Source of the DNA: a virus
Direction: 5' to 3' (one strand)
Virus record (IMG/VR): IMGVR_UViG_3300045988_159911
Length of the DNA stretch: 64,000 nucleotides
The notes beneath the pieces are model-generated. The model did no database searches, was not told the origin of the DNA, and saw nothing but the letters and a program-made list of their open reading frames with translations. Both the position numbers and the translations under genes were made by a program. Below, in pieces: positions 1-64,000 of the stretch. Numbering within the stretch: the first letter of the stretch is position 1; the number at the start of each line of letters is the position of its first letter.

Positions 1-306
1 GCTTTTTCATCAATGTGTTCTGGCAGAGGAAGCTGTACCATTACGCCGTGAATATCGTCACGATAAGCAAACCTTTCTACTGCCGAGATAACATCCTCGG
101 TGGTCGAGGTACTTGTCATATGTAAAGTCTCGCTGTGAAAACCTACTTCATCGCAAGCCTTGCATTTATTGTTGACATAGGTCATTGATGCAGGATTATC
201 ACCAACAACAATGACAGCGAGGCCGGGTGTGAAGCCAAGCTCACCTACGCGCTTACGAAGGTCGCGTCTAATATGCTTTGAGAGTGCTTTACAATCAATA
301 ACCATA
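1..306 (-). CDS. folD: Methylenetetrahydrofolate dehydrogenase/cyclohydrolase FolD, N-terminal part only; the gene runs off the window start
   Basis: Reverse-strand translation from the ATG at 306 gives MVIDCKALSKHIRRDLRKRVGELGFTPGLAVIVVGDNPASMTYVNNKCKACDEVGF...VMVQLPLPEHIDEK, matching the FolD N-terminal pattern (GxTPxLAVIxVGDxPAS, QLPLP). Confidence 0.6.
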
Positions 307-309
307 GGC

Positions 310-492
310 TTACACCGACTTGATATAGAGCCCACAATGGCACACACCCTCGCCCATCTCACGGAACTCCTTGCACATACACTTTGTATCCTCGTTCTTT
401 ACAAGACTGCAGGGGCAATAGCCGCCATTATCCTTCAACTTACGCTTGATCTCAGCGGCGTACTCCTTATCGGGGGTTACTGTGATACGCAT
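310..492 (-). CDS. Small Cys-rich protein with a CPC...CxC...CHC arrangement, resembling the ferredoxin-thioredoxin reductase catalytic subunit
   Basis: 60 aa containing GGYCPCSLVKNEDTKCMCKEF...GVCHCGLY; ATG at 492. Confidence 0.35.
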   Translation of the reverse strand: MRITVTPDKEYAAEIKRKLKDNGGYCPCSLVKNEDTKCMCKEFREMGEGVCHCGLYIKSV

Positions 493-758
493 GACTTCTT
501 CTCCTCTCTCAGCTCGTCAAGGAAATCTGACAGCGCCTCATACTCTTCGTCGGTAATATCTTCCATGAAGATGTTGTCATTGTAACGGACATATCCGCAC
601 TGCTTCAGGAAGATGTTGAACTGCTTACCGATCACATCAAGCTCCGTTTCACCGAGGTCGGAGAACACTTCGACAGAGGACTCCTGCGAGAACCTGTCGT
701 TAAACTCGTTCACCAAATGAAAGCCGATAGTCAGCTTGTTGTCCTTATCCATACACAT
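477..758 (-). CDS. Hypothetical acidic protein
   Basis: 93-aa ORF in the same minus-strand gene array, ending 4 nt before the next ORF. Confidence 0.35.
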   Translation of the reverse strand: MCMDKDNKLTIGFHLVNEFNDRFSQESSVEVFSDLGETELDVIGKQFNIFLKQCGYVRYNDNIFMEDITDEEYEALSDFLDELREEKKSCVSQ

Positions 759-764
759 TCTCCT

Positions 765-989
765 TTACTTGTCCTTGTCTTTTACAATGCTGACCGCAAT
801 AGCTCCGGCAACAATTAGGGCAATAATACCAATGAGCTCAGACACAAAGAGCGGCGACATAACCCAATACCACTTCCATGTGATCACATCGCAGGCGCGA
901 AGAACACAGAACAGCATGGTAAGAAAGTAGCAGAGATCGTGGACGGCCTTACCAAGCGAAGCCCCTACGCTTTTATTCTCATTTCTCAT
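765..989 (-). CDS. Small membrane protein
   Basis: 74 aa with two hydrophobic helices (LCYFLTMLFCVLRA, LIGIIALIVAGAIAVSIV). Confidence 0.35.
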   Translation of the reverse strand: MRNENKSVGASLGKAVHDLCYFLTMLFCVLRACDVITWKWYWVMSPLFVSELIGIIALIVAGAIAVSIVKDKDK

Positions 990-1003
990 ATTTCATATCT
1001 CCA

Positions 1004-1489
1004 TTAGCTGATTTTTACAGCATACTGATTGTCAGACACAAGGTTTACGCCAAGCACCTCGTCTCGATGCGGCGTTTGATTGGGGCGAAAACGCCCAAAT
1101 TTGATGATGATATTCTCAAACTCAGAAAGCAGCTTAACCTCATCTTCAACTTCATCCTGTGTATAGCCAGTGTAGATGACAACATCATCGTTACAGTTAA
1201 ACACATTGCGAAGCATCCAAATAAGCTTACGAACTTCCTTCACCTGTTCAAAAGGCTCCAAGCCGCCAATCACGATTGCATTTGTCAATGGATTGGCGAG
1301 ATACCTCATGCAGATTTCCCTATCAGATAGAACGACGGGGGCGCAGGAGCGCCACCCGTCATTTTGACATACGGACAAAGGAATACCCGCTTCGGTACAA
1401 CATTTGCCATTGCATGAGATTGTGCCAATGAACATAGAGGGTTTTCTGTAGTTGACGAAATCTTCATCAACGATTGTTTTTACCCTCAT
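1004..1489 (-). CDS. nrdG: Anaerobic ribonucleotide reductase activating protein, NrdG-like
   Basis: GGLEPFEQVKEVRKLIWMLRN...VVIYTGYTQDEVED resembles the T4 NrdG core (GGDPL...WVWTGYKLDEL). Cys cluster CNGKCCTEAG. Start at the internal ATG 1489, which overlaps the nrdD stop as ATGA. Confidence 0.55.
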   Translation of the reverse strand: MRVKTIVDEDFVNYRKPSMFIGTISCNGKCCTEAGIPLSVCQNDGWRSCAPVVLSDREICMRYLANPLTNAIVIGGLEPFEQVKEVRKLIWMLRNVFNCNDDVVIYTGYTQDEVEDEVKLLSEFENIIIKFGRFRPNQTPHRDEVLGVNLVSDNQYAVKIS

Positions 1490-3402
1490 TCTTTCATTGC
1501 CTCCGCATAGGAATACCACTGGCGAGTGTTAAACTCACGGAAGCGGTCTTTGGAATATGCTCTTGAGGGAACGAGGTAACCAACGATTCGCTGATATGTA
1601 TCAAATACAGGTTCACCACAGACAGGGCAATGATCTGTGCCAACAAAGCCGTGATGGTTCTTGCACTCGTTGATGCGTGTGTTGAATGCAAAGTAAATTA
1701 CACCAGACTGCGCGATCTTGTTGAGCATCTGCCAAGCGGTATCTGTATTGGGGAAATTTGCCTCCAGATTGATGTGTGCAATACTACCACCGGAACACTT
1801 TTCATCCAGAATGGAGCAAAGGCGCAGCTTCTCCTGAATGGTGCATTTCTCAGACAGAGGAATCCACTGGTTTGAGTAAATAAACTTCTCGTCCAGATCG
1901 TAGATCACATTGTCCTTCTGGCACAGAATGATAGCAGCACGCTCTGCAGGAACGCTCTCAATATTGAAAGAATAGTCATCGGTGAAGCTATCCTTGACTT
2001 CATTGAGAACCTCGAAGATTTTGCTTGCGAATGCAACACCCTCATCAGTATAGCTCACATAACCGAACTCGTCGGTAGTTGTGTAGCCAAACTTTTCGAT
2101 AACCTCGTACAGACCGAGAATACCCATTGTGCAATACTGCTTATCCATCTCAACTGCACCGTCCTGATAGTTGGGAAGCAGACCCTTTTCCACATTACGC
2201 GCAATGATGTGGCGCACGGTATCAAGAGTCTTGCAGCAAAGCAGAGCACGCTTCTTGAGCAGAGCAAGATATTTCTTCTCGTCACACTCAGTCTCAAGAG
2301 CAATACGCATCAGATTGATGGTGTTAACCTTGACAGAACCGATGGACAGTGCAGTACCACCGATGGAGTTGATAAAGGCGTTCAGCTTGGAAGTGTCAGA
2401 CAGCAATCTGCAGCAGTTTGAGAGTGTATTGACATCTCCGCTGATGAAGAAATTGCTGTCATTCCAAGTGGTATTATGGTCAGAGCACCAACGGGCAAAC
2501 TCTTCGTCCACAAACTTACCGTCTCGGTACAGCAGGCTGTAGGTCAGCACAGGGAATGTAAACATATTCTCGCTGCGGATCTGCGACACAACTTCCATAA
2601 ACATCTTCTGGTGTTCGATCAGTTCTTCCACGCAGTCGATGACATAAGTACCATCGGGATACTGTACGCCGCCAAACAGGGACTCAATGTAGTTATGGTC
2701 AAAGATAGATACATTGACAAAAGCGGTCTGGTCGATACGCATGAAAGGCTGATTGAGACGATAGATGAACTTCTGGAAGCACTGACGGATATAGTAGTCT
2801 TTATCCTTGATGATATATCCGTTTTCACAATCCTTCTTCCAGAAGTAGTAAGTCCAGATCAGCACATTGGGGATGCCGACGGCACCGGAAGAACGATTGC
2901 TCATGTAGCTGATATACTCAATCACATCGTCCATAAATGTGGTGAGGTGTTTGGGTGCCTGATTGTTATAGTTCTTGAGGAAGAACAGACCTTCAGTTGC
3001 CAGGCGAGTCAGATCATAAGCGTAGCAATAAGGCAGATATGTAGAAGTAGATGCATCGTGTAGATAGAAGCCGCCATTGTATTCGGTTTCCAGCCACTCT
3101 TTTGCGGTACGCAGATTATAGCGTTTCTTCATCTCATAGAAGATTTTGTTGAATGCAAACAGCTTGTCCAGAGACTTACCCTTTTCATTCAGCAGGCTAC
3201 GGATATCCTTGTTTGATGCGTTGGCATTAGCATCAATAGTAACATCTGCAACATTCTTATCGATAAACCCATCGATAAAGTCGGAGAAGTTAAGCTGAGT
3301 TTCATGGAAGCCGTTAAGGAACTCAAAGTCTTCTCCGTATCGTTCGTTCAGCGCATACATCGCTTTTTCAAAGTCTTTGTTCATTTTAATAGGAATGTTC
3401 AT
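1486..3402 (-). CDS. nrdD: Anaerobic ribonucleoside-triphosphate reductase NrdD
   Basis: 638 aa; C-terminal zinc and glycyl-radical region GFVGTDHCPVCGEP...RIVGYLVPSRAYSKDRFREF is typical of class III RNR. Confidence 0.85.
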   Translation of the reverse strand: MNIPIKMNKDFEKAMYALNERYGEDFEFLNGFHETQLNFSDFIDGFIDKNVADVTIDANANASNKDIRSLLNEKGKSLDKLFAFNKIFYEMKKRYNLRTAKEWLETEYNGGFYLHDASTSTYLPYCYAYDLTRLATEGLFFLKNYNNQAPKHLTTFMDDVIEYISYMSNRSSGAVGIPNVLIWTYYFWKKDCENGYIIKDKDYYIRQCFQKFIYRLNQPFMRIDQTAFVNVSIFDHNYIESLFGGVQYPDGTYVIDCVEELIEHQKMFMEVVSQIRSENMFTFPVLTYSLLYRDGKFVDEEFARWCSDHNTTWNDSNFFISGDVNTLSNCCRLLSDTSKLNAFINSIGGTALSIGSVKVNTINLMRIALETECDEKKYLALLKKRALLCCKTLDTVRHIIARNVEKGLLPNYQDGAVEMDKQYCTMGILGLYEVIEKFGYTTTDEFGYVSYTDEGVAFASKIFEVLNEVKDSFTDDYSFNIESVPAERAAIILCQKDNVIYDLDEKFIYSNQWIPLSEKCTIQEKLRLCSILDEKCSGGSIAHINLEANFPNTDTAWQMLNKIAQSGVIYFAFNTRINECKNHHGFVGTDHCPVCGEPVFDTYQRIVGYLVPSRAYSKDRFREFNTRQWYSYAEAMKE

Positions 3403-3412
3403 AGTTCACCTC

Positions 3413-3613
3413 TCACTGTTTATTGACCCATTCGTTCGCCTGCCCAAAGGCAAGCAGTTCGCCGTCAACAGACAGGACGGGAACTTGACTGATGCCCATT
3501 GCAAGCATCTTGTCTACGGAGTTTTCTTCCGCATAAGCGATAGATTTGGCGTCAAGCTTCTGCTTCAGCACACAGCAGCGAGGACAGCCATTTGAATAAA
3601 GAATTACTTCCAT
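3413..3613 (-). CDS. nrdH: Glutaredoxin-like protein NrdH
   Basis: MEVILYSNGCPRCCVLKQKL...VPVL thioredoxin fold with a CPRC active site. RBS TAGGAGG upstream of the ATG at 3613. Confidence 0.7.
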   Translation of the reverse strand: MEVILYSNGCPRCCVLKQKLDAKSIAYAEENSVDKMLAMGISQVPVLSVDGELLAFGQANEWVNKQ

Positions 3614-3624
3614 ACGCATTCCTC

Positions 3625-4329
3625 CTATACTTCGTCTGCCCACTGGCTGATCCAGCTACGGTAGTTCTGCGTCAGTTTGCAGATTGCCACCCTGTCCTTT
3701 TCTTCAAAGTGTTTGATATAGGTGGTAAAACCGCTGTCCTCTGGATTGTCCAGATCGCACTGAAGCTCGTGACCAATCACGATGACCTTTGCCTTTTTGC
3801 CAATGCGGGTAAGAACCTTTTTAAGCTGCGGAACTGTGAAGTTCTGCGCTTCGTCGATAATAATAACGGCGTTGTTCAGATTGGAGCCGCGCAGGAATGT
3901 ATCAGTAATACAGGTTACAAACCCTGTGCCGTTCTTCTGATTGACCATACTGTCCGTGTTAATGGCAGTATTGATATTTACATTGCACTCCACCAACGCC
4001 TGATAAAGTGCTTCAAAGTACACAGACGATTTCTCTGTGATTGTACCGGGAAGCCAACCTTGCTTACGCTCTCCATATGGAGACATGATGTAGATCAGCT
4101 CGTCAAAGAACCCATAATGAACAAGCAAGTTTGCAACACCAACGGCGATGGTGGTTTTACCTGTACCCGCCTTGGCATCAACAAACACAATGTCAATGTC
4201 TGGGTTCCAAATTGCATTTGCAAAAGTGAGCTGTTCTTCATCAAGCTGCAGCCCATAAAAAGCATCGCCAATAGACTTAGGCGGCCTATCGGACGAGAAA
4301 TCGGTTGTGTTTTTCTTCTTCGATGCCAT
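3625..4329 (-). CDS. phoH: PhoH-like ATPase
   Basis: Walker A VFVDAKAGTGKTTIAVG; PhoH-family layout. RBS AAGGAGG before the ATG at 4329. Confidence 0.75.
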   Translation of the reverse strand: MASKKKNTTDFSSDRPPKSIGDAFYGLQLDEEQLTFANAIWNPDIDIVFVDAKAGTGKTTIAVGVANLLVHYGFFDELIYIMSPYGERKQGWLPGTITEKSSVYFEALYQALVECNVNINTAINTDSMVNQKNGTGFVTCITDTFLRGSNLNNAVIIIDEAQNFTVPQLKKVLTRIGKKAKVIVIGHELQCDLDNPEDSGFTTYIKHFEEKDRVAICKLTQNYRSWISQWADEV

Positions 4330-4342
4330 GAGTCTGCCCTCC

Positions 4343-4987
4343 TTAAATGATGTCGTTGATTGTGCAGTCCTCACCAATGATATAGTCGGTTACGCCGAGC
4401 TTCTTTGCTTCATCAGCGAACATATACCATTCCTTACGCATCTGTGAATCGTACATTTCAGAGGTAATCTCTGTTCTGGAGAGCACATACTGCTTAATGC
4501 GCTCTTCCATTCGCTTGTTAAACTCCATCTGATCCTGAGCCTTTGCACCGGAGTTATAGATAAACTGGGAACCGTCGTGCATCAGGAACTTTGCATGGGG
4601 CATTGCAAAGCGCTTGTGACCGGCAAGACCGATCAGAAAACCCATTGAATACTGATATCCCTGATTGATAACATAAACAGGAGTTTCACTACTGAGAATC
4701 ACATCAATCAGCGCAAAACCTGCATCAACATCACCACCATTGGAAGTGACATACAAAATGATAGGCTTGCGGTCTTCACGGGCAACCCCCATGTCCTCTC
4801 TGTTGATCTGCATGATGTGACGAATGGCATCATCAACTGTCTCCTGACAGATGTTTGTTGAAATGAACAGCTTACGCTGTTTAAGGTCTCTCAGATAGAA
4901 AACATCTTCAACAAAGCCACTCTTAAGCAGTGCCTCTTCAAACTCGATTTCGATATCGTAGTAGGTATCCGAGTTTCTCTTATCCAT
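4343..4987 (-). CDS. ClpP-family serine protease
   Basis: ILYVTSNGGDVDAGFALIDVI...YSMGFLIGLAG...AKFLMHDG matches ClpP Ser/His motif spacing. RBS AAGGAGG. Confidence 0.6.
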   Translation of the reverse strand: MDKRNSDTYYDIEIEFEEALLKSGFVEDVFYLRDLKQRKLFISTNICQETVDDAIRHIMQINREDMGVAREDRKPIILYVTSNGGDVDAGFALIDVILSSETPVYVINQGYQYSMGFLIGLAGHKRFAMPHAKFLMHDGSQFIYNSGAKAQDQMEFNKRMEERIKQYVLSRTEITSEMYDSQMRKEWYMFADEAKKLGVTDYIIGEDCTINDII

Positions 4988-5006
4988 AGTAATTGCCCTC
5001 CTTGTG

Positions 5007-5564
5007 TTATCTCTGCGAAAGCTCGCAGATTTTCGTATATGCTTCGCTCCAGTTCATAACGCGAGTTATGCCGTTTGCTTCGGCATTAAACTTGCGGTTG
5101 TGCGGAGCATCCATCAGCAGCTTTTCATAACTGCCGCCAACCAAATTATGTACTCCATCATCTACGAGCACATCGCCGTTAACGAGCTGTTTATGTGCTG
5201 TGATAATGACATCGTCCCATGTGAACATGGGGAAATAACGAAACAGGACATTGTCCATTTTGGATTTAAGTGCCCTGTAGTCAGATGTTGTAACAATTAG
5301 GACTCTGTGACCATTGTCCTTTAGCTTTTGGAGATACTTTGCGGCATCCTCAAAAGGTTTCACCGTCTTCCAGAAATCGTCCTCATGTAATGGTGCATAT
5401 ACCTGTGATTGGGGAATTTCGGGGAAGAACAAAGATACATCCCATTCGGTCACATCGTCCTTTTTCACGGATGTACCGTGATGTGTGTTGAGATAGTCGA
5501 CCCATGCTGTAAGGAGACCCTCAATTGTGTCGTCCATGTCAACAAGCACAGTCAAATTCTTCAT
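5007..5564 (-). CDS. 5'(3')-deoxyribonucleotidase, HAD superfamily
   Basis: MKNLTVLVDMDDTIEGLLTAWVDYLN carries the HAD motif I (DxDxT) in an NT5C-like context. Internal ATG at 5564 has RBS GCGAGGTGG. Confidence 0.55.
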   Translation of the reverse strand: MKNLTVLVDMDDTIEGLLTAWVDYLNTHHGTSVKKDDVTEWDVSLFFPEIPQSQVYAPLHEDDFWKTVKPFEDAAKYLQKLKDNGHRVLIVTTSDYRALKSKMDNVLFRYFPMFTWDDVIITAHKQLVNGDVLVDDGVHNLVGGSYEKLLMDAPHNRKFNAEANGITRVMNWSEAYTKICELSQR

Positions 5565-7098
5565 GTTCCACCTCGCAATACTCAGGAAGATTTGCTCTAA
5601 CCAAAGCGGTTGCAACAGGTGGAGTAACTGCGTTTCCACATCTTGCTACCTGCTTTGTCTTGGAATATGCGTGACCGTCAGCGTCTCTGTCGATGATATA
5701 TTCTTCCGGGAAGCCCTGTGCATTGAACAACTCACGGGGCTGAAGCATTCTCATACGAATATCGGTAATTATGTATTCTTCTCCATGAATGGTAACGAGC
5801 GCAAAACGGTCTCGCGTTGTTACGGTGTCCAATGGCTCGTCCACGGGTTTTGCGGCGCCATTAGAGAAATACTTTACAAGGAATGCCTGCACTTCTGCAT
5901 GATGTGCTCCGCTGCAGGATACCGTTGTCAAAGGTTCGTCAATCAACTGCCCGTCCATATTGTTGCGAAGCGTGAGAATATGTGCAGTGACAAGACTGTT
6001 GTGGTCTTTCGCTGTCACAGTATCCAGAGGAGTATCTGCTGCAGTTCCTGCGCCGTTGTAGTAACCGGCATAATTCTTCATCACATAGGCAACAGACAAC
6101 GCATAGCGCGGACTTGTATCGACTGTCATAAGCGGCTCTGTCAGTTCTTGCCCACGAACCTCAGCATCAGATTGTTCGCTATGATACTGGATCAGCGTAG
6201 GTGCAACTGCCGGCTGCTCGCCAGAGTTAATGATGAACGGATTGGGGTTGTCGATAACAAACTTTTTGATACCTCTTGCGATACGACGCATGGTGTTCTC
6301 CGCCAAAGGTTTGTCGCGTTCAAAAATGCTCTGTGCAGGGATGCTCCAATCGATACATTCTGCGGCAGTTCTGTAGGGTTTCAGCTTGCCAGACTTAACC
6401 TCTTTGCTATTTTTGGGTGCGTGGGTAGGCTTTGCCCAAACGATAGGCTTACCATCACATCGAGCAATCATATAGAATCGTGTTCTTGTTGTGGGTGCGC
6501 CATAATCGCATGACATTAGCTCGCGGTACTCAACCTTATACCCAAGGCCATTGGAGAGCTTGTCTGCTTCTTCGCTATCAATGTCAATACGGAGAGCATT
6601 ACAACACTCAATAAAAGCGGGGTGTTCTTTGCTCAACCCCGTTGTTAGAATTTTGATAAACCCATTAAAGGTTTCTCCACTTCTCTCTTTAATAGGGCGG
6701 TTATCTTCACCAAGAGGGCACCATGTCTGGATCTCAGGGACATTCTCCAACATAATGACTCTTGGGCGAACCATAAGTGCCCATCTGATGGAAACCCATG
6801 CAAGACCACGAATGTTGTTATCCACGGGTTTACCACCCTTGGCACGACTGAAATGTTTGCAGTCTGGAGAGAACCATGCCAAAGCAACAGGTCTGCCCTC
6901 GCAAGCTTCGATTGGGTCTACTTCCCAAACATCTTCACAGTAGTGTTTGCTGTTGGGGTGGTTTGCTCTGTGCATGGCAATAGCGTCAGGATCATGGTTG
7001 ATAGCAATGTCAACATTTCTGCCGATTGCAATTTCAATGCCGGTTGATGCGCCGCCACCGCCTGCAAAGTTATCTACAAAAATCTCGTTTCTTCTCAT
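5539..7098 (-). CDS. DNA (cytosine-5)-methyltransferase
   Basis: Motif I FAGGGGASTGIE; PC-like motif FSPDCKHFS; ENV motif IMLENVPEI; motif VIII TTRTRFY; motif X GNAVTPPV. Start ATG 7098 with RBS AAAGGGG. Confidence 0.8.
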   Translation of the reverse strand: MRRNEIFVDNFAGGGGASTGIEIAIGRNVDIAINHDPDAIAMHRANHPNSKHYCEDVWEVDPIEACEGRPVALAWFSPDCKHFSRAKGGKPVDNNIRGLAWVSIRWALMVRPRVIMLENVPEIQTWCPLGEDNRPIKERSGETFNGFIKILTTGLSKEHPAFIECCNALRIDIDSEEADKLSNGLGYKVEYRELMSCDYGAPTTRTRFYMIARCDGKPIVWAKPTHAPKNSKEVKSGKLKPYRTAAECIDWSIPAQSIFERDKPLAENTMRRIARGIKKFVIDNPNPFIINSGEQPAVAPTLIQYHSEQSDAEVRGQELTEPLMTVDTSPRYALSVAYVMKNYAGYYNGAGTAADTPLDTVTAKDHNSLVTAHILTLRNNMDGQLIDEPLTTVSCSGAHHAEVQAFLVKYFSNGAAKPVDEPLDTVTTRDRFALVTIHGEEYIITDIRMRMLQPRELFNAQGFPEEYIIDRDADGHAYSKTKQVARCGNAVTPPVATALVRANLPEYCEVEHEEFDCAC

Positions 7099-7099
7099 G

Positions 7100-7672
7100 T
7101 TATGCCCCTTTATATCCCGCAACCTCATTACCCCAACAGTCGAAACCGTTTCGCTCTGTGCGGGCATACAGTTCGATTTTCTTTGCATCGGGATACAAGC
7201 GGTTGATAATCTCAAAAGAAACTTCCGGTTTCTGACTGTGGCGCTTCACCTGTTCTGTAAAAACAGAATGAATCTTGCCACGCTCGTCTTTGTCAACCGG
7301 AAGAAGTTTACCTTTATACATATAGAGCAGATACTCGTGACCGAAACGGATGGTAAAGGCGGCGGGAATCCCCGTCACCTTGTTCCATACCATTCTTGCG
7401 TGGAGCTTATAACCCAGATCTCTTGCGATCTGCTCTGCTTCAAACAGGTACTTATCAATCGTCCACAGGAACAGAACGGCGTTGTCTTCCGTATGCTCAT
7501 TTGCCTTTGCCAAATGCTCTTTAATTTCTTCGAGCGTGCATACAGGGTAATCCAAAGGCTCGCCGCTTGAGTTCTTGCGTACTGATTTCTTACCGCCCTT
7601 ACTCTGTTTCCAAGGCGGGTCGGCAACGATCAGATCATACTTTTGATCTGTGTCATAAATATCCACGAACAT
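7100..7672 (-). CDS. N6-adenine DNA methyltransferase, MT-A70-like
   Basis: MFVDIYDTDQKYDLIVADPPW... carries the DPPW catalytic motif. Confidence 0.7.
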   Translation of the reverse strand: MFVDIYDTDQKYDLIVADPPWKQSKGGKKSVRKNSSGEPLDYPVCTLEEIKEHLAKANEHTEDNAVLFLWTIDKYLFEAEQIARDLGYKLHARMVWNKVTGIPAAFTIRFGHEYLLYMYKGKLLPVDKDERGKIHSVFTEQVKRHSQKPEVSFEIINRLYPDAKKIELYARTERNGFDCWGNEVAGYKGA

Positions 7673-7675
7673 GAC

Positions 7676-8239
7676 TTAACCCCCGATCTCAGCAAAAGAG
7701 AGCTGATGGCAGCCATTGATCTCTGTGATCAGACCAGAAATGGTGTCACGCAGGTCGTTAAGTGTTCCGTAGTTATTGATGTAATGGTCGGGCAGAACAT
7801 TATCCAAAGCTGTTTCAGACGGATGTTTCTGCTGCTCAGGCGTAAGAGGACTGACGAAGTTCTGACGGATAACACGCATATGAATAACATCAAATCCATG
7901 TTCCTTCAGATAGTCGACCTCGTTGGGAAACCTGCTGTCAGGGATCAGCACATAATCCCATTCGCCATCAAAGAACTTAAGGATATCGGCAACAAATGAA
8001 ACCCAGTAGTCGGGCTCCTGTCTGCGAATCACATCGGTTCCGATGCGTTGCAGAAGACTTCTGCCATAGACATCCTTTTCACCATTCCAATCGAAAAATG
8101 TTTTGCATATGTATTTGACCAGATCGCCGTAATGAGCAATCAGGACTTTATATCCATCAGCCTCCAACATCATCTTGAGCAGGCTGGCTGAGGTATCCTT
8201 TCCATGTTGAGCCTTGCCGGAAATACAGATTACTTTCAT
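7676..8239 (-). CDS. P-loop kinase, phage dNMP kinase-like
   Basis: MKVICISGKAQHGKDT Walker A. The ATG at 8239 overlaps the upstream stop (ATGA). Confidence 0.45.
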   Translation of the reverse strand: MKVICISGKAQHGKDTSASLLKMMLEADGYKVLIAHYGDLVKYICKTFFDWNGEKDVYGRSLLQRIGTDVIRRQEPDYWVSFVADILKFFDGEWDYVLIPDSRFPNEVDYLKEHGFDVIHMRVIRQNFVSPLTPEQQKHPSETALDNVLPDHYINNYGTLNDLRDTISGLITEINGCHQLSFAEIGG

Positions 8240-8919
8240 GCTGTCACCTCGCGGCGCGGCATCATACCGCAGGTGTACTTTTCCTTGCAGAAGCCATACA
8301 GTTTGCACTTAGGCATAAAGTAATGGTCAACAAGGTAAGCCCATTCTTCTGAATACTCACGCAGAGCGTTGCACACATCACCAAAAACCTTGCGGTACTC
8401 GTGATAAGCTCTCGTACACATTCTCTGGTGAGACATATCGATCAGATTGCGAGCGTTGTGCTTACAAACAATCTTTGTTTCCATGCCGAGAGGAAGACCC
8501 AAAGCGGAGTCTTCGCGGGGAACACCCAGTGACTCAAGCTCCTGCAGTGCATTTGTGATATACAGCATCAAATCATCATAGACTGCCAACGCGGCTGCAT
8601 TCTTTTCGATGTTGGGCGGTGTGACATAGTCAAAACCCTTTTGGTAGTTGATGTATCTTGTGCTTGCCTGCAGACGAGTAGGAGCGCCACCAATGTGTGT
8701 GTACCACTCGCGAATTACTCGTGCAGAGTAACCATCGAGAACCATGTAAACATCGGGGAACTCAATCGTTCTGCCGTGGTCGTTCTCAAGGCACTCAATG
8801 CCTCGCTTATAGTTCTTCTTCTGGTCTGTTGTATCTGCGCCCCAACAATAGCCGGCTTCTGCGCCAATCATGCTAATAGGGTTCTTAGTTGTGTAGTCCT
8901 GGATAATGACTTTTCCCAT
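8236..8919 (-). CDS. ThyX-like (flavin-dependent thymidylate synthase fold) protein lacking the canonical RHR motif
   Basis: Blocks align with ThyX (ISMIGAEAGYCWG, STRY, GVPRE...LPLG...NARNL...R.YHEY), but the RHR position reads THI. Start ATG 8919 with RBS AAGGCAGG. Confidence 0.45.
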   Translation of the reverse strand: MGKVIIQDYTTKNPISMIGAEAGYCWGADTTDQKKNYKRGIECLENDHGRTIEFPDVYMVLDGYSARVIREWYTHIGGAPTRLQASTRYINYQKGFDYVTPPNIEKNAAALAVYDDLMLYITNALQELESLGVPREDSALGLPLGMETKIVCKHNARNLIDMSHQRMCTRAYHEYRKVFGDVCNALREYSEEWAYLVDHYFMPKCKLYGFCKEKYTCGMMPRREVTA

Positions 8920-8980
8920 GAAAAACCTGCCTTTCTTACAAACAGATGGATGAAAAAACGAACGGCTGCAAAACCGTTCG

Positions 8981-9274
8981 TTAATCATCTGCTCCATATT
9001 TTGCTACATAAGCATTGTTCTTGAACTCAATGCTCGCCTCGCGATCAAGCCACTGTTGATCGAACTGACTCCAAATAGGAATTGGTCTTCGGATAGTCAC
9101 CTTGATAGGCTCATTGGAAGCTGTCGCCTGTTCTACCAGTGCGATAAATCTCTGTTCCAACATAATCCTTGGTGCTTCCATTTCTTGCCGCTGCGTCACA
9201 TACGGCGTGGTAACTTCAAAGATGCAGTAGAAAACCTCAAGCTTCTCATGCAACGGCATTGAAACCACCACCAT
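8981..9274 (-). CDS. Hypothetical protein
   Basis: 97-aa ORF in the minus-strand array. Confidence 0.3.
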   Translation of the reverse strand: MVVVSMPLHEKLEVFYCIFEVTTPYVTQRQEMEAPRIMLEQRFIALVEQATASNEPIKVTIRRPIPIWSQFDQQWLDREASIEFKNNAYVAKYGADD

Positions 9275-9722
9275 TCAAAACGGACATCAGGTCATCTTCA
9301 TTGATATCGGCAAGCTCTTCTTCCTTTTGAGCCGCCGTATTCCATTGTCCGTAGTAATATCTCTCAAAGCCTTTGGGCGGTACAAGATCATCGACAATCA
9401 AGTCATTGTAAGGACGACGCGCCCACCACTGTGTTTCATAAACAGGTTTGTAATAATTTTCATCCGGCTCATTGAATACATAGATCTTGTCGTCTTCCAA
9501 TACATTTGGATTGTGAATAACCTGAATAGGAATGCCCATAAACCTGGCAACATACCCATCTCTGTTGATGTTAGGCTCCAAATATCTATCGGCACCCCAA
9601 TCGTCTGTAGCTTCGCGGCGAAGTTTTTCAAATGCTGCTTCACCGCAAAGAATCTTTGTAGGCGCTTTACCTGTCCCCGCCTCGAACTTATCAAGCATGA
9701 GAATAAGTTCGTCTGTCATCAT
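9246..9722 (-). CDS. Hypothetical protein
   Basis: 158-aa ORF, tightly packed with its neighbours. Confidence 0.35.
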   Translation of the reverse strand: MMTDELILMLDKFEAGTGKAPTKILCGEAAFEKLRREATDDWGADRYLEPNINRDGYVARFMGIPIQVIHNPNVLEDDKIYVFNEPDENYYKPVYETQWWARRPYNDLIVDDLVPPKGFERYYYGQWNTAAQKEEELADINEDDLMSVLNGGGFNAVA

Positions 9723-9934
9723 ACGGTATCACCATCCTCCAACGGTGACACTTTACATTTGGGGAGAATATATGTATCCATCAGTTCATCAAAGCAGTCG
9801 CAACACATATCGACCTGAATGCGGTCGCCGTCAAACTTACTGCCGTAACCGACATGGTAGTGGAGACCAAACCCTTCCTGCTGATCCCACATATCAAACT
9901 CTTTGCCGCAAATGTTGCAAATCGTCTTGTTCAT
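9719..9934 (-). CDS. Small zinc-finger-like protein
   Basis: 71 aa with CNICGKEF...CCDCFDE cysteine pairs. Confidence 0.3.
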   Translation of the reverse strand: MNKTICNICGKEFDMWDQQEGFGLHYHVGYGSKFDGDRIQVDMCCDCFDELMDTYILPKCKVSPLEDGDTV

Positions 9935-9983
9935 CTCGCAAATCCTCCGTTAATTTATCTATGAAACCACAGTTTCATAAGTA

Positions 9984-10628
9984 TTACTGAGATACCTTAT
10001 TGACCGCTGTGCAGTCGGTAACGGCGGATGCCCAAGCTTCGTCTACAACACCCATTGCACGGTAGCTACTTGCAGCGCAGTTGATAGAATCATAAACTGC
10101 CTTTGTGCCAAGACTGTCTGCGGTGTAGGTTGCTGCCATATCAATGCCGATACGGGAAGCTTCCTCAACAGCATCCATATTGGCGCCAAGGAAAATAAAC
10201 TGCCAACCATGACCCTTTGTCTGGTGCTCAATCATGCGCTGAATAGTGGACTTGTTATATGTATGGCTGGAATTTTCCTGTCCGTCTGTGGTAATCACAC
10301 ACAGAATATTCTCAGGTCGCTCTTCAACGGGAGTGTCATCGATACGACCCTGTACTTCCTTGATGGTTTCACCAATAGCATCGAGCATGGCTGTCATGCC
10401 AGATGCTACATACTGCTTCCTGTCCATCGCAGGAACTTCGCGAATATCAATGTGATCGTGAAGCTTTACACGGTCTGTACTGAACAAGACCGTTGTCAGA
10501 TATGCCTCACCATCAAGGCTTTTCTGGTTCTCAACAAATCCATTAAAGCCACCGATGGTATCGTCAACAAGGTTCTGCATAGAACCACTCTTGTCGATAA
10601 TAAAAATGATCTCAGTTAAGTTTTTCAT
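9984..10628 (-). CDS. von Willebrand factor A domain protein
   Basis: IFIIDKSGSMQNL is a MIDAS DxSxS motif in a vWA-length protein. Confidence 0.55.
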   Translation of the reverse strand: MKNLTEIIFIIDKSGSMQNLVDDTIGGFNGFVENQKSLDGEAYLTTVLFSTDRVKLHDHIDIREVPAMDRKQYVASGMTAMLDAIGETIKEVQGRIDDTPVEERPENILCVITTDGQENSSHTYNKSTIQRMIEHQTKGHGWQFIFLGANMDAVEEASRIGIDMAATYTADSLGTKAVYDSINCAASSYRAMGVVDEAWASAVTDCTAVNKVSQ

Positions 10629-11028
10629 CGCTGTATTCCTTTCTTTTCACTCTAACGGTTGTTCTTTCCCAACCATCAGTAACAAACGACAAGCTGATTT
10701 CGCGTGTGTCGTAATCTTCCTCTTTGTCGATCAAATCGCTCATAACTTCAAACTCCACCATCGCTCTCACATAGTTCCTCAGATTGCCGTTATATTCTTT
10801 ATCAAGGATCTCACGCATAGTACGCACACGGTTGTATGTCGCCATTCTGCTGGGATCTTCATCGTAGTATTCGTTTCGCCAATACTCCGATGCAAACTGG
10901 TCAAGGTATGCCTGTGCTTTCTTTTCCCAAAAAACCTTTCCGCTTCTTCGATACCGATAACGAATAAACGGCAGGTTGGGGTAAAGTTCGGACAGGTAAC
11001 ATTTATACTGAACTTCGTATGTCAACAT
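10612..11028 (-). CDS. Hypothetical protein
   Basis: 138-aa ORF. Confidence 0.35.
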   Translation of the reverse strand: MLTYEVQYKCYLSELYPNLPFIRYRYRRSGKVFWEKKAQAYLDQFASEYWRNEYYDEDPSRMATYNRVRTMREILDKEYNGNLRNYVRAMVEFEVMSDLIDKEEDYDTREISLSFVTDGWERTTVRVKRKEYSDEKLN

Positions 11029-11039
11029 ATTGAAACCCC

Positions 11040-14000
11040 TTAAACGAGCAAATGCTCATAGTCGAGAAGCTGAAAGTATTTTCCATCTCGCTCCCATCGC
11101 TTACAGACAATGATGTCATCCTCGCGGATAGGATCTTTGTCAAATTTTCTCTTAAACACTGTCATTCGGCTTTCTTTACCACTGCCGATAGACTGTGTTA
11201 GAACGCTATAGCCAAAAACTTCGTTGTCCCTTTTGCGGCGCACAGGATAGACACCAGTAATCAACAACTTGTTTCTGTCTGTCTCTTTGCCGGAAACATA
11301 CCCTGCATAACCCATGATATCCTTGAAGTTTTTTGCTTTCAGCGGAATGCTTAAATCATTTACCCCAAGAGTCTTTAGTTTCGCCTCACACTCACGGATA
11401 ATAGCCATAACATCGAGAAGCGTGTAACTCTTTGCTTCTTCTCCCTTTTTGGTTTTGCCGTTGGCATAACGCTTGACGATTTCCTCAAACTGTGTGCCGT
11501 CGATGCGGTCTTTCTTTATTTGCTTTGCCTCGCCTTTTTTGAACATCTCAAAAATATCGTTGATGGCGAAAAGCTCTCTCTGGTTACCGAAGTCAGAGAA
11601 GAAATCCAGCTTAATAAGAATGTCAAGCTGTCGTGAGTCAAGCGATGTCTTGTGAGTAATATCGTACAGCAGTTCAGAAAACGAATTATATGTATTGGTC
11701 TGAGAGAGTTCGTACAGCTCGTCCGCAGCCGCCTTACTCATATATTTAATGGAGCTCAAGCCTTTGGCGATAACATTTGCTTCTTTGTTATAAAAGTAAT
11801 CGCTTCTTGAAAGACCCCATTTAGGTGAAACAACCTTGATACCAACCTTAGAAGCATAAAGCGTAATGGAAGATGTTTTCTCTTTGTTGTCACCAAAAAT
11901 GTTGAGTGCTGCCGTTAGGAACTCAAGAGGGTGATAGTGTCTAAGATACCCGCAGATATATCCGATGGACGAGTATGCGTCTGAGTGGTTCCATGAAAAA
12001 CCATAAGCAGATGCATCAAGGATAATCTGAAGGAATGGTTTGATAATATCCTCGCATTGTTCCGCAGTCATGCTGTATTGTTCCGAACAATATCTGACAA
12101 ACCTTTCCTCAATTTCAGGAAGCAGCGTCTCTGTGCCTTTTTTCTTAGCAATGGCACGGCGAACATTATCAGACTCTGCAGCAGAATAGCCACAGAATTT
12201 AACGAGGAACTGCATGATTGTTTCCTGCATTGCAATTCGTCCTGCTTCTGGTGAAAGGAATTCATTGAGTGCATCAAAACCATTATCGTAAAACTCACCC
12301 ATTGCAACGCTGTCTCGGAAACTTGCACAAGCGGGTCGCAGCAAACCATTGCCGAATGACATCCATTTCAGCATGGAGAAGTTCGGTATCTTGGACTGTG
12401 CGATTGCCAATGTGGCGTCAGACATAAAGCGTTTCATATACTGTTGTGCGCTGTTGGACTCCCACTGGAAGATAAGCGTTGTGTCATTTCGGATACTTTT
12501 CCAAACATCCATATCTTCCATATCCGTGTTATCAGGTGTTAAACGCTCAATACCAAGCATTTTACAGGTGTCATTGATAACGCCGATATTATCCAGACCG
12601 AGAATGTCCAACTTGACATACATCAAGTCGTCCAGTTCCTTCATGTTAATCATGGAAACAGGATAATCGGAAGTAGATACACTGCAAAGACCGACTGTCT
12701 CCTCAATGGGCAGATCGCTGATCAGAACGCCACTTGGGTGGGTGCCAATGGAAACGATAGTACCATTGACGATATCCACATACATGAACACTTCTGGGTA
12801 ATCTTCTCGCGCCTTTTCCTCGTGAAGCTCAGCCTCATTGCAAATCTTATCTGCAATTTGGATATAATTGACCTCACGGTTATCTCGGTATAGAGCGCGA
12901 CATACATCTCGAATTGCACCCCTCAGCGCAATGGTGTTAAAGGTGATGATTTCTGCCGAGCGTATGTTCGGAAGGTTCATCTTATCTCTGAGCAAGAACT
13001 GTTTGACCTTATCTCTATCCTTGCCAGAATAGTCAGTATCAATATCCGCATTGGTGACACGAGACGGGTTCATAAAGCGGAAGAAGTTAAGACCGTACCG
13101 CATACTGTCCATCTGCGTAATACCAAGCAGATAAGCGATCATACTGCCAGAAACAGAGCCACGACCGTATCCGCACTGAATATCGTTTTCTCGTTCCCAC
13201 TCACGCAGATAGGTCTGCAAGAGCATGAAGTCAATTGACTGAGTAGCTTGATAAACCTTAAACTCCTCGTTTAGGACATCTCTCAGCTCTCTCTCATCAT
13301 GATTTTTTAGAGCGTAAGGGTGGTTGTTCATTGCTTCAAGAACCTTTTCCTTGAACGCTTTTTCGGGGTGTTCATAGATGTGTGGATACTTTGTTCCACG
13401 GTCAAGAGAGAACTCTTCAACCATATCCGCAAGAACATTGGTGTTTTCAATCGCCTGCAGATAAACCTCTTCGGGCAGAGAAGCTTGAACTCGGTATGCT
13501 TCAACAAGCTCGTCATAGGTTTTGAACTTCAGATCCCACCGTTCCTCACCATCGAAGAAGATATCCTTTGAGGTTTGCAGGATGCTTCTGCCTTTCTCAT
13601 GCACCTCGTTAAGAACATGAGTATCGGTGCCGGCAATCAAAGGGATGCCTGTCTGCTGACTTAATCTGTAAAGCCTGCGATTGTAGGAAACCTGACGATC
13701 ATCCATGTGGTGTCCGACTTCAAGAAAGCAGCGGTGCTTATTCTTGACCAGAAATTCAAGAAACCTTTCTTGTGTGTCGTCGTCGCCTTTTCCAAAAACA
13801 CCGCCGATGCAAGCTGTCGTAATCAGAATGTTATCTGATGTAGCAAACAGCTCATCGAAAGAAATTCGGGGAACATAGTAGTAATGGTTGTCTTTTCGGT
13901 TAAAGCTACCGGAGATCAGGCGGTTAAGCTCAAGAAATCCCTCGTAGTTTTTAGCCATAAGCACACAGTGCAGATTATCTCTGACCTTCTCTTCCAAAGT

Positions 14001-14228
14001 TGTTGTGAGATATGCTTCTGCAGAGTGTGCGTACTTCATTCCGGCAGCCTCGATTGCAGACTTCTTATGCCACCACTCCATGACACTCCCATGCTCGGAA
14101 AAGGCGAGAGCCCTCATTCCACACTCTTTTGCACGCTCTATGTATTCGTGATACTTTGTAACGCTATCGATGTTGGTGACAGCGTTGCTCAGGTCTGAGT
14201 GAAGATGGTAGCAAAAATAATTGCCCAT
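11040..14228 (-). CDS. dnaE: DNA polymerase III alpha subunit (DnaE-type, PHP domain)
   Basis: 1062 aa; N-terminal PHP domain HLHSDLSNAV...ERAKECGMRALAFSEHGSV; size and layout of a PolIII alpha. Confidence 0.8.
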   Translation of the reverse strand: MGNYFCYHLHSDLSNAVTNIDSVTKYHEYIERAKECGMRALAFSEHGSVMEWWHKKSAIEAAGMKYAHSAEAYLTTTLEEKVRDNLHCVLMAKNYEGFLELNRLISGSFNRKDNHYYYVPRISFDELFATSDNILITTACIGGVFGKGDDDTQERFLEFLVKNKHRCFLEVGHHMDDRQVSYNRRLYRLSQQTGIPLIAGTDTHVLNEVHEKGRSILQTSKDIFFDGEERWDLKFKTYDELVEAYRVQASLPEEVYLQAIENTNVLADMVEEFSLDRGTKYPHIYEHPEKAFKEKVLEAMNNHPYALKNHDERELRDVLNEEFKVYQATQSIDFMLLQTYLREWERENDIQCGYGRGSVSGSMIAYLLGITQMDSMRYGLNFFRFMNPSRVTNADIDTDYSGKDRDKVKQFLLRDKMNLPNIRSAEIITFNTIALRGAIRDVCRALYRDNREVNYIQIADKICNEAELHEEKAREDYPEVFMYVDIVNGTIVSIGTHPSGVLISDLPIEETVGLCSVSTSDYPVSMINMKELDDLMYVKLDILGLDNIGVINDTCKMLGIERLTPDNTDMEDMDVWKSIRNDTTLIFQWESNSAQQYMKRFMSDATLAIAQSKIPNFSMLKWMSFGNGLLRPACASFRDSVAMGEFYDNGFDALNEFLSPEAGRIAMQETIMQFLVKFCGYSAAESDNVRRAIAKKKGTETLLPEIEERFVRYCSEQYSMTAEQCEDIIKPFLQIILDASAYGFSWNHSDAYSSIGYICGYLRHYHPLEFLTAALNIFGDNKEKTSSITLYASKVGIKVVSPKWGLSRSDYFYNKEANVIAKGLSSIKYMSKAAADELYELSQTNTYNSFSELLYDITHKTSLDSRQLDILIKLDFFSDFGNQRELFAINDIFEMFKKGEAKQIKKDRIDGTQFEEIVKRYANGKTKKGEEAKSYTLLDVMAIIRECEAKLKTLGVNDLSIPLKAKNFKDIMGYAGYVSGKETDRNKLLITGVYPVRRKRDNEVFGYSVLTQSIGSGKESRMTVFKRKFDKDPIREDDIIVCKRWERDGKYFQLLDYEHLLV

Positions 14229-14229
14229 G

Positions 14230-15219
14230 CTATCTCAACCTCCCCCTTTCTTCATACAGTGTTTTGAAAACCTCGTATCCTTTGTCGACCGGAGCATCCT
14301 TATCTTCAAGTAGCTCCCGTCTGTTTCTAACCCATTCAACCTTCACATAAGGCAAAAGCTTTTTGATGTTCACATCATCCCGGATATCGACCTCGGCATC
14401 GAGGGCGAATACAACTGTGATTCCTAAACGAATCAGCAGCTTAAACTGGTAGGGGTTAAGATGTGAAGTCAAAATTGCACCGGTGTTTTTGATGCCCCAA
14501 CCGTCTGCAATCATCACTGACTTTGCGCCTTCAAACAAAATGATTTCTCGCTTCTTCAAGATTTCTTCTTTGTTTTCTGCAAAACCATAAATCGTATCGA
14601 GAATGCCAAGCGGTTTGAAATAGGTGTATTTGCGCTGTTTGTTCGCTTTGTAATTCGGGTCTAAAGTTCTGCCGCACACATTGATAATGTCACCTTGCAT
14701 ATTGCGAATTGGGTAAACAATACGGTCAGAAAATGGATCGTAGCGAACAGAAAACCTTTCCATAGACTCGGGTGTAATACCCTCGTCTCTCCAGACAGAT
14801 AGCTTATTTGGATTGCGTTCGTAGCGGTTCATATAATCTGCCGGCAGGATTGTGCTCTTGTTTTCTTTTTCTTTCTTTTGGTGGCGCTTAAACTTCTTTG
14901 CCACTGAGGTTGCAAGAAGTCTTTGTGACGAAGTGGACGGATCGTCGTCACGGATGTTTGCGTATTTTTTCAGAATCTGCAAACCCTCCATAAACTCGCA
15001 TTGGTGATACTGCCGGATAAAATCCAACACATTTCCACCTTTGCCAGATGAAAAATCGTAAAACCTCTGCTTGTCCACATTGACGGAGAACGAGGGTGTG
15101 TTTTCTTCCTTCAGCGGAGACAAACCCCAATACTCTCCATCCTGCCTTTCCTCAAGTTCGCAGAACTGCGAGATATAAGACAGTATGTCTACCCGTTCAA
15201 TGATTTCAGAGACTTCCAC
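14230..15219 (-). CDS. DnaG-like DNA primase (Toprim domain)
   Basis: Toprim motifs EIILFEGAKSVMIADGWG and VVFALDAEVD. N-terminal region resembles a degenerate primase zinc-binding segment (NTPSFSVN...GKGGNVLDFI). Confidence 0.55.
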   Translation of the reverse strand: MEVSEIIERVDILSYISQFCELEERQDGEYWGLSPLKEENTPSFSVNVDKQRFYDFSSGKGGNVLDFIRQYHQCEFMEGLQILKKYANIRDDDPSTSSQRLLATSVAKKFKRHQKKEKENKSTILPADYMNRYERNPNKLSVWRDEGITPESMERFSVRYDPFSDRIVYPIRNMQGDIINVCGRTLDPNYKANKQRKYTYFKPLGILDTIYGFAENKEEILKKREIILFEGAKSVMIADGWGIKNTGAILTSHLNPYQFKLLIRLGITVVFALDAEVDIRDDVNIKKLLPYVKVEWVRNRRELLEDKDAPVDKGYEVFKTLYEERGRLR

Positions 15220-15231
15220 ACCCTCACCTCC

Positions 15232-15513
15232 TTAGTCGTCGTCTTCCATGTCACTTGGACAAAAAGCGAATTGAATTTCAGAAAGTCTGTGATAATAAAT
15301 CGACTTTGATCGGCAATCCTCTTCTCTGTCGTCATATCCTCTCATGCCAATCAAGATATCTCCATTGGGCAGCTCAATAACCTGCGAGAACCATTCGTAA
15401 GAACACTCCTCTTCTGATTCTGGATCTTTGTCATACCAGACACGAAACAGTTTGCTCTCAACACCTTCGTCCAAATACCAGGTTAGAAAGTCGCCAAAGT
15501 ATCCATTTCCCAT
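15232..15513 (-). CDS. Hypothetical protein
   Basis: 93-aa ORF. Confidence 0.3.
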   Translation of the reverse strand: MGNGYFGDFLTWYLDEGVESKLFRVWYDKDPESEEECSYEWFSQVIELPNGDILIGMRGYDDREEDCRSKSIYYHRLSEIQFAFCPSDMEDDD

Positions 15514-15522
15514 TTGTCCTCC

Positions 15523-16854
15523 TTAATACGGCATTTGAACCGTATGTTGCTTAGCTTCCTCATACGAAATGAGGTTGCCTTGGAAGTTTAAGTCTATGTA
15601 TTCATCCTGCGACATCTGAGCGCCATTGCGGTTCAGAATGATTCGCAGTTTTTTATTGCCGCATTCTGCTCCATCCGCTTCGATCTCATCAGGTGTCTTA
15701 TCCTGAATGATCGCGATGGTTGAAGCATTACGACCGATCTTAGCACTGTCTGCAACCTTTCCGTTGACAGTTGCTTGTGCCGCACCGATGCCGGCAATAT
15801 TCATATCACCGCAGATTTGGTTTTTGACCATGTCAACCAATCTGCCGAGTTCCTGATAGCTTGCAAAAGCATCGCCCTCGCCCTTACCCTTGAAGTAATC
15901 TACGATAAGAACATCAATGCCCTGCGTATGCTTAACCTTTTTGACTGCCGTATAGATGCTCTGTGCATCGAACATCGGCATATAAAGATGTGTGAAGCTT
16001 TTCTTCTTAAGCCACTCCAAACACTTGCTGATTCGTTCCTCTTCCTCTTGTGAGTAGTTACCACTTCTTACTCTGCTAAACTCAATCTTCGCCAAATGAG
16101 AGAGGAGTCGGCAGGTAAACAGTCGTGAGTTAAGCTCACTGTCGATATACAAGACCTTCTTGCCTTTTTTCAAAAGGTCTACCGCACAGTTAAGGAGCAT
16201 CATGCTCTTACCCTGTTTTGCTTCTGCTGCAAAAACCACAAGCTCACCAGGTTCAATGCTCACATACTGATTGAGTGTCGGGAACTTAAAAGGGATACCG
16301 GACATTCCATTGCGCTGTCTTGCCTTGATTTCTTCCCAAAGGCCATCGACAACATCTTTGAACTGAGGAACCTCGGTAGCTGTTGAATACTCCATCATCA
16401 CATCGTCCAGTGTGGAGTAAATCTGTTGCTCGATCTCGTTCTCGGTGCTATTGAAACAAAGCCGCTGACACTCAACAAGCTTGTTGTATGTGTCTCTGCG
16501 GAATGCTGCGTTCAGTACCGCATCAGAAATCATCTTATACTCTTCGACTGAGTCTCTTGCGATGCTGTGAGCATTGTCAATAAACTCGTCGATTGCGGGG
16601 ACGGAAAGAATCGTTGCAGCCTTTTCGCGTGTCGCTGCCTTTCCGTTTAGGATATTGGTAATGTTGTAGGAGTCGATTTTCTCAATTCCCATCTTTGCCA
16701 GTTCACAAATAGCATAGTACATATAGGCATTCTGGTCATTTGTGAAGTGGTGCGGTGTAAGCTGTTCCGAATAGAAAACAAATTCGGGATGCAGAATCGC
16801 TGATGCAATTACACCGGCTTCGCTTGCAACATCGTTAATGTCACAAACATTCAA
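15523..16854 (-). CDS. DnaB-like replicative helicase
   Basis: 443 aa; RecA-like C-terminal domain with a Walker A-like AEAKQGKSMMLLN and a DnaB-like N-terminal domain. Confidence 0.65.
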   Translation of the reverse strand: MNVCDINDVASEAGVIASAILHPEFVFYSEQLTPHHFTNDQNAYMYYAICELAKMGIEKIDSYNITNILNGKAATREKAATILSVPAIDEFIDNAHSIARDSVEEYKMISDAVLNAAFRRDTYNKLVECQRLCFNSTENEIEQQIYSTLDDVMMEYSTATEVPQFKDVVDGLWEEIKARQRNGMSGIPFKFPTLNQYVSIEPGELVVFAAEAKQGKSMMLLNCAVDLLKKGKKVLYIDSELNSRLFTCRLLSHLAKIEFSRVRSGNYSQEEEERISKCLEWLKKKSFTHLYMPMFDAQSIYTAVKKVKHTQGIDVLIVDYFKGKGEGDAFASYQELGRLVDMVKNQICGDMNIAGIGAAQATVNGKVADSAKIGRNASTIAIIQDKTPDEIEADGAECGNKKLRIILNRNGAQMSQDEYIDLNFQGNLISYEEAKQHTVQMPY

Positions 16855-16866
16855 GGCTACACCCCC

Positions 16867-17637
16867 TTATTTACTCATGGCGAAGTATTCGCATTCATCG
16901 CAGAAATCGCAGAGATAACGACACTTCCAGAAATCTAACTTTGGTGACCAATCTTCGTTGTTGGTAATGGTCTCAATACTGTCTGCAGCCCACTGCTTTG
17001 CTCGTTCCAATTCTTCTTCCCGAAAGGGCTCGGAAATCAACTGACCTGTTCTGTAACAATTGAATTCCAACCGCGCAGGATAGCAGTGAAATGTGTCTTT
17101 GATCGGAATGCTGTATAAATAAAGCTGGCGAAGATACTCGTCCAGCTCAGCATCAGATTTGGTTGGCTTCTTTCGTTTGGAACGCTCTTTTAGTGCTCGT
17201 GACTTATTGTCCACCAGAATGATACCGTCTTCATCTTTGGCAACACAGTCAATGATGCCAGTGAACGGCTTGTCTCCGATCTTAAATTCCACCTTATGCT
17301 CTACACACAAGGGGTCTGGATAGGGGAACTTGATATCGCTTAGATAAGAGAGACCCTGTTCAAAATAGGATTTGAAGATGTCTCTGTTTGGTGCGATACC
17401 ACGAACCTCCCTTTTGAACCGAGCCAGATACTCACCAACAAGTTCGTCTTTTTTAAGCTTGCCGGTGAGATACTGCTCGATCAGTTTATGTATGAATGAA
17501 CCATAGTCCGAAAAGAACAACGGTTTCTTTGGCGTATGCTTAATATAGTTAAGTAGGAAAGCATACGGACACATCTCAAATTGATTGATACGAGAATAAG
17601 ACCATGTGAAATCAGAGATGATGTTTGAATATTTCAC
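16867..17637 (-). CDS. PD-(D/E)xK nuclease, Cas4/RecB-like exonuclease with a 4-Cys cluster
   Basis: N-terminal CPYAF; C-terminal CRYLCDFCDECEY; central IIDCVAKDEDGIILVDNKS nuclease motif. Confidence 0.55.
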   Translation of the reverse strand: MKYSNIISDFTWSYSRINQFEMCPYAFLLNYIKHTPKKPLFFSDYGSFIHKLIEQYLTGKLKKDELVGEYLARFKREVRGIAPNRDIFKSYFEQGLSYLSDIKFPYPDPLCVEHKVEFKIGDKPFTGIIDCVAKDEDGIILVDNKSRALKERSKRKKPTKSDAELDEYLRQLYLYSIPIKDTFHCYPARLEFNCYRTGQLISEPFREEELERAKQWAADSIETITNNEDWSPKLDFWKCRYLCDFCDECEYFAMSK

Positions 17638-17653
17638 AAGTCATCACCACCGA

Positions 17654-18043
17654 TTAGAACGGCAGATCGTCTTCGTCAACTTCGCCCTCTTCAGCAAGAG
17701 CAGCCTTTTTCTTGGTTGTGGGAGTAGCAGTGCCTGCAGTGGGAGTGGAACCGTCAGCCATCTCAAAACCAAAGACCTTGTAGTTGACATACTCAACCTT
17801 CTTTTCCTTATCGTAGGTTGTGCCAACATCACACTCCAGAATCTTGATGCGATCCTTTTCCTTCAGATGTGCAGCCATCTCATGTGCCTGACCAATAAAG
17901 GTGCAGAAACCAGAGAAATCCTGCTCATACTCGTCTGTCTTCTTGTTCTTGCGGCTGGAAGAAAGACGAACTCGGGTGGTGCTGCCGGACTTGCTCGGCT
18001 CAGCAGACCACACTGTCATATAACCGCCCTGTCGAAAACCCAT
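17654..18043 (-). CDS. SSB-like protein with an acidic C-terminal DDLPF tail
   Basis: C-terminus EEGEVDEDDLPF matches the SSB tail. True start is probably the internal ATG (MTVWSAEP...). Confidence 0.5.
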   Translation of the reverse strand: MGFRQGGYMTVWSAEPSKSGSTTRVRLSSSRKNKKTDEYEQDFSGFCTFIGQAHEMAAHLKEKDRIKILECDVGTTYDKEKKVEYVNYKVFGFEMADGSTPTAGTATPTTKKKAALAEEGEVDEDDLPF

Positions 18044-18046
18044 AAC

Positions 18047-18763
18047 TTATTCCTCCTTGTTGTTTGTAATCTCAGCCTTCAGCGCGTTCAGAAGTTCTGT
18101 TGCCACGACAGGAGACTCGATTGCGTAGTAGTTTGCGGTTGCCTTACCGTTTTCCTTGACATACTTCTTGGTGAGTGCAACAATCTTCTGTTTATCATCA
18201 GGATTTGCGGCGAGATGATCGGTTACCAGCTTGTGGATCTGGTCTACGATCTTTTCTGCAATCAGACGATCTTCCTGATTCTCGGCCTCGCGCTGACGGC
18301 TACGCCAGTTATCGGGGTCGTCATCGGATGTTGCAACATTGAAATACTTCAACAGGAAGTAACGGGAAGCATAAGTAAGTGCAGAGCCAAACGCCTGACT
18401 GGCATCTGACTGAGAGCCAACGAAGAGCCAGGGAACAACAACGCGATCCTCGGGGTTCTCGTCATTGACCCAAATCCAGTCCATGTCTGCACGAACCATG
18501 ACCTCATTGATGTGCTCTTCGTAAGTTTTTCCGTCCTTGGTAGCCTTTGTCTTGGTGTAGTGATAGGGTTCTACAACGGCGGAACCGTGAGTGATGTTGG
18601 GGATCAATGAGACACCATATTTCCCCATTAGACCTGTGATTTTGGAGAGGATCTCTTCCTCATCCACATATGTATAGCCGTAACCCTTGCGGTTTTTCTT
18701 TACGACTTCGACGGGCTTGCGGATCTTGGCAAGCTTCTGATAGATGTTCAAAACCTCTGACAT
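18047..18763 (-). CDS. ERF-family single-strand annealing protein
   Basis: SQAFGSALTYASRYFLLKYFNVATSDDD matches the ERF core (QxxGSxxTYxRRY...DDD); N-terminal NRKGYGYTYV. Confidence 0.7.
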   Translation of the reverse strand: MSEVLNIYQKLAKIRKPVEVVKKNRKGYGYTYVDEEEILSKITGLMGKYGVSLIPNITHGSAVVEPYHYTKTKATKDGKTYEEHINEVMVRADMDWIWVNDENPEDRVVVPWLFVGSQSDASQAFGSALTYASRYFLLKYFNVATSDDDPDNWRSRQREAENQEDRLIAEKIVDQIHKLVTDHLAANPDDKQKIVALTKKYVKENGKATANYYAIESPVVATELLNALKAEITNNKEE

Positions 18764-18765
18764 AT

Positions 18766-19335
18766 TTACTCCTTCTTCTCGACGATAAAAGTAGCTGCTT
18801 CATCAGCAACATGGATGAGCCAAGCAAGAGGAAACTGCTCGAAAGCATTTCCAACATCCTTGTTGCCATCCCATGACGCCATGTGGCAGTTGATTGAAAC
18901 AGCTTCTTCCGGTGTCAGGTTCATAAAGTTCTGAATGATAAACACCGACTTGCTGCCGTGCCCACCGTAACAAAGCTTTTCTTTGATTGAGTAGGCATCG
19001 TAGCTTTCCCACTGACCTGCGCTGTTCTTTCTGTTGCGCTTTTCGGTCGTGTAGAAATTGACCTTACAAAGATCGTGAAACAGTGATACGATACGGATCG
19101 TGGACTCGCTAACACTGACACTGTCACCGTAAATCTCCAGCAGACGCTTCAGCTCGTCGTATACATTCAAAGAATGCTCCAACAAACCTCCGGCGTAATT
19201 GCCGTGGAACTTGGTGCTTGCCGGCGCCGAATAGAAATCGCTCTTTTCAAGCCACTCCATCAGCTCGTGCATACCGTCGCGGTCAATGTCATTGCACAGC
19301 GAAATAAAACGCTCCTTGTTGGTCATGGCGACCAT
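18766..19335 (-). CDS. HD-domain phosphohydrolase
   Basis: FHGNYAGGLLEHSLNV...LFHDLCK carries the H...HD metal-binding motifs. Confidence 0.65.
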   Translation of the reverse strand: MVAMTNKERFISLCNDIDRDGMHELMEWLEKSDFYSAPASTKFHGNYAGGLLEHSLNVYDELKRLLEIYGDSVSVSESTIRIVSLFHDLCKVNFYTTEKRNRKNSAGQWESYDAYSIKEKLCYGGHGSKSVFIIQNFMNLTPEEAVSINCHMASWDGNKDVGNAFEQFPLAWLIHVADEAATFIVEKKE

Positions 19336-19346
19336 CTCCTTTCATT

Positions 19347-19688
19347 CTAAAATCTGAGTTTCTCGGTATACCGAACTACACAGTTCAAAACTTCATAATC
19401 GATACCCGGCTCATGCAAAACCTTGTGGAAAGCATGACCACGAGCATTCTGACTTGCGCTGAGAACTTTGATATAGCTCCCATTTTTGAACTCTATAAAA
19501 GAGCTGTTGGCATTTCTTACTGCTCGATGTGTTGCTTTCTGTTCTTCTTCATCCATGCTCTCAAGCAATTCCAGACAAACGGATAACCTGTTGGCCTGTG
19601 TTCTGGTGAAGATACCGACACAAAACCTTTCCTTGTTCGCACATTCGCGAACTGCGGTAAGCATGGTGAGATAATTGAGTTCCTGCAT
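19347..19688 (-). CDS. Hypothetical protein
   Basis: 113-aa ORF. Confidence 0.3.
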   Translation of the reverse strand: MQELNYLTMLTAVRECANKERFCVGIFTRTQANRLSVCLELLESMDEEEQKATHRAVRNANSSFIEFKNGSYIKVLSASQNARGHAFHKVLHEPGIDYEVLNCVVRYTEKLRF

Positions 19689-19814
19689 CGTGTTCTCCTT
19701 GCCAAATGCGTGTTTTATATGGATTATAGAAATACTGCACCTATCGGACTTAAAGCCGATTTCAAGCCATTAACAGGTGTCACCAAAACGAAAGACTTTG
19801 GAAAACTTACTGCT

Positions 19815-20009
19815 TCAAAGCTTGATAAACTTCTTTTCAAGAGCCTGCGGATTCTTATCCTTGCCGAGCTTTACAAACTTGCCGTCCTTCAGCTCATAGA
19901 GGAAATAGAAATCTCTTGCCGGCTTTGAAGTTGTGATATAACGAAGATTGTGGTCTTTGTCATAATGACCGACCCAAACAATTTCTCCCTTAGGATACTG
20001 ATATTCCAT
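19815..20009 (-). CDS. Hypothetical small protein
   Basis: 64-aa ORF. Confidence 0.25.
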   Translation of the reverse strand: MEYQYPKGEIVWVGHYDKDHNLRYITTSKPARDFYFLYELKDGKFVKLGKDKNPQALEKKFIKL

Positions 20010-20042
20010 CTTGTCGCCTCATATTTAAGTATTGATATGCAA

Positions 20043-20075
20043 GAAAAAGAAGAGGTCGCGAAACCTCTTCTTAAA
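20043..20075. terminator. Bidirectional rho-independent terminator
   Basis: 8-bp stem GAAGAGGT/ACCTCTTC with loop CGCGAA, flanked by an A-run and T-rich sequence. Confidence 0.5.
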
Positions 20076-20094
20076 CCGCTGTTCAGTTTATGCC

Positions 20095-20508
20095 CTACTT
20101 TTGAAAGATGAGCGTTACCCCCAACGGGATGTCGTACAGAATCCTTTCGCCGTCATAATCCAAAAGCTTCTTTTCATCGTTTTCTGACACAAGTTCAATA
20201 AAAGTGTCTTCGACGATATATGTGCCGGTTACTTCAAATGCTTTTCCGTTTTCACTACGAACCATGTGGACTGATCCGTCTTTTGTAAACCTTAGAGTGG
20301 TTTCGCTCCATTCAAGTAGAGAGTAACCACATTGCTCACAGAGATCCATAACATCTGATGCGTCATACACTGTGCCATCATACTCATATTCGCTTACTTT
20401 CCAAGTGCCTGACACAGACGAATCTGTCTTCGTGCAAGAAGCACATAGTACCAAACAGATGAAGGTTAGGAACACTACAATTATTTTGTTACGCAACATT
20501 GTAGTCAC
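20095..20508 (-). CDS. Lipoprotein
   Basis: Signal peptide plus lipobox (LVLCASC) at the N-terminus; 137 aa. Confidence 0.5.
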   Translation of the reverse strand: MTTMLRNKIIVVFLTFICLVLCASCTKTDSSVSGTWKVSEYEYDGTVYDASDVMDLCEQCGYSLLEWSETTLRFTKDGSVHMVRSENGKAFEVTGTYIVEDTFIELVSENDEKKLLDYDGERILYDIPLGVTLIFQK

Positions 20509-21462
20509 CTACCTTGTAAACGCCGCTTTCCAACACTCGTAGTCGTCTTCAAGATCACGACGAATACCGTTGGCAAGCTTATTCCTGGTGTAGTTACGGT
20601 GGTACTGGTGGTCTGTTTTACCCATACGCTCAACAATGAATGCGTCGAAATTCACTGGCTCTCCAAACCTTTCCATCTCATAGGTCTTATAGAAGAGGCC
20701 AGACAGACGGATTTTACCATACGATGTTTCAATACCTTCGGCCTTAAACTTCTTACCAATGACTGCCCTTATGGTAGTGAGCTTGATCTGAGCGGAACGA
20801 ATTCCTCTCAAAAGATGCTCGCCCGGATACCTGTTACGATACCCACCCTGCTTACCATCAGTATAGTTTGGGTTAACATAGCGAAACTCTGTAGCGTTGC
20901 AGGCCATCTTAAAGGCAGGAACTGCTTCACGATAGATCTCATAAGACTTTCCGCCATGTTCAATCGTCATGGTGTCAAAGTCTACTTCATCGACTGTTAC
21001 CTCAATCGCTTCTGCTTCTTCAATGCCTGCAAAACCCATCCAGAGATAACATCTGTATAGACAGTCTACTGTTTCGCTTGCTACCGGTTCAAAGATCTTA
21101 TTGAGTATGGCTTCGAGATGGATTGGAGAAGCTATCATCATGCGTTTCATCTTCTCGTCCATCTCAGTTTTCAGCTCATACACATCGCTACAGGTAGGAT
21201 AACCTTGTTCTTTGCACCAGCCGACATACGATCTCAAAAAGGCTATGGTTGAGTCCGTCGTTCTTGTACGGGAGCCAAACTTCGCATTAGCAATAGGCTG
21301 TAGGATGTCCACAGTAAGTTCGCAGAGATCCTTTTCCTCTTTCTGCTCATAGGGCTCTATGGTGTTGAACACAGACTTGCCAAAGTCTACTGAACTTCTC
21401 ATTTCGGTCAAAAACCGCATCTTTCGCTCTTCGTTATACATGGGAACCTCCTTACGCAGCAC
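20509..21462 (-). CDS. Hypothetical protein; weak, divergent resemblance to a tyrosine recombinase
   Basis: 317 aa with faint integrase-like blocks (SAM-like N-terminal domain, HLLRGIR, HQYHRNY), but the catalytic Arg is absent. The call is not secure. Confidence 0.25.
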   Translation of the reverse strand: MLRKEVPMYNEERKMRFLTEMRSSVDFGKSVFNTIEPYEQKEEKDLCELTVDILQPIANAKFGSRTRTTDSTIAFLRSYVGWCKEQGYPTCSDVYELKTEMDEKMKRMMIASPIHLEAILNKIFEPVASETVDCLYRCYLWMGFAGIEEAEAIEVTVDEVDFDTMTIEHGGKSYEIYREAVPAFKMACNATEFRYVNPNYTDGKQGGYRNRYPGEHLLRGIRSAQIKLTTIRAVIGKKFKAEGIETSYGKIRLSGLFYKTYEMERFGEPVNFDAFIVERMGKTDHQYHRNYTRNKLANGIRRDLEDDYECWKAAFTR

Positions 21463-21886
21463 AACAGTTCAGCCGGACGGCTGCCTGCCATACCTCCAGC
21501 AGATCGCTCTCGTTCAGAAACGAGATAGCTGCTGTGGCAAGCAGGTTCGCTGCTGCGATTTTCTTCATATACTCGTCGGGAAGTCTTGTCAGAAACTTTC
21601 CGATCCTCGCCTTAGACATTTTTTCGGGGTTCTCACACAAAACCATGCTGTCTCTCCGCAGACCGGTGTCTGCAGCGAGCACGACCACATGGGTCGGCTG
21701 GTTTGTTTTCTTGATAGAGCTGGTGAGTGGAAGTGCAATCACATTAGGGCTGTGTGCATTACCGACATTATTCTGAAACACCACGCCAGGTCTCCATCCG
21801 CTTTGCTCGTTCCCGCTACCCTCAAACTTCATCAGGTAGACATCTCCGATCACCGGAGCCATACTACTCTGCCGATTCTCGCTCAT
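21452..21886 (-). CDS. mazF: MazF/EndoA (PemK) family endoribonuclease toxin
   Basis: VIGDVYLMKFEGSGNEQSGWRPGVVFQNNVGNAHSPNVIALPLTSSIKKTNQPTHVVV...GLRRDSMVLCENPEKMSKARIGKFLTRLPDEYMKKI aligns closely with B. subtilis EndoA ([59 protein letters not shown]...). RBS GGAGGA lies 8 nt before the ATG at 21886. Confidence 0.8.
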   Translation of the reverse strand: MSENRQSSMAPVIGDVYLMKFEGSGNEQSGWRPGVVFQNNVGNAHSPNVIALPLTSSIKKTNQPTHVVVLAADTGLRRDSMVLCENPEKMSKARIGKFLTRLPDEYMKKIAAANLLATAAISFLNESDLLEVWQAAVRLNCCAA

Positions 21887-21934
21887 TCTTCAGTTCCTCC
21901 TATGTCGAGTCCTCTTTCCTCCTGTTGTGACCCA

Positions 21935-21963
21935 ATTATAGCACGAACTGACGCGTATGTCAA
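21935..21963 (-). promoter_or_regulatory. Consensus sigma-70 promoter driving the mazF-like gene
   Basis: Minus strand reads TTGACA, a 17-nt spacer, then TATAAT. The -10 element is about 49 nt upstream of the mazF ATG. Confidence 0.6.
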
Positions 21964-21981
21964 TACTTATTTATGAAGTTT

Positions 21982-22311
21982 TTAGTAGCATTTCAAAGAA
22001 AATTTTACGGGGACAGGCGCATTTGCCAGAGAATGGTCGTTGCACAAGAGGATAAAACCCTTTTCTTTGGCGTTAGAGCCATGTTTTTTGATGGTTTCCA
22101 CATGGCTAAGGCATAGTTTCGCATCACTATTTTTCAAGGCGATATAAGGTGATGCAGACAGACTTATGGCAATGTGGTCAAAGTGGATAGAGAAGCTTAA
22201 CGGCGTAAGCGGATCTTCGTATGTAAGGAGAAAATGGTTGTACGGCTCTGTTTCGGTTCTAAACCGCCCCAGAGAAATGGTAGAATTCATGCAGCATACC
22301 TCCAGAAGCAC
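21982..22311 (-). CDS. Hypothetical protein, divergent from the repressor gene (cro-position gene without an evident HTH)
   Basis: 109-aa ORF transcribed away from the repressor. Confidence 0.3.
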   Translation of the reverse strand: MLLEVCCMNSTISLGRFRTETEPYNHFLLTYEDPLTPLSFSIHFDHIAISLSASPYIALKNSDAKLCLSHVETIKKHGSNAKEKGFILLCNDHSLANAPVPVKFSLKCY

Positions 22312-22485
22312 TTGATTTTTCGCGGCTATCGTGATACACTACAAGCGTTAAGCTGCATATGTGGTAGTGTGCAACTTAGCTTGCAGTTCCTTGCGAGCTG
22401 CAATACCAGGTTTTGATACAACGACCTGGACTTTCCTTGAGGGCGGGCATTTCGGTGCTCGTCCTCTTCTTATATGTACTACAGC

Positions 22486-22560
22486 TCTTGACACAAACAG
22501 TCTTTTGTGATAACATAGCCATATCAAACAACTGTTTGTGTTCCCTATATTAGCACAAGC
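22486..22560 (+). promoter_or_regulatory. Repressor promoter with two palindromic operator-like sites
   Basis: TTGACA, 17-nt spacer, TAACAT. Two palindromes, CAAACAGTCTTTTGTG and CAAACAACTGTTTGTG, overlap and follow the -10 element. Confidence 0.5.
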
Positions 22561-22607
22561 AGGAAATCATGTCAAGACCTTGATAGTCTCAAAATTAGGA
22601 GGCAGTT

Positions 22608-23402
22608 ATGAATTTTAGTGAAAACTTAAAGAGCATCCGAAGCGATGCCGGAATGACACAGAAATCCCTTGGCGAGAAGATCGGCGTTACTTCGGTCACT
22701 ATCGGGAACTGGGAGCGTGGCGTCCGGCAGCCTTCGTTTGAGCTGCTTCCCAAACTCGCAGACGCTCTTGATACAAGCGTTGATGCGTTGCTTGGAAAAC
22801 ATAGAACCGCCAGGAGGAACCTTGCGGAAGAGGAACTATTAGCAAACTACAGACAACTTGACGCACACGGTCAAAAACTTGTTCGTATCATATGCAACAC
22901 AGAACTTGAACGGTTAAAGCCGCGCAAACCAGAGGTTATTCGGTTCCAAGAGAAGAAACAGGAGAGAAAGGTCGCCAGAAAACACAATCGATACATCCCG
23001 TTTTACCTTACACCACCCGCAGCGGGCATTGCTGTTCCGCTTGAGGGCGATGAATTTGAGATGCTTCTGGCTGACGACTCTGTGCCGACAGATGCAGACT
23101 ATGCCGTTTGCATTTCTGGCGACAGTATGGAACCTTATATCCATGACGGAGAAATGGTGTTTGTTAAAGAGACGCAGGAATTATACGATGGTGATGTCGG
23201 TATTTTCTGTGTAGATGGCGCAATGTATTGCAAACAATACTATGTTGACGAAGAAAGAAACCTACACTTGCTGTCTGCAAACCCAAACAGGATAAACGCA
23301 AACATCTATGTAGATGGCGAAAGCGGGTCTTCTGTTAAATGCTGTGGCAAGGTTTTGCTTGGTAAGACAATACCGTTGCCTGATTATTTTGAAGAAGATT
23401 AA
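22608..23402 (+). CDS. CI/LexA-like repressor (N-terminal XRE HTH plus C-terminal S24 peptidase)
   Basis: N-terminal HTH (LKSIRSDAGMTQKSLGEKIGVTSVTIGNWERG); C-terminal AVCISGDSMEPYIHDGEMVFVK...CKQYY with the S24 Ser/Lys dyad. RBS AGGAGG. Confidence 0.85.
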   Translation: MNFSENLKSIRSDAGMTQKSLGEKIGVTSVTIGNWERGVRQPSFELLPKLADALDTSVDALLGKHRTARRNLAEEELLANYRQLDAHGQKLVRIICNTELERLKPRKPEVIRFQEKKQERKVARKHNRYIPFYLTPPAAGIAVPLEGDEFEMLLADDSVPTDADYAVCISGDSMEPYIHDGEMVFVKETQELYDGDVGIFCVDGAMYCKQYYVDEERNLHLLSANPNRINANIYVDGESGSSVKCCGKVLLGKTIPLPDYFEED

Positions 23403-23403
23403 A

Positions 23404-23432
23404 GAAGAGGGGTGCAAACCCCTCTTTTTTAT
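23404..23432. terminator. Bidirectional terminator between convergent genes
   Basis: AAGAGGGGTgcaaACCCCTCTTTTTT hairpin plus T-run. Confidence 0.5.
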
Positions 23433-24082
23433 CATGGTATTGAGCAACTCCCCAACACTTCTTTTCTGTCAAATTCAAACATACGCTCTCCATTTGCAGG
23501 ATCATTTTGGTGCTGCGGATGGGTTCCTTCCCAATAATACGCTTCTTTTGCAAGGTGCTGATGATAATAAAGCTTAACCTTGGCACCCTGCAGGCGCATT
23601 AACTTCAAAATTGTTTCAGCATACTCATAGGCACTTTCTCCCAAGTCGCGGGTTCCATTTCTCACATAGGCTTTATACCCAAAGGTAGCGGCCAGCATAG
23701 AGACTTTTCCCCTATTTGCGAGCATAATATCCAAAGCTATCGTTTGATTTTTTCTCAAAATCTCACGAGCCTGTTTATGATTAACAACCCCTACGATCTG
23801 ACTTTCATTCAGTACAAAATCCCCATCTAACAGATACCGCCAATGTTCCATAGTTGAAAGCACTTTGGAGATCTCCTCGCGTACCGCTGTATAGTTGCGC
23901 TCATCTGCAATACAGCGTTCCAACCTCGCTTCAAGATCCTTATCAACATAAAGGTCTTCCCAATCTGAAATTATACTATCTCGTTTGCTCTTTTCGCGAT
24001 CAAATGCAGCGGCTTTGGACTTATCGCTACCTACTTTGCATAGTACAATCGCAATCAGAACCAGTGCTAAAATCAAACTCAT
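23432..24082 (-). CDS. Membrane-anchored hypothetical protein
   Basis: N-terminal transmembrane helix (MSLILALVLIAIVLC) followed by a soluble domain; 216 aa. Confidence 0.35.
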   Translation of the reverse strand: MSLILALVLIAIVLCKVGSDKSKAAAFDREKSKRDSIISDWEDLYVDKDLEARLERCIADERNYTAVREEISKVLSTMEHWRYLLDGDFVLNESQIVGVVNHKQAREILRKNQTIALDIMLANRGKVSMLAATFGYKAYVRNGTRDLGESAYEYAETILKLMRLQGAKVKLYYHQHLAKEAYYWEGTHPQHQNDPANGERMFEFDRKEVLGSCSIP

Positions 24083-24097
24083 ATGGTAACTCCTTGG

Positions 24098-24328
24098 TTA
24101 TGCGATAGCTCTGTCGATGTGATCTTTTGCTTCATCAATGCTACTGATAGCATCTTCCAAATGATCGATTGCTTCTTCCATTGCTTCGCATCTTTCGCTG
24201 CTCTGGAGGTTTTCCGGCATATTATCCAGTGCATCCTGTTCTTCATCTTTGGCGTCTCGAATCAAGTCAATTGCCATATCGAGATAACTTGCGGCAATCT
24301 TAATGGATGAACGACGGCGCTTATTCAT
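24098..24328 (-). CDS. Small acidic helical protein
   Basis: 76-aa ORF. Confidence 0.3.
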   Translation of the reverse strand: MNKRRRSSIKIAASYLDMAIDLIRDAKDEEQDALDNMPENLQSSERCEAMEEAIDHLEDAISSIDEAKDHIDRAIA

Positions 24329-24331
24329 GCG

Positions 24332-24700
24332 TTACACCGCCTTCCAAAGACCTGCTACACTCACCTCAATAATCAAATCTCCGCTCTTGGAAGCGGAGAC
24401 ATCGATTGAGTCAACCATCGCCAGTAGTTCTGAGAACAGGTCAAGTCCCTCTCGGAACAGATCTACGGCAGGAACCTCCGCCACAATTTTTACTTTGTCA
24501 ACACCACAAACATCGGTGTTCTTGATACCGCCATCATTCTGGAGAGCAAACTTTCTGAACTTTTTATAGGTGTTCAGCACACGCTTATACACCTCGTTGT
24601 TCATAGTGTATTTGCCCTCGTATTCTGCAGCGACAGCTTCAATCTTTGCCGCCACAGGTGCTGCAATGTCGACGGTTACTGTGAAATTCTTTTCAGACAT
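24332..24700 (-). CDS. Hypothetical protein
   Basis: 122-aa ORF. Confidence 0.35.
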   Translation of the reverse strand: MSEKNFTVTVDIAAPVAAKIEAVAAEYEGKYTMNNEVYKRVLNTYKKFRKFALQNDGGIKNTDVCGVDKVKIVAEVPAVDLFREGLDLFSELLAMVDSIDVSASKSGDLIIEVSVAGLWKAV

Positions 24701-24765
24701 AGCATCTTCCTCTTTTCTTGCATACTCTTATATTATAGCCGAAATTACGGTATTTTTCAACCGAA

Positions 24766-25425
24766 TCACAGCATTACAAGGCACTTGATATCCAGTTTAA
24801 CAGGAGCGCCCTTAGGCAGCATAGAAGCAAGAGAATTACAAATCATCTCTCTGTTAAAGTTGCCGGAGAAACTCAGTGTAAACTCCGTCATGGCCATATC
24901 AGGTGACTGCGTCGCGTTATCCAGATCAATAAACGCTTCAGTCTTAGCCGGCTCCTGTTCTTTCTTTGCCACTACAACTTCTTCCTGAGGAGCAACTACA
25001 CCGCAAAACTCTTCAAAAGCCTTACGCTTTTCCTTGGACATACGCTTACCAGGAGAGAAGCGGATACCAATTTCCTCGTGCCCACAGTGCTTTGTTACCG
25101 TCTGAGGAGTAATACCAAACATCTTTGCCAAATCAGAAGCAGTTGTCTGGTATTCGTCAATCAGATTGAGCAGGTATTCCTTCTGGATATGTATAGGGAG
25201 TTCACAAAAATCTTGCCACATAATGGGCTTTCTAAAATTATAGGTCACTGTTTTACCACACCTTTCTAACCACTGTTTATGCGTCAGACGATCTGAGCTA
25301 AGATTGCATTTCTTGCTCTTACTGCCGCGCTTGCGATATCTTGCTTGGTTTGCAAGCTTTTTCTTTTCTCTTACATCATCATTGAATATCCAATCAACGC
25401 GTTCTACTTCCTGCATAGGCAACAC
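24766..25425 (-). CDS. HTH-containing DNA-binding protein
   Basis: Putative HTH ASDLAKMFGITPQTVTKH; basic N-terminus. Confidence 0.4.
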   Translation of the reverse strand: MLPMQEVERVDWIFNDDVREKKKLANQARYRKRGSKSKKCNLSSDRLTHKQWLERCGKTVTYNFRKPIMWQDFCELPIHIQKEYLLNLIDEYQTTASDLAKMFGITPQTVTKHCGHEEIGIRFSPGKRMSKEKRKAFEEFCGVVAPQEEVVVAKKEQEPAKTEAFIDLDNATQSPDMAMTEFTLSFSGNFNREMICNSLASMLPKGAPVKLDIKCLVML

Positions 25426-25428
25426 CTC

Positions 25429-25842
25429 TTAAGAAGATTGATAGCTGTACACCCCTTTGCGTGTATCAGCGCTTTCTCTGCCAGCGCAGAGCTTTGACGG
25501 ATCAAAATCCTCGTAGGTAATAACGGCAGGACAATGCTGACACTTGCCTTCGAAAAAGTAGGCATCCCAAAGATCATCGCCGCTTTCACCCTCACCGTGC
25601 AGACAGAAGAGGAGTTCAGGAAAACGCTTGGAGAGAAGACACATATCTTCTTCCCAATCGTACCACTTGGCATTTGCATAGTATCCATACTCAATATCGC
25701 CGCCGCCATCGAAGATGTTCATCTTTTCGATTTCATCTTCAAGACTTACAAGTGTAATATGAGGAATAGTTGCAGTTGTGTAAGAGTCGGCGCCAACCGT
25801 ACAAATTGACGCTGTAAGTGTGTAATCGGTGTAGTAACCCAT
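25429..25842 (-). CDS. Hypothetical protein
   Basis: 137-aa ORF. Confidence 0.3.
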   Translation of the reverse strand: MGYYTDYTLTASICTVGADSYTTATIPHITLVSLEDEIEKMNIFDGGGDIEYGYYANAKWYDWEEDMCLLSKRFPELLFCLHGEGESGDDLWDAYFFEGKCQHCPAVITYEDFDPSKLCAGRESADTRKGVYSYQSS

Positions 25843-25845
25843 AGT

Positions 25846-26988
25846 TTATCTCCTTTGCAGCTTCTTCACTGAATCTGCGATGACATGAGCTGCCTCGCAA
25901 ATCTCCTCGTTCGTTGTAAACACAGAAAATGAAACACGGATTGAACTTCTCGCCTCATCGTCTGACAAACCAATCGCAGTCAACACATGGCTTGGAACTG
26001 CAGAATGGGCAGAACAGGCAGAGCCGGCAGATACAAAAATTCCTTTATTGTTGAGTAGAAGGAGCAAAGTTTCCCCATCCACTCCATCAAAGAAAAGATT
26101 GACTGTTTTTGAACCATCATGGGGGCAACCGTTAATCTGAACCTCACCCAGTTCTTTGGTGAGTTCACTCAAGAAAAGCTTACGCTTGTCTGCATTCTTC
26201 TGTTTGCTTGTAGGATCTTCGAATGCGGCCTCGGCAGCTTCTCCCATGCCGACAATAGACGGAACATTTTCCGTTCCAGACCGAAGCGTCTGCTCCTGAC
26301 CTCCGCCAAGAATGATTGGTTGAAGAAGTTCTTTGTGTTTTGCGTATAAAAAACCCACGCCCTTTGGAGCGTGGAACTTATGACCGGAGACTGAAAGAAA
26401 ATCGATATGATCCCTTTCCACATCAATATCCATATTGCCATATGCCTGGACACAATCTGTATGGAAGAAGATGCCATACTTCTTACACTTTGCTCCGATC
26501 CTCTGGATGTCATAGGAATTTCCCGTTTCATTGTTGACTGCCATCACGGACACAAGACCGGTATTTTTCCTAATCTTCCTGGTGAGTTCGGCGGTATCCA
26601 ATTCACCGTCTTTACCCATAGCCAAATACTCGACTTCAAAACCACTATAAAACAGGTATTTCATAGCCTCCAAAACGGAGGGATGCTCTACCGGAGTAGT
26701 AAGCACATGAGTTTTTCCAATGGATTCGAGGTGTTTTGCCAAACCCACGATTGCCAGTGTGTTTGCTTCTGATCCACCAGAAGTGAAGATAATATCTTCT
26801 GGGTCAGCATTGATTGGCCTTGCACACTGTTCCCTTGCTTTCTGCATTGCTTTTGCCGCATCTGCTCCCATCGTGTGAATGCTTCCTGCGTTACCATACA
26901 TTTCTGTGAAATACGGGAGCATAGCATTTACCACTCGCTGAGAGACCTGTGTGGTTGCGGCATTATCCAAATAGATCGTGGGAACCAC
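25846..26988 (-). CDS. Cysteine desulfurase (NifS/IscS-like, class V aminotransferase)
   Basis: SGHKFHAPKGVGFLY PLP-lysine motif; N-terminal LDNAATTQ; C-terminal SAGSACS catalytic-cysteine loop. Confidence 0.8.
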   Translation of the reverse strand: MVPTIYLDNAATTQVSQRVVNAMLPYFTEMYGNAGSIHTMGADAAKAMQKAREQCARPINADPEDIIFTSGGSEANTLAIVGLAKHLESIGKTHVLTTPVEHPSVLEAMKYLFYSGFEVEYLAMGKDGELDTAELTRKIRKNTGLVSVMAVNNETGNSYDIQRIGAKCKKYGIFFHTDCVQAYGNMDIDVERDHIDFLSVSGHKFHAPKGVGFLYAKHKELLQPIILGGGQEQTLRSGTENVPSIVGMGEAAEAAFEDPTSKQKNADKRKLFLSELTKELGEVQINGCPHDGSKTVNLFFDGVDGETLLLLLNNKGIFVSAGSACSAHSAVPSHVLTAIGLSDDEARSSIRVSFSVFTTNEEICEAAHVIADSVKKLQRR

Positions 26989-26994
26989 CTCCCA

Positions 26995-27483
26995 TCAATG
27001 GTTATCGTTATCGGTGTGCAGCGTTACACCGGCACCGAAGATAAATTCCTTGATGTCGGTATTGTACTCATGCAGGAAATCATCCAGAGTACGATAATCT
27101 TCGCGACTCTGATGGTCAATATAACCATCTGAAGGATCAAGCCAAAGCCCCTTGCAGTTTGCATATTCTGCAACGACCTCATTGATACGGTCAAAATCAC
27201 GCGTTTCAATGAAGTTCTTAATATCCTCTTCGTTGGTTACATCATCATAGCACGACTCGTTACAGCCATTCAGGCAGCGAGCCATTGTCAGCAGATAGCT
27301 CAATCTGGTTTCCTGATCGGTGTAGTCCCAGACCTCCCAACCAAACTCGCCAAACTCTGCATGGACATATCCGTCCTCGCTGACATACAAATAATTGGTG
27401 GACAATCCCTTACTGTGGTCAACGGTCACAGAATGGGTGCTACTGGAGTTTGTTTCAAAAACTCCTCTGCGAATTTGTTTCAT
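26995..27483 (-). CDS. Member 1 of a paralogous family with the conserved N-terminal motif RRGVFETNSSSTHS
   Basis: MKQIRRGVFETNSSSTHSV...; paralogs at 42898..43194 and 43359..43916. Confidence 0.5.
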   Translation of the reverse strand: MKQIRRGVFETNSSSTHSVTVDHSKGLSTNYLYVSEDGYVHAEFGEFGWEVWDYTDQETRLSYLLTMARCLNGCNESCYDDVTNEEDIKNFIETRDFDRINEVVAEYANCKGLWLDPSDGYIDHQSREDYRTLDDFLHEYNTDIKEFIFGAGVTLHTDNDNH

Positions 27484-27737
27484 TACTTTTCAGCCTCCTT
27501 TACATCAAGCTGTGCGGCAAGATCCAAGGCGCGGCACTTCCAGGCATCTGCATCTGTAACTACGCAATCCTCTCCGACTGCCAAGCCAACAACTGCTTCG
27601 TCCTGATAATGGTTGTCCTTAAAGAACGAAACCCTCAGCTTCATAGGCTCCTGAGTGTCGTCGTAGTCTACAACAATGCTGTCGCATCCCGCAGCCTTGT
27701 TCGGGTCGATGTTCAATTCTCCAATTCGTCTGTACAT
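27483..27737 (-). CDS. Hypothetical protein
   Basis: 84-aa ORF. Confidence 0.3.
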   Translation of the reverse strand: MYRRIGELNIDPNKAAGCDSIVVDYDDTQEPMKLRVSFFKDNHYQDEAVVGLAVGEDCVVTDADAWKCRALDLAAQLDVKEAEK

Positions 27738-28213
27738 TCTTTGTAATACTCCTCTATCGGCATAGATTCATAATATCCGGTGGTCTCACCGTTCTTACCC
27801 TTGGGAACACAGTCATCGCAAAATGGACAAATCCAGTCTAAGGTGATACGGGTTGCAGGCTTACCACAGCGAATGCAAGTGTAAGCCGAAAGGTTTTCGT
27901 ACTTGGGGATAATCTCTCGCAGCATCTTCTCGGTACAGCCGTGGTCATACCATCGCAGAGCACCAAACTTTTCTTTGATTTGAGTGATACGGTACTTATC
28001 AAGATACCCAATTTTGACCAGCTCCTGTCGGATCTCCTCACACATCTGCTCGCCAAATGCAATTCGCCATCCATCGGGCATAGCATCAAGCTCGGTGTAT
28101 GAATAGTCGTAGTCTTCAGGAACTTTATCCGTCCACCGATTATGCGGCAAAAGGAACGGGTATCTCTCAATGAGCTTTTTGTTCTGTTCCTTTGTCATAT
28201 CCATCGTTATCAC
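27713..28213 (-). CDS. Cys-rich hypothetical protein
   Basis: 166 aa with CIRCGKP...CPFCDDC. Confidence 0.35.
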   Translation of the reverse strand: MITMDMTKEQNKKLIERYPFLLPHNRWTDKVPEDYDYSYTELDAMPDGWRIAFGEQMCEEIRQELVKIGYLDKYRITQIKEKFGALRWYDHGCTEKMLREIIPKYENLSAYTCIRCGKPATRITLDWICPFCDDCVPKGKNGETTGYYESMPIEEYYKECTDELEN

Positions 28214-28219
28214 CTCCGT

Positions 28220-28711
28220 TTAATACAGCGTCCACCAGTAGTCAAAGCACTTTCTGTACTGGTTTCCGCGATAAACCTCTTTGCTTCTGCGGACAATTTT
28301 GTTGGAGTAACGCTTCCAATATCTTTGGGCGTTGGAATTCTTGGGGTACTTGATGTACTTGCCAACAGGCTGCCATTTGCCGTCCACCCAGTCCCAATCT
28401 ACATACCCTGCCATAGGGTTGTATCCGCAGTGGTTGATGATCCACATCAGATCATCTCTATGTTTGATTGCCATTGTACGGCGGTACTCCATTCCGGTTT
28501 TGCGTTTACCCTTTTTCTTCTTGCAGGGCTTGTCCACATATGCGTCTTCGCAGCAACCGCTGATAAAGAACTCTGTCTGTACTTTATCGCATCCACAGTA
28601 TTCAAACTGGGGATCGTATCCGCCCTCTTTGGCGGCACGAAGACGGTGTTCAACACCTTCGCTGATCGGACATTCATCGCAGGCAAAATAACAGTTGCCA
28701 ACATCGATCAT
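28220..28711 (-). CDS. Cys-rich hypothetical protein
   Basis: 163 aa with multiple Cys pairs (CYFACDEC, CGCD, CC...C). Confidence 0.35.
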   Translation of the reverse strand: MIDVGNCYFACDECPISEGVEHRLRAAKEGGYDPQFEYCGCDKVQTEFFISGCCEDAYVDKPCKKKKGKRKTGMEYRRTMAIKHRDDLMWIINHCGYNPMAGYVDWDWVDGKWQPVGKYIKYPKNSNAQRYWKRYSNKIVRRSKEVYRGNQYRKCFDYWWTLY

Positions 28712-28731
28712 TGGAGCACCTCCTTTTAGGT

Positions 28732-29250
28732 TTACATTACGATTCCTGGATCGTGATCACAGGCATCTCTGCATGACCACTCTCTTTCGTTGCCAAAATT
28801 CATCACACACTTGTAGTGTTCAGATGCCAAATTATCAATGAGGCAGTCATTGTTCAGAACAGCATCTTTGCTTGTTCCTCTTTCCTCGAAATATGTATCA
28901 TCTTGATTGGAGAGATAGGAAATGATATCGTGCTCGGCTTCATCTCTCGAAAAACCAAAACCCTTTCCATAGAACTTGCGAAGAGAACTGATACGCTCCA
29001 GAACATAGGTCGTATTTGCCGTTTCAATGGAAAGAATTTTGCCGCCCTCTGACTCACTCCAGTCAACAACCGTTGAAGTGTGAAGACGATGGAATCTTCC
29101 CATATCGTATTCTGGTTCAAACTTGATAAAACCGCGCTGACCCTTTTCAAGCGCAATGATATAACAGCGGCGGCCAAGAACATCGTAATGGATTTCTTTC
29201 ATCACGCCATCCTTGGGCTTTACCTCTTTGAAAACATAATCGTTACACAT
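28732..29250 (-). CDS. Hypothetical protein
   Basis: 172-aa ORF. Confidence 0.35.
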   Translation of the reverse strand: MCNDYVFKEVKPKDGVMKEIHYDVLGRRCYIIALEKGQRGFIKFEPEYDMGRFHRLHTSTVVDWSESEGGKILSIETANTTYVLERISSLRKFYGKGFGFSRDEAEHDIISYLSNQDDTYFEERGTSKDAVLNNDCLIDNLASEHYKCVMNFGNEREWSCRDACDHDPGIVM

Positions 29251-29262
29251 TTGGGCACCTCC

Positions 29263-29703
29263 TTAGCCACATCCGACCACATACAGATCATTGTTAATGA
29301 TTTTCTTGATCTCCTCTTCGGTCATATCAGTAATCTTCTGCACCGCTTTGATGATACGGTCAATGACCTCCTGCTCAGTCTGAGGTTCATTGGAAGTGTG
29401 GTGCCAAGGCATAGACGGAGGATAGTAGAAGTATGCTGTACCATCGCCATCGTCACCAAAGGTAAGGGAATCTGTATCATCACAGTGACACAGGACATCG
29501 GCAAGATTCTCAAAACCGTTGCCGTAGTAATACTCCTCCATATCGAAAGAAGAGAAATCACCCGTAAGAACCATATCTTTCAAATCTGCCTCTTCGGGAA
29601 ACTGCTCGGAAAAGAACCGCGCCGCCTTTTCCTTGTTGATATGAGACTCAATATCTGCCGCATTGAGGCCAACACCTTCAATCATCCAGTAACTTACGCT
29701 CAC
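29263..29703 (-). CDS. Hypothetical protein
   Basis: 146-aa ORF. Confidence 0.35.
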   Translation of the reverse strand: MSVSYWMIEGVGLNAADIESHINKEKAARFFSEQFPEEADLKDMVLTGDFSSFDMEEYYYGNGFENLADVLCHCDDTDSLTFGDDGDGTAYFYYPPSMPWHHTSNEPQTEQEVIDRIIKAVQKITDMTEEEIKKIINNDLYVVGCG

Positions 29704-29718
29704 TCTGAAAATTCCCCC

Positions 29719-30120
29719 TTACCAGTTGTCATAGTCGGTTACATTTTCTTCCGTGCCGCAAACAGGACACTTAATGGAAATCGCTTCACCAATGCCTGTG
29801 CCGGCCAGTTCAAACAAAAATGTTCCTGCATTTTTGCAAGAAGCGTAGTGCGCTTTTCGGAACTCTGCAATACGCTTCGCCTCCTTGTCAGAAAGCTCAT
29901 GCAGACTATGGCCGCGATAGAATGCAGCCAGTTCATTGGCTTTCTGGATTTCTTCATCTTTGTTCCACTCGGAAAGCTGTTTACGAAGGTCTGCACTTTG
30001 TGCTTTCACACGGTTGTATTCCTGTCGAATTTCCTCCAGAAGCTTGTCAAAATCCTTGAACAGGAACGAGGAAATATCAACCTCTCTGCCGTTAATGTTC
30101 ATTGAAAACCACCTGTTCAC
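29719..30120 (-). CDS. Hypothetical protein with a C-terminal zinc ribbon
   Basis: 133 aa; CKNAGTF...CPVCGTEE. Confidence 0.35.
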   Translation of the reverse strand: MNRWFSMNINGREVDISSFLFKDFDKLLEEIRQEYNRVKAQSADLRKQLSEWNKDEEIQKANELAAFYRGHSLHELSDKEAKRIAEFRKAHYASCKNAGTFLFELAGTGIGEAISIKCPVCGTEENVTDYDNW

Positions 30121-30694
30121 CTTTCTTCAAAGTCCAACAACCGCCACTGACAGATGCACACTCAGTACAGTTACCAGCACATTCTACCGCGCCATCTCTT
30201 GCAGTTGTGGAACCATCGCGATAGCGCACATGAGCTTCGGGTAAAGAAAAAGGGTTGATCATTTCAAGACCAACCCATCCGCTGAACACCATATGCAGAT
30301 TTTTCGGAAGCTCACCATGAGCTGTTATGTATTCGTTTACGATCTCAAACTTCTTTGTGAAGCAGAGGATATCGCAATGTTTCTGGCGGGTTGCTACCTC
30401 AACCATTTTGTCGAAGTAGTCCTTATTCGGAATATCGCCGGATACATGAAATCGGAAGTATCGTGACAACATGATCGTTGCTTCGACCTCTCGCCAATAA
30501 ATATCAGGTGCCTCAATCAGCACCTGAAGGTTATTCTTATATGCCTGCGCTACCGTTCTTCTGATCTTCTCCAGCTTCCTGGCGTAGCACTTCTTCTGAC
30601 AATCACAGGCTCTACAAGTCACTACAGCGGGGAGCGACACGCTCTGGATCGCACCCATCTTTGAGTTACCTTTACTGATGCTTACTACTCCCAT
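30092..30694 (-). CDS. Cys-rich hypothetical protein
   Basis: 200 aa; CRACDCQKKC near the N-terminus and CAGNCTEC near the C-terminus. Confidence 0.35.
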   Translation of the reverse strand: MGVVSISKGNSKMGAIQSVSLPAVVTCRACDCQKKCYARKLEKIRRTVAQAYKNNLQVLIEAPDIYWREVEATIMLSRYFRFHVSGDIPNKDYFDKMVEVATRQKHCDILCFTKKFEIVNEYITAHGELPKNLHMVFSGWVGLEMINPFSLPEAHVRYRDGSTTARDGAVECAGNCTECASVSGGCWTLKKGEQVVFNEH

Positions 30695-30887
30695 CTACTT
30701 CACCTCGCTTATCGTCAAGATGGAAATGCTTTTTGAAAATCTCCATCATCTCGTCGTCTTCAATGTAAAAAGGATCTTTTGTCAGTACATTCATAATCAA
30801 CTGACCGAATCTCCAATCGGGGCACTGACTTTCCCAAATGTCGGCAAGCTGATTGCAAAACTTACGAATACGCTTAGGATCTCTCAC
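30672..30887 (-). CDS. Hypothetical small protein
   Basis: 71-aa ORF. Confidence 0.3.
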   Translation of the reverse strand: MRDPKRIRKFCNQLADIWESQCPDWRFGQLIMNVLTKDPFYIEDDEMMEIFKKHFHLDDKRGEVDGSSKHQ

Positions 30888-30947
30888 GGGTTACCTCCTC
30901 TCAGGTGTAAGAAACTCTGATATAAACCTATTAAAAGGTGCAAGTTA

Positions 30948-31808
30948 TCACAGCCACCGCTCAACATAGTCGCGGTCTTGTGTGAAAATCGGAGGCTCAT
31001 TGTCGATAATCCATTTGCGTCTGGAAACCGTGATGGTCTTACCAGGATTATTCTGGTCAGGCATATTGATTTCCTCAGCTTGCCTATAGCAGCAAGAACC
31101 TCTCTTGCAATCCACGGGGAAATCGTTCCAGTTGATACCATGTACCTGCCACAGCATCTCCTGAATCATGTTTGTGGTCTTCTTATGAAGCTGATTGGCG
31201 CTGAAATACGCTTGTCCAACAGCCTCGATACTGTTTCTGGTGGCATCCTGCTGTCGCCAAATCAAGCAGTTGCAAACTTCATCCTTGGGGACTGAGAATG
31301 CACGAGAATCAAAAAGAGCGCCCTTATTCAGCGCCCTCTTCAAGGTTTCTGCGTATTTGTTCAGCTCCTTTTTGATCTCAGGATCTTCGCTATACATACC
31401 ACTCAGTACATCTTCCCGATTGAAATAATCGTCGATGTTCTGATAGAGCGCTTTGTTAAAAGCCAGGGTTGCCAGCGATGCTGAGATGCTGCACATCTTC
31501 TGGAGGTTATATCCAAACCACGCATCGGTTGTGATGGTCGCGTAGTCCGTCAAAACCAAAGTGATTTCGTCAGACTGTGTGTAGCCAAATACACAACCCT
31601 GAATATTGGCGCAGAGACTTTGCATGGTCTGTTGCATGGTTTTCATCAAGATAGAATCAAAAGGCTTTTTCATGCCCTTTGTAAAGGTGTGAAACGCCTT
31701 GCCGTCAATGCGGATCACAACTGGGACTCTGCGTGTCAGATAGCTACGAGAGATATTTTCATAGCTCTCTTTCATACGGTCACCCAAAGAGTCCTTCTTA
31801 TTGCTCAT
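30948..31808 (-). CDS. Thg1-like tRNA-His guanylyltransferase family protein
   Basis: MKESYENISRSYLTRRVPVVIRIDGKAFHTFTKGMKKPFD...FGYTQSDEITLVL matches the Thg1 N-terminal signature (RxDGxxFHxF...KPxD...SDEIS). Confidence 0.65.
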   Translation of the reverse strand: MSNKKDSLGDRMKESYENISRSYLTRRVPVVIRIDGKAFHTFTKGMKKPFDSILMKTMQQTMQSLCANIQGCVFGYTQSDEITLVLTDYATITTDAWFGYNLQKMCSISASLATLAFNKALYQNIDDYFNREDVLSGMYSEDPEIKKELNKYAETLKRALNKGALFDSRAFSVPKDEVCNCLIWRQQDATRNSIEAVGQAYFSANQLHKKTTNMIQEMLWQVHGINWNDFPVDCKRGSCCYRQAEEINMPDQNNPGKTITVSRRKWIIDNEPPIFTQDRDYVERWL

Positions 31809-33150
31809 CGCTGCACCATCCTTTCATAATCAAATGTTTAATGATTGCGGGGCGCTCGTTTTCAAGGTTACCACTGATGACAGCATCAAGAACCTCATTT
31901 AGAATTCGCCCAACATCTTTACCCTCTTTTACATCGCAGAGGTTCATAATGTCATACCCGTCAATGACCAGATCCTTCAGCTTAAAGCATTGGTTCTGCT
32001 CAATGATTTCGCTTGCCATCATGCCAAGAGCGATACATCTGTCAATGCGAGACTCTTGCGTATCTTTTCTGTGAGCCAGAATATCTGCCATGCGAATATC
32101 AAGAAGTCGCATAAACTGCTTTTCACCGACTTTATTGAGCCATCTACGAACCGTTTTGGGAGTAGGCTCAATAACTGCATCGTGATATAGCACCAGTTCA
32201 AGAATGTCATCTCGCGATTTGTTATCAAAGCGAAGTCTTGTCAGGACTTTTTCTGCAAGGTCATGGCTGAAAACCCCATGACCGTAGAAGTGCCCACCAT
32301 TGTGATCTTCTGTATAACAGCATGGTTTACCAATGTCGTGAAGCAGAAGTGATACATTTACCACCGGATCTGTGGCGTCGTAGTTTGCAACCGCATGAGC
32401 AATATGGTCGTAAATCGTAAACTCATGGAATCGATTGTTCTGGTCAAATCCAATACAAGGCTTAAGTTCAGGAATAATCGTTGCCATCACATCGCTATAT
32501 TCAAGCAGGATATTGAGAATACCCTTGCCGGCCAGCATCTTGCATAGTTCTGACTGGATGCGCTCTGCAGCAATGTTCATCAACCTATCTTTGTTTTGGT
32601 GAATGGATCTTGCTGTTTCTTCGGCAATAGAAAAACCGTATACAGATGCAAATCGCATTGCTCTAAGGATACGCAGAGCGTCCTCTCCAAACCTGTCGTC
32701 TGGATTTCCAACACAGGAAATAACACCACGCTCCAAATCTTCGTTTCCACCAAAAGGATCGATCAGACCGTTATGGTTGTATGCCATTGCGTTAATGGTG
32801 AAGTCTCTGCGAGCCAGATCTTCCGCCACATTTGTTACGAACCTTACCGAATCGGGGTGGCGGTTATCTGAATATTCGCCATCCACTCGAAATGTAGTGA
32901 CCTCATACTGCCCATCGTCCATTACGATGGTTACAGTACCGTGCTTCAATCCTGTCTCGATAACACGCTTGTCACAAAAACTGTATAGAATTTGTGACGG
33001 GGAGGCAGATGTACACACATCCCAATCCTTAGGCTCGACGCCAAGCAGACTGTCTCTTACACAGCCACCGACCACATATGCGTCATATCCTGCCTGCTGT
33101 AGGGTATGGGTAATAATTTGGGCACCCTGAGGAATATGGATATCACTCAT
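31798..33150 (-). CDS. cca: CCA-adding tRNA nucleotidyltransferase with a C-terminal HD domain
   Basis: GGCVRDSLLGVEPKDWDVCTSASP head motif; RxxRF motif; HD motif (LLHDIGKP). Confidence 0.8.
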   Translation of the reverse strand: MSDIHIPQGAQIITHTLQQAGYDAYVVGGCVRDSLLGVEPKDWDVCTSASPSQILYSFCDKRVIETGLKHGTVTIVMDDGQYEVTTFRVDGEYSDNRHPDSVRFVTNVAEDLARRDFTINAMAYNHNGLIDPFGGNEDLERGVISCVGNPDDRFGEDALRILRAMRFASVYGFSIAEETARSIHQNKDRLMNIAAERIQSELCKMLAGKGILNILLEYSDVMATIIPELKPCIGFDQNNRFHEFTIYDHIAHAVANYDATDPVVNVSLLLHDIGKPCCYTEDHNGGHFYGHGVFSHDLAEKVLTRLRFDNKSRDDILELVLYHDAVIEPTPKTVRRWLNKVGEKQFMRLLDIRMADILAHRKDTQESRIDRCIALGMMASEIIEQNQCFKLKDLVIDGYDIMNLCDVKEGKDVGRILNEVLDAVISGNLENERPAIIKHLIMKGWCSDEQ

Positions 33151-34165
33151 TGATCGCCCTCCTGTTTACTTCTACCACAAACTCTTCAACACGCTTCATA
33201 TTGGGTGTTGCCGGCAGGTCAGTGTTTTCCTTGGCATACTTCAAACGCTTCTCGTAGCTATTCACCAAGTCGAAGAATTCCTGCCTATATGAACCGTCTT
33301 CTCTCTGGAATTTGCCATTACGAATACTCAGCAAAAACTCCCGATCTCCGTAACGGTAGGTATTGATCTCACCCTTTTCCAGAATGTCAAGGCACATCAT
33401 GTACAGACGGATTAGGTGCATGGCGTGCTTGTTGAGATGGTTGTCGTCCTTTTTACGATTTCGATGGTTCAGCTTTTCATAGTTGCCAATGACATTGGAA
33501 AGCGTATTTATCATCACGCTAAAATCTCTTGCAGGGAACTTGTCGATGTGAATGTTGCAAAAGACTTCTCGATCCAAATCATCGCGTGGACTTTCATCTG
33601 TAAACAGGGTAATGCCGCCGCTATCCATCACAGAATAGCGGTCTGCGAAAGCCTTAAAAGAACGCTCCATTGCACTTCGGATATGTTCTTCGGTATCCGC
33701 CTGACACATTTTATCTCTTGCCAGAGCATTCTGCAGGCGTCGTAGCTGCTGTGTTGCATACCCGCCAAAAGAATTAACTGCCTTCTGAGAAAGGAAGAGA
33801 TCGCGGTTGTCAATCATCATCTGTCCAGCGTCAGAGATGTAAAAATAATGCTCTGGCTTGCAGCCGAGCATCTCAATGGTGTTGGGGTTGCAGTTAAGCA
33901 AAAGACCAATCAGTTTATTAAACCCGTAGATCGTGGTGTCGGTCTGTGTGTGTACGACCTGCTCAAAGTTCGTGAGGCCGAGGATATCGCTTTTGCTGTT
34001 CATTGCACACCCTCGAATATCGACATCCGAGGTTTCAACATTCGTTCCGTAGGCGTAACTCCCGCCCAGTGTCAGAAACATGATGCGATCCTTGAGATGT
34101 GGGTTGGTTCGCAGAAAATCATATTCTTCGCTTGCCACCATCTCTTTAATTTGCTCAATCGTCAT
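33143..34165 (-). CDS. Pol-beta superfamily nucleotidyltransferase, possibly an RlaP-like RNA-repair-associated enzyme
   Basis: TLGGSYAYGTNVETSDVDIRG carries the GS...DxD minimal nucleotidyltransferase motif. Overlaps the cca start by 8 nt, so the two are translationally coupled. Confidence 0.55.
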   Translation of the reverse strand: MTIEQIKEMVASEEYDFLRTNPHLKDRIMFLTLGGSYAYGTNVETSDVDIRGCAMNSKSDILGLTNFEQVVHTQTDTTIYGFNKLIGLLLNCNPNTIEMLGCKPEHYFYISDAGQMMIDNRDLFLSQKAVNSFGGYATQQLRRLQNALARDKMCQADTEEHIRSAMERSFKAFADRYSVMDSGGITLFTDESPRDDLDREVFCNIHIDKFPARDFSVMINTLSNVIGNYEKLNHRNRKKDDNHLNKHAMHLIRLYMMCLDILEKGEINTYRYGDREFLLSIRNGKFQREDGSYRQEFFDLVNSYEKRLKYAKENTDLPATPNMKRVEEFVVEVNRRAINE

Positions 34166-34701
34166 ACGCTCCTCCTTCCTTGGTATGTTTCGTATAATGC
34201 TTTCTGTGGCGCATACTCACCAAAGAGTTCAATCTCTTTTGAGAGCCTTGCCTTGACAGCATCTTCTTTGAATTTGTATCTCCCTATGTAAACGCGCTTG
34301 CCGTTGTATGAGATATTAGCAAGCCACATTCCGCGTTCCTTATCGTAGAAAACACCCGTTACGCCGGAAGTGTTGGTGGAATAAAGACCACGGTTGCGGT
34401 CGTTCTCTGTAAACGCACAGCGTCTCAGATTGCGCTTGCGGTTATCTTTTCTATTCTTGTCGATATGGTCAACTATCTCTCCGGGCTTAGCGTGCATCAC
34501 AATCCTGTGGAATCTGGAGACCTGATAACGACCGAAATAGTAATAGCCGCATACGAGGTATCCATCTTTATCGGGATACCAGTTGCGGCTTTGGATCAAA
34601 TGCAGATCGTCGAGATCAAACAGATATTCAGATGTTCCGAGGTGAAGAATACCGTGCGTTGAAAGAAGCTCAATTCGTTTCTGGGCGGCTTTCATCTCCA
34701 C
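34162..34701 (-). CDS. HNH homing endonuclease with an AP2 DNA-binding domain
   Basis: HNH region RFHRIVMHAKPGEIVDHIDKNRKDNRKRNL; AP2-like region SGVTGVFYDKERGMWLANISYNGKRVYIGRYKFKEDAVKAR. Confidence 0.65.
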   Translation of the reverse strand: MEMKAAQKRIELLSTHGILHLGTSEYLFDLDDLHLIQSRNWYPDKDGYLVCGYYYFGRYQVSRFHRIVMHAKPGEIVDHIDKNRKDNRKRNLRRCAFTENDRNRGLYSTNTSGVTGVFYDKERGMWLANISYNGKRVYIGRYKFKEDAVKARLSKEIELFGEYAPQKALYETYQGRRSV

Positions 34702-34979
34702 TTACCGTCAAAACTCTCTCCGGTTGAGTAGCCATCCGCATCATAGTAGTTGACACGAACCCAGCCGTTTTCCTGCTCAGTTTTCAAAACCATGCCGGTT
34801 TTAGAAACAGACAGATACACGGTTTCGCCGTCAGAGTTTTCTCCTGTAAACATAGTATCGCTGTCAGCGTACTGCTGAATAATTTCTTTTCGTCCTTCTA
34901 CCGTATCAAAACGGCAGGACAACTCATTTGGGATCTTCATGCCTATCACCCCCTTGTGTCCAGTGTACCGTGTAGCCAA
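34692..34979 (-). CDS. Hypothetical protein
   Basis: 95-aa ORF. Confidence 0.3.
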   Translation of the reverse strand: MATRYTGHKGVIGMKIPNELSCRFDTVEGRKEIIQQYADSDTMFTGENSDGETVYLSVSKTGMVLKTEQENGWVRVNYYDADGYSTGESFDGKWR

Positions 34980-35203
34980 TCGCTGTGTGTCCAGTACACT
35001 AAGTAGTTCTCGTTTTCGTATTCAAACCTTACAATCTCTTCCTCAAGACTGTAGTAATCTCCATCGAGAGAGATCAGCTTTTCACCGTCCCACTGGCAAT
35101 ACCCAAAGAGAATACCGTCTTCACACTCGTCAAACGGATCATTGGTTCTTGCCATAATGGTTTCAACCGGTTTACCTTTGGTGAGAATATCTCGCAACTT
35201 CAT
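34946..35203 (-). CDS. Hypothetical protein
   Basis: 85-aa ORF. Confidence 0.3.
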   Translation of the reverse strand: MKLRDILTKGKPVETIMARTNDPFDECEDGILFGYCQWDGEKLISLDGDYYSLEEEIVRFEYENENYLVYWTHSDWLHGTLDTRG

Positions 35204-35206
35204 TGC

Positions 35207-35506
35207 TTATACCTTACCATCTTCACAACAACGCCATTCGTCATAGCAGGCCGGCGACATACCCTCGTATTCGTCACCGCTATGGTCGATTGCCCACTGA
35301 ACAAGATACCTAAGATAGCGTTCCCATTGAACATCACCATCTACCAATGCCCAATCGCCCAGAGACACACCGCTTTGTTCAAGCCACCCGAACTCCCGCT
35401 CCAGAAAATCTCCAGGAGCGGATTCTTCGTGGCCATTGGTTTCGTCGTATCTTGAAGCAACACCCTCGTCAAAGCCGAGGATCGCAACAAATTCTCTCGT
35501 AACCAT
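35207..35506 (-). CDS. Hypothetical acidic protein
   Basis: 99-aa ORF. Confidence 0.3.
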   Translation of the reverse strand: MVTREFVAILGFDEGVASRYDETNGHEESAPGDFLEREFGWLEQSGVSLGDWALVDGDVQWERYLRYLVQWAIDHSGDEYEGMSPACYDEWRCCEDGKV

Positions 35507-35529
35507 TTACAATCCTCGCTCTCTTTAGA

Positions 35530-35985
35530 TTAGGCGCTGAGAGTTTCACGGTAAGCTGCAAGCAGCTCAGCCATCTCAGGGTTGGTGTTGGCGATAGTCT
35601 GATAAACCAGAAGTTCCTGACTATCCTTGACCATCTTATCCATCTTCTTTTTCAGGGCAGTACGGTTGGAACGCATCTCGCAGCGCTTCTCATAGGCCGC
35701 AAGATCAACCTTGCAGAGAATTTCTGCAGTAGGAGCGGTGCCGGCATATTCAGCAGTAGGCTCAATACCAACAACCTTGACTACGCCGTAGTTGCCGGTG
35801 CCATAGCCGTTGTTGGATTTAACCAGTGCGTAGTCTCCAACCTCAACCACGCGATCATAGAGAGCAAAGTGATACACTTTTGTGGTGTTCGTACCCTCAA
35901 TGAACTTTACAGATGCAACTTCCTCATAACCATTCATAGCCATAGGTAAATCCTCCTTAATAATGTATGTAATTACTGACATCAA
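35530..35985 (-). CDS. Hypothetical protein
   Basis: 151-aa ORF. Confidence 0.35.
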   Translation of the reverse strand: MMSVITYIIKEDLPMAMNGYEEVASVKFIEGTNTTKVYHFALYDRVVEVGDYALVKSNNGYGTGNYGVVKVVGIEPTAEYAGTAPTAEILCKVDLAAYEKRCEMRSNRTALKKKMDKMVKDSQELLVYQTIANTNPEMAELLAAYRETLSA

Positions 35986-36012
35986 GCACAGGTTTGTCGA
36001 TATTTATTGACA

Positions 36013-36612
36013 TTAGCAAATCCAATGAATAACCATATCTTCGCCATCGTCATTGGTACGAACTCCCGACGGATGGCTGTCGATAAAGTCAATCAGATCT
36101 TCAATATCCGCAAACGGCACAGCATCCAGGTCGTACTTGCAGACCGCAAGATCTTCGAGCTGAAGGTCTTCTTCATCGCAATATTCCTCAAAATATTCTT
36201 CGGGCATATCAAACCATGCGACATCAAACTTGAAAGTTTCAGACCCAAGGTCGATGGTAACACGACCTTCTTCCCACTTTCTGGTCTCCTCTTTTCCGCT
36301 TTCGGTTACCGAGATCAAACCATTGTTGCGATTGGTGCAGTCTTTGAATTCAAAGCCGCCGAATTTTTCTGGCTGTTTTTGAATTTCTGCTCGTTCAGTC
36401 TCGTTGACACCACCACCGGTTGCCTCCAGAAGTTCAATCGCCATCTTCAGGCCAACGATTGCCTCAGAATCGTAGTAGGAATCAATGATATGCTTAGTAA
36501 GATTAAGGGCGGAACCCGTATAGGCAGACCAGTGATAGTAACAGTTTGCCAACGAGGTTTCGCCGTTTACGATCTCAATATTCAATCTCTGACCCATAGG
36601 GCACCCTCCCAT
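36013..36612 (-). CDS. Hypothetical protein
   Basis: 199-aa ORF. Confidence 0.35.
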   Translation of the reverse strand: MGGCPMGQRLNIEIVNGETSLANCYYHWSAYTGSALNLTKHIIDSYYDSEAIVGLKMAIELLEATGGGVNETERAEIQKQPEKFGGFEFKDCTNRNNGLISVTESGKEETRKWEEGRVTIDLGSETFKFDVAWFDMPEEYFEEYCDEEDLQLEDLAVCKYDLDAVPFADIEDLIDFIDSHPSGVRTNDDGEDMVIHWIC

Positions 36613-36615
36613 CTT

Positions 36616-36822
36616 TTATCCAAAGAAGTATCGCTGCGGGACGCTTTCTTCTCCGTTATTTTCTTGAGTAGACCAAGCAGAACCGCATTTTCTGCAGCTA
36701 TAAAGCCGTTCCGTAAGACCGGAAAGCGACTCGTCAGACCCGATCACACATTCGCACATGATTGGAAAACCACATTCGGGACACACCTTATCCATACCGT
36801 CCTGAATTTCGATTTTTCTCAT
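36616..36822 (-). CDS. Small zinc-ribbon protein (internal start of a longer ORF)
   Basis: MRKIEIQDGMDKVCPECGF...CRKCGSAW. The upstream part of the 142-aa ORF overlaps the 36833..37054 gene in another frame. Confidence 0.3.
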   Translation of the reverse strand: MRKIEIQDGMDKVCPECGFPIMCECVIGSDESLSGLTERLYSCRKCGSAWSTQENNGEESVPQRYFFG

Positions 36823-36832
36823 ATTTCCTCCG

Positions 36833-37054
36833 TTAGTGGCGGTATATATCCGTCCACTCTGTTTTACTCCAGTCGATTTTCTGACCGCACTCTTTGCAGA
36901 ACTTATCTGTATGTGTCGACCAGTCATCTTCACCATTGCCGGTAATAATAAAACCACCAACCTCAGTGCCACAAACTGGGCATCCAAAGTAATGGTGGTG
37001 AACCGCATTGCTTCCTGCGTTGCATAGAACGGGAGACAAACCATTATTTTTCAT
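36833..37054 (-). CDS. Small zinc-ribbon protein
   Basis: 73 aa; CPVCGTE...CKECGQK. Confidence 0.35.
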   Translation of the reverse strand: MKNNGLSPVLCNAGSNAVHHHYFGCPVCGTEVGGFIITGNGEDDWSTHTDKFCKECGQKIDWSKTEWTDIYRH

Positions 37055-37058
37055 TGAC

Positions 37059-37544
37059 TTAACCTTTCATCATCTTGAGAGGTAGCAATACAGTTGTACG
37101 CTCTCTCATCCACGGTTTATCGGCTGGCACAAAATCGCCGTCATATTCTGTTAGGACAACGAAGTTCCCGACAATGTATTGAATACTATCTCCAGACTCC
37201 GGTGCCCCGGTATTTTTATTGTAGGTTTGAGCCAAACACACCTTTCGAACACACCTATCCATTGTCTCTCTGATAAAATACAGCGTGCCATCGTGAATAC
37301 AACTTTCAGATGTGAAGTAATCGAAATCTGCATTGCCATCAAAAGAAATACTGACATCAAAGCAGATTTCAGTTTCACCATCAACCTTTCCCTCAAAGAA
37401 AAAGTTTCTGGCACCGTGAAGATATTCATCAAAGATAGCTTCGGTTTCATAATCTTCAGCAGCATTATCCCAACTGCGGTCTGCGTAACTTGAACGATAG
37501 GCATTTTGTGCCGTTGCTTTGCAGAAATCAAGTGACTTACTCAT
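37059..37544 (-). CDS. Hypothetical protein
   Basis: 161-aa ORF. Confidence 0.35.
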   Translation of the reverse strand: MSKSLDFCKATAQNAYRSSYADRSWDNAAEDYETEAIFDEYLHGARNFFFEGKVDGETEICFDVSISFDGNADFDYFTSESCIHDGTLYFIRETMDRCVRKVCLAQTYNKNTGAPESGDSIQYIVGNFVVLTEYDGDFVPADKPWMRERTTVLLPLKMMKG

Positions 37545-37554
37545 ATACTCCTCC

Positions 37555-37830
37555 TTACTTCTTCATGTGATAATGCCACACAAATCCATAAGCATCCTGG
37601 ACGGTTTTAACATACTCGACCTTATCCATAACCTCGGGCGGAATTTCCCATCCTGTTCCGATTGGAATCAATTCCACCTCCACTTCTGGAACCGAGTCAT
37701 CGGTTAAAATCCAAGCAGTTACAACAGAACGCTGAACCTGAATGTCTAACAAGCGGACGAATCTGCACTTAATTTCCGTAGGTACTTCTCCATTATACAG
37801 AGGATATTTCAGAATCCTTTTAGCGTTCAT
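37555..37830 (-). CDS. Hypothetical protein
   Basis: 91-aa ORF. Confidence 0.3.
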   Translation of the reverse strand: MNAKRILKYPLYNGEVPTEIKCRFVRLLDIQVQRSVVTAWILTDDSVPEVEVELIPIGTGWEIPPEVMDKVEYVKTVQDAYGFVWHYHMKK

Positions 37831-37845
37831 AAAATCAGCCTTTCA

Positions 37846-38121
37846 TTACCAAAATCTCACTTTTTTCACATCGTTTTCCTCAAGAAAATCAACGCCGCCA
37901 AAGTACCGACATTTATCACACGCGTCTTCGTGTTCAACATCAAAATTATACTTTGCTTTTGGGCATACACTGAGGAAATCATCTGTCTCTAAAATGCGAA
38001 GCGCATAACAAAAGTGGGAATGATCTTCATTTGTCCATGATGAACTTTTTATTCGCACACAAGGAAAACGAATTTTATGTATCGCTGCACGAATTGCAGA
38101 ACGCAATATCCAAAGCTTCAT
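37846..38121 (-). CDS. Hypothetical protein
   Basis: 91-aa ORF. Confidence 0.3.
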   Translation of the reverse strand: MKLWILRSAIRAAIHKIRFPCVRIKSSSWTNEDHSHFCYALRILETDDFLSVCPKAKYNFDVEHEDACDKCRYFGGVDFLEENDVKKVRFW

Positions 38122-38160
38122 TTTGTGCCCTCACTTTCTGCACCGAATTGCATAAACTTC

Positions 38161-38499
38161 TTAAAATACAGGTCTTTGTGCATCACAGATAATCTTGTGA
38201 AACTCCTCTTCGGAAATCTCATATTCATCATTTTCAAAGTGTTCTTTGAATGCTCTGTTCAAACCGATGCAAATATCCTCTGCGTACTTGGCAAACTCCG
38301 CATGAATCATTGCCATCACCCTATCGCCAAGAGTTCGATAATCTATGGCCTCATGCACCTCATGCATATTAGGGTGCGCCCATACTGCATCAACATCGGC
38401 GCGGATGTTTGCCTGCTGTTCTTGTATGTCATACACTCTGGCTTCAACATCGTAAATAAGCCCTTGCAGGCGGTCAAAATCTTCAGGCATTAGTACCAC
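38161..38499 (-). CDS. Hypothetical protein
   Basis: 112-aa ORF. Confidence 0.3.
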   Translation of the reverse strand: MVLMPEDFDRLQGLIYDVEARVYDIQEQQANIRADVDAVWAHPNMHEVHEAIDYRTLGDRVMAMIHAEFAKYAEDICIGLNRAFKEHFENDEYEISEEEFHKIICDAQRPVF

Positions 38500-39044
38500 T
38501 CCCAGTAAAAGAGTGCTTCCTCCTCGTCGGGTTCGATTGCTTCAATTCGATCCTCGGGGAAAGCCTTGTTGAACGCCAGGAGCATTGCACCGGAAAGAAT
38601 GTAGAAACCTGTATTTTCTACATCTTCCTCAATGTGCTCGTGGAACCAATCCTGAATGTCGTATGCTTTGCGCCAGTATCGAATTTCTTCGGAGTCACAC
38701 ACAAAACGCTTTTCCACGCGTTCAACAGTGTATTTGCGTTCAATATCCTCGTTGGAAATTTCCACTGTCTTTTTGGTTTCCCGGTCAGTGATTGCGATAC
38801 GATAGGCGCTCATCATGCTGATGTAGGAATCGTCTGACAGCTTATAATCCTTTCGGATCTTTTCCATATCGTAATACTGACTTCTGACCTGAAGCTGCTG
38901 AACATACGGAGCAAGCTGACGGTACATCGGTTCCTTCAGTTCATCCTCATCCAGGATGATGCCGCTGATATCCACGCGGTCATAAATTACGGAGTCATCC
39001 ACATGAGGTTTGGAGATCCGGCGAATTTCCATATCCAGTCCCAT
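38490..39044 (-). CDS. Hypothetical protein
   Basis: 184-aa ORF. Confidence 0.35.
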   Translation of the reverse strand: MGLDMEIRRISKPHVDDSVIYDRVDISGIILDEDELKEPMYRQLAPYVQQLQVRSQYYDMEKIRKDYKLSDDSYISMMSAYRIAITDRETKKTVEISNEDIERKYTVERVEKRFVCDSEEIRYWRKAYDIQDWFHEHIEEDVENTGFYILSGAMLLAFNKAFPEDRIEAIEPDEEEALFYWEWY

Positions 39045-39619
39045 TAGTAATCCTCCTCTCCATCCTCATCATCGCCAATGAAAACTACATAGGCGAAATC
39101 GACCTTGCCATCAATGCCGATATGGTAAATGCATGGGTAGCCGCCATCACCATAACCGGAACTGGTGACTACACCATCTGCGAATACGCCGGCTTTGGCT
39201 CTTGACAGTGTAATGTTGCACATCTTGTCATACCAGTCGTCATCTTCACCGCCGTTTCTGGCAATGAAATTGTTGTCATCATAGAAACCCGCCTGACCAC
39301 TATCGACGCCGGTTTCAAAATCTGCAATTTTCCAATCTGTTGAAAGCAGAGGAGACAGCCCATCTGCCGTGTTGTTGATTGTTTTTGTCTCCAGAGGAAG
39401 TGTGCAATCTTTGTGTTTTACTGCGAGAACCGCTACGCGGTCGCCCCACCCTCTTGTTGCCTCATTATCGAGGGTCAGAACTGCCGCCTCCCAAATACCG
39501 GGCTTGGTATCCAGAACACCGCTGCACCAAACATCAGGCTTGTAACAGGGATCGCTGACTCTCATTTTCCCCGCAATAGAAAAGTTGCCGAGCTGTGTCA
39601 ATTCAGTTTTGTATTTCAT
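39044..39619 (-). CDS. Hypothetical protein (start trimmed to the internal ATG)
   Basis: MKYKTELTQLGN... is preceded by RBS GGAGGTG. The longer ORF N-terminus is actually the terminator hairpin. Confidence 0.4.
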   Translation of the reverse strand: MKYKTELTQLGNFSIAGKMRVSDPCYKPDVWCSGVLDTKPGIWEAAVLTLDNEATRGWGDRVAVLAVKHKDCTLPLETKTINNTADGLSPLLSTDWKIADFETGVDSGQAGFYDDNNFIARNGGEDDDWYDKMCNITLSRAKAGVFADGVVTSSGYGDGGYPCIYHIGIDGKVDFAYVVFIGDDEDGEEDY

Positions 39620-39650
39620 CCTTACACCTCCGCATATGTAAAAAGTCGAG

Positions 39651-39706
39651 AGATAAAAAAGACCCGAACAGATCATGTAGTGAATGGAACTCATGTTGTT
39701 CGGGTC
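39651..39706 (-). terminator. Rho-independent terminator on the minus strand
   Basis: 10-bp stem GACCCGAACA/TGTTCGGGTC followed by TTTTTTAT on the minus strand. Confidence 0.55.
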
Positions 39707-40187
39707 TTGATGTCGAATATTAAATTGTTTGTTCGGTTGCCTTGTTCAGAACGAAAGCTTTCTATGCCTTACAGCCAATTTGAACTGACACGAAGTCAGG
39801 CATTAAGTTCAGAACTTACTAAGTAAATTATAGGGAGAATCATTCCCAAATAGTTTTCTTCATTTACAAACGACGCATGGCGAAACGCATCTCGTAAGCG
39901 GCAATTCTGGAACGAATTGTTGAACTGTCGGGCTGTGCATAGATCGCTTGGCGAATAACAAAAACTCTTGAATAGCGGATGTTGTTCCTCCAAGATAGAG
40001 CCTTGAAAAAGCAAGGCGGCTTTTACATCCATTTCAAGTGGATTATGTTATATTAAACGACCAAAGTCGGTGAGTACAGGTACTCGGGTTCGCAGCGTTA
40101 TACTTCATCTGCGACTGAAGCGACTGATAAGTCAAAGTCCACTTTCGCCCTGAACAAGACAACCGAAGTTGTCTGTTCGATTATGCA

Positions 40188-40817
40188 TTAAGCAGCAGGA
40201 GTAAGAAACTGCTCAATGGCATCCTCGAAGGAATCGTTGACGCTGTAATTGGGGTTGTAATCCACCGCCAGCTCAACCATTGCCTTATCAATGGCGGTGG
40301 ACGCTTCGTCGGCGCACTGGATCAGCTTCTTGCTGATACCCTTGACCTTATTGCGGTCAAAGTCGATGGTAGTCACTTCCTTAACCTCGTAGGCATACTG
40401 AACCTGATTGCCTTCGGCGTTAAACTTGTAGGCATATGCTCTGGTCATACGCTCGGAAGGCTTCATATTGCCCATACGAGACAGTGTGGCAGCCACACTC
40501 TGACGAATACGATTGTTGGCAACCTCAGCATCAATGTCAATACTGCAGCCCTTCTTGGCTTCGCTGATCGCCTTGGTCAGCTTCTGCTTCTCGCCAATCA
40601 GATGCTGCAGAAAATCAACCATCTGATTTGCAGTGTAAGCCAAAGCTCTTTCCGCAGACAGATCAATGGTTTCGTTTTCCGCATCGGGGTTTGCCTTCTT
40701 ACGCAGGTGCTCCTGCACCGTCTTTGTGGTGTACTGACCGCCGTTCAGATAACTGGTGGTGGCGGAGATCAGTTCGTTCAGATAATTCTGATATCGAAAA
40801 GCTTCTTTCAAATACAT
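40188..40817 (-). CDS. Hypothetical protein
   Basis: Starts at the internal ATG 40817 with RBS GAGGAGGAATAAAGGA. The upstream part of the 321-aa ORF overlaps a separate gene in another frame. Confidence 0.4.
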   Translation of the reverse strand: MYLKEAFRYQNYLNELISATTSYLNGGQYTTKTVQEHLRKKANPDAENETIDLSAERALAYTANQMVDFLQHLIGEKQKLTKAISEAKKGCSIDIDAEVANNRIRQSVAATLSRMGNMKPSERMTRAYAYKFNAEGNQVQYAYEVKEVTTIDFDRNKVKGISKKLIQCADEASTAIDKAMVELAVDYNPNYSVNDSFEDAIEQFLTPAA

Positions 40818-40821
40818 TCCT

Positions 40822-41139
40822 TTATTCCTCCTCTTTATTCTCGATAGGGCGATTGAGTCTGATTTCACTGAGCTTGTAGTATTCAACGAAATCAAATGCT
40901 GTGATGTTGTAAGGATCGCAATCATCAACCGGTTGGAAACCCAACAGGAAATCTCCGTCACCGAGCGGGATACAATCCTTGATAATGCCGACATTGGCGT
41001 GTGTGTCTTCAAAAATGCTCTCGTCCATAAAGCATTCTTTTTGTTCATAGGGTGTAAATACACGCCGGTAAATCCAATAGCGGAATATCTCACCCTCATG
41101 TGCCTTGATAAAAGCGTGGAAGTCTGTGTATGTATCCAT
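40822..41139 (-). CDS. Hypothetical protein
   Basis: 105-aa ORF. Confidence 0.35.
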   Translation of the reverse strand: MDTYTDFHAFIKAHEGEIFRYWIYRRVFTPYEQKECFMDESIFEDTHANVGIIKDCIPLGDGDFLLGFQPVDDCDPYNITAFDFVEYYKLSEIRLNRPIENKEEE

Positions 41140-41153
41140 TCAGAGCCCTCCAA

Positions 41154-41489
41154 TTAGAAATTAACGCAATCACGAATAATGTGTTCAGCATGAAGCTCGT
41201 CTTCATCTGCCACAGAGATCCATGTCTGCCAGTTATATTTGTCTGTAACATCTCCGGTGATGTCATACACACGACCATCAATCTGACAGCCAAAGTGATT
41301 TTCAATCTGATCATACATAATTTCTACATCTTCATGCCAAGCGTCAATATCATAGAATCGCTCCTGAAGAATATATGCAAACCAGAAACAACAGCCGCAG
41401 GTAAAAGTATCAATGGTTCCCTGGTTCTTACCGCCCTGCGTAAAACGGTTAATGAACCCCATTACCTTATCGCGCCTGTCCATCAGCAA
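41154..41489 (-). CDS. Hypothetical protein
   Basis: 111-aa ORF. Confidence 0.35.
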   Translation of the reverse strand: MLMDRRDKVMGFINRFTQGGKNQGTIDTFTCGCCFWFAYILQERFYDIDAWHEDVEIMYDQIENHFGCQIDGRVYDITGDVTDKYNWQTWISVADEDELHAEHIIRDCVNF

Positions 41490-41950
41490 TGATAATCAAC
41501 AACGCCGCCAATGAAATAAGTCTCTCCGTCCTTTACCAGACGCATGAAGTTGTCCAGAGTATCGAGGAAGCCATCATCGCAATAGACATAGAAACCATAG
41601 CGGTCACTGTAGGCTTCCCTCAGATTGAAGAGAACCGAATCAACGGAGTAACTGGAAACAAAATCTTCAAAAGTGGTTCCAGAAAGTTTTTCTGCTGCCT
41701 TGATAAAAGCTTCGTGCTTTTCTTTGAAGTATCTGCGAACATCAGAGGAGAAAGTCAGCTTGTCCCCATCGACTGTGGCAATATCACCGAGCGCAGCAGT
41801 CATCAGCCAATCAATGTCGTCTTCACGACTACAATCATCGCTGGTGTAATCCGCAACCGAATTGGTAAACCACTCAGGGGTACAATCGCTGTCAATGCGT
41901 TCTTCCTCGGGAACGACCTCTTTTTCGATCTGAAAAATTCTGCTATGCAA
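41483..41950 (-). CDS. Hypothetical acidic protein
   Basis: 155-aa ORF. Confidence 0.35.
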   Translation of the reverse strand: MHSRIFQIEKEVVPEEERIDSDCTPEWFTNSVADYTSDDCSREDDIDWLMTAALGDIATVDGDKLTFSSDVRRYFKEKHEAFIKAAEKLSGTTFEDFVSSYSVDSVLFNLREAYSDRYGFYVYCDDGFLDTLDNFMRLVKDGETYFIGGVVDYHC

Positions 41951-41952
41951 TC

Positions 41953-42771
41953 TTACCCCTCCTTTGTCTTTAAGAATTGGAACATCTCCGTGATGTTGTT
42001 GGTGACAGGGAAACGCTCTGTGCTACAAGAGTTTCTTGCAAATTGGCCGGAAACTGCATCCACATACATAGAAGCAGAACTTAACTCGCCCTCTCTGCCA
42101 TCGTCTCCCATATAGAAAATCTTCCACTCTTCTTCAGACATCAGTCGCTTGACATCAAGCTGAGAAATTGCCAGATTGTCAAAGCTTACGGTCTTGAACC
42201 AACCGTTTTTGATAATCTGCGGAAGATATTCATACATATCATGCATTTTGTTGTCGACGATCTGACCAACCTTCATATGGTGGTCAGCGCCGCGTCGGAA
42301 ATCCTTATATCCAAGGATCAGGATCTTCAGCTCACGGTTGCGTTCCGAAAGCCAAGACACCTGTTCCATACTAACAATGCCGTTGATGATGTGAATAACA
42401 GCATTGGGAAACTTGGAAACTTCATCCGCAAAACGGTAAGTGCTTTCGCGATCTCCGCCGGTATAAGAAATTCCCAAGCCATAAATAAACCCTTGCTCCG
42501 TCAGTTCGAGAAGCAAGGGAATGTTTTTCAGAAAATGAACTTCGTTGACCGTCACATTTGCTATCAGCTTGCGCTTCTTCAGCAAATGCAGAAACGGGAT
42601 AAAATCTGGGTGCGAGAGCGGGTTGCCGCCGCCAATCGCCAGTTCCGTAAACTCGTGGAGAGAGTCAAGAAACGGCAGGTTGAGGATATCACCGTGCTTG
42701 CCATCCGGCCTGGAATCCTCATGGCACATAGGGCAACCCATATCGCAAGCGTTGGTGATTTTGATATCCAT
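41953..42771 (-). CDS. Radical SAM enzyme
   Basis: CDMGCPMC is a CxxxCxxC motif near the N-terminus; a GGGNP glycine-rich motif follows. Confidence 0.6.
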   Translation of the reverse strand: MDIKITNACDMGCPMCHEDSRPDGKHGDILNLPFLDSLHEFTELAIGGGNPLSHPDFIPFLHLLKKRKLIANVTVNEVHFLKNIPLLLELTEQGFIYGLGISYTGGDRESTYRFADEVSKFPNAVIHIINGIVSMEQVSWLSERNRELKILILGYKDFRRGADHHMKVGQIVDNKMHDMYEYLPQIIKNGWFKTVSFDNLAISQLDVKRLMSEEEWKIFYMGDDGREGELSSASMYVDAVSGQFARNSCSTERFPVTNNITEMFQFLKTKEG

Positions 42772-42783
42772 CGACTCAGGGAA

Positions 42784-42885
42784 TTAGGCATCAAAGAAGT
42801 CCAGATCGTTTTCTCGGATCTTGGTGCCGTCGGAGAGTATCGTCACGCTATAGTTTCCATTTTGATATTGACCCAAGATACTCAT
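42784..42885 (-). CDS. Mini-ORF (33 aa) directly upstream of, and in frame with, the radical SAM gene
   Basis: ATG at 42885 with RBS GGGAGG gives MSILGQYQNGNYSVTILSDGTKIRENDLDFFDA. A single TAA stop separates it from the in-frame radical SAM ORF. Confidence 0.3.
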   Translation of the reverse strand: MSILGQYQNGNYSVTILSDGTKIRENDLDFFDA

Positions 42886-42897
42886 ACACAACCTCCC

Positions 42898-43194
42898 TTA
42901 ACCGTCTCTTCCGTAGGTGCCAAAGGCAACCATCTTATCACCACTCGGCGTAGTAAAGCGATGGGAATAAACATCAAGTGAGTACCATCTGTTATCGCCG
43001 AGATTTTCGTAGGTGCAATACTGACCGTCTTCATCCTCAGTGAGGATAGAGGATTTCGGAACCAGCTTTTCGCCCCAACTGTCATACATCAGCTCACCGC
43101 GCTTAAACTTCTCATACTCGTCTTCGGTGCAAATGGTGATGCTATGAGTGGAACTACTGTTCGTTTCGAACACGCCGCGTCTAACCTGCTTCAT
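42898..43194 (-). CDS. Member 2 of the RRGVFETNSSSTHS family (short form)
   Basis: MKQVRRGVFETNSSSTHSI...; only the N-terminal 18 aa are shared with the other two members. Confidence 0.45.
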   Translation of the reverse strand: MKQVRRGVFETNSSSTHSITICTEDEYEKFKRGELMYDSWGEKLVPKSSILTEDEDGQYCTYENLGDNRWYSLDVYSHRFTTPSGDKMVAFGTYGRDG

Positions 43195-43358
43195 TATTCC
43201 AATCCTTTCTTTCTGGTGGTGTCCTTTTCTCGATTACGGTCATATGCCTTTTTATTCGGGACGGACTGTGTTACTGGGCGAGCGCAAGTCCAGAAGTTCC
43301 GAAACTTTTTAGCATACTCTTTCTTCTGATTTTTCTCAGTCATGTGCTCGCCTCCATT

Positions 43359-43916
43359 TTAATTTCCTTTGTAATACTCCTCGTGAGGATAAAGTGCATG
43401 GATATCTACATCCATATCACTATTATCGTTTCCGGTGAGTACAAAACTGTCTTCAGAGAAGAGATACCGCAAAAGGCGCCCCTTATTACTTGTAGTCTTA
43501 TCCACAAACCTTTGGTGATCATCTTCACCGCAGTGGTCTACACTTGCATTTACCACATAGGAACCGCTTCCGTAATTGTGGTATACAGCCTCGTCGAACT
43601 CACACTCGACACCAACACTGTCAAGAGTTTCCATGATAAACGCCATGACATCTTGTGCTTTTTCTCTGCTGTAAAGACTCAGAAAACTGGCATAAAGATA
43701 TGCCGCCTTTTCTTCAGGGGTGTCAAGCCGATCAAAACCCCAACCAAAATCTTCACATCGGAAGATAAGTTTGGCAGGGTAAGAAAGTTCCGTGTTACGA
43801 TTGGTTGCAATACAGATGCTGTGGGTGCTGCTGGAGTTTGTTTCAAAAACACCGCGCCGTTCCTGTCTCATTAGGTTTCTCCTCTCGTTCGTATTTGAAA
43901 AGAATTCGTAATCCAT
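43359..43916 (-). CDS. Member 3 of the RRGVFETNSSSTHS family
   Basis: ...RQERRGVFETNSSSTHSI... with further similarity to member 1 (FGW, LTGNDN versus LHTDNDN). Confidence 0.5.
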   Translation of the reverse strand: MDYEFFSNTNERRNLMRQERRGVFETNSSSTHSICIATNRNTELSYPAKLIFRCEDFGWGFDRLDTPEEKAAYLYASFLSLYSREKAQDVMAFIMETLDSVGVECEFDEAVYHNYGSGSYVVNASVDHCGEDDHQRFVDKTTSNKGRLLRYLFSEDSFVLTGNDNSDMDVDIHALYPHEEYYKGN

Positions 43917-44032
43917 TATATATCTCTTAGTGTTCTGTAAGAGATTATGATGCAGAAGAACACACGAAGTGATCTCCGCACGATCCTTTAGGATCGAAGC
44001 AGATCACGAGTGTGAAAAGTAACAAAACCTTA

Positions 44033-44052
44033 CTTCGATTTACAATACGAAG
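44033..44052. repeat. Hairpin CTTCG-ATTTACAATA-CGAAG, copy 1 of the conserved-loop hairpin family
   Basis: Perfect 5-bp stem with the conserved 10-nt loop. Confidence 0.5.
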
Positions 44053-44263
44053 CGACTGCCTCTATGTATTGACTGTGTATGGCAGACCATGTGCATTATA
44101 AATTCTTTTCGGTTGTTTATCGTTCGCAACCTGAATAAAGTGCTTTTGGATCTATCAAGAGCTTTTTGAGACGCCTCGTCGCGAAAAGCTCTTTATCGAT
44201 TCAAAACATCTTTATTTGCAGCGGGGCATGGGGTTTACCCCAGATAAGCTTCTCAACCCTTTA

Positions 44264-44283
44264 CTTCGATTTACAATACGAAG
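44264..44283. repeat. Hairpin CTTCG-ATTTACAATA-CGAAG, copy 2
   Basis: Identical hairpin about 230 nt from copy 1 in the same intergenic region. Confidence 0.5.
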
Positions 44284-44334
44284 CCACCCTATGTATTAAA
44301 GAAATGGGTAAATGTCCGTTGCAAACGCAAAATA

Positions 44335-44928
44335 TTACTCGTGGAAGTGGAACATAACCTCTTCCATTTTGCCAGGTCTTAAAGCCGAAACATAGATCTT
44401 ATCGAAAGCCCATGTTCCAACCTCGGGATCGTCTCCCCGGTAATCGCCACCGCCCTGACCGTTGCCGATACTGGTGAGCAGAGGCAGAGGATTGATACAC
44501 CAACCCTCTTTGTCTTTGTTTTCTGCCACATACTTTTCCATGTCGATGTAGCAATTTCTTGTAATGTTCACAATGAAGCAATCCGCCTCATCATTGGAAA
44601 GCTTGTACTGCGGCAGCTTTCTATCAATCGGCGTGATAACCTCTTTTCCATCACTCCAGAGAGTATTGTAGAGCCGCATGAAATCCTTGCGGTCTGTGAT
44701 AAAAGCATCGCTGAAGCAACACTCATCATCAACTACGCTGTCAGCATAATCGCCGACCCACGCCAGTCGCTGAGGGGTGCCGTCAAGGTTCTGAAGAACT
44801 GCGTTAACGAAATCATTTCCAACCCAGGAATGTTCCATGAGCTTCAGACCGTTGCCGTAATCGTGAGAATAGGCAGTCTGTTTGGTTCCGTCGTCTGCAA
44901 TCAAGAGTGGCTTGTAATACTGACCCAT
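44335..44928 (-). CDS. Hypothetical protein
   Basis: Internal ATG 44928 with RBS AAGGTAGG gives MGQYYKPLLIADDG... Confidence 0.4.
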   Translation of the reverse strand: MGQYYKPLLIADDGTKQTAYSHDYGNGLKLMEHSWVGNDFVNAVLQNLDGTPQRLAWVGDYADSVVDDECCFSDAFITDRKDFMRLYNTLWSDGKEVITPIDRKLPQYKLSNDEADCFIVNITRNCYIDMEKYVAENKDKEGWCINPLPLLTSIGNGQGGGDYRGDDPEVGTWAFDKIYVSALRPGKMEEVMFHFHE

Positions 44929-44969
44929 AGTGAAACCTACCTTTCTTCCTCGCTTTTGAAAAATCGTAA

Positions 44970-45056
44970 TGGTACGGATAGTGGGACTTGAACCCACACA
45001 TCATTGCTGACATTAGCACCTGAAGCTAACGCGTCTGCCAATTCCGCCATATCCGC
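44970..45056 (-). tRNA. tRNA-Leu(CAG), type II
   Basis: Reverse complement is GCGGATATGGCGGAATTGGCAGACGCGTTAGCTTCAGGTGCT...GGGTTCAAGTCCCACTATCCGTACCA, close to E. coli tRNA-Leu(CAG); CCA is encoded. Confidence 0.75.
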
Positions 45057-45229
45057 ATATTTCTTTGGTCGGCTTCCCGCTTAGATTGTCACATCGTCTA
45101 CTTGAGAGTAAAGGTCTCGTTCGCAAACAACCGTGTATACCCGATTGCTCCGCAGTTTTCAGCGGACATTTTCATTCTCTGTGTGGTAAGCCGATAATCG
45201 CACACATCATCTGGGAGCTACCCAGCCAC

Positions 45230-45320
45230 TGGCGGAGCAGATAGGACTTGAACCTACACACCCTTTCGGGCTACTCACGGTTTAGCAAACCGCTGCCTTA
45301 CCAATTAGGCTTACTGCTCC
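45230..45320 (-). tRNA. tRNA-Ser(GCT), type II
   Basis: Anticodon loop TTGCTAA, long variable arm, T-loop GGTTCAAGTCC, CCA encoded. Confidence 0.75.
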
Positions 45321-45324
45321 ATAA

Positions 45325-45400
45325 TGGAGCTGGTGGACGGATTCGAACCCCCGACCTACTGATTACAAATCAGTTGCTCTACCGACTGAGCTACACCAGC
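45325..45400 (-). tRNA. tRNA-Thr(TGT)
   Basis: GCTGGTGTAGCTCAGTCGGTAGAGCAACTGATTTGTAATCAGT...GGTTCGAATCC...CCA. Confidence 0.8.
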
Positions 45401-46015
45401 ATCTCTTTGTAGGGTTTTTCGCGCTTCTGCAGATTTCCACGCCTTGTCCTTACCGTTTATCCCTATTGCCACATGGGATCACAGACCCTAAACACTTCTG
45501 CTCTATGCCGGTTGTGTTCTGATACCGGAAAACATTCTGGGGACTTTATTTTGCCTTGTTGCTCCAGCCCTCAAGGGTAACTCGGCAAGTGGCTTGCCTA
45601 TTTGGATCTTGGTGCCATCATCTCAGCCATACACTCCGGCCTAAACCTAAGTTTGCCAGAACCTCTCCAAATGCTCCTATGTATGCCGTCCTCGCCTCTG
45701 ACTGAAATGATGTGCCGACACCTTCCATACCGTCTCACTTGCAAAATAAAACAAACTACGAACGGGGTGTGGTAAGCACATACCACCCAAACCTCTGCTT
45801 AGTCCCGCCGGTTCTGGTTTACGACATGGTTTGGTGCTCATGCCCTTGAGCTATTAGGCTATTTAACTATCTCTCACCGGCTTGATTTGCTTTTGTTGAG
45901 GCGGTGCCAGAGCACGCTGCTCATATCCCGTTATCTTCCGCCCATCGTAGTCGATGACCCAGCCACTATATATCATTTCAAGTGGGCTTTTCCCATACCG
46001 CCTAAAGCGTATGGC

Positions 46016-46125
46016 TGGTGGAGAGGGATGGATTCGAACCACCGAAGCTTAATTGACCACACGGCGCCCCAAGTCAAAAAGCGGAGATTTACAGTCCCCG
46101 ACTTTGGCCACTTGTCTACCTCTCC
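46016..46125 (-). tRNA. tRNA-Tyr(GTA)-like gene with an abnormally long (about 39-nt) variable region
   Basis: Canonical acceptor stem (GGAGAGG/CCTCTCC), anticodon arm GGGGA-CTGTAAA-TCTCC and T-arm GGTGGTTCGAATCCATC plus CCA are all present. A 39-nt variable insert makes the whole 110 nt. Confidence 0.4.
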
Positions 46126-46283
46126 ATGTGTTTGCCAGCTCCTGCACCTTGTACTTCGGCATCGTCACTGGTAAAAGGATTACGGTGCAGGCACCGTCGT
46201 TCCCCAAAGGCTAACCCTTTTCCGCAGGATTTAATAAAGCATACGCAATGAGCTATTAACTCACTGACCGCGACTCACTTACT

Positions 46284-46359
46284 TGGTGGAGATGGTCGGG
46301 ATCGAACTGGCGACCTCCTGCTTGCAAGGCAGGCGCTCTCCCAACTGAGCTACATCCCC
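46284..46359 (-). tRNA. tRNA-Ala(TGC)
   Basis: GGGGATGTAGCTCAGTTGGGAGAGCGCCTGCCTTGCAAGCAGGAG...CCA; the G3:U70 Ala identity pair is present. Confidence 0.8.
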
Positions 46360-46473
46360 GTATGAAATGATTGTTTTATACACTGTAGATATATTGCAAA
46401 CCATGCCGTAAAGCCCAAAATCAAGGGCTTTACTGACATAGTTAAAACGAAAGATTTTTGGTTTTCCTCCCGT

Positions 46474-46983
46474 TCAGCGCTTGGACACCCGCTTATCCTG
46501 CACCAGACGCTTGAACTTTGTGCCACTTGCTTCGATGTATTCGTCGATCAATTTGCTCTGACTTTTGGTTTCAGCATAAGCTGTGATGGTAAGGGTTTTG
46601 CGCTCCCAATCCATTGTGTAGCTATCACTCGCCACATTGGTAATCTTGTTCTCTGCCAAGAAATCTCGGAGCTTCATCATTTCCTCTTTATCATCTGACA
46701 TGATGACATTCACATAGGTTTTCTCTTTGGAAAACTTATTGTTGAACGCAACTGCCAAACAGCACCCTACGCCGCTTGCAATGGAGACCACTACAAGAGC
46801 GAGGGTGCTGTCGGTAGTTACGATATCTTTCGTGATGCTAAGGTAGATGAAGTTTGACAATCCAAGAGCTAAACCGGCGAGAACACATCGGTTTCTTTGA
46901 ACCAAAATGGTCTTTGCTGTCCCCAGTGCATTATCGAAAACTTTTGCGACGAACAGCGCCGCCAGATATAACCATGATGTCAT
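46474..46983 (-). CDS. Membrane protein (possibly DUF2179/UPF0316-like)
   Basis: N-terminal transmembrane helices followed by a soluble C-terminal domain; 169 aa. Confidence 0.4.
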   Translation of the reverse strand: MTSWLYLAALFVAKVFDNALGTAKTILVQRNRCVLAGLALGLSNFIYLSITKDIVTTDSTLALVVVSIASGVGCCLAVAFNNKFSKEKTYVNVIMSDDKEEMMKLRDFLAENKITNVASDSYTMDWERKTLTITAYAETKSQSKLIDEYIEASGTKFKRLVQDKRVSKR

Positions 46984-47016
46984 TCTCTCATCTCCTCTTC
47001 ATCAAACTATGTATGC

Positions 47017-48510
47017 TTAGTGCTTGTCAGCAATCGCGCCGCCCAGCATACCGGACAGCACGGCCATCAGATCCAGGCCGGTTGCATCCTTGAAACCATC
47101 CTGAACCTGCTTCATGCCGGTGGTAACGGCGCCGGTCAGAGTGGAAGTACCACCCTCGTAGATGGTCATGTTGTCGATACCCTCCATAGGCTTAGCAACG
47201 GCAGCGGCAATCTCAGGCATGGTCTTGACATACTCCATTGCCACATCCAGAACCATCTGCTGCTTAGCAGCGTCGCCGTATTCCTTCATAGCTTCTGCCT
47301 TCTTCAGAATGCCTGCAGCCTCAGCCTCTGCCTTAGCCTGAATGGCCTCGGCTTCAGCACGACCCTTGGCAGCGATACCGGCAGCTTCGTTTTCCATTGC
47401 CACACGAGCAGCTTCGGAACGAGCCTTTTCAGCAGCAGCTCTCTGCTCTGCCTCAAACAGCTCTGCAGCAGCCTGCTTCTGACGCTCGAACAGCTCAGCC
47501 TCAGAAGACTTCTGAACCTCATACAGCTTTGCATCAGCTTCCTGCTGTGCAGCGTACTTATCGGCCTCAGCCTTCTTCTTGATCTCTGCATCCAAAGAAC
47601 GCTCACGGATAGCAACCTCGCGCTCCTTCAGTTCGATTTCCTTTTCCAGACGAGCCAGGTTGGCTTCGGCTGTCTTGGTTTCGATGGATGCACGCTGCTC
47701 CTGCTCCTGAATTGCATAGGCAGCATCTGCTTCTGCTCGCTTGGCGTCCTCAATCTTCTTCAGCTCAGCCATCTGAATGGCAAGCTCGTTCTGACGCTTA
47801 GCAATCTCCTGATCGGACTTAACCTGAGCCTCGTTGGCAGCCATAGCAGCCTGAGCCTGAGCAATAGCAATCTCCTTCTCTGCCTGAGCCTTGGAAATTG
47901 CGGCGTCCTTGGAAATCTGAACAGTGTTCTCCAGACCGAGGTTGTCGATCACGCCGTTGCGATCCTTGAAGTTCTGAATGTTAAAGGTAGTCAGCTCCAG
48001 ACCCATATCGTTCAGGTTGGGAGTAACATTCTCAATGATACGCTCGGCAAAAATCTTCTTGTCACCCTGGATCAGTTCCTTCAGAGTGGTCTGAGAAATG
48101 ATCTCACGAATATTACCCTCCAGAACAGGAGTAATGATTTCGCGAATCTGATTGGGATTATAGCCAAGGAATTTAGAGGCTGCGACCTTCAGCATATCAG
48201 GATCTTTAGCGATGGACACATTGGCTACTGCGTCAACCATAATGTTGATAGCATCCTTGGTGGGGATCTCATCGCGAGAAGTGAAGTCAGACTGAATGTT
48301 TTCCAGAGACATATAGTCGACACGCTGGATGATAGGAATAACCAGTGCGCCCTGACCGATAATTGTTCTTGCACCACGGGGGCCGGTGATGACCATTGCC
48401 ACATTGGGAGGTGCTTTCTTATACATAACCTTGCCAATGAAGATCAGAAGAATGATTGCGACAAGGATGCCGACACCGGCGGTTGCGTAAGGCAAAATCA
48501 TTTCGAGCAT
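47017..48510 (-). CDS. Flotillin/SPFH (band 7) family protein, FloT/YuaG-like
   Basis: N-terminal transmembrane anchor, SPFH domain (VMVITGPRGARTIIGQGALVIPIIQRVDYMSLENIQ) and a long EA-rich coiled coil (AEAEAIQAKAEAEAAGILKKAEA). Confidence 0.65.
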   Translation of the reverse strand: MLEMILPYATAGVGILVAIILLIFIGKVMYKKAPPNVAMVITGPRGARTIIGQGALVIPIIQRVDYMSLENIQSDFTSRDEIPTKDAINIMVDAVANVSIAKDPDMLKVAASKFLGYNPNQIREIITPVLEGNIREIISQTTLKELIQGDKKIFAERIIENVTPNLNDMGLELTTFNIQNFKDRNGVIDNLGLENTVQISKDAAISKAQAEKEIAIAQAQAAMAANEAQVKSDQEIAKRQNELAIQMAELKKIEDAKRAEADAAYAIQEQEQRASIETKTAEANLARLEKEIELKEREVAIRERSLDAEIKKKAEADKYAAQQEADAKLYEVQKSSEAELFERQKQAAAELFEAEQRAAAEKARSEAARVAMENEAAGIAAKGRAEAEAIQAKAEAEAAGILKKAEAMKEYGDAAKQQMVLDVAMEYVKTMPEIAAAVAKPMEGIDNMTIYEGGTSTLTGAVTTGMKQVQDGFKDATGLDLMAVLSGMLGGAIADKH

Positions 48511-48553
48511 TAAGTTTTCTCCTTTATATTCTTGTGATTGGTGACTACGGATT

Positions 48554-48967
48554 TCACTTCTTTACTACCACATCGTTCTCACCCCTTCCAAGTACGCGAG
48601 GGTAATAGACCCTGTTCTCCATCTTCTCTTCGGCTTTTCTCGTTTTGCCGAGAACCTCTTTGAGAAGATTGACTAACTGCCGACCCTTGTCTGTATTTAG
48701 ATACTGAACCAATGGTTCAAGAATCATCGTGGTGTCCTTATGTTCGCGCCGCTCCTGCCGGCACTTTGCAAGTTGCGTTGCGATTTTTGCTCGCTCCTCG
48801 TATTTCAATCCGTCAAGTTCCAGGCTGTGCAGATAATCCTGTGTGAGCTTGTCCATCTCAACGATCTTATCGCTATTCCATTGGTAGTCCTTGATGGCTT
48901 CATCAAACATTCTGCAGACGCTGCTGATGTTTTCGGAGAATGATGGGTTTTGCTTCTGCTTTTTCAT
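48554..48967 (-). CDS. Hypothetical protein
   Basis: 137-aa ORF. Confidence 0.35.
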   Translation of the reverse strand: MKKQKQNPSFSENISSVCRMFDEAIKDYQWNSDKIVEMDKLTQDYLHSLELDGLKYEERAKIATQLAKCRQERREHKDTTMILEPLVQYLNTDKGRQLVNLLKEVLGKTRKAEEKMENRVYYPRVLGRGENDVVVKK

Positions 48968-48969
48968 AC

Positions 48970-49653
48970 CTACACACCTCCGAGCGGGAGAACCCTACGA
49001 TAAAGAGCTGTGTGTCTATCATCAATGTCTAAGTCGACATGATAGTGACCAAAATACCAATGCTTAAACCTGCAATTTTCCTCTACAAACTGCAGAAAAC
49101 TGGTGACCGCGTCGTTCTCATACCAACTTGCAATTTTGGCCTGTATGCTTTTGGATGCACAATGCGTAACTATGTAATCAACACACCAGTTGTGCTTTTC
49201 GAGCGTTTCAACAGCGTGTTCGAACTCTGCTTTGCTCGGGATTTCTTCTTCCCACCAAGATATATTTGGCTTTCTCAAATGCTTGTCATGAGATGATGCC
49301 CCGCCCATGCAGAACACCTTAGCTCCATCAATTTCAAACACCTCGCCACGCATCAAATGAAACAAGCTTGGCTGAATTTGGTGAACTGACCCGCCATACT
49401 GATTTACAATGGGGAACTCTGCGAGCATTCGGTGGTTTTCATGGTTGCCATCCACAAAAAGAGTGGTGAATGATTTTTCTTCGTACCACTTCTGCCAGTA
49501 TCGGTCACATTTCGACCCGTCCCAAACACAACCAAAATCCCCGCATACAATTAGGGAATCGTTTTTGCTCATGGACTTTTGTTGAGGGAAGTTTCTCATT
49601 GCAAGCTTATGAATGTCGATATCTCCATGAGTATCGCCAGTGATATAAACCAT
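48970..49653 (-). CDS. Calcineurin-like metallophosphoesterase
   Basis: MVYITGDTHGD...VCGDFGCVWDG...VDGNHENH metallophosphatase motifs. Confidence 0.7.
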   Translation of the reverse strand: MVYITGDTHGDIDIHKLAMRNFPQQKSMSKNDSLIVCGDFGCVWDGSKCDRYWQKWYEEKSFTTLFVDGNHENHRMLAEFPIVNQYGGSVHQIQPSLFHLMRGEVFEIDGAKVFCMGGASSHDKHLRKPNISWWEEEIPSKAEFEHAVETLEKHNWCVDYIVTHCASKSIQAKIASWYENDAVTSFLQFVEENCRFKHWYFGHYHVDLDIDDRHTALYRRVLPLGGV

Positions 49654-49677
49654 CCGTTCACCCCTTTCCTTTTCGTT

Positions 49678-50010
49678 TCATCTGTAATCTACAAGTACAC
49701 CCGTCTTCTTGAGGAAGCTCTGGAGGGACTCCTCGTCGAGAGCTGAGGCTTCGTGAACCGTGAGTTCGGGATTTCGCATCGGGTCGGTGAGCGAGAAAAC
49801 CCTTGTAGTTACAGGGGTTTTCGAGTGTTTCCGAGTGAGGAAATTTATTTATTTCCTGACCCTGCGAGCAGTGTCATCTCTTGCGCCGGGCGGATTCGCT
49901 GGAGGCGCCTGCCGCAGCGGCGTGCCCCTGGTATTTCCCCCCGGCCATTCGTAACTCCGATTTACAATACGGAGCATTAACTGAAACAGTTAATAATGCA
50001 TTACAGATGA
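49678..50010 (-). repeat. Inverted-repeat-bounded structured intergenic element, copy 1 (about 333 nt)
   Basis: Perfect 11-bp terminal inverted repeats: tcatctgtaat at 49678-49688 and attacagatga at 50000-50010. Contains the GGTATTTCC...CCATTCGTAAC-hairpin-...ATGCATTACA module. Confidence 0.55.
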
Positions 50011-50022
50011 TATTTTCTGGAT

Positions 50023-50577
50023 TTATCTCCAGTGAATTAGATACAAACTGTATTCCTCAGACTCAAGATCCTCGGCGAGTCTGAAGCCGATTGCTTCATA
50101 CTGTGCCCAAATCGCAGACCAGTCGATATAGTCCGTGATTTCGTCTTTGCTGATAAAGTCGAGGATTTCCTTGGTGATACCTGTGTCGAAAGGAACGCCA
50201 AGTTCGGTAGCTATGTAACAGGCGGCGAGTTCTTCGTTACCCATTTTCCAAGTGACCTCGGAAAGATCTTCAAACATGAAGTCATTTTCTTTGATGCGGC
50301 GGACAAATTCTTCGTCTTCAAGTTCTCCATCAACGGCATCCATAATCAGCGCAAGAAGTTCAGCCGTCATACCGGGATTCTCGCTGTTGATGTCGTCAAT
50401 AACTTCATTCAACTCCCAAACATCCATCGTTTGGATACCGGGAATAGACGGCGTACTGTCGATGATGACATACTCGTTTTGGCGATTCAGTTCAGAGCGA
50501 ATATTAGATGGGATCGTGACAGTCTTATCCGCGCAACCGTCATCCCAGTCCTGCAGTTCAAGTTCCAGTTTAATCAT
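50023..50577 (-). CDS. Hypothetical acidic protein
   Basis: 184-aa ORF flanked by the repeat elements. Confidence 0.4.
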   Translation of the reverse strand: MIKLELELQDWDDGCADKTVTIPSNIRSELNRQNEYVIIDSTPSIPGIQTMDVWELNEVIDDINSENPGMTAELLALIMDAVDGELEDEEFVRRIKENDFMFEDLSEVTWKMGNEELAACYIATELGVPFDTGITKEILDFISKDEITDYIDWSAIWAQYEAIGFRLAEDLESEEYSLYLIHWR

Positions 50578-50606
50578 TTGCCATCACCTCTTATTGTTTT
50601 GTTTGG

Positions 50607-50949
50607 TTTCTTTGTAATCATTACATATATATCCTGATTCCCTTCAGTGCGATCATCGCTGGGATGCCAATCCCAGTTCTGTCGTCATCTGATGTGATTT
50701 GGACTTCTTGCAGTTGGGAAACCACCTAATTCCGAGGTCTTAATTGGTGTTTTGCACGGAATTATTTATTTAGTCTTGGTTCAACCGCCGGAGACTGGGT
50801 GCCTCTTGAGGTGTTAACGCGTTGACGGCCGGCGGAGCTGCGGGCGTCACCAGTGGTGGGCTATGTATTTCCTCCCGACCATTCGTTACTTTGATTGACA
50901 ATACAAAGTGCTACTTGCCAAAGACAAACAGCTATGCATTACAAAGAAA
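50607..50949 (-). repeat. Inverted-repeat-bounded structured intergenic element, copy 2 (about 343 nt)
   Basis: Perfect 12-bp inverted repeats: tttctttgtaat at 50607-50618 and attacaaagaaa at 50938-50949. Both arms carry the same substitution (CTTTG instead of ATCTG), so they have covaried. Confidence 0.55.
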
Positions 50950-50955
50950 TTTGGT

Positions 50956-51150
50956 TTAGAATATTGCTTGTTCGTACTGTGCTTGGGTTATTTCGCCGTT
51001 CTTGCAAAGAGCGTCAATCCAGCACGACCACTCAAACTGAACCTTACAGTAGTCGTCCTGACGCGCTCTCAGGTAGGCTTTATAGTCACCGCCGAACGCT
51101 TCGTCGATGAATCTTCTTCTCAGGGTTTTTCGTCTTTGGCGTCTATACAT
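50956..51150 (-). CDS. Hypothetical small protein
   Basis: 64-aa ORF. Confidence 0.3.
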   Translation of the reverse strand: MYRRQRRKTLRRRFIDEAFGGDYKAYLRARQDDYCKVQFEWSCWIDALCKNGEITQAQYEQAIF

Positions 51151-51839
51151 TATCCGTTGTCAACCTCCTCGGCAAAGAAAGTTTCGTTCATATATGCCAG
51201 AACACGGTCGGCATATCCACTCGTGCCCGGGCTACCAGTGTTATAGCAGGTAAGGGCAGACTCGACCGACCCGTACTTTTCTATCAATTCGGCAAGCAAA
51301 TCGCATCCGACTCTGAAGTTTGAAAGAGGATCGGAAAGGTCTGTCACACCAAGCCGCTCCATTCTTTCCTGGTGCCAACGAGGCTGAACCTGCATATACC
51401 CGATGCTGTTTCCATTGTCGCCATTTACATTCCTGTATGTGGACTCACGGAAAATAACCGCCAAAGCAAGCTCATAAGGGCAGCCTGTTTCTTCACAAGC
51501 TGCCCATACAAGTTTCTGCAATTCATATTCAAGGGAAATATTTTCGTAGTATCGAAATGTCTCTTCCGGTTCCGGTTCTGGGGTGGGCTCTGAAACTAAC
51601 ATGGTTTCGCGTGGAATATACACCGGTGGAACAACCATCGGTTCAAGTTTTAATGGAATAGTTTCGTATGTATCGCTGATAGCAGGAGTTGGGATTTCCG
51701 GCTCAGCATCTGCAGCCGGATTTGAAAGGCCACATAAAACCACGGTTACGAATGCCAGAAAAAGCAGCATTGCGATGATATGCGGAAACCGTCTGTGAGA
51801 ACGGCGCCGTCTTCGTCTTTTCTGATACAAGGGTAACAC
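51150..51839 (-). CDS. Lytic transglycosylase (SLT domain) with an N-terminal membrane anchor
   Basis: AVIFRESTYRN...SIGYMQV SLT catalytic motif; N-terminal transmembrane helix. Confidence 0.6.
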   Translation of the reverse strand: MLPLYQKRRRRRRSHRRFPHIIAMLLFLAFVTVVLCGLSNPAADAEPEIPTPAISDTYETIPLKLEPMVVPPVYIPRETMLVSEPTPEPEPEETFRYYENISLEYELQKLVWAACEETGCPYELALAVIFRESTYRNVNGDNGNSIGYMQVQPRWHQERMERLGVTDLSDPLSNFRVGCDLLAELIEKYGSVESALTCYNTGSPGTSGYADRVLAYMNETFFAEEVDNG

Positions 51840-51864
51840 TCCTCTCTTGTGACCGATGCTGAAA

Positions 51865-53010
51865 CTACTGGTTGAGATCCTCGCTCATGCTTTTCATAAC
51901 ATCGGTGTGGAACTTCTCATTGTTGTACTTGATTACGCTATCTACATACTCTTTTTCGACCATGCTGTAATAGTTGACCAAACCACGCAGAACCTGTACA
52001 TCGTGCAGATCCCAATGGCGACCATTCTGCCGGTCGAGAATGTAGTTGCAAATCATTGCCCGCAAGCGCTGTTTGTTCTTATAACCAATGGTGATCTCAT
52101 TATCCTTATTGAGCATCACACCGAGGTTCCAATTACTTCCAGCGCGTGAGCCATAGCGCGTCTTTTCGTCTTTGATCTTAAAAGGAGCACCAAACTCTGC
52201 GAGGGTAGAATTGATAAAGCCGATGATTTCATCCTTATCAAAACCCTTACGGCTTGAAAAGAGAGAGTCATCGGCATATCTGGTATATACATAATGATTT
52301 CCATTGAAGTCGCGCAGGCAATTGTTGATACGATGGTCAATGGGAATCATCATCAGATTCGTGAGCATAGGGGAAATAGGTGTTCCCTGCGGGAGACCAC
52401 CGTTCAGGAAACACAGATCCAACGCTTTTTCCAAAGCATCAAATCCGCGCTGAGATTTTACGATCTCGCTAAATGGAAATACTTTGGAAAGCATAGACAT
52501 CAGGAACTTCGGAGTTGTGCTGCCAAAGAAGTCAGAGAAGTCGGTCTTGAGGAACCAATGACTCTCATTCTTCTGATGACGCTTTACCGCGTCGATGGTA
52601 GATCTTCCGGGAACATAAGCAAATGCGCTGGTATGATACAGCGCAAACATCTGGGTTTCAAAAATCGTTTTCAGATTTCTGAGCGCATTCATCAGCGCTG
52701 GCTGCGGCGCATTGATCTCACGCAAGCCACCGGACTTCTTAGGGATATAGAACTTATCGTAGAGGTCGCTGCGCTTTGCCTCGTAAAGTTTAGCGTTCTG
52801 CTTGCAAAACTCTTCCAAGGTTACGACCATTGCATCAATATCAAAACGCTCAAGGAACTTGGGGTTCAGAACTTTGGAAAAGTAAGTTCTTGTGTTGGTC
52901 TCATTGGGGTTGACCATGTTGGCGAGATTGACATTCCCCGAAATAATTTCATCAAATGTGATCTGATGGAAAATCGGAGACTGCATCAGCGTAATGTAAG
53001 GCACTTCCAA
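51865..53010 (-). CDS. Reverse transcriptase, retron/DRT-like (not DGR-type)
   Basis: RT motifs IPKKSGGLREINAP, LKTDFSDFFGS, GLPQGTPISPMLTNL (QGxxxSP) and YTRYADDSLFS (YADD). The ORF begins at a TTG; a GTG at codon 3 sits 7 nt after RBS GGAGG. Confidence 0.8.
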   Translation of the reverse strand: MEVPYITLMQSPIFHQITFDEIISGNVNLANMVNPNETNTRTYFSKVLNPKFLERFDIDAMVVTLEEFCKQNAKLYEAKRSDLYDKFYIPKKSGGLREINAPQPALMNALRNLKTIFETQMFALYHTSAFAYVPGRSTIDAVKRHQKNESHWFLKTDFSDFFGSTTPKFLMSMLSKVFPFSEIVKSQRGFDALEKALDLCFLNGGLPQGTPISPMLTNLMMIPIDHRINNCLRDFNGNHYVYTRYADDSLFSSRKGFDKDEIIGFINSTLAEFGAPFKIKDEKTRYGSRAGSNWNLGVMLNKDNEITIGYKNKQRLRAMICNYILDRQNGRHWDLHDVQVLRGLVNYYSMVEKEYVDSVIKYNNEKFHTDVMKSMSEDLNQ

Positions 53011-53031
53011 ACCTCCTTTTTCATTATTCGT

Positions 53032-53358
53032 ATCTGTAATCTACATACTCTGTGATGAGATGACCAGATCAGCTCAGGATACTCGTAGATCTTCAGATTC
53101 CTGGATTCGGACATCTGATGGCTATGAAGTAACGGTGAACTCCTGGTTGTGCAGGTAATGAGTCTTGGATTTCCTGTGGTTCCTTAAAGTTTTCTTCAGG
53201 AGACACTGATGAAACTCTTGACTTTTGCTGTATAACCTGCGATGCTGCGACCGAGTCGCTGCAGCGTTTCTGGGTAGCCGGGTATTTCCCGTCCACCATT
53301 CGTAACTTTGATTTACAATACAAAGCACTTCCTATTCGGGAAGTAATGCATTACAGAT
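53032..53358 (-). repeat. Inverted-repeat-bounded structured intergenic element, copy 3 (about 327 nt), directly upstream of the reverse transcriptase; candidate msr/msd-like ncRNA locus
   Basis: 9-bp inverted repeats: atctgtaat at 53032-53040 and attacagat at 53350-53358. Shares the conserved module and hairpin with copies 1 and 2. Confidence 0.5.
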
Positions 53359-53363
53359 CTCGT

Positions 53364-54245
53364 TTACATCTTTTTCAGAATCGCAAAGAACTCCTCTTCA
53401 TCAATCTCGATGATCTCCTGTGGAGCACTGAGAACCTCATAGTACCCATCGCCGTCAGGCTCATCTGAGATTAGGATTTCAGGATTGAGTTTCAAAGCTG
53501 GGCGCACCCCCACACAATCGCCGCAAGCATAGGCATCGCTGAAATCGCCATCGCGATTAACGCAACGCACATTGTACGAGTCGCCAGAGTTCGGGGAGCG
53601 CAGGTAGTAGTACCACTCCTCGTCTTCATATTCGGGCTTGTCATTATTGGGAGTATTGGCGTACAGTTCGGGAGAGAACAGGCAAGCTCTGTTTGCACCG
53701 TCCGCAAACAAATCCCAAACCTCGCCCTCCTGAATGCGGTTTTCAGTTCCACCGCCCACATTGGTTCTGGAGGGCATGAAAACCTTAGCATAAATGGTTT
53801 CATACTTTTCGCCACCAGTAGGAATATCCTTGGTAGGCAGCGCCGTTTTGATCTCGGACTCCTCAATGGCTTCGACTTCCCACTCCTCAAAGTAGTGCAG
53901 GAAACCAGGCTTTTGAACATAACCGTAGCGACCATTGTACATCAGGCGATCTTCAGGAGCCGTGTCGTGTTCGTGTGTCGGACGGAACCAGTCGGTGCCC
54001 TCGGCATTCAGGAACTGATGGCCGTTACTTAAGGAGTAGCGGTTGTTACCGTAACTCCTGCGGTATTCGTCGGGGTTATCGGACTCTTTTGCATCAAATG
54101 CACACTGATCTTCCATAAACTCGGTCAAGATCGTGCCGTCGCGATGAGCCTTTACCCAGCAAATCTTATGCGGCATCTCACCGCTGACGCTATAAGCGCC
54201 GAACTTCAGTTTTGCCCCGATGGGCAGGTCTGCGATAGTAGGCAT
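53364..54245 (-). CDS. Hypothetical protein with a DUF1566-like C-terminus (possible adhesin or receptor-binding domain)
   Basis: C-terminus WYYYLRSPNSGDSYNVRCVNRDGDFSD...GVRPALKL resembles the VRCVR/GVRP signature. Confidence 0.35.
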   Translation of the reverse strand: MPTIADLPIGAKLKFGAYSVSGEMPHKICWVKAHRDGTILTEFMEDQCAFDAKESDNPDEYRRSYGNNRYSLSNGHQFLNAEGTDWFRPTHEHDTAPEDRLMYNGRYGYVQKPGFLHYFEEWEVEAIEESEIKTALPTKDIPTGGEKYETIYAKVFMPSRTNVGGGTENRIQEGEVWDLFADGANRACLFSPELYANTPNNDKPEYEDEEWYYYLRSPNSGDSYNVRCVNRDGDFSDAYACGDCVGVRPALKLNPEILISDEPDGDGYYEVLSAPQEIIEIDEEEFFAILKKM

Positions 54246-54269
54246 AACCGCTACTCCTTTCGTATTTAT

Positions 54270-54947
54270 TTAGAACGCATCAACCGTGTGACCAAAAGCG
54301 TCGATCAAGATCAGCTTACGCAGATCGCCGCCCTTGACAAAATTGATGAAGTTGGAGACTCCGCAAGCAACAATCATTCTGACCGTCGGAACCACGGACA
54401 GAGTGACATTGCAGGCAGAAACAGGAGTCTCTTCCTTAGCCTCCTCGTGAGAGAATGCCATGCTCTTGATGAAATCCTCAACCATCTTCTGGTTGTCCCA
54501 AGCCGCAGCATAGTGCTGGGCGTCAGTCAGTCTCATACGGAAGTCAAACATTCCCTTGACATACTGATTTTCCTTGCACTTGGTGGCAATCTCACGGCGG
54601 AGGTCGATATTATCCACGCAGAGGAAAACATAACCGGAAAGCCGCTGACCTGTCCAACCATCGGGAACCAACTTAAGCTCCTCCGCGCAATCGGGATTGA
54701 TCTCACACAGGTAATCAGCAAGCGCCTCGATCTTCAGCTTGCCGATGTCGGTCTGACGGAACATCTGGTTTGCGATGTTATGCGCCTCAACCTTGTCGAA
54801 ATCGTAAAGAGTAATTTTGGTGATACCGAACCGAACCAGATTTTCTGCGACGGTCGATCCGATTGCACCGCAGCCGATGATATGCACACGAGAGGTCAGC
54901 ATATCAGGCTTGAAAAAGTCGTAAGACTTGGACAAATCCATAGCCAT
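54270..54947 (-). CDS. E1-like enzyme, ThiF/MoeB family
   Basis: VHIIGCGAIGSTVAENLVRFGITKITLYDFDKVEAHNIANQMFRQTDIGKLKIEALADYLCEINPD shows the Rossmann GxGxxG motif and the ThiF signature. Confidence 0.7.
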   Translation of the reverse strand: MAMDLSKSYDFFKPDMLTSRVHIIGCGAIGSTVAENLVRFGITKITLYDFDKVEAHNIANQMFRQTDIGKLKIEALADYLCEINPDCAEELKLVPDGWTGQRLSGYVFLCVDNIDLRREIATKCKENQYVKGMFDFRMRLTDAQHYAAAWDNQKMVEDFIKSMAFSHEEAKEETPVSACNVTLSVVPTVRMIVACGVSNFINFVKGGDLRKLILIDAFGHTVDAF

Positions 54948-54968
54948 TTGGTCAGTCTCCCTTCTTAT

Positions 54969-55838
54969 TTATTTCTGAAAGCGACCATAGTCATAGATGC
55001 CGTACTGATCGTCGTCATCATCGTAGCCGCCATAATTGTATCCTTTGCCGGAACTTCCGATGTCGGGCTTATCCTTCTTGCCTCCCTTGGGCTTACTCTT
55101 GGTCTTGTCGGAACCGGCCTGAGCCTGGAAACCCGTCTGCTGCTTGCCATACTGGTAGCCACCCTGTCCGTACTGGCCTCCGCCGTACTGATAGGTCTTG
55201 GTCTTGACCAGCTCCTTGGCATCCTTGACAAAAGCATCCAAGTCGCAGCCTTCGTCGCCAATGTAGATCTCGACATCGCCAGTTTCATATAGCGTATTGT
55301 TCGCCAGGTCATAGATCTTGATGGTCTTTTCAAACTTCTTGTTCCAAATCATAAAGATGTAGAACATATCATCATCGATCTGGCTTAGGATTTTCTCCTG
55401 ATGAGTGATATCCACCGGGGACGGGCTGGTAGAGTAATTCACATGGGAATGACCCTGCATACGGATGTTGTTAAACACATCATCGTCGAACTCGTACAGC
55501 CAAGTCTGATACGGAATCTGTTCCGTATTGGCTGTGCCGCCAGTAACGATCTGGGGGTAAACCATAATGTCGGTAATATAGAACCGGTTAGGTTCCTTTT
55601 CATCACGGAAAACCACACCGTGCCAAGCAACCTCCGTTTCAAATCCCTGGATAAGCATAACCATCTTGGCGTATGCAACGGGAGAAAAGACAACCTGAGC
55701 CTTTTCGTCGCCCTCCCACTTGAAGTTCTTGGTATAGTTGACTTTTCCGTCAGACATTTTTGCCTTCTTGACGGTCTCGACGAACTCTTTCGTGATCGTA
55801 GCAATCAGCTCGTCGGTAAGCTTAATCGGCTTACTCAT
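54969..55838 (-). CDS. JAB/MPN (JAMM) metalloprotease domain protein with a Gly/Tyr-rich tail
   Basis: E...HSHVNYSTSPSPVD matches the JAMM motif HxHx7Sx2D. C-terminal low-complexity tail YQYGGGQYGQGGYQYG. Confidence 0.6.
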   Translation of the reverse strand: MSKPIKLTDELIATITKEFVETVKKAKMSDGKVNYTKNFKWEGDEKAQVVFSPVAYAKMVMLIQGFETEVAWHGVVFRDEKEPNRFYITDIMVYPQIVTGGTANTEQIPYQTWLYEFDDDVFNNIRMQGHSHVNYSTSPSPVDITHQEKILSQIDDDMFYIFMIWNKKFEKTIKIYDLANNTLYETGDVEIYIGDEGCDLDAFVKDAKELVKTKTYQYGGGQYGQGGYQYGKQQTGFQAQAGSDKTKSKPKGGKKDKPDIGSSGKGYNYGGYDDDDDQYGIYDYGRFQK

Positions 55839-57348
55839 GTGCTTCCTCCTTTTTCTTTTGCTTTTCCGCATCTTGTGCCTCCAACCACTTCACTGCATCC
55901 AGAGGCGTTGCGGTAGAACCATCGGGCATCTGGATAATCTTGCCCACATCGTTTGCACAAATCTTCTGCATGAAGAAAGTACCCGTGTTGGCTTCAGTAA
56001 AGTTAGCATTCGTAGCAGACGCGCAACAATTGCTAACCGCAGCAACATAGTCGCGATTAACCATTGCTCTTCTGATATACGACTCGTTATTACCAAGGCA
56101 ACCATAAACCTGAATGTGCTGATTAGGAACATGGTCTACAAGGATTTCCGCCGGATAATTGTAGTTTCTAAGACCATAGTAACCACCGTTTGCGAAGTTC
56201 AAACGGTATGCGGCACATACACGAAGCTTCAGAACCTCATCAAGGAACAAAGCTTTAACCAGACGATGGATACGCTCGTCTGTCATTTCTTTGTTCTGAT
56301 ACTTGCCATGTGTCTCATAATGGCGATAGAAGAAGCTTTTGCCAAACTTATCCAAAGCAGTTTCGACCACTTCCGGATCATAGCTGGAAATCGTAGTTTC
56401 TACGATAAACTCAATTTCGCCGCCACTAACACGAACAAGGTTCAACGATTTATTACAGAGAAAATATTCCATAAACTCCGTATCTTCGCCATTATCCCCG
56501 TCGCCTCGTATCTTAGCGATCAAACCCAATTCCTGAGTAGTAAGGTCTGAAATCTGCACATACAGGTCGCGGAACTGCTGCTCCAATCGCTCCAGACGAT
56601 TGCGGTTGTCCGTAATCTGCCGCTGAACAGCCTGAAGTTTGTCCTTTTCAAAGGCATTCTCAAAACCACGGAGCATATTGCGAACTGCCTGCGTTCTGAA
56701 ATCAAACTTCTTAGCGAATTGTTCAATCAGCTCGGTATAATCAGGAGCATAACGCTTGGTGAGGGAACGGATCAGCGCAACCTCTTCGTCGTTGAAGGGG
56801 TTTTCGCGTACATACCAGGGCATATAGCGGGGAATCAGAGACTGCAACAGGTGCCATCTCTTGATATCCAGCTTTTCAACGAAAATCAGAACGGACTTAC
56901 GCTCCTCGCTGATGAACACCCGGGCGCGAACCTTGCCGTTCTGTTCCAGAAACTTAGATACATCGGGCAGAGCGATAAAAGCATTGCCCAGTGCGGCATT
57001 TACACCGCCATTGTCGATAGCAGCGAAGCTTGCGGTGTTGCCCTCTTCGTCACCATCAAAAGTGTGAATATGCAGAGCACCGGGAACTGCAGACATAATA
57101 TCGGTATTTCTCAGGAATGCACGGACGCAATCCTTAGCAGTTGCTCCGTCAATTTCATACTTACCATAACGAGAGGCAGTAACGCGAAGCAAAATGGACT
57201 CTTCTTTCGGAACCCTTTTGTACATAAGGGCTCGCAAGGTCGCCAGAAAAGAGGTATCGCCTCTAAAGTCCTGCCCATTGATGTTTTGGAACAGACCATC
57301 GGCGACCTGTTTGGTGAGAGTCAGAACAGAAAGAGTTTTGTTAAACAT
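55831..57348 (-). CDS. Large hypothetical protein (505 aa) in the E1/JAB cluster; possible E2-like Cys segment
   Basis: HVPNQHIQVYGCLG weakly resembles the UBC HPN...GxxC motif. Confidence 0.3.
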   Translation of the reverse strand: MFNKTLSVLTLTKQVADGLFQNINGQDFRGDTSFLATLRALMYKRVPKEESILLRVTASRYGKYEIDGATAKDCVRAFLRNTDIMSAVPGALHIHTFDGDEEGNTASFAAIDNGGVNAALGNAFIALPDVSKFLEQNGKVRARVFISEERKSVLIFVEKLDIKRWHLLQSLIPRYMPWYVRENPFNDEEVALIRSLTKRYAPDYTELIEQFAKKFDFRTQAVRNMLRGFENAFEKDKLQAVQRQITDNRNRLERLEQQFRDLYVQISDLTTQELGLIAKIRGDGDNGEDTEFMEYFLCNKSLNLVRVSGGEIEFIVETTISSYDPEVVETALDKFGKSFFYRHYETHGKYQNKEMTDERIHRLVKALFLDEVLKLRVCAAYRLNFANGGYYGLRNYNYPAEILVDHVPNQHIQVYGCLGNNESYIRRAMVNRDYVAAVSNCCASATNANFTEANTGTFFMQKICANDVGKIIQMPDGSTATPLDAVKWLEAQDAEKQKKKEEAHE

Positions 57349-57418
57349 AGCCTGCTCCTTTACTCAATGATTAAGGGCACCCACCGTATTTCAGATGGGT
57401 GCCCCAGCCGATATGTAA

Positions 57419-57661
57419 TTAGGCGTTGTCAGCCTTAACGACATTGAGCAGGAAGCACTTGTCGTGACCCTCAGTGCCGTCGTAGCCGAAGTCGGCAAAA
57501 GTCTTGTTCAGGTCGCCGGGGCCGAGAGTGGAACCATCCAGAGTGGTCATGCCGGAGGTGTAGTCGATGCCGGCCTGTTCCATAGCAGCACGCAGGGTGG
57601 TATCAGGGGTATAGTTCTCAGAGGAACGCTTCAGGTTGTTACCAATAGTGACACGGATCAT
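57419..57661 (-). CDS. Small protein (80 aa), possible beta-grasp fold
   Basis: MIRVTIGNN... has a beta-grasp-like N-terminus, but there is no C-terminal GG. Confidence 0.3.
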   Translation of the reverse strand: MIRVTIGNNLKRSSENYTPDTTLRAAMEQAGIDYTSGMTTLDGSTLGPGDLNKTFADFGYDGTEGHDKCFLLNVVKADNA

Positions 57662-57757
57662 AATGATTTCTCCTTTTTATTCATCAGATTTTGTTTGTGA
57701 AACTTGAATTTGGTTAGGAGCTGGGCGGTTTGCCCGCCCAACCCCAAGCTGCTTTAC

Positions 57758-58159
57758 TTAGCAGGCAACGGTGATGCACTCGCGAACCGCAGCCTTCTCA
57801 GCAGCGACAGCGTTGACGGCATCCTCGAACTGAGCCTCGACCTGGTTCAGCATGGTGATAGCCTTACCGATCTTCTCGGCAGCGTAGTCGACCGCATTGG
57901 CGGTGCCGGCAGGGATGGGCATGGTGATGGAAGCCAGCTTCTGATCGTCGTGAGTGACGGAAGCGAACACCGCACCATTACCGTTGATGACACCAGTGCT
58001 GCCGGAAGCGACACGGAAAACCTCGGACTTGTTGCCGTCCTCGTCGCGCTCGTACAGACGCAGTGCCTTGGGGCGATACTTCTCCAGATCCTTGATTGCC
58101 TCCAGAGTCTTGCTGGAAGTGATGACGATGGAGTCGCCAGCGATAGTGATTTTTGCCAT
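57758..58159 (-). CDS. Hypothetical protein
   Basis: 133-aa ORF. Confidence 0.35.
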   Translation of the reverse strand: MAKITIAGDSIVITSSKTLEAIKDLEKYRPKALRLYERDEDGNKSEVFRVASGSTGVINGNGAVFASVTHDDQKLASITMPIPAGTANAVDYAAEKIGKAITMLNQVEAQFEDAVNAVAAEKAAVRECITVAC

Positions 58160-58328
58160 AGTGAAATCTTCCTTTCTGTTCTGGGCTTTGCCCGATTTGA
58201 ATTATGTATTCCGTTTGCTTGAACCTTGCGGTTCTCCCCGCCCTGAACTTGCAGAGAATGGTTATCTGCGGAAGTGGAACCATTCAGGACATGAAAACCC
58301 CGCAACCTGTTGGCTACGGGGTGTGCTA

Positions 58329-58553
58329 TCAGTCATACATCTCGATATCTTTCGTATTTTCGTTGGCAATAGTTACGATGCCATTGTCTTCCGTCACATA
58401 GACCTCAATGCCACTATTCGGAAAACTCCAGATATCACGATGAGCATGGTTGTAATTGTGTCGGTCATACCACGAAACATCTATGTCGAGCTCACTATTT
58501 TCATCAAACTCTTTGAGTTTCTCTATAAGTTGACCTACGGTTTTTATGCTCAT
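58329..58553 (-). CDS. Hypothetical small protein
   Basis: 74-aa ORF. Confidence 0.3.
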   Translation of the reverse strand: MSIKTVGQLIEKLKEFDENSELDIDVSWYDRHNYNHAHRDIWSFPNSGIEVYVTEDNGIVTIANENTKDIEMYD

Positions 58554-58798
58554 ACCGACACCCCTCTCCGTATCAACTCCTGCTTGAACTCATCACGACG
58601 CTTTGCAGTCGTAATGTAAATCCCGTAAGCGTAGCTTGTACCGGTGCCAATGTGCCTTGCATCAGAACTATACTTGGTATAGGCAATGTACAGCAGGTCT
58701 GTTGGAAAATCCGAAGCGGGGATATCGTGATGGCGAGCCATTCTTGTTGCTTCTTCAAACTGAGAAGCAGAGCACTCAAGATAGTTAAGCATCAGCAC
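58550..58798 (-). CDS. Hypothetical small protein
   Basis: 82-aa ORF overlapping the stop of its neighbour. Confidence 0.3.
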   Translation of the reverse strand: MLMLNYLECSASQFEEATRMARHHDIPASDFPTDLLYIAYTKYSSDARHIGTGTSYAYGIYITTAKRRDEFKQELIRRGVSV

Positions 58799-59168
58799 AC
58801 CTCACTTTCATGTATTGAGGATAGTCGCATGGAAGATTTCTCAGAAACAACCAAAGGAATGTGTCAATGGTCATGGTGTACTCTCTTGGATACACTTCAA
58901 TAACAGAAATTCCTCTTGTTGCTCGAACTACCTTAACCATTCCGGCTACAAGATACGCATTGTAGATTTGTGGATCATCTTTTCGTCTGAAGTTTTTAAT
59001 AGAGCCGTAACGCTCCAGTCTTTCCCATGCGGTCATACCGTAATTACTTGGATAATTCGGATACCTAAGCAACTCAGCCATGTCAAACACCTCACGAATG
59101 AGACGGGACACCGAAGAGTAACCCCGTTTTCTTTTGCTCTGGATATGAGCTATAATCAAATCCCTCAA
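58785..59168 (-). CDS. Hypothetical protein
   Basis: 127-aa ORF. Confidence 0.3.
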   Translation of the reverse strand: MRDLIIAHIQSKRKRGYSSVSRLIREVFDMAELLRYPNYPSNYGMTAWERLERYGSIKNFRRKDDPQIYNAYLVAGMVKVVRATRGISVIEVYPREYTMTIDTFLWLFLRNLPCDYPQYMKVRCADA

Positions 59169-59325
59169 GTTGGCACGAGGGGATAAGGCGCTCTATACCA
59201 TCGCTACATACACAGATTGCGATACCAGGGTCTTCAGTCCACTCTTTGAACTCTGCCGTGTATTTTGCATATCCTTTAAGGCTACGGCAGTAAAAACCAT
59301 TGTACTCAAATTTTTTGACACGCAT
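59092..59325 (-). CDS. Hypothetical small protein
   Basis: 77-aa ORF. Confidence 0.25.
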   Translation of the reverse strand: MRVKKFEYNGFYCRSLKGYAKYTAEFKEWTEDPGIAICVCSDGIERLIPSCQLEGFDYSSYPEQKKTGLLFGVPSHS

Positions 59326-59339
59326 ATTATCACCATCCC

Positions 59340-59840
59340 TTATCCAGCCGCCAGAATGGCATCGAAATCATTTTGGTTTATTTCTGGGGAGTACACATCG
59401 GAAAATGTGCTTCCTGTCCCGGGGAGAGAAAACAGCCATTCCAAAACATCAAGCGGAACTTCTTCTTTGAGCCATGCAGTTCCGTATCTGTATCCGCCAT
59501 CGATCAAAAGATTGATACTTTCGAGCATCTTGCAGGCGCCATGATAACTCGGATCGTCGGCGGTCGGGCGCCACTTGCGAACCGCTTCTTCTTGCTTTGG
59601 CGTGCCGGCTCTCATATCGTTGAGGTGCCAACGCTGCCAAGCTTGCTTCAAGCGGAAGCAATCCTTTCTCGTGAACCCATAAGCAGGATTGTCTTTGGTT
59701 AGGTATTCGTAAACCTGACCAGAACCATGTCTGCCAGAACCGACAAGAGAAAGCCGTCCGTCAGCTCTATAGGTTATTGTGACCTTCATAGAGGTTGTGG
59801 GCTGAATAACTCGTCTAAATACTTCCGTCAAGTTCTTCAT
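59340..59840 (-). CDS. Hypothetical protein
   Basis: 166-aa ORF. Confidence 0.35.
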   Translation of the reverse strand: MKNLTEVFRRVIQPTTSMKVTITYRADGRLSLVGSGRHGSGQVYEYLTKDNPAYGFTRKDCFRLKQAWQRWHLNDMRAGTPKQEEAVRKWRPTADDPSYHGACKMLESINLLIDGGYRYGTAWLKEEVPLDVLEWLFSLPGTGSTFSDVYSPEINQNDFDAILAAG

Positions 59841-60012
59841 ACACCTCCCTCATGTTGTCAGCGCTGAACTGAAACACACCGTTGAGGAAAACCTCAATGT
59901 GCTCACGAACCCATCTGATTTCGTACATAAGATTTCCTCCTTTTCCTCTTTGGTGAGATGGCTCTTTTTCTGCGTTGAAAATACAGAGATTCTTTTTAAG
60001 GGTGACACCCCG

Positions 60013-60050
60013 AAAACCCGCATGAACACGGGCTTTTCTTTTTATTTTGC
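60013..60050. terminator. Weak bidirectional terminator-like hairpin
   Basis: AAAACCCGcatgaacaCGGGCTTTTCTTTTTATTTT. Confidence 0.35.
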
Positions 60051-60082
60051 GACCGGAGTCGTCGCAAAACCGTTTCGGTCTG

Positions 60083-60134
60083 CTCTGCATTTACACGGGC
60101 TTGCAACCGTTTTGGAAACCCAAAGCTGCATTAG
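60083..60134 (-). repeat. Conserved-flank, covarying-hairpin motif, copy A
   Basis: CTCTGCATTTACACGGGCTTGCAACCG, hairpin TTTGGaaacCCAAA, then GCTGCATTAG. Confidence 0.45.
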
Positions 60135-60214
60135 ACCAGGCGGGAAACCGCCTGACCGTAGAAAGGAAAGGAAGCCGAAAGCCAAAGCATTCAGCAAAAG
60201 TCGCCATGTGGCGA

Positions 60215-60303
60215 TGGCGGAGAGGGTGGGATTCGAACCCACGGAGGTTTTACCCTCGCCGGTTTTCAAGACCGGTTCCTTAAACCAGCTCGAACACCTC
60301 TCC
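60215..60303 (-). tRNA. tRNA-Ser(TGA), type II
   Basis: ...GGAACCGGTCTTGAAAACCGGCGAGGG...GGGTTCGAATCCCACCCTCTCCGCCA, similar to E. coli tRNA-Ser(TGA). Confidence 0.75.
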
Positions 60304-60307
60304 TTAT

Positions 60308-60535
60308 TCAATAGATGGCGACCGTTTTGGTGAACAGAAGATACAGACCCAGGGGAGCAGTCAGCAGAACTGCGGTTGCATCTTTATCTTCAACCGTGGT
60401 TCCCTGAGAAGCTATGTAAATGAGCAGGATGCTCATGGCGATCAGCGCCAAACCATAAAGCTTCTGGATAAACAGCTTCTTGCGACGGATCTGATTGCGG
60501 GTTCTCTTACTAACAGCTTGCGTGCTCATTTTCAA
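60308..60535 (-). CDS. Small two-helix membrane protein
   Basis: 75 aa with LALIAMSILLIYIA and LLTAPLGLYLLF helices. Confidence 0.3.
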   Translation of the reverse strand: MKMSTQAVSKRTRNQIRRKKLFIQKLYGLALIAMSILLIYIASQGTTVEDKDATAVLLTAPLGLYLLFTKTVAIY

Positions 60536-61026
60536 ACCTCCTCAGAATACGGATACTGAATAACTTTGTCCCCATCAACGATGGGGTGACGAATGGAAAA
60601 CCCATATGCGTCGTAGAGATATTCCTCAAACGCAGATGCGATTTCCTCAATGCAGTCATCATCGAAGCACTCGTCCGGTTCGCACTCCAACAGAACGGAG
60701 AGGTAATCAATGGTTGCGCTGTGGATTTCTCCAAGTCGGTCAAGGTCTTCTGCATCCAAAACCTCATCGCTATCGGTTTCGCAGATGTAGAGATTGAGAA
60801 GCTGCGAGTAAACCTTTTCGATTTCAGCTTCAGAACTTGCTTTGGCTTCGTATTCAACGACTCCGTCCACTTCAACCGTGAAGTAAGGCAAACCCTCTTC
60901 CTCGGTGATGTAAACCTCGGCGCTAACCTCTGCTTCATCAGCGACCAAGCGATATTCGCTCTGCAGGGCAAACCGATTTTCGTTGTAGAACTTTCGGATC
61001 TCGCCAACAGATACAATCGCTGCCAT
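60532..61026 (-). CDS. Hypothetical acidic protein
   Basis: Internal ATG 61026 with RBS AAAAGGAGGTG gives MAAIVSVGEI... Confidence 0.4.
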   Translation of the reverse strand: MAAIVSVGEIRKFYNENRFALQSEYRLVADEAEVSAEVYITEEEGLPYFTVEVDGVVEYEAKASSEAEIEKVYSQLLNLYICETDSDEVLDAEDLDRLGEIHSATIDYLSVLLECEPDECFDDDCIEEIASAFEEYLYDAYGFSIRHPIVDGDKVIQYPYSEEV

Positions 61027-61065
61027 CTGAACACCTCCTTTTCCTGTTAAATTCAAAACTTTCCA

Positions 61066-61111
61066 CTCTGCATTTCTCATGCGGGCTTGTGACCGCCATT
61101 GGCTGCATTAG
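61066..61111 (-). repeat. Conserved-flank, covarying-hairpin motif, copy B
   Basis: CTCTGCATTTCTCATGCGGGCTTGTGACCG, hairpin GCCAttGGC, then TGCATTAG. Confidence 0.45.
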
Positions 61112-61337
61112 AAAACCCCTCTTGAGAACAGGTAAGCAGCCGATTCACAAGAGGGGAATTTCCCCCGCGTTCAGGTGTTAATGCGGGATTGTTTAATCAA
61201 TCATAAACTTTAATCATTTGGATAACACCTGCCCAAAGCAAGAGGTCAGCGCTAACCCCTCACTCTCCGCATTTCGGGAATCTTTTCGCATACGGTACGC
61301 CGCGTCAAGGCTCGTCGCGGAAAACCCTGCCAGGGAT

Positions 61338-61410
61338 GTGACATGAGCAAGGCTCGAACTTGCGACACGCCGGTCATATCCGGCTGCTCTACCGACTGAG
61401 CTATCATGCC
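61338..61410 (-). tRNA. tRNA-like gene, putative anticodon TAT (Ile-AUA?), with a non-canonical G32-A33 anticodon loop
   Basis: GGCATGATAGCTCAGTCGGTAGAGCA-GCCGG-GATATGA-CCGGC-GTGTC-GCAAGTTCGAGCCTTGC-TCATGTCA. The acceptor, D, anticodon and T stems are all perfect, but the loop lacks U33 and no CCA is encoded. Confidence 0.4.
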
Positions 61411-61625
61411 ATAGCAGGAGAAGCGTGAACTTTTGCCAAAGCCTCCAGAGCCTCAAAACTCTCTACGACGGTTTTGTGAGCGCAGGCAATCGCACAACGA
61501 TCACAGTCAATGTGCATACCGCGATTACAGCACACATTGCAGGAGTAACGGAAACTTCCTTGTGCTTTTCGCTTACTGGTCGCGCCGTACTGAATTTCGA
61601 CACCGATTTCTTCAAATCTGGTCAT
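61404..61625 (-). CDS. Small Cys-rich protein
   Basis: ATG 61625 with RBS AAAGGAG gives MTRFEEIGVE...CNVCCNRGMHIDCDRCAIAC. Confidence 0.35.
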   Translation of the reverse strand: MTRFEEIGVEIQYGATSKRKAQGSFRYSCNVCCNRGMHIDCDRCAIACAHKTVVESFEALEALAKVHASPAMA

Positions 61626-61913
61626 CGTAACAACTCCTTTCGTATTGAATTTTGAAACCTGGGAGACGCGCTCCACCGACCGCCATTGTGGCGGTTATCG
61701 TCTTAATTTTCAAAGACTCATCAGGGTGGCTCTACCCACGGCAACAAAAGGAGCAAGGCAAATTGTTTTCTGTTTGAGAACTTGTCTGCCTCTGCACACT
61801 TGCGAGGAGATTACAAGTCGGTTTAATTCATAAGACCTTGCAGCTTTCGTTTTCCGTTTTTGGGCATAAAAAAGACCCTCCAGAGAAACCGGAAGGTCTT
61901 GATAGGGAAAAGC

Positions 61914-62300
61914 TTATTCAGTTGTTTTGAAAACGCCCTTAACCGTTACGGACGCTCTAACGGTGCCGTCATTCAACGGCAAAATCTCGAATGTGTTGCA
62001 TCTGCTCAAAACCTCTTTGAGCCTCAAAGCTCCATCCTTGTCCAGGTGGATCGCAGGAACTTCAACGGTAACGCTTCCAGAGGTAAAGTTCGGGAACAGC
62101 TTCAGCTCCGGCAGAGTTCCAATCAGGCTGGAAACCTCAGTGAAAACCTGGCTCAAAACCTCATACCGTTCCGGGACAATTTCCTTGTTCTCATTGCCCT
62201 CGGTCACAGCGGAATACAACAAGGCTTCAAAAACCTCGCCAAACTCGTACAGATTTCTCACACTCCTCTCGTTTTTCAAATCGTGCTTATTATAGCACAA
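61914..62300 (-). CDS. Hypothetical protein; start uncertain (non-ATG), ORF as given in the track
   Basis: 128-aa ORF beginning at a TTG. A sigma-70-like promoter overlaps its 5' end, so the true start is downstream. Confidence 0.3.
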   Translation of the reverse strand: MCYNKHDLKNERSVRNLYEFGEVFEALLYSAVTEGNENKEIVPERYEVLSQVFTEVSSLIGTLPELKLFPNFTSGSVTVEVPAIHLDKDGALRLKEVLSRCNTFEILPLNDGTVRASVTVKGVFKTTE

Positions 62301-62317
62301 ATCGGATCGTTTTTCAA
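62289..62317 (-). promoter_or_regulatory. Sigma-70-like promoter (TTGAAA, 17 nt, TATAAT) on the minus strand
   Basis: Minus strand reads TTGAAAaacgatccgatttgtgcTATAAT, lying 17 nt downstream of repeat copy C. Confidence 0.5.
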
Positions 62318-62333
62318 TTCAAGACCCTGCCCA

Positions 62334-62388
62334 CTCTGCGTTTACACGGACTTGTGACCGTTTGCAAAACCTTTGCAAGTCGCATTAG
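62334..62388 (-). repeat. Conserved-flank, covarying-hairpin motif, copy C
   Basis: CTCTGCGTTTACACGGACTTGTGACCG, hairpin TTGCAAaaccTTTGCAA, then GTCGCATTAG. Confidence 0.45.
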
Positions 62389-62422
62389 GCGCGGAGAGCC
62401 GAAACCCTCCGCGTTTGGGGAT

Positions 62423-63262
62423 TTATGCGGCAGCTTCAGCCTTCTTGACAACAACGGTCTCGGCTTCAGCAACCTTCTTGGAAGCCTTGGGCTTGGTCTG
62501 CTTGGCGGTTTCGGTCTTAGGTTCGGAACCTTCAGCCACATTGGAAGTGCGCTTGTGGTCGACACCGTAAGTGCCATTGGTAACTACGCGATGGAACACA
62601 TCCATCAGCAAGCTCTGGAGGATGGTGTGCTTGGAACAGATAACCCTCAGAGCGGTCTTGTTGTTCTTCTTGGCGTAACAGAGCCAGATGTAAGCCAGGT
62701 CGTGGCTGTTCACGCGACCTTCGCCTTCGGAAAGAGAGTCCAAAACCTTCTGGATGTGCTTCACGCACTGGGTATCGGAAGTCGGGGTCTTGCCAAGGTC
62801 GATTTCGGCAGCCAGTTTATCCATGCTATAACTGTCGTCGATGGATTTCATTTCCTTTGCGGAAACCCCAAGCTCGGTGGCAGCCTTGAGGGTCAGGCGC
62901 TTGTTAAGAGCCTGCATCTCATAGAACCAACCCATGTCCAGGCTCTTGTACTCGCAGAACTTGCGGAGGTCAATCTGAACCATACGCTCAGACTTTTCGA
63001 CGCCGGTCATAACGCCGTCCTCGGAGATCTTCTTGTGGGAAATGGTGGTGAAGTGGTGCTGCACGAGTGCTTCGTGAACATCAGCACAAGAAGCGAAAAC
63101 CTCCTTCTCACGAAGGGCGCGGTAATCGTTCTCGATGTTCTTCAGCTCGGTAAGCTTGCCCTCAACCTCTGCGGCGGTGCCTTTGGCACAAATCTTGTTG
63201 ACCTCGGCGATTTTCGCCTCATAATCGGCAAGAAGTCGGGCTTTAATGTCTTTTGTTGCCAT
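62423..63262 (-). CDS. Hypothetical protein with a basic Ala/Lys-rich C-terminal tail
   Basis: 279 aa; tail KPKASKKVAEAETVVVKKAEAAA. RBS AAAGGAG. Confidence 0.4.
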   Translation of the reverse strand: MATKDIKARLLADYEAKIAEVNKICAKGTAAEVEGKLTELKNIENDYRALREKEVFASCADVHEALVQHHFTTISHKKISEDGVMTGVEKSERMVQIDLRKFCEYKSLDMGWFYEMQALNKRLTLKAATELGVSAKEMKSIDDSYSMDKLAAEIDLGKTPTSDTQCVKHIQKVLDSLSEGEGRVNSHDLAYIWLCYAKKNNKTALRVICSKHTILQSLLMDVFHRVVTNGTYGVDHKRTSNVAEGSEPKTETAKQTKPKASKKVAEAETVVVKKAEAAA

Positions 63263-63830
63263 AGTTCTTACTCCTTTATGGTTTATTTATGGGCAAGCCC
63301 ATAATGAAGCGCAGTAACCCTTGTGGAGCTACTGCGCTCGATATAGACTTGCGTAGCAAGGGCAAGCCCCTGCGCGCATAAACTTTTTGGTTGACAAATC
63401 ATGCTCGCTCAAGTAATTCCCCTGGTCGCCTTACACCTGCGCTATACACCTCCTTGAAGCTTTCACGCATAACACCCAACTCTACCACGATAGAGGCATC
63501 CTTGATACCTAAACCGCTTAACGGCTTTATCAAATGCTGCTCAGAAACCAGGCTGCATAAGTGAGCCAACACTTATTCACTTGCGCTTATTCATATCGCT
63601 CAAAGGTCATAGTGACTATAACCTATTGCCGAGAACTCAATACTACCCGCGTTCAGTATCCGCGCACTCTGAGCCTAACTCTCAGAATTTTTGGCTGACC
63701 TTCTCTTATGGCGGTTGAAGCCGCACTCGTGGTAAGAGTACCCTTCTTTTGGTGGCAAAAGTACCCCTTGTGTATGCCCATCAAGGTGGCGCGTTGGATC
63801 GCTCAACCAAGTAAAAACCTGGTCGAACCA

Positions 63831-63888
63831 CTCTGCATTTATACGGGCTTGTGACCGTTCGCCGGAAACCTCCGGCAAGCTGCATTAG
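63831..63888 (-). repeat. Conserved-flank, covarying-hairpin motif, copy D
   Basis: CTCTGCATTTATACGGGCTTGTGACCG, hairpin GCCGGaaacctCCGGC, then AAGCTGCATTAG. Confidence 0.45.
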
Positions 63889-63921
63889 TTCTTTGGGTCT
63901 TTCCGTGTGCGCTTTTGCGCT

Positions 63922-64000
63922 CGTTTCGGTTGCCCCATATACACGCACACGGCTGTATGTCACCCTGTGCGGTGTGGCTGTCCGTTTCGGTTGCCCCATA
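63922..64000. repeat. Direct repeat, two copies of the 18-mer CGTTTCGGTTGCCCCATA about 60 bp apart at the window edge
   Basis: Copies at 63922-63939 and 63983-64000, in a noncoding region. Confidence 0.4.

What the first reader, a model, noticed from the sequence alone, without database searches (positions are those of the whole stretch)
44033..53325. Covarying hairpin with the invariant loop ATTTACAATA, five copies
The hairpins are CTTCG-ATTTACAATA-CGAAG (44033 and 44264), CTCCG-ATTTACAATA-CGGAG (49958-49977), CTTTG-ATTGACAATA-CAAAG (50886-50905) and CTTTG-ATTTACAATA-CAAAG (53306-53325). The stem sequence varies with compensatory changes while the loop is held constant. That is the signature of a hairpin recognised through its loop sequence, such as a protein-binding RNA hairpin or a DNA cruciform or operator, and not a simple terminator, since there is no T-run. 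Three copies sit inside the inverted-repeat-bounded elements; two degenerate copies lie in the 43917-44334 intergenic region.
Basis: seen in the sequence. Interest (0 to 1): 0.6.

Follow-up and report, generated by a model that had tools for sequence, protein, structure and literature searches.

The report
Phage retron-like RNAs, five copies
The five hairpins are the same stem-loop in five copies of a structured RNA that looks like the template RNA of a bacterial retron, and all five sit next to one retron-type reverse transcriptase gene in an uncultured gut phage; several template RNAs per enzyme has not, as far as I could find, been described.

Summary
The hairpin pattern occurs 5 times, against 0.00 expected by chance.

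The hairpins lie on the minus (gene) strand. Each is stem-loop P2 of a 205-343-nt non-coding element. Each element has:
- a terminal inverted repeat (P0);
- a G directly after the 5' arm and a G directly before the 3' arm;
- two 5' hairpins (P1, P2);
- a variable 3' part.

This is the anatomy of a retron msr-msd RNA. One element lies directly upstream of a retron-type reverse transcriptase (RT), 51865-53004.

A covariance model finds the element in about 90 related phage contigs. Every hit is on the RT strand, at fixed positions around the RT, with 2-6 copies per genome.

The "invariant loop" is invariant only in the closest clade. Across the family it is a bulge, a covarying 3-bp helix and a triloop. 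It is identical among copies within a genome and differs between genomes, which fits an identity element for a genome-encoded factor, most likely the RT.

The three long copies lack the long stable msd hairpin of canonical retrons, and cDNA synthesis is untested.

A conserved neighbouring metallophosphoesterase is structurally closest to the 2'-5' debranching enzyme Dbr1. Staphylococcus jumbo phage MarsHill shows an analogous five-unit array.

Verdict: a new variant of a known kind.

The parts
53032..53358 (-). Element E3 (327 nt), retron-like ncRNA directly upstream of the RT. 5' arm 53350-53358 (ATCTGTAAT), putative branching G 53349, P1 53327-53344, P2 53305-53326, opposing G 53041, 3' arm 53032-53040.
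   Evidence: The model hit is at 53276-53356 (75-79 bits). The 3' arm ends 15 nt before the RBS GGAGGT of the RT.
53305..53326 (-). P2 hairpin of E3, GCUUUG-U-AUU-GUA-AAU-CAAAGU.
50607..50949 (-). Element E2 (343 nt). 5' arm 50938-50949 (TTTCTTTGTAAT), G 50937, P1 50910-50932, P2 50888-50909 (variant UAUUGUCAAU), opposing G 50619, 3' arm 50607-50618. It lies upstream of the 184-aa acidic protein gene.
   Evidence: The arms show a compensatory change relative to E1 and E3 (C-G to U-A).
49678..50010 (-). Element E1 (333 nt). 5' arm 50000-50010 (TCATCTGTAAT), G 49999, P1 49976-49994, P2 49954-49975, opposing G 49689, 3' arm 49678-49688. It lies upstream of the metallophosphoesterase gene.
44122..44326 (-). 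Element B1 (205 nt, short type). 5' arm 44318-44326 (GTTTGCAAC), G 44317, P1 44285-44310, P2 44263-44284, then a roughly 90-nt long hairpin that ends at the opposing G 44131, 3' arm 44122-44130 (GTTGCGAAC, one G.U).
   Evidence: Of the five copies in the window, this one has the most canonical retron msr-msd shape.
43897..44110 (-). Element B2 (short type, degenerate closing stem). P1 44054-44087, P2 44032-44053, long hairpin about 43955-44005. The only closing stem found is GAAAAGAATT (44101-44110) with AATTCTTTTC (43897-43906). It encloses TATAATG and reaches into the next ORF.
   Evidence: 31.5 bits. In relatives the orthologous unit has a canonical stem (for example L016 GTTCTGTAAT|G...G|ATTACAGAAC).
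51865..53004 (-). Retron-type reverse transcriptase gene, with a probable GTG start at 53004 after the RBS GGAGGT.
   Evidence: Pfam RVT_1 1e-19. PADLOC retron RT_II-A 1e-48 and I-A 1e-41. NCBIfam retron_St85_RT 2e-54, 184.7 bits, below the cut-off of 235. The best PDB matches are the retron Ec83 and Ec78 RTs, 2e-22, over the full length. YADD and the other motifs are invariant in 20 family members.
48970..49653 (-). Metallophosphoesterase (227 aa). It is the conserved last gene of the module [E]-RT-[E]-[E]-MPE. Its closest solved structures are lariat-debranching enzymes.
50023..50577 (-). 184-aa very acidic protein between E2 and E1. It is present only in the 9 closest loci, its function is unknown, and it is probably not a core part of the module.
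   Evidence: No Pfam, PADLOC or PDB family matched.

Best explanation
**What it is.** The five hairpins are stem-loop P2 of five paralogous copies of a retron-type (msr-msd-like) non-coding RNA. The RNAs are transcribed on the minus strand as part of the phage's early transcripts. All five are served by the single retron-type RT encoded at 51865-53004.

**Fold.** In each RNA a 7-15-bp terminal stem (equivalent to retron a2/a1) brings together a G just after the 5' arm and a G just before the 3' arm. Two 5' hairpins follow (P1 variable, P2 conserved). After them comes a conserved single-stranded GUAACRAAUKG plus a purine run, and then a variable template-like region.

**Proposed mechanism (inferred).**
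- The RT recognises the 5' domain.
- The RT primes DNA synthesis from the 2'-OH of the G after the 5' arm.
- It copies the variable region starting at the opposing G. This gives several different branched RNA-DNA molecules per infected cell.
- The conserved neighbouring Dbr1-like metallophosphoesterase may then cut the 2'-5' branch and release free single-stranded DNAs.

**Shown here:** the structure, its covariation, strand specificity, within-genome uniformity of distal P2, and strict co-localisation with the RT across about 90 contigs.

**Inferred only:** RT binding, 2'-OH priming, cDNA products, debranching, and any biological role (early-expressed anti-defence or exclusion function).
For: - **RT family.** The RT is retron-type and under purifying selection.
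- **Co-localisation.** Model R1/R2 hits number 109 in 69 sources and 50 in an independent set of 28 MAG contigs. All are on the RT strand, about 300-360 nt upstream of the RT start, directly after its stop, and at one or more further sites.
- **Terminal stem.** It ends exactly before the conserved G in 83 of 89 distinct elements at >=7 bp, and in 72 at >=9 bp. Shuffled controls give 23% and 3.6%. There are 20 different arm sequences, so the stem covaries.
- **Opposing Gs.** The nucleotide before the 3' arm is G in 80 of 83 elements. 'Two opposing G residues' at the end of a1/a2, hybridising terminal repeats and 1-3 msr hairpins are the published retron ncRNA hallmarks (PMC7736814).
- **P1 and P2 covariation.** 98.9% of cells are paired, against 74.7% in shuffles and 23-45% for slid partners. 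P2 as ((((((.(((...))))))))) on a gapless alignment of 44 distinct hairpins gives 99.0% paired, 7 of 9 pairs with double changes, and 106 compensatory cells against 29.
- **Strand.** G.U pairs make the fold specific to the RT-sense strand.
- **Identity element.** Distal P2 is the same in all paralogues of a genome but differs between genomes, while P1, P0 and the 3' part differ within a genome.
- **Independent units.** Elements occur in tandem without an intervening gene (B1-B2 here; two between RT and MPE in L022, L025 and L113). They are therefore not leaders of particular genes.
- **Short-type elements.** They carry long, very stable hairpins abutting the 3' arm, like canonical msd (mean z -7.8).
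- **Independent parallel.** Phage MarsHill has five tandem units upstream of its retron-like RT. Four of the five have a 10-15-bp closing stem and opposing Gs.
- **Neighbouring enzyme.** The MPE is closest to Dbr1, and DBR1 is known to cleave the retron 2'-5' link (PMC8989520).
Against: - No experiment or read data show cDNA or msDNA.
- The three long elements lack the long stable msd stem-loop. Their roughly 200-nt variable part is C-rich and T-poor (A .29, C .30, G .22, T .19, against C .21 and T .25 in the background). It folds little better than shuffles (mean z -1.05; 14 of 50 below -2).
- The RT scores below NCBIfam's retron cut-offs. The retron signature motifs are only partly kept: NAxxH becomes AVKRH and VTG becomes NLG, with only the H and the G conserved.
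- No recognisable retron effector is present.
- Several ncRNAs per RT is not a described retron feature.
- In L019 the short-type element keeps GAUUGUAAAU while the long ones have UGUUAUUAGC, so 'one identity element per genome' has an exception.
- B2 in the window has a degenerate closing stem.
Confidence: 0.6

Rival explanations
1. The elements are cis-acting regulatory or processing RNAs of the early operon, and reverse transcription plays no part. The terminal stem would be a processing site (of the RNase III kind). P1 and P2 would bind a phage protein or RNA polymerase, as a translational operator, an mRNA stabiliser, or a put-like processive antiterminator. The C-rich unstructured stretch would be a Rho-loading or spacer region. 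Proximity to the RT would be only synteny.
For: - The elements lie between genes of one long co-directional transcription unit.
- The 3' arm ends 10-35 nt before the next RBS.
- The variable part of the long type is C-rich, G-poor relative to coding sequence, and weakly structured, as rut sites are.
- A strong SD-like purine run (GGGAGGAGG) follows P2.
- There is no direct evidence of cDNA.
Against: - Elements occur in tandem with no gene between them, and after the last one the downstream gene varies, so they are not leaders of specific genes.
- One element is always immediately upstream of the RT, over RT identities from 98% down to 47%.
- The invariant pair of opposing Gs at the end of the closing stem is a retron hallmark with no known role in RNase III sites or put RNAs.
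- An unrelated phage, MarsHill, shows the same design next to a retron-like RT.
Confidence: 0.2
2. The elements are templates or cofactors for the RT but do not work like a retron. There would be no 2'-5' branch at the G. Examples are a DRT-like scaffold RNA with an internal template, or an RNA used to prime or modify phage DNA.
For: - The RT is divergent from validated retron RTs, falling below family cut-offs with altered NAxxH and VTG motifs and a roughly 70-aa N-terminal extension.
- The long-type elements lack an msd hairpin.
- There is no effector.
- There are weak partial matches to the Drt2 and Drt3a models.
Against: - The best full-length matches are retron RTs (1e-48, against 7e-12 for Drt2).
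- The closing stem with opposing Gs and two msr-like hairpins is retron-specific anatomy.
- The short-type elements are canonical in shape.
- The Dbr1-like neighbour makes sense only if a 2'-5' branch exists.
Confidence: 0.12
3. The elements act at the DNA level. Candidates are a cruciform or operator bound by a dimeric protein, a phage-specific promoter, a replication or packaging signal, a recombination hotspot of the PeSL type, or a MITE-like mobile element with terminal inverted repeats.
For: - Terminal inverted repeats bound the elements.
- The copies are dispersed in an early, plastic region, and different genes sit between them in different relatives.
- On the + strand the loop contains TACAAT and TTGACA-like hexamers.
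Against: - Half-sites vary while the 'spacer' is kept, which is the opposite of an operator.
- Abundant G.U pairs work on one strand only.
- All copies have one orientation.
- There are no target-site duplications: 1 of 56 has >=3 nt, the same as controls.
- The copies are diverged, not near-identical (65% mean column identity among the three).
- Promoter-like and terminator-like sites show no excess over shuffles, and no consistent -35/-10 geometry appears.
- TACAAT is absent from the hairpin in other clades.
Confidence: 0.05

Closest known systems
Retron msr-msd ncRNA with its RT (types I-A and II-A1 of Mestre et al. 2020; for example Ec78, Ec83, Sen2/St85)
   Same: - The ncRNA lies directly upstream of, and on the same strand as, a retron-clade RT.
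- The terminal inverted repeats hybridise.
- Two opposing G residues close the terminal stem.
- There are two short msr-like hairpins.
- The short-type copies have a long stable hairpin next to the 3' arm.
- RT specificity for an msr stem-loop is established for retrons (my own knowledge: Inouye and co-workers, 1990s). The genome-specific distal P2 fits that.
   Different: - There are 2-6 ncRNA copies per RT, some of them kilobases away.
- They are encoded in large (about 100-150 kb), apparently virulent gut phages, inside the early operon.
- The long copies carry a roughly 200-nt C-rich, weakly structured region instead of an msd hairpin.
- No toxin or effector gene is recognisable.
- The RT has altered NAxxH and VTG motifs and an N-terminal extension.
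- A Dbr1-like phosphoesterase is the conserved partner.
Retron-like RT of Staphylococcus jumbo phages (MarsHill gp206 and relatives)
   Same: - A phage-encoded retron-like RT (about 30% identity to the window RT).
- It is preceded by an array of five units of about 170-210 nt. Each unit has two hairpins, the second with a covarying stem and an invariant loop, followed by variable GC-richer hairpins. Four of the five are closed by a 10-15-bp stem with opposing Gs.
- The authors only hypothesised that this 1.2-kb region holds 'the ncRNA' (bioRxiv 10.1101/2020.12.14.422802).
   Different: - There is no sequence similarity between the RNAs (R2 finds nothing).
- The units are strictly tandem and all lie upstream of the RT.
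- The RT has a roughly 200-aa N-terminal domain.
- The host and phage lineage are different.
Retronphages phiR73 and phiR67 (Ec73, Ec67), that is, retrons carried by temperate phages or satellites (my own knowledge)
   Same: A retron (RT plus msr-msd) is carried on a phage genome.
   Different: Those are single-ncRNA retrons on small temperate elements, and they act as host defence with an effector. Here there are multiple ncRNAs in a large phage's early region, and no effector.
HK022 put RNAs and other phage cis-acting two-hairpin RNAs (my own knowledge)
   Same: Two adjacent conserved stem-loops lie in early transcripts, are repeated in the genome, and act in the sense orientation.
   Different: put RNAs have no closing stem with opposing Gs, no link to an RT and no 200-nt enclosed variable region. 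No sequence or Rfam similarity was found.
DGR template RNA (TR-Sp) with DGR RT
   Same: It is a phage RT with an adjacent non-coding template RNA. The gene upstream of E3 (DUF6273, Hoc-like) resembles typical DGR targets.
   Different: No TR/VR repeat pair exists in the window. The RT is retron-type, not DGR-type. There is no Avd.

Membership tests
Retron (RT + msr-msd ncRNA) | The RT belongs to the retron/retron-like clade. | tested here: met
   The best PADLOC hits are all retron RTs (RT_II-A 1e-48, I-A 1e-41, III-A 3e-39). The best PDB matches are the Ec83 and Ec78 RTs over the full length. The group II intron model is weaker (3.5e-24) and Drt2 weaker still (7e-12). Caveat: 184.7 bits is below the NCBIfam St85 cut-off of 235.
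Retron (RT + msr-msd ncRNA) | The retron-specific RT motifs NAxxH and VTG. | tested here: inconclusive
   Aligned to Ec83, NAKIH corresponds to AVKRH and VTG to NLG. Only the H (described as the most conserved residue in PMC7736814) and the G are kept, and both are invariant in 20 family members.
Retron (RT + msr-msd ncRNA) | The ncRNA gene is contiguous with, and on the same strand as, the RT. | tested here: met
   The 3' arm of E3 ends 15 nt before the RT's RBS. An element lies at -300 to -360 nt in essentially every RT locus examined.
Retron (RT + msr-msd ncRNA) | Terminal inverted repeats (a1/a2) that hybridise. | tested here: met
   83 of 89 elements have a stem of >=7 bp at the expected register, against 23% of shuffled controls. 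There are 20 distinct arm sequences with compensatory changes.
Retron (RT + msr-msd ncRNA) | A branching G directly after the 5' repeat, with an opposing G on the 3' side. | tested here: met
   By the register used, the 5' arm is always followed by G (GCAU, GUAU, GAAU, GGAU). The 3' arm is preceded by G in 80 of 83 elements, and by AG in 65. The feature is described in PMC7736814 Fig. 2B. Whether the G actually branches cannot be tested here.
Retron (RT + msr-msd ncRNA) | An msr region with one to three short hairpins. | tested here: met
   P1 and P2 are both supported by covariation.
Retron (RT + msr-msd ncRNA) | An msd region that forms a long stable stem-loop. | tested here: inconclusive
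   Met in the short-type elements (mean z -7.8; a roughly 90-nt hairpin in B1). Not met in the long type, E1-E3 and their orthologues (mean z -1.05; C-rich and weakly structured).
Retron (RT + msr-msd ncRNA) | Production of 2'-5' branched msDNA. | not testable with these tools
   This needs expression and nucleic-acid analysis.
Retron (RT + msr-msd ncRNA) | An associated effector/toxin gene (tripartite system). | tested here: not met
   No PADLOC retron effector lies among the neighbours. The MPE gives only a weak PDC-S10 match (7.7e-06), and the 184-aa protein has no family. About two thirds of annotated retrons also lack extra ORFs (PMC7736814 abstract), so this feature is not strictly defining.
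Diversity-generating retroelement | A TR/VR repeat pair with adenine-specific differences, and a DGR-clade RT. | tested here: not met
   Self-BLAST with word size 7 finds no repeat between the elements and any gene. The RT is retron-type.
MITE-like transposable element | Terminal inverted repeats flanked by target-site duplications, with near-identical copies. | tested here: not met
   There are no TSDs beyond chance. The three long copies in the window share only 65% mean column identity and align only in the 5' domain.
Any curated RNA family (Rfam 15) | A match to a covariance model. | tested here: not met
   Only tRNAs were found, both at the gathering threshold over the whole window and at E<=5 over 43800-53500.
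Dbr1 lariat-debranching enzyme (for the neighbouring MPE) | A metallophosphoesterase fold closest to Dbr1, the Dbr1-specific Cys in motif I, the lariat-recognition loop and the C-terminal domain. | tested here: inconclusive
   [not shown]

The most novel reading that the evidence does not exclude
A widespread family of large gut phages, and independently the Staphylococcus jumbo phages, carries a 'multi-template retron'. One early-expressed retron-type RT would read an array of 2-6 cognate RNAs. Each RNA is addressed through a genome-specific hairpin, and together they would yield several different single-stranded DNAs. A dedicated Dbr1-like phosphoesterase would free these DNAs from their 2'-5' branch. 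The phage would use them offensively (as decoys or inhibitors of host defences or of competing phages) or for its own DNA transactions. This would be the first retron used by a virus for its own infection cycle, and the first bacterial-world debranching enzyme tied to msDNA.
Probability: 0.3. Interest if true: 0.85.

Novelty: new variant of a known kind. Interest (0 to 1): 0.68.

Why it matters
Retrons are understood as bacterial anti-phage systems with one RT, one ncRNA and a toxin. Three things are different here:
- A retron-type RT is conserved in about a hundred large gut-phage contigs from humans, ruminants, horse, rabbit, chicken and termites.
- It has no toxin.
- It comes with several cognate RNAs that share a genome-specific recognition hairpin.

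If these RNAs are reverse-transcribed, phages are producing defined ssDNAs early in infection. That opens the question of what viral msDNA is for.

It would also provide natural examples of one RT addressing several templates, with the identity element already mapped by covariation. This is directly useful for multiplexed retron editing tools.

The Dbr1-like neighbour suggests a natural debranching step.

The parallel array in the cultured phage MarsHill makes the idea testable now.

Tried and rejected
- **DGR:** there is no TR/VR pair.
- **Rfam:** nothing but tRNAs at the gathering threshold and at E<=5.
- **Promoter or terminator:** consensus sites show no excess over shuffles. TGTAAT lacks the -11 A and forms part of the covarying stem. 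The + strand TACAAT/TTGACA-like hexamers have no consistent partner and vanish in other clades.
- **Small ORF from the conserved ATG after P2:** it gives 11, 24 and about 70 aa in E2, E1 and E3, and the ATG is not conserved across the family (read).
- **MITE:** there are no target-site duplications. The CCAAA flanking E2 is the only case in 56 elements.
- **Hypervariability of the central region (RT-driven self-mutagenesis):** against L087 the centre is about as diverged (71-88%) as the neighbouring coding DNA (about 80%). Against L083 it is indel-rich. I make no claim beyond weak constraint.
- **The 184-aa acidic protein as ArdA-like (my guess by eye):** Pfam and PDB profiles give no support.
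- **Close relatives among GenBank phages:** none at the DNA level, and none above 43% at the protein level.
- **Literature:** five searches for phage-encoded or viral retrons, or for several ncRNAs per RT, found no description of this family.
- **Host:** it could not be assigned. The MAG bins that carry the contigs are taxonomically inconsistent.

Full report
**1. Observation.**
The loop word ATTTACAATA occurs four times in the window, against 0.13 expected. The whole hairpin pattern CTYYG-ATTKACAATA-CRRAG occurs five times, against 0.00 expected. The five copies are at 44033-44052, 44264-44283, 49955-49974, 50889-50908 and 53306-53325. Allowing one mismatch, the bare loop word is not enriched (9 against 4.8). 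The signal therefore lies in the word together with its complementary flanks.

**2. Context.**
- All ORFs of the 64-kb window are on the minus strand.
- The window carries phage replication and nucleotide-metabolism genes (DNA polymerase, DnaB-like helicase, NrdD, methyltransferase, tRNA nucleotidyltransferase) and six to seven tRNAs.
- No GenBank phage is similar at the DNA level.
- The hairpins sit in the five largest non-tRNA intergenic stretches of the region.
They also share a 3' end, UGUAG-AUUACAR.
- E3 lies directly upstream of a 380-aa ORF that is a retron-type reverse transcriptase. The evidence is RVT_1, PADLOC retron RT_II-A at 1e-48, NCBIfam retron_St85_RT at 2e-54 but below its cut-off, and retron Ec83/Ec78 RTs as the best solved relatives over the full length.
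- There is no TR/VR repeat, so this is not a DGR.

**3. Conservation.**
- A pattern scan of IMG/VR found the hairpin in 12 stretches from 8 contigs.
- The RT has relatives in 70 viral loci and in 28 contigs of gut MAGs from humans, ruminants, horse, rabbit, chicken and termites. Their bin taxonomy is inconsistent, as expected for phage contigs.
- In the closest relatives the same hairpin occurs 4-5 times per locus in the same order.
- A covariance model of the 5' domain (R1, then R2 built from 59 hits) gave 109 hits in 69 sources and 50 hits in the independent MAG set.
- Every hit is on the RT strand. The hits lie about 300-360 nt upstream of the RT start, directly after its stop, often once more after that, and 6-8 kb further on.
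- An ENA contig reached through a different protein shows the same layout.
- With filters off, the window has exactly five hits.
- Rfam has no matching family, even at E<=5.

**4. Structure.**
- **Terminal stem (P0).** In 83 of 89 distinct elements a stem of >=7 bp ends exactly before a conserved G; in 72 it is >=9 bp. Shuffled controls give 23% and 3.6%. The arms take 20 different sequences with compensatory changes, such as UGUAAU/AUUACA, UGCAAU/AUUGCA, UGUAAC/GUUACA, UGUGAU/AUCACA and CACAAU/AUUGUG.
- **Opposing Gs.** The nucleotide before the 3' arm is G in 80 of 83 elements.
- **P1 and P2.** Both covary: 98.9% of cells are paired, against 74.7% in shuffles and 23-45% with slid partners.
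- **P2 in detail.** On a gapless alignment of 44 distinct 22-mers, the structure ((((((.(((...))))))))) is 99.0% paired. So UAUUGUAAAU is U, then AUU, GUA, AAU. Other clades have C-GCC-AAA-GGC, U-ACU-GUU-AGU, A-GGU-UUC-ACC and others.
- **Strand.** The many G.U pairs (34 of 44 at the closing pair alone) mean that only the RT-sense strand can fold this way. The functional form is therefore RNA, or that strand alone.
- **Within-genome uniformity.** All paralogous elements of a genome share the same distal P2, while their P1, P0 and 3' parts differ. This is what a common, genome-encoded recognition factor would impose. One exception exists, the short-type element of L019.

**5. Comparison with retrons.**
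Mestre et al. describe msr-msd RNAs as having terminal repeats that hybridise, one to three msr hairpins, a long stable msd stem-loop and, in the type IA/IIA1 consensus, two opposing G residues (PMC7736814).

| Retron feature | Result here |
|---|---|
| Hybridising terminal repeats | Met |
| One to three msr hairpins | Met (P1, P2) |
| Opposing G residues | Met |
| Adjacency to a retron-clade RT | Met |
| Long stable msd stem-loop | Met only in the short-type elements |

- The short-type elements are about 215 nt. B1 and B2 here have very stable long hairpins (mean z -7.8).
- The long type (E1-E3 and orthologues) has no such hairpin. Its roughly 200-nt centre cannot be aligned between relatives. 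It is C-rich and T-poor (A .29, C .30, G .22, T .19, against C .21 and T .25 in the background) and barely more structured than shuffles.
- The RT keeps YADD and is highly conserved. Of the retron signatures NAxxH and VTG, only the H and the G remain.
- No effector is recognisable.
- Several ncRNAs per RT is not a described retron property. I found no paper describing this family.

**6. Neighbours.**
- The conserved module is [E]-RT-[E]-[E]-metallophosphoesterase. The MPE follows the RT in 43 loci. The 184-aa acidic protein occurs only in the nine closest loci and has no family.
- Foldseek gives only three hits at E<=1e-3, and all are Dbr1. A sequence profile hits only Dbr1, non-significantly (E 0.46).
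- DBR1 is the enzyme used to remove the 2'-5' link of retron RT-DNA (PMC8989520).
- The protein lacks Dbr1's C-terminal domain and its motif-I cysteine. This is a lead that fits the retron reading, not a demonstration.

**7. An independent parallel.**
The nearest cultured relatives of the RT (about 30% identity) are the 'retron-like' RTs of Staphylococcus jumbo phages. For MarsHill the authors noted a 1.2-kb non-coding region upstream and guessed that it holds the ncRNA. I found the following there:
- Five tandem units of 170-210 nt lie in that region.
- Each unit has two hairpins. The second has a covarying stem (GATCATA or CATTATA) and an invariant loop (TGAATACG). GC-richer long hairpins follow.
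- Four of the five units are closed by a 10-15-bp stem whose 5' arm is followed by G and whose 3' arm is preceded by G.

The sequences are unrelated to those of the window, yet the design is the same.

**8. Rivals.**
- **A purely cis-regulatory role** (processing site, stabiliser, put-like antiterminator, Rho loading) fits the location and the C-rich stretch. It does not explain the tandem units without genes, the fixed association with the RT, or the opposing Gs.
- **DNA-level roles** (operator, cruciform, promoter, MITE) are contradicted by single-strand-specific G.U pairing, uniform orientation, varying half-sites, the absence of target-site duplications and the lack of any promoter or terminator excess.
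- **A non-retron use of the RNA by the RT** remains possible, given the divergent RT and the missing msd hairpin.

**9. Verdict.**
However, the 'loop' is a small covarying helix, and the hairpin is one module of a retron-like RNA. I rate the retron-type mechanism at about 0.6. Structure, conservation and RT linkage are shown; priming, cDNA synthesis, debranching and biological role are inferred. It is a new variant of a known kind.

Noticed in passing
L111 (Staphylococcus phage MarsHill MW248466, 213186-218917), locus coordinates 760-1760; RT CDS at 1904-3409: Five tandem units of about 170-210 nt lie upstream of the retron-like RT gp206. Each has two hairpins, the second with a covarying stem and the invariant loop TGAATACG. 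Four of the five are closed by 10-15-bp stems with a G after the 5' arm and a G before the 3' arm (765-939, 982-1175, 1177-1385, 1390-1559). The design matches the window's elements without sequence similarity.
   Followed up: partly
[not shown]
   Followed up: partly
window 60066-60111, 60281-60326, 62317-62362, 63814-63859: A second repeat family: four copies of about 46 nt containing CTCTGCATTTACACGGGCTTGyrACCGTT on the + strand. They lie in the intergenic gaps of the small-ORF early region upstream of the RT module. They may be early promoters or another regulatory motif.
   Followed up: no
window 27434-27491, 43145-43202, 43822-43879: Three copies of a 58-nt repeat (62-79% identical) lie at the 5' ends of minus-strand genes. 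One of these genes is the phrog_28997 gene that follows element B2. This suggests paralogous N-termini or a shared translation-initiation region.
   Followed up: no
window 53364-54245 (-): The gene just upstream of E3 is a DUF6273, Hoc-like protein. Its C-terminal sequence (YYLRSPNSGDSYNVRCVNRDG...) resembles typical DGR variable-region domains, yet no template repeat exists in the window and the adjacent RT is retron-type.
   Followed up: partly
window 46019-46125 (-) and 61338-61410 (-): Two odd tRNA-like genes. One is a 107-nt Rfam tRNA match (38 bits) that ARAGORN does not call; it may contain an intron or a long insert. The other is an ARAGORN 'tRNA-???' with a two-base anticodon call.
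   Followed up: no
window 47017-48513: The SPFH/flotillin-like gene (497 aa, minus strand) has an equally long open frame on the opposite strand and internal 33-nt periodic repeats (47429-47586). The antisense ORF is probably a by-product of the repeat composition.
   Followed up: no
L113 5322-5944 (ENA contig k141_134797): In a related phage, a PhdYeFM-like antitoxin gene (a faint hit) and a Fic-domain gene lie about 600 nt downstream of the RT-elements-MPE module, followed by isochorismatase and phosphoribosyltransferase-like genes. The module therefore sits in an accessory, possibly counter-defence, region.
   Followed up: no

What the first reader, a model, noticed from the sequence alone, without database searches (positions are those of the whole stretch)
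49678..53358. Three paralogous elements of about 330-345 nt, each bounded by perfect 9-12-bp inverted repeats, each exactly filling an intergenic gap
Copy 1 (49678-50010) has TCATCTGTAAT/ATTACAGATGA ends, copy 2 (50607-50949) has TTTCTTTGTAAT/ATTACAAAGAAA ends, and copy 3 (53032-53358) has ATCTGTAAT/ATTACAGAT ends. In copy 2 both repeat arms carry the same substitution, so the pairing has been maintained by covariation. Each element starts within about 15 nt of the stop of the upstream gene and ends just before the RBS of the downstream gene. Roughly 100 nt next to the TGTAATGCAT end are conserved across copies (GGTATTTCC..CCATTCGTAAC, then a hairpin, then ATGCATTACA); the rest is divergent. 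Only copy 3 adjoins the RT. Two readings fit: (a) retron-like msr/msd ncRNA genes present in multiple orphan copies; (b) a MITE-like mobile element with terminal inverted repeats that targets intergenic sites. The latter would make it an active small non-autonomous element in a phage genome.
Basis: seen in the sequence. Interest (0 to 1): 0.8.

Follow-up and report, generated by a model that had tools for sequence, protein, structure and literature searches.

The report
Phage retron-like RT with five template RNAs
The three repeats are genes for structured RNAs with the hallmarks of retron primer-template RNAs, all apparently served by one phage reverse transcriptase; retrons are normally bacterial, single-RNA anti-phage systems, so several RNAs fixed in a gut phage lineage is unusual.

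Summary
The three 327-343-nt elements lie on the minus (coding) strand and exactly fill three intergenic gaps. I found two more, shorter copies (about 203 nt) at 43902-44325.

Each element has the retron ncRNA layout:
- a terminal a1/a2 stem of 8-12 bp;
- a G right after a1 and a G right before a2;
- two msr hairpins;
- a variable template region.

The gene beside copy 3 encodes a divergent retron-type reverse transcriptase (RT). Related gut-phage contigs show the same arrangement. All 209 detected copies lie on the RT strand. They sit at syntenic positions, and their closing stems and hairpins covary.

This rules out the MITE reading and supports the multi-copy msr/msd reading.

The three long copies depart from canonical retrons. 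Their roughly 200-nt template region is A/C-rich, on average not significantly structured across the family, and drifts at about the neutral rate. The two short copies carry classical long msd-type hairpins. No effector gene is recognisable. The RT is linked to an E1-like gene in 44 of 45 loci found through that gene.

DNA synthesis and biological role are inferred, not shown. I found no description of a natural multi-ncRNA retron, or of this phage family, in Rfam or in the papers searched.

The parts
53032..53358 (-). Copy 3, a long retron-like ncRNA (327 nt) directly upstream of the RT. a1 is 53358-53350 (AUCUGUAAU). The putative branching G is 53349. The a1+msr module runs to about 53280. 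The variable template region is about 53270-53060. The opposing G is 53041. a2 is 53040-53032.
   Evidence: MFE closes a1/a2; z -4.3; CM 67.4 bits.
51865..53004 (-). Retron-type reverse transcriptase, 379 aa. It starts at GTG 53004, 7 nt after GGAGG. It carries QGxxxSP and YADD motifs. The retron NAxxH motif reads AVKRH and the VTG triplet reads NLG.
   Evidence: PADLOC RT_II-A 1.2e-48; retron_St85_RT 184.7 bits, cutoff 235; top 11 fold matches are retron RTs.
50607..50949 (-). Copy 2, a long retron-like ncRNA (343 nt), between the 64-aa ORF and the 184-aa ORF. a1 is 50949-50938. The putative branching G is 50937. The opposing G is 50619. a2 is 50618-50607.
   Evidence: (67.5 bits).
49678..50010 (-). 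Copy 1, a long retron-like ncRNA (333 nt), between the 184-aa ORF and the metallophosphoesterase gene. a1 is 50010-50000. The putative branching G is 49999. The opposing G is 49689. a2 is 49688-49678.
   Evidence: z -4.1; 74.1 bits.
44123..44325 (-). Copy 4a, a short retron-like ncRNA (203 nt), new in this analysis. The closing stem is UUUGCAAC|G...G|GUUGCGAA (8 bp, one G-U). It has hairpin 1, hairpin 2 with the same UAUUGUAAAUC loop, and a long msd-type hairpin.
   Evidence: partial CM hit; orthologues in L002, L003 with covarying stems.
43902..44105 (-). Copy 4b, a short retron-like ncRNA (204 nt), new in this analysis. The closing stem is GAAUUUAUAAU|G...G|AUUACGAAUUC (11 positions, one A-C mismatch). 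It has hairpins 1 and 2 and an 18-bp msd-type hairpin (-24.4 kcal/mol, z -4.8). The L002 orthologue has a 26-bp perfect hairpin of different sequence.

Best explanation
The elements are genes for retron-type non-coding RNAs (msr-msd). There are five in this window, and all appear to be served by the one phage-encoded retron-type RT at 53004-51865.

Proposed mechanism, with the status of each step:
1. Each RNA is transcribed on the minus strand with the surrounding genes. The strand is shown; the transcript ends and any processing are not.
2. The terminal repeats a1 and a2 pair and close the molecule. This places the G after a1 opposite the G before a2 (shown by covariation).
3. The shared 5' module is the RT recognition site, which would explain why it is the conserved part. 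It consists of hairpin 1, hairpin 2 with loop UAUUGUAAAUC, and the motif AGUWACGAAUGG. The structure is shown; its role in recognition is inferred.
4. The RT uses the 2'-OH of the G after a1 to prime cDNA synthesis into the region upstream of a2. The product would be RNA-linked single-stranded DNA, one species per RNA (inferred from retron biology).

The two short RNAs have classical msd hairpins. The three long ones would give DNAs of up to about 200 nt that are G/T-rich and weakly structured. Their sequence drifts at about the neutral rate, while their length and composition are kept.

I therefore infer that the long products act through bulk properties such as abundance, single-strandedness or the branch, not through sequence. 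The most likely use is as decoys or sponges in counter-defence or inter-phage competition. That last step is speculation.
For: **RT identity**
- Best profile matches are all retron RTs.
- It aligns end to end with Ec83 and Ec78 RTs, keeping the H of NAxxH and the G of VTG.
- The AlphaFold model (mean pLDDT 82.9) matches retron RTs in the first 11 PDB hits.

**RNA structure**
- The covariance model found 166 matches in 67 sources, all on the RT strand.
- 127 of 145 distinct sequences among the 150 best covariance-model matches have a closing stem of at least 7 bp flanked by G...G (most 9-13 bp, up to 18), spaced about 180-410 nt apart. There are 20 different 7-nt stem ends.
- In a search without the G requirement, the best stem is still flanked by G and G in 81 of 118 cases.
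- Closing stem: 91.7% of cells paired, 11 of 11 pairs with double changes, versus 29-42% paired in slid controls.
- Hairpin 2: 98.2% paired, with 251 compensatory cells.
- Hairpin 1 is present in 97% of 67 distinct sequences, against 37% of shuffles.

**Arrangement**
- Multi-copy sets are conserved: 33 of 83 loci have 3 detectable copies and 8 have 4.
- Copies usually sit one upstream of the RT and two just downstream.
- Copies 4a and 4b have canonical msd hairpins that differ in sequence between phages.

**Defining features used**: Mestre et al. 2020, PMC7736814.
Against: - No experiment shows cDNA, a branch, or even the RNA ends.
- The RT falls below NCBIfam's retron cut-off (184.7 vs 235 bits). 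It has lost the N and A of NAxxH and the V and T of VTG.
- The template region of the long type lacks a canonical long msd hairpin. Mean z is -0.8 over 100 representatives, though the window's copies score -2.9, -1.0 and -3.3.
- No known effector domain was found in ten neighbouring ORFs.
- a2 positions were chosen by complementarity, so the stem statistics are partly circular.
- A role for neutrally drifting templates is unproven.
Confidence: 0.72

Rival explanations
1. The RNAs are partners of the RT but do not work like retrons. They might be scaffolds or regulators of the RT. Or they might be templates copied by another route, such as protein-primed, 3'-end-primed or template-jumping synthesis, as in DRT2- or DRT9-type systems.
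For: - The long copies lack the canonical msd hairpin.
- The RT has degenerate NAxxH and VTG motifs and an extra roughly 70 N-terminal residues.
- No effector is present.
- DRT2 and DRT9 RTs also appear among the fold matches, though lower in the list.
Against: - The a1/a2 stem with two opposing G residues is the specific retron priming geometry. It is invariant in 65 of 65 aligned ends.
- Copies 4a and 4b have canonical msd hairpins.
- There is no open frame across the template like that of DRT2 Neo. The antisense open fraction equals that of shuffles, 0.72 vs 0.72.
- The RT is much closer to retron RTs than to DRTs.
Confidence: 0.17
2. The elements are cis-acting leader, processing or attenuator elements for the downstream genes. 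Their association with the RT is only synteny.
For: - Each element ends just before a ribosome-binding site and fills a gap between co-oriented genes.
- No separate promoter or terminator signal exceeds chance.
Against: - The downstream genes differ: RT, a 184-aa ORF, a phosphoesterase, or another copy in tandem.
- In most relatives two copies lie head to tail with no gene between them.
- The element is found next to the RT across the whole lineage, down to 41-45% RT identity.
- The retron-specific G...G geometry has no role in a leader.
Confidence: 0.06
3. The elements are MITE-like non-autonomous transposons with terminal inverted repeats that target intergenic sites.
For: - They have terminal inverted repeats, a uniform size and intergenic positions.
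- Copy 2 is flanked by TTTGG on both sides.
Against: - 209 of 209 copies are on the RT strand.
- Positions are syntenic between phages with near-saturated silent sites.
- Terminal repeats differ between copies and covary.
- Copies 1 and 3 have no flanking duplication, and the TTTGG is absent in the L075 orthologue.
- No transposase is present.
- No copies lie elsewhere in 64 kb.
Confidence: 0.02
4. The elements are template repeats of a diversity-generating retroelement (DGR).
For: - A phage RT sits next to non-coding repeats.
- The middle regions are highly variable between relatives.
Against: - The RT has QGxxxSP, not the DGR-type motif, and matches retron RTs first.
- No variable-repeat counterpart of any middle region exists in the window.
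- Substitutions are not adenine-specific.
- Variability is about neutral.
Confidence: 0.01

Closest known systems
Bacterial retrons of RT clade 1 (types I-A and II-A1: Ec78/Eco7, Ec83, St85/Sen2)
   Same: - The RT sequence and fold are closest to these retrons.
- The ncRNA lies next to the RT on the same strand.
- It has an a1/a2 closing stem, two opposing G residues and two msr hairpins.
- Copies 4a and 4b also have a long msd hairpin of variable sequence.
   Different: - There are five ncRNA genes per RT instead of one.
- Three have long (about 200 nt), A/C-rich templates that are weakly structured across the family.
- No ATPase, HNH or NDT effector, nor any PADLOC effector, is present.
- The module sits in the replication arm of a roughly 95-135-kb phage and is fixed in that lineage.
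- The NAxxH and VTG motifs are degenerate.
Retron-like RT of Staphylococcus jumbo phages (MarsHill gp206 and relatives)
   Same: - It is a phage-encoded retron-like RT without a linked effector.
- It is preceded by a long (1.2 kb) non-coding region proposed to hold the ncRNA (bioRxiv 10.1101/2020.12.14.422802).
- It shows about 27-32% identity to the RT here.
   Different: - It is a different phage group and host.
- The RT is 501 aa with a 200-residue N-terminal domain.
- No ncRNA structure or copy number was reported there, and I did not analyse that locus.
Engineered retron arrays ('multitrons', PMC10370050)
   Same: One retron RT serves several ncRNAs or msds with different templates in the same cell.
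   Different: Multitrons are synthetic constructs made for multiplex editing. The case here is natural, and the templates match nothing else in the window.
DRT2 and DRT9 defence reverse transcriptases with upstream ncRNA
   Same: An RT is paired with a structured ncRNA that supplies the template. The products act as DNA rather than being integrated.
   Different: - They belong to a different RT lineage (Drt2 profile only 45 bits).
- They have no a1/a2 stem with opposing G residues.
- Nothing here suggests a concatemer-encoded ORF.

Membership tests
Retron | The RT belongs to the retron clade by sequence and fold. | tested here: met
   PADLOC top hits are all retron RTs, with RT_II-A at 1.2e-48. 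PDB sequence hits are Ec83 at 2.4e-22 and Ec78. The first 11 Foldseek hits are retron RTs. However, it scores below NCBIfam's retron_St85 cut-off, 184.7 vs 235 bits.
Retron | Region X NAxxH motif and region Y VTG triplet in the RT. | tested here: inconclusive
   Aligned to Ec83 and Ec78, NAKIH becomes AVKRH and VTG becomes NLG. Only the residues that Mestre et al. call most conserved (H and G) are kept.
Retron | The ncRNA gene is contiguous with the RT on the same strand. | tested here: met
   Copy 3 ends 27 nt before the RT start. 69 loci have a copy within 450 nt upstream of the RT, and 209 of 209 copies are on the RT strand.
Retron | Terminal inverted repeats a1/a2 close the transcript. | tested here: met
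   Stems are 8-12 positions in the five window copies, and 127 of 145 distinct sequences among the 150 best covariance-model matches have a closing stem of at least 7 bp (most 9-13 bp, up to 18). 91.7% of cells are paired, and 11 of 11 pairs show changes on both sides. Caveat: a2 was located by complementarity.
Retron | A conserved branching G lies at the 3' end of a1, facing a G at the 5' side of a2. | tested here: met
   G12 and G22 are invariant in 65 of 65 aligned ends, though the a1/a2 search required both. Without that requirement, G and G flank the best stem in 81 of 118 cases. The feature is described in PMC7736814, Fig. 2 legend.
Retron | The msr region has one to three hairpins. | tested here: met
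   There are two hairpins. Hairpin 2 is 98.2% paired with 251 compensatory cells. Hairpin 1 is present in 97% of sequences vs 37% of shuffles.
Retron | The msd region forms a long, stable stem-loop. | tested here: inconclusive
   Met for the short copies: 4b at -24.4 kcal/mol, z -4.8, and its L002 orthologue with 26 bp at -59.3 kcal/mol. Not met for the long type across the family, where mean z is -0.8 and 16% fall below -2.
Retron | Production of msDNA joined to the RNA by a 2'-5' bond. | not testable with these tools
   This needs expression plus gel or sequencing assays.
Retron | An associated effector gene or domain (tripartite system). | tested here: not met
   No PADLOC or Pfam effector domain was found in ten neighbouring ORFs. 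Only an E1-like ThiF protein and a weak JAB hit appeared. Stand-alone ncRNA-RT cassettes are, however, known (PMC7736814).
MITE / non-autonomous transposon | Conserved terminal inverted repeats, target-site duplications, either orientation, and presence/absence polymorphism. | tested here: not met
   The repeats covary instead of being conserved. There is no consistent duplication. Only one orientation occurs. Positions are syntenic.
Diversity-generating retroelement | A template repeat matching a variable repeat in a target gene, with adenine-specific differences, a DGR-type RT and Avd. | tested here: not met
   No second match of any middle region exists in the window. The substitution spectrum is not A-specific. 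The RT is retron-like.
Rfam RNA families | A match to any curated covariance model. | tested here: not met
   Only tRNAs matched, at gathering thresholds over the whole window and at E<=5 over 43800-53500.

The most novel reading that the evidence does not exclude
A whole lineage of large gut phages has fixed a retron-derived RT together with three to five primer-template RNAs as part of its standard gene set. During infection it would mass-produce several RNA-linked single-stranded DNAs, some about 200 nt long, whose sequence is free to drift. This would be a natural 'multitron' used by the virus itself, for counter-defence, competition or a DNA-metabolic step, rather than by a bacterium against viruses.
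Probability: 0.4. Interest if true: 0.85.

Novelty: new variant of a known kind. Interest (0 to 1): 0.72.

Why it matters
Retrons are understood as bacterial anti-phage systems made of one RT, one ncRNA and one effector. Here the same priming architecture appears in a different setting:
- three to five RNAs for one RT;
- no recognisable effector;
- a place in the replication arm of a virus;
- conservation across a phage lineage sampled from many animal and human gut metagenomes.

If the RNAs are reverse-transcribed, this shows that phages have taken over retron chemistry for their own purposes. It also raises the question of what bulk single-stranded DNA does during infection.

There is a practical angle too. 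An RT that naturally accepts several RNAs in trans, and apparently long unstructured templates, is the property sought for retron-based multiplex genome editing.

Tried and rejected
1. **Hypermutation of the template region.** Diversity there (pi 0.16-0.375) is 3-7 times that of RT third codon positions. But four-fold degenerate sites of the neighbouring genes have pi 0.15-0.24. Between the window and L071/L075 the middle regions are 31-58% diverged, against 32-64% at four-fold sites. So the rate is about neutral. Claim dropped.
2. **DGR-like adenine mutagenesis.** All four bases vary, and transitions dominate.
3. **A gene encoded by the cDNA, like DRT2 Neo.** The longest open frame is 0.72 of the length on the antisense strand, the same as shuffles. 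On the sense strand it is 0.80 vs 0.73.
4. **Targets of the templates within the window.** Only chance matches of 11-13 nt were found.
5. **A long msd hairpin in the long copies.** The family mean z is -0.8.
6. **The 184-aa acidic protein between copies 2 and 1 as an ArdA-like anti-restriction protein.** This was a recollection. Pfam gave no support even at E<=10 for four orthologues, and PDB gave none.
7. **The metallophosphoesterase as a debranching enzyme.** There is no PDB sequence match, so this remains untested speculation.
8. **Promoters and terminators.** Counts are no higher than in shuffles.
9. **Rfam.** No family matched.
10. **DNA similarity to GenBank phages.** None was found. By protein, only one human faecal phage record reached 43%.
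11. **Literature.** Searches for phage-encoded or multi-ncRNA retrons found no description of this family.
12. **Stop-codon reassignment.** A crude ORF-coverage test was uninformative.


Full report
**1.

The three elements are at the stated coordinates with the stated arms. Their shared 26-nt core and the motif TGTAATGCAT each occur exactly three times in 64 kb. Shuffles give 0.00 and 0.10 expected hits.

All genes from about 46 to 58 kb are on the minus strand. Read on that strand, each element begins 5-12 nt after the upstream stop and ends shortly before the GGAGG-type ribosome-binding site of the next gene.

The gene order on the minus strand is:
- DUF6273 protein
- copy 3
- RT
- SLT transglycosylase
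- 64-aa ORF
- copy 2
- 184-aa ORF
- copy 1
- metallophosphoesterase

The conserved 85-100 nt are therefore the 5' end of each element.

**2. The neighbouring enzyme is a retron-type RT**

- The ORF has Pfam RVT_1, plus the QGxxxSP and YADD motifs.
- Its best PADLOC matches are all retron RTs, led by RT_II-A at 1.2e-48.
- Its best NCBIfam match is retron_St85_RT. The score of 184.7 bits is below the cut-off of 235. Group II intron RT scores 85.6 bits and Drt2 45.2 bits.
- Against PDB sequences it aligns over its length with the Ec83 and Ec78 RTs. The retron NAxxH motif reads AVKRH and VTG reads NLG, so only the H and the G survive. Mestre et al. describe those two as the most conserved residues.
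- An AlphaFold model (mean pLDDT 82.9) finds retron RTs as its first 11 PDB matches, ahead of group II intron RTs.
- The true start is most likely GTG 53004. This gives 379 aa, as in most homologues, and L071 has ATG at the same place.

**3. The elements have retron ncRNA anatomy, and relatives prove it by covariation**

The RT has many close homologues. More than 100 share 62-95% identity in metagenomes. I also retrieved 70 IMG/VR viral loci and 28 MAG contigs. The MAG contigs come from animal and human gut samples and carry inconsistent taxonomy, which suggests phage contigs binned by mistake.

*Detection of copies*
- A self-comparison of the 420 nt upstream of each RT finds one to three extra paralogous copies in most loci. 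Typically two lie in tandem right after the RT stop.
- A covariance model of the 5' module finds 166 matches in 67 sources, every one on the RT strand.
- A sequence profile finds 209 of 209 on that strand. Among 83 loci with enough flanking sequence, the copy counts are 0 (11 loci), 1 (12), 2 (19), 3 (33) and 4 (8).

*Closing stem*
- Among the 150 best covariance-model matches (145 distinct sequences), 127 have a closing stem of at least 7 bp in the form a1|G...G|a2 (most 9-13 bp, up to 18), about 180-410 nt apart.
- There are 20 different 7-nt stem ends, for example CUGUAAU, CUGUAAC, UUGCAAU, GUACAAU, CUACGAU and GCGUAAU.
- On 65 distinct pairs of ends, 91.7% of cells pair. All 11 pairs show changes on both sides, in 175 cells. 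The value is 70% in shuffles and 29-42% when the partner is slid.
- The two flanking G residues are invariant in that alignment, though the search required both. When the search did not require them, they still flank the best stem in 81 of 118 cases.
- Caveat: a2 was located by complementarity. However, its position is also fixed by the conserved AUGUAG that precedes it.

*msr hairpins*
- Hairpin 2 is 98.2% paired with 251 compensatory cells.
- Hairpin 1 has unrelated sequences but folds in 97% of 67 distinct cases, against 37% of shuffles.

An inverted repeat closing the RNA, two opposing G residues and one to three msr hairpins are the features used to recognise retron ncRNAs (PMC7736814). 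No Rfam family matches.

**4. Two more copies in the window**

With filters off, the model gives two partial hits about 5.7 kb further along the minus strand. Reading the 465-nt gap between the ORFs ending at 44335 and starting near 43871 shows two tandem units:
- 4a at 44325-44123;
- 4b at 44105-43902.

Each is about 203 nt. Each has the same hairpin-2 loop, its own closing stem flanked by G...G, and a long hairpin in the template part.

Orthologues in L002-L004 keep the layout with different stem sequences. The template hairpin of 4b is 18 bp in the window (-24.4 kcal/mol, z -4.8) and a perfect 26 bp of unrelated sequence in L002 (-59.3 kcal/mol). This is the canonical retron msd. Because these units share the msr module, they tie the three long elements to the same RT.

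**5. How the long elements differ from textbook retrons**

Their roughly 200-nt middle has these properties:
- It is A/C-rich: A 0.30, C 0.30, G 0.21, T 0.19, against 0.28/0.22/0.25/0.25 for the loci overall.
- It is on average no more structured than dinucleotide shuffles. Mean z is -0.8 over 100 representatives, and the window's copies score -2.9, -1.0 and -3.3.
- It carries no open-frame signal.
- It matches nothing else in the window.
- It cannot be aligned between phages whose RTs are 83% identical.

I first suspected targeted hypermutation. Among six phages with 97% identical RT genes, the three middle regions have pi 0.25, 0.16 and 0.375, against 0.056 at RT third positions. But four-fold sites of the flanking genes have pi 0.15-0.24. 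Between the window and its closest relatives, the middles are 31-58% diverged against 32-64% at four-fold sites. The spectrum is not base-specific.

So the middle evolves at about the neutral rate. The a1, msr, final 10-30 nt and a2 are strongly conserved. Length and composition are nevertheless maintained in more than 100 independent copies.

**6. The MITE reading fails**

- Only one orientation occurs.
- Positions are syntenic in L001 and L004.
- Copies cluster around the RT and none lie elsewhere.
- The terminal repeats covary rather than being conserved.
- There is no consistent target-site duplication. Copy 2's TTTGG is absent in L075.

In most relatives the two downstream copies are adjacent. 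In the window's clade a 184-aa gene sits between them. This looks like gene insertion between RNAs, not RNA mobility.

**7. Context**

The window is the replication and nucleotide-metabolism arm of a large phage. It carries NrdD, a DNA methyltransferase, DNA polymerase, primase, DnaB, a CCA-adding enzyme and tRNAs, all on the minus strand.

Upstream of the RT is a block of a 505-aa protein, a roughly 300-aa protein and an E1-like ThiF protein. This block is present in 66 of 70 RT loci.

Searching by the E1-like gene alone returns 45 viral loci, and 44 of them carry the RT 0.3-1.9 kb downstream. The exception has only about 330 nt of downstream sequence. Even where RT identity falls to 41-50%, many of the gaps before the RT (at least 10 of the 19 examined) hold a roughly 260-340-nt unit of the form a1|G...AG|a2. 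Candidates also follow the RT stop, 25 against 9 in shuffles.

The module is therefore fixed in the lineage, not a sporadic island. No known effector domain is nearby.

**8. Mechanism and confidence**

*Shown*
- The strand of the elements.
- Their structure, with covariation.
- Association with a retron-type RT carrying the QGxxxSP and YADD motifs.
- Multiplicity of copies.
- The evolutionary pattern of a conserved frame around a drifting middle.

*Inferred*
- The RT binds the shared msr module.
- It primes from the 2'-OH of the G after a1.
- It copies the region upstream of a2 into RNA-linked ssDNA, one species per RNA.

*Speculative*
- The purpose of the products. Because the long templates drift neutrally while length and composition are held, I favour a sequence-independent role, such as decoy or sponge ssDNA in counter-defence or inter-phage competition.

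My estimates are about 0.9 that these are RT-partnered structured RNAs and about 0.72 that they work by retron-type priming.

**9. Novelty**

In the searchable literature I found bacterial and prophage retrons with one ncRNA. I also found a note of an effector-less retron-like RT with a 1.2-kb non-coding region in Staphylococcus jumbo phages, and engineered retron arrays. I found no natural multi-ncRNA retron and no description of this gut-phage family. The library does not cover subscription journals, so prior description cannot be excluded. I rate this a new variant of a known kind.

Noticed in passing
window 54270-57348 (minus): A conserved block sits upstream of the RT. It comprises a 505-aa protein, a 300-aa protein with a weak JAB hit (E 7e-4), and a 225-aa E1-like ThiF protein (Pfam 1.4e-26; PADLOC E1-E2 7e-20). 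It is present in 66 of 70 RT loci. 44 of 45 loci found through the E1-like gene carry the RT just downstream. This may be a phage ubiquitin-like conjugation module. Any functional link to the RT is unknown.
   Followed up: partly
window 47017-48510 (minus) and 47020-48513 (plus): A 497-aa SPFH/Band 7 plus flotillin-domain protein is encoded in a phage. A full-length 497-codon open frame lies on the opposite strand, almost exactly mirroring it.
   Followed up: no
window 44970-46359, 60215-60303, 61338-61410 (minus): There is a tRNA cluster (Leu-CAG, Ser-GCU, Thr-UGU, Ala-UGC) and a Ser-UGA tRNA. A 107-nt Rfam-only tRNA hit at 46019-46125 was not called by ARAGORN and may contain an intron. A tRNA at 61338-61410 has an odd 6-nt anticodon loop and no assignable anticodon.
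   Followed up: partly
window 53364-54245 (minus): A DUF6273 protein (PHROG label 'Hoc-like head decoration') is inserted between the E1-like gene and the first ncRNA in 44 of 70 loci. A structural-type domain is out of place in an early or replication arm.
   Followed up: no
window 48970-49653 (minus): A metallophosphoesterase (PHROG 1649, 5.8e-37) directly follows the last long ncRNA and is present in 39 of 70 loci. Lariat debranching enzymes belong to this superfamily (from my own knowledge), so a role in processing branched RNA-DNA is conceivable. I have no evidence for it, and there was no PDB sequence match.
   Followed up: partly
window 49700-49760 (copy 1, 3' part) vs L075: A local hairpin GCUCU...AGAGC in copy 1 becomes GCUCC...GGAGC in the L075 orthologue, a compensatory change. 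This suggests some conserved structure near the proposed start of reverse transcription.
   Followed up: no
L127 9382-10178: A distant relative (RT about 53% identical) appears to carry three tandem a1|G...AG|a2 units immediately after the RT. The sequence profile does not detect them, so copy numbers in divergent loci are probably underestimated.
   Followed up: partly
window 20509-21462 (minus): A 317-aa ORF has a weak integrase-family PHROG match (2.5e-12) within the replication arm. Whether the phage is temperate was not examined.
   Followed up: no

Follow-up and report, generated by a model that had tools for sequence, protein, structure and literature searches.

The four copies of a repeated motif on the minus strand of a 64,000-nt stretch of DNA from an uncultured phage (the window, analysed in full) are, with near certainty, type-P1 twister ribozymes (RF03160), and the motif as a whole is very probably best explained by type-P1 twister self-cleaving ribozymes lying within phage minus-strand messages. 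All four copies match the RF03160 covariance model over its full length (positions 1-68), with scores of 48.3-65.3 bits; the E-values run from 1.1e-13 to 7.9e-9 when 4.5 kb is searched, and from 1.6e-12 to 1.1e-7 for the whole window. None of the four, the best at 65.3 bits, reaches the curated RF03160 gathering score of 67.2 bits, which is an annotation threshold and not a structural feature. A default Rfam scan at gathering thresholds returned tRNAs only; the twisters surface when an E-value threshold is used.

A direct check of the sequence found the four copies on the minus strand where the initial annotation had placed them. Their 14-nt core, CGGTCACAAGCCCG, is present at all four sites with 0-2 mismatches; one further match at this level lies on the same strand of the 64-kb window (4609-4622), and at up to 3 mismatches there are 12 matches against 3.4 expected, a number reached in 0 of 100 shuffles. 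The short flanking boxes by themselves occur at chance level, whereas the combination of boxes is above chance. Searches of the whole window found no fifth copy of the repeat. The ends of the copies had been set too far in: the true elements are longer by 3 nt on the 5' side and 6 nt on the 3' side because the 4-bp closing helix, P1, had been missed. The full elements span 63891-63825 (D), 62391-62328 (C), 61114-61060 (B), and 60137-60077 (A), all on the minus strand.

We used the published definitions of the stems and pseudoknots, of the U-A cleavage step, of the dispensability of P1, and of P3 as optional in active twisters; in this scheme, the essential stems are P1, P2, and P4, and loop L4 forms the 3-bp pseudoknot T1 with L1 and the 2-bp pseudoknot T2 with L2 (PMC5408937). 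P1, P2, and P4 occur in all four copies and are recovered in MFE folds. The open helix, in which the 5' and 3' ends lie, is P1, and P3 and P4 are closed by loops, which places the copies in the P1 permutation type. Boxes CUAAUGCAGC and AAAUGCAGAG, both conserved, hold the two P2 strands as well as the site of cleavage and the strands of the pseudoknots. The recurring UGCA is self-complementary and forms P2, and ACGG..CCGU forms P4. The hairpin of variable sequence between the boxes is the optional stem P3. It had been described as always present; it is found in A, C, and D and is absent from B, where the GCCA/TGGC stem suggested earlier would close a loop of 1 nt. In the twister fold these bases form the GC strand of T2 and the start of P4, so copy B lacks P3.

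The nucleotides UAA, GC, GGU.(.)CAAGCC, AAA, and GAG are conserved in every copy, and the only changes in the core are compensated pseudoknot positions and a U-to-G change in the variable junction of copy B. T1 reads CAC/GUG in B, C, and D and UGC/GCA in A (consensus CCC/GGG), and T2 reads GC/GC in A, B, and D and AC/GU in C. P2 in copy C is UGCG/CGCA and P4 in copy B is GCGG/CCGC, with G-C for A-U; both are compensated. The compensated pseudoknot positions appear as consensus mismatches in the RF03160 alignments and make up part of the shortfall in score there; we infer that the nested model scores them as plain mismatches.

Twister D, of the P1 type with P3, has the highest score (65.3 bits, E 1.1e-13) and a predicted cut at U63887/A63886; its MFE fold shows P1, P2, P3, and P4, and its T1 is CAC/GUG. 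Orthologues of D occur at L068:309-372 and at L027:2412-2484, where T1 is CCC/GGG. Twister C, also with P3 (58.1 bits, E 1.2e-11; predicted cut U62387/A62386), has a weak P1 of 3 bp whose first pair competes with an upstream hairpin; its orthologue, L027:3999-4064, has T1 CUC/GAG. Twister B, without P3, scores 48.3 bits (E 7.9e-9; predicted cut U61110/A61109) and carries a 3-nt insertion and the U-to-G change in the P4-P2 junction. This junction is variable across the family, and the B version, AUGAGAAA, is also found in 6 viral matches. Twister A, with P3 (55.8 bits, E 5.8e-11; predicted cut U60133/A60132), has a T1 that is doubly compensated relative to B, C, and D.

Three of the copies are preceded by a hairpin on the same strand. 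At C, a hairpin at 62390..62413 (CGCGGAG..CUCCGCG) abuts P1 with a 2-nt overlap and is consistent with the optional stem P0, which we take to be placed 5' of P1. A P0-like hairpin at B (61116..61156; CCCCUCUUG..CAAGAGGGG) ends 1 nt upstream of P1; the 40 nt upstream of this twister have an MFE of -16.2 kcal/mol (z -3.6), and the hairpin together with the U-rich P1 strand resembles a weak terminator. At A, a P0-like hairpin (60137..60154; CAGGCGG-UUUC-CCGCCUG) abuts P1, and copy D has no abutting hairpin. P0 is among the optional twister stems that have been listed (PMC5408937).

A model built from the four copies retrieved 132 twisters from the window and 99 viral loci, and we used the 113 distinct sequences among them for covariation. 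In these, 97.3% of pair cells are paired, compared with 79.7% in shuffled sequences and 15-44% when the partners are slid. Compensatory change is seen at 16 of 19 pairs, and the observed values were reached in 0 of 500 shuffles; the expectation of the initial annotation that structure rather than sequence is conserved thus holds in additional copies. The stems P1, P2, and P4 are paired in 89.6, 99.3, and 99.3% of cases, respectively, with compensatory changes. T1 is 99.7% paired, with C-G in 98 sequences and U-A in 15 at one pair and A-U in 95, G-C in 12, and C-G in 4 at another; T2 is 98.7% paired (G-C in 100, A-U in 11). Neither pseudoknot was part of the search model, and the partner columns that vary (13, 116, 117) lie outside the retrieval pattern. 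Among the 132 matches, UAA is present at the cleavage site in 126 and P3 is absent in 59. A crude six-frame ORF test, to which we give supporting weight only, shows the twisters depleted from ORFs (27% against 61% same-strand coverage).

At least two twisters occur in 25 of the 100 viral sources, and neighboring pairs are co-oriented in 31 of 32 cases, at a median spacing of 923 nt. The structure found upstream of A, B, and C is also a feature of this larger set. In a non-redundant set of 98 viral twisters, the 40-nt segment on the 5' side has a mean z of -1.9; for four control windows the mean is -0.2 to -0.4 (P about 1e-9 to 1e-11). Of 66 strong cases, 50 have a hairpin that stops 0-1 nt short of P1, and the least structured window is the 40 nt 3' of the twister. 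When about 24 related twister matches were scanned with Rfam, none reached 67.2 bits; a strict twister pattern finds at least 120 IMG/VR viral contigs. The phage sub-group with A-U or G-C as the middle T1 pair is thus systematically under the Rfam cut-off, yet common, and default annotation misses these twisters.

The copies are part of an array. All four are intergenic both by our own reading of the ORFs and by the genes called on L121, the longer contig from which the window comes, and the suggestion that the element acts as RNA on the coding strand and marks transcript boundaries stands. A putative type I hammerhead ribozyme lies at 61673..61729 (minus strand; a weak Hammerhead_3 match of 20.2 bits). 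With it, the array would number five ribozymes from two classes within 3.8 kb, all intergenic, on the coding strand, and at gene boundaries. Its parts are, in order, the open stem I (CCACC/GGUGG), the core CUGAUGA, stem II (GUCUU/AAGAC), stem III (CCGCC/GGCGG), and GUC, with a U13a insertion that gives GAUAA for GAAA and a predicted cut after C61678. A U13a variant of the hammerhead has been described and argued to be tolerated (PMC3088659); two relatives, L088 and L027 (5221-5277), have the canonical CGAAAC, and stems I and II show compensatory changes.

Several signals noted earlier around the copies are present. The TTGAAA-17-TATAAT site after copy C (62289..62317, minus strand) is sigma-70-like, with 11 of 12 matches and an upstream TG, and begins 10 nt past P1 of this copy; C is the only copy of the four with a promoter-like site nearby. 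Two terminator-like hairpins (60071-60038 and 60036-60008, minus strand) lie directly 3' of twister A, and terminators are found 5' of the hammerhead as well as 3' of twister A; some of the ribozymes may be transcribed only by read-through. An RBS and ATG (61026) lie downstream of copy B, the end of which is 33 nt before this start codon of a 164-aa gene. On the same strand, a tRNA-like gene with a 6-nt anticodon loop (61338..61410) lies 223 nt upstream of twister B, and tRNA-Ser(UGA) (60215..60303) ends 77 nt before the start of twister A.

Related loci keep this arrangement. In L027, L057, and L133, at about 66% protein identity, all four boundaries have their twister and the hammerhead is present too, with compensatory substitutions. 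All four twisters are kept in L131 (95%) and L134 (93%), and L068 keeps copy D, the sole boundary that its sequence covers. At 30-47% protein identity, a twister is still found 3' of the gene for the 279-aa protein family described below. A search of INPHARED phages gave a tRNA-Ser match only, and thus no close cultured relative; a scan of GTDB gave two metagenome-assembled genomes, labelled Bacteroides (on an 11.8-kb contig) and Firmicutes.

The initial annotation had proposed an activator or repressor site, a phage promoter element, or a nut/put-like RNA; none of these fits, and the twister fold accounts for the whole motif. An operator, activator site, or phage-specific promoter element would be read as double-stranded DNA. 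The location of the copies at unit boundaries, the strong promoter-like site 10 nt from copy C, and the two AATGCAG boxes, which resemble a direct repeat, would suit such an element. The boxes, however, pair with each other in an RNA helix, since UGCA is self-complementary, and the promoter-like site is near one copy of four. Positions roughly 30-50 nt apart covary, including those of two pseudoknots, and they pair as Watson-Crick or G-U on one strand only; these wobbles and compensatory changes over such distances argue that the motif is not a DNA-binding site. Given in addition the full-length and highly significant match to a ribozyme model, a DNA-level element has next to no chance of being the right reading. 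Antitermination by a nut/put-like RNA, in which a linear box and a stem-loop modify RNA polymerase, would also work at the RNA level, and copies A and B do lie near terminator-like hairpins. We consider it extremely improbable, however: the twister fold explains every conserved nucleotide, the linear boxes pair together as P2, the stem-loop is dispensable (it is missing in copy B and in 59 of the 132 viral copies), and what does not vary is the catalytic core of the twister and its pseudoknots.

Two further readings accept an RNA fold of this kind. The copies could descend from twisters and have lost cleavage, as decaying elements or as structured RNA spacers; every copy is under the Rfam gathering score, B has a junction insertion and no P3, and P1 is weak in C. 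But active twisters can do without P1 and need not have P3 (PMC5408937), all strongly conserved core nucleotides are intact, the deviations are compensated, and compensatory change keeps the folds at the same boundaries in relatives, making loss of cleavage very unlikely. The ribozymes could instead mature tRNAs, by analogy with the HDV-like theta ribozymes found beside phage tRNAs, which set a precedent (PMC10879173). A and B are each downstream of a tRNA gene on the same strand, and in L028 a tRNA-like gene lies 67 nt before a twister. The gaps of 77 and 223 nt are nevertheless too long to set a tRNA 3' end, C, D, and the hammerhead have no tRNA nearby, and a tRNA of any kind is found in 11 of 60 twister-bearing viral loci; we regard this role as very improbable.

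As self-cleaving twisters, the copies would be transcribed as part of the phage minus-strand messages and would fold through P1, P2, and P4 (with P3 in A, C, and D), T1 and T2 tying the P4 loop to two internal loops. Following established twister biochemistry, the 2'-OH of the U adjoining P1 would attack the adjacent phosphate, and the RNA would be cut between U and A (63887/63886, 62387/62386, 61110/61109, and 60133/60132). The upstream piece would end in a 2',3'-cyclic phosphate and the downstream piece would start with a 5'-OH inside the folded ribozyme. Judging from their sequences, self-cleavage of A, C, and D is very likely, and that of B is somewhat less so.

The five predicted cuts in the array would split the transcript or transcripts of the 3.8-kb region into gene-sized pieces: the leader with the 279-aa gene, the 115-aa gene, a 73-aa gene with the tRNA, and the 164-aa and 73-aa genes with tRNA-Ser. 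At A, B, and C the upstream piece would end in the hairpin that abuts P1, and each downstream piece would carry the compact ribozyme body first and then weakly structured sequence. With a hairpin at the end of one piece and a ribozyme at the head of the next, the stability and translation of the pieces could differ. In Firmicutes, a 5'-OH end can promote decay, as in the precedent of glmS and RNase J1, so an effect on stability could go in either direction. Segmentation of the transcript is the best available inference as to role, and we see the case for it as evenly balanced. Tandem hammerheads flanking prophage genes cleave in vitro and in E. coli (PMC3088659), and transcript processing has been suggested as the role of bacterial twisters and hammerheads (PMC6765202), although published accounts leave the biological function of phage and bacterial twisters undecided (PMC6765202, PMC5408937). 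After cleavage, the 3' fragment of a twister reportedly keeps its 5' end hidden inside the fold (PMC8782182).

The first of these pieces contains a 279-aa gene (62423..63262, minus strand), between twisters D and C, with 131 unnamed homologues; its stop codon is 31 nt from the start of twister C. Searches of Pfam, PHROG, NCBIfam, and PDB sequences gave no match for this gene and nothing usable for the other flanked genes, and no recognizable fold was found for the 279-aa protein. A peptide-pattern search of viral contigs returned no relative, a false negative of that method: local tblastn on the loci retrieved with the twister pattern did find relatives. A twister lies 3' of the gene in every relative with enough downstream sequence, down to 30% identity.

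Between twister D and the 279-aa gene is an untranslated structured leader of 562 nt (63263..63824, minus strand). It is conserved in L068, L027, and L131, with 13 of 64 predicted pairs compensated among about three distinct sequences. A scan of metagenomes for leader homologues with a 19-base pattern gave six loci. L130 (99% identical), L131 (about 95%), and L133 (the same as L027) are homologues that add little diversity; L128, L129, and L132 were rejected as chance matches with no similarity around the pattern. RAGATH RNAs are RNAs associated with genes associated with twister and hammerhead ribozymes. The window leader has a partial match to RAGATH-16 (63686-63652, model positions 28-61; 19.6 bits against a gathering score of 65.6) and no match to the RAGATH-4 model, whereas the orthologous leader in L027 scores 73.3 bits against RAGATH-4 (gathering score 104.4). 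In distant relatives, RAGATH-16 and RAGATH-4 are both above the gathering score in the leader of the 279-aa family, as is RAGATH-36 downstream. Compared with these RNAs, the window leader has diverged, and it carries deletions when set against that of L027; its sequence resembles RAGATH-16 and RAGATH-4, and we do not file it as a member of either family.

Down to 30% protein identity, genes of the 279-aa family are accompanied by the leader motifs and by a downstream twister. This protein family, its RAGATH-16/-4-type leader, and the twisters might by analogy form one conserved RNA-protein module, in which the cuts would release a defined, structured leader that works with the protein; RAGATH-18 offers a precedent, having turned out to be the guide RNA of IS607 TnpB (PMC11061315). 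We think such a module unlikely. In a variant of it, an RtcB-type ligase would rejoin or circularize the segments bounded by ribozymes through their 5'-OH and 2',3'-cyclic-phosphate ends. The upstream twister is missing in three distant relatives (L006, L037, and L085), so a leader 5' end defined by a ribozyme is not universal.

The repeat family is thus a known catalytic RNA and not a new regulatory motif. The locus is compact and its relatives keep it, which makes it a convenient natural system for studying the function of phage and bacterial twisters and hammerheads. The layout of a hairpin against P1, the ribozyme, and weakly structured sequence downstream gives a checkable prediction on the ends and stability of the processed RNAs.

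Theta (minimal HDV-like) ribozymes abut tRNAs, whereas the twisters here are 77-223 nt from a tRNA or have none near. They are likewise small self-cleaving ribozymes in tRNA-bearing phage genomes (PMC10879173), but of a different class. Self-cleavage in a 5' UTR that leaves a 5'-OH on the coding fragment is known from glmS, a precedent for cleavage governing mRNA fate (PMC6765202); glmS involves a metabolite cofactor and a single leader, whereas nothing suggests ligand control here.

The twister RF03160 (Roth et al, 2014, as reviewed in PMC5408937 and PMC6765202) has the same core and P1 termini as the copies described here, and the same order of parts: P1, the UAA junction, P2, the T2 strand, optional P3, P4 with a 10-nt L4, the AAA junction, P2', the T1 strand, and P1'. 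It is also found near hammerheads and phage-type genes, as here. Relative to its consensus, the middle T1 pair is A-U (G-C in A) instead of C-G and T2 is A-U in C; together with the short P3 stems, these differences put all of the copies below the Rfam cut-off. The tandem hammerheads of prophages (Perreault et al, 2011; PMC3088659) are also same-strand ribozymes about 1 kb apart that bracket single small genes of unknown function or short gene blocks, and the putative hammerhead here carries the U13a core insertion that the same paper describes. In contrast to them, four of the five ribozymes here are twisters, and two classes are mixed in one array. A ribozyme array at phage gene boundaries is an arrangement already described for phage-related DNA.

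Given their sequences, the four minus-strand repeats, copies D (63891-63825), C (62391-62328), B (61114-61060) and A (60137-60077), are type-P1 twister ribozymes. Copy D reads GAAC-UAA-UGCA-GC-[UUGCCGG..CCGGCGA]-ACGG-UCACAAGC-CCGU-AUAAA-UGCA-GAGUG-GUUC; copy C, (C)GCC-UAA-UGCG-AC-[UUGCAA..UUGCAA]-ACGG-UCACAAGU-CCGU-GUAAA-CGCA-GAGUG-GGC(A); copy B, UUUC-UAA-UGCA-GC-CAAUG-GCGG-UCACAAGC-CCGC-AUGAGAAA-UGCA-GAGUG-GAAA; and copy A, GGUC-UAA-UGCA-GC-[UUUGG..CCAAA]-ACGG-UUGCAAGC-CCGU-GUAAA-UGCA-GAGCA-GACC. The initial annotation had described a motif of about 55 nt; its consensus, positions and intergenic placement hold on the minus strand, as do the promoter-like site beside copy C (62317-62289), the terminator-like hairpins after copy A and the RBS after copy B. 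It overlooked a 4-bp closing helix, so that every element is 9 nt longer than it stated. A motif search, which it had proposed, shows that the 14-nt core is enriched on the minus strand of the window: there are 12 matches at three or fewer mismatches where 3.4 are expected, a count reached in 0 of 100 shuffles. All four copies match with 0-2 mismatches, and the sole other match at two or fewer is at 4609-4622.

A default Rfam scan of the window returned tRNAs only and no twister. When an E-value threshold was applied, all four copies matched the type-P1 twister family, RF03160, over its full length (65.3, 58.1, 55.8 and 48.3 bits; E 1e-13 to 8e-9), slightly below its curated cut-off of 67.2 bits. 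The roughly 24 twister-P1 matches that Rfam lists (40.9-65.3 bits, E 1e-13 to about 1e-5) all fall short of that score; they come from the window, its longer source contig L121 and the phage loci L024, L027, L037, L057, L068, L085, L088, L006, L026, L106, L126 and L127; with scores below the gathering score, this phage sub-group is systematically missed by default Rfam annotation.

We mapped the repeats onto the twister fold as defined in a review (PMC5408937). The two "conserved flanks" of the initial annotation include both strands of stem P2, where UGCA resembles a direct repeat because it is self-complementary, and the UAA junction is the location of the U-A cleavage step. ACGG/CCGU forms P4, and its 10-nt loop L4, GUCACAAGCC, pairs with GAGUG in pseudoknot T1 and with the GC 3' of P2 in pseudoknot T2. 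The "variable hairpin" is the optional stem P3; it had been ascribed to every copy, and we find it in A, C and D, with no central hairpin in B. Minimum free energy folds recover P1, P2, P3 and P4 in D and C, P1, P2 and P4 in B, and P1 and P2 in A.

Among the four copies, all differences at normally invariant positions are compensated: T1 is CAC/GUG in B, C and D and UGC/GCA in A, T2 changes from the usual GC/GC to AC/GU in C, P2 from UGCA/UGCA to UGCG/CGCA in C, and the first pair of P4 from A-U to G-C in B. A strict pattern for this variant matched viral contigs in IMG/VR, at least 120 of them. A covariance model derived from the four copies, also a check that had been proposed, found 132 twisters in the window and 99 of the at least 120 viral loci listed; the rest of the loci yielded a further 47. 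When the pair count on 113 distinct sequences includes both pseudoknots, 97.3% of cells are paired, compared with 79.7% in shuffles and 15-44% with slid partners; 16 of 19 pairs show compensatory changes, and 0 of 500 shuffles reached the observed value on any measure. T1 is 99.7% and T2 98.7% paired in these sequences (C-G/U-A, A-U/G-C/C-G, G-C/A-U), which is an independent check, since the pseudoknots are absent from the model and the varying partner columns lie outside the retrieval pattern. P3 is absent from 59 of the 132 viral copies (about half), as in copy B, and B's junction AUGAGAAA is found again in six of them.

A fifth predicted self-cleaving ribozyme of the locus lies at 61729-61673 on the minus strand, 52 nt upstream of the ATG of a 73-aa gene. 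Its layout (stem I CCACC/GGUGG, core CUGAUGA, stem II GUCUU/AAGAC, GAUAA, stem III CCGCC/GGCGG and GUC) is that of a probable hammerhead of type I carrying a U13a insertion. GAUAA replaces GAAA, giving one extra U, which is probably tolerated according to Perreault et al. (PMC3088659). Its counterparts in two relatives (L088:9-69 and L027:5221-5277) have a canonical GAAAC core and compensatory changes in stems I and II.

The window is a section of a phage or prophage that exceeds 100 kb and is known from metagenomes only, and L121 is the same contig (ENA ERZ27229424 k115_115878). On the coding strand, twister D is followed by a 562-nt leader, the 279-aa gene, a hairpin, twister C and the promoter-like site; then by the 115-aa gene, a terminator, the hammerhead, a 73-aa gene, a tRNA-like gene, a hairpin and twister B; and then by the 164-aa gene, another 73-aa gene, tRNA-Ser, a hairpin, twister A and two terminators. 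The flanked genes have no match in Pfam, PHROGs, NCBIfam or PDB. The 279-aa protein (gene 62423-63262) is a member of an unnamed family that comprises at least 131 metagenomic sequences (including P0001-P0120) and lacks a Pfam domain, and its AlphaFold model (pLDDT 77.5) has no convincing PDB match. The 164-aa protein (60532-61026, minus), encoded 3' of twister B, has an extremely acidic composition (43 D+E vs 9 K+R, pI 4.05), such as occurs in DNA-mimic anti-restriction proteins. ArdA is known to be encoded near prophage hammerheads (PMC3088659). The tRNA-like gene (61338-61410, minus) has a 6-nt anticodon loop, AUAUGA, that ARAGORN could not assign; in L027 the orthologous gene encodes an ordinary tRNA-Ile(GAU), whose loop has 7 nt. 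The window's version may have decayed, or it may make an unusual tRNA that still functions. Its 5' end overlaps the stop codon of the preceding 73-aa ORF by 7 nt (61404-61410; ..AUG GCA UGA = GGCAUGA of the acceptor stem). Another tRNA-like gene, which ARAGORN likewise reads with a two-base anticodon, lies 67 nt before a twister in an unrelated contig (L028:8512-8585).

The ribozymes are conserved at the same boundaries in relatives. All four twisters are kept in L131 and L134 (95% and 93% identity to the 279-aa protein), and in L027, L057 and L133 (~66% protein and ~69% DNA identity) none of the four boundaries has lost its twister, and the hammerhead is retained together with a tRNA upstream of the position of copy B. 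The sequence available for L068 covers one boundary only, that of copy D, where the twister is present. The changes between orthologues are compensatory: T1 is CAC/GUG vs CCC/GGG in D and CAC/GUG vs CUC/GAG in C, and T1, P2 and P4 all change together in A. A twister follows the 279-aa-family gene in every relative with enough downstream DNA available, down to 30% identity, including L135 (47%) and L024, L037, L085, L006, L026 and L106 (~30%). In all of these ~30% loci except L106, which has RAGATH-16 only, the leader contains RAGATH-16 and then RAGATH-4, both above the gathering score, in constant order and 117-176 nt apart; a single long leader RNA may contain both as domains. Downstream of the 73-aa membrane-protein homologue, L024, L037, L085 and L026 carry RAGATH-36, and L006 and L026 have a hammerhead-like match below the gathering score between gene and twister. 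With twisters, hammerheads and RAGATH motifs in its relatives, the locus is a typical twister- and hammerhead-associated neighbourhood, as in the literature. The untranslated leader (63263-63824, minus; L027:2485-3106; L068:373-936) shows both conservation and structure: of its 64 predicted pairs, 13 are compensated in a comparison of about three distinct sequences. Its match to Rfam in the window is a partial RAGATH-16 alone (positions 28-61, 19.6 bits). In L131 (13200-13488), two blastn pieces covering the leader are ~290 nt apart vs 20 nt in the window, which suggests a ~270-nt insertion in its 3' part.

The initial annotation had considered a DNA operator or promoter element and a nut/put-like antitermination RNA; both are contradicted by the long-range, strand-specific covariation and by a stem-loop that proves dispensable. 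That the copies are inactive relics of twisters is unlikely: their cores are intact, and in relatives they have evolved by compensatory change at the corresponding boundaries. A theta-like role in tRNA processing fails as well: the tRNA-twister gaps of 77 and 223 nt are too distant, and only 11 of the 60 loci listed have any tRNA.

We infer that the ribozymes segment the phage transcript or transcripts into gene-sized RNAs. All five are intergenic and co-oriented with the genes, and two unrelated classes occupy equivalent positions. The arrangement in other viral contigs also argues for this role: 25 of 100 viral sources among the matches listed have at least two twisters, and neighbouring pairs are on the same strand in 31 of 32 cases, with a median spacing of 923 nt. 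Across 98 non-redundant viral twisters, the 40 nt 5' of the ribozyme are unusually structured (mean z -1.9 vs -0.2 to -0.4 in four control windows), and the 40 nt 3' of it are the least structured. Among 66 strong cases, 50 have a gap of 0-1 nt between the 5' hairpin and P1. In twisters, stem P0 lies 5' of P1. The abutting hairpin is consistent with P0, an optional stem listed in the review (PMC5408937).

Cleavage is predicted at 63887/63886, 62387/62386, 61110/61109 and 60133/60132 for the twisters and at 61678/61677 for the hammerhead. The upstream RNA would then end in the hairpin, 4-5 nt and a cyclic phosphate, and the downstream RNA would start with the twister body. With glmS in Firmicutes, there is precedent for decay of a 5'-OH RNA. 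In twisters, the nucleophile is the 2'-OH of the U adjoining P1, which attacks the neighbouring phosphate. The candidate general base is a conserved G and the candidate general acid is the A on the 3' side of the cut; cleavage leaves a 2',3'-cyclic phosphate on one product and a 5'-OH on the other (PMC5408937). The 5' end of the downstream fragment is reported to be buried (PMC8782182).

Past the window end, L121 contains a gene for an ECF-like sigma factor, which has a perfect sigma-70 promoter of its own and an intrinsic terminator, then two tandem copies of a ~60-nt repeat and then twister D. These repeats, the "first repeat family" of the initial annotation (ACCGCACAGGGTGACATACAGCCGTGTGCGTGTATATGGGGCAACCGAAAC), run from 63905-64000 into L121:9205-9340, with a third partial copy at L121:8196-8235. 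They contain GTGACA-16 nt-TATATG and are not accepted as sigma-70 promoters by the promoter tool, so they may serve as operators or as promoters read by a sigma factor or RNA polymerase of the phage itself. Were transcription to begin at these repeats, cleavage by twister D would strip the first ~45-110 nt, along with the 5' triphosphate, from the RNA. Farther upstream, on the opposite strand, are an integrase, a YonV_C protein and an 893-aa PF05183 "RdRP" protein, which we take to be a YonO-type single-subunit RNA polymerase; given this context, part of the element's genome may be transcribed by its own polymerase. Genes in L121:1-8000 and 17400-20840 encode the PF05183 protein, YonV_C, phage integrase, ThiF, DUF6273 and a reverse transcriptase (RVT_1).

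Earlier work has described the twister class, its clusters with hammerheads close to phage genes, and the RAGATH motifs as neighbours. What is new is limited to these copies, unannotated below the Rfam cut-off, and a small quantitative observation of the hairpin-ribozyme-open-leader arrangement. Transcript processing of this kind has been proposed for bacterial twisters (PMC6765202) and for hammerheads arranged in tandem in prophages, whose cleavage has been seen both in vitro and within E. coli (PMC3088659).
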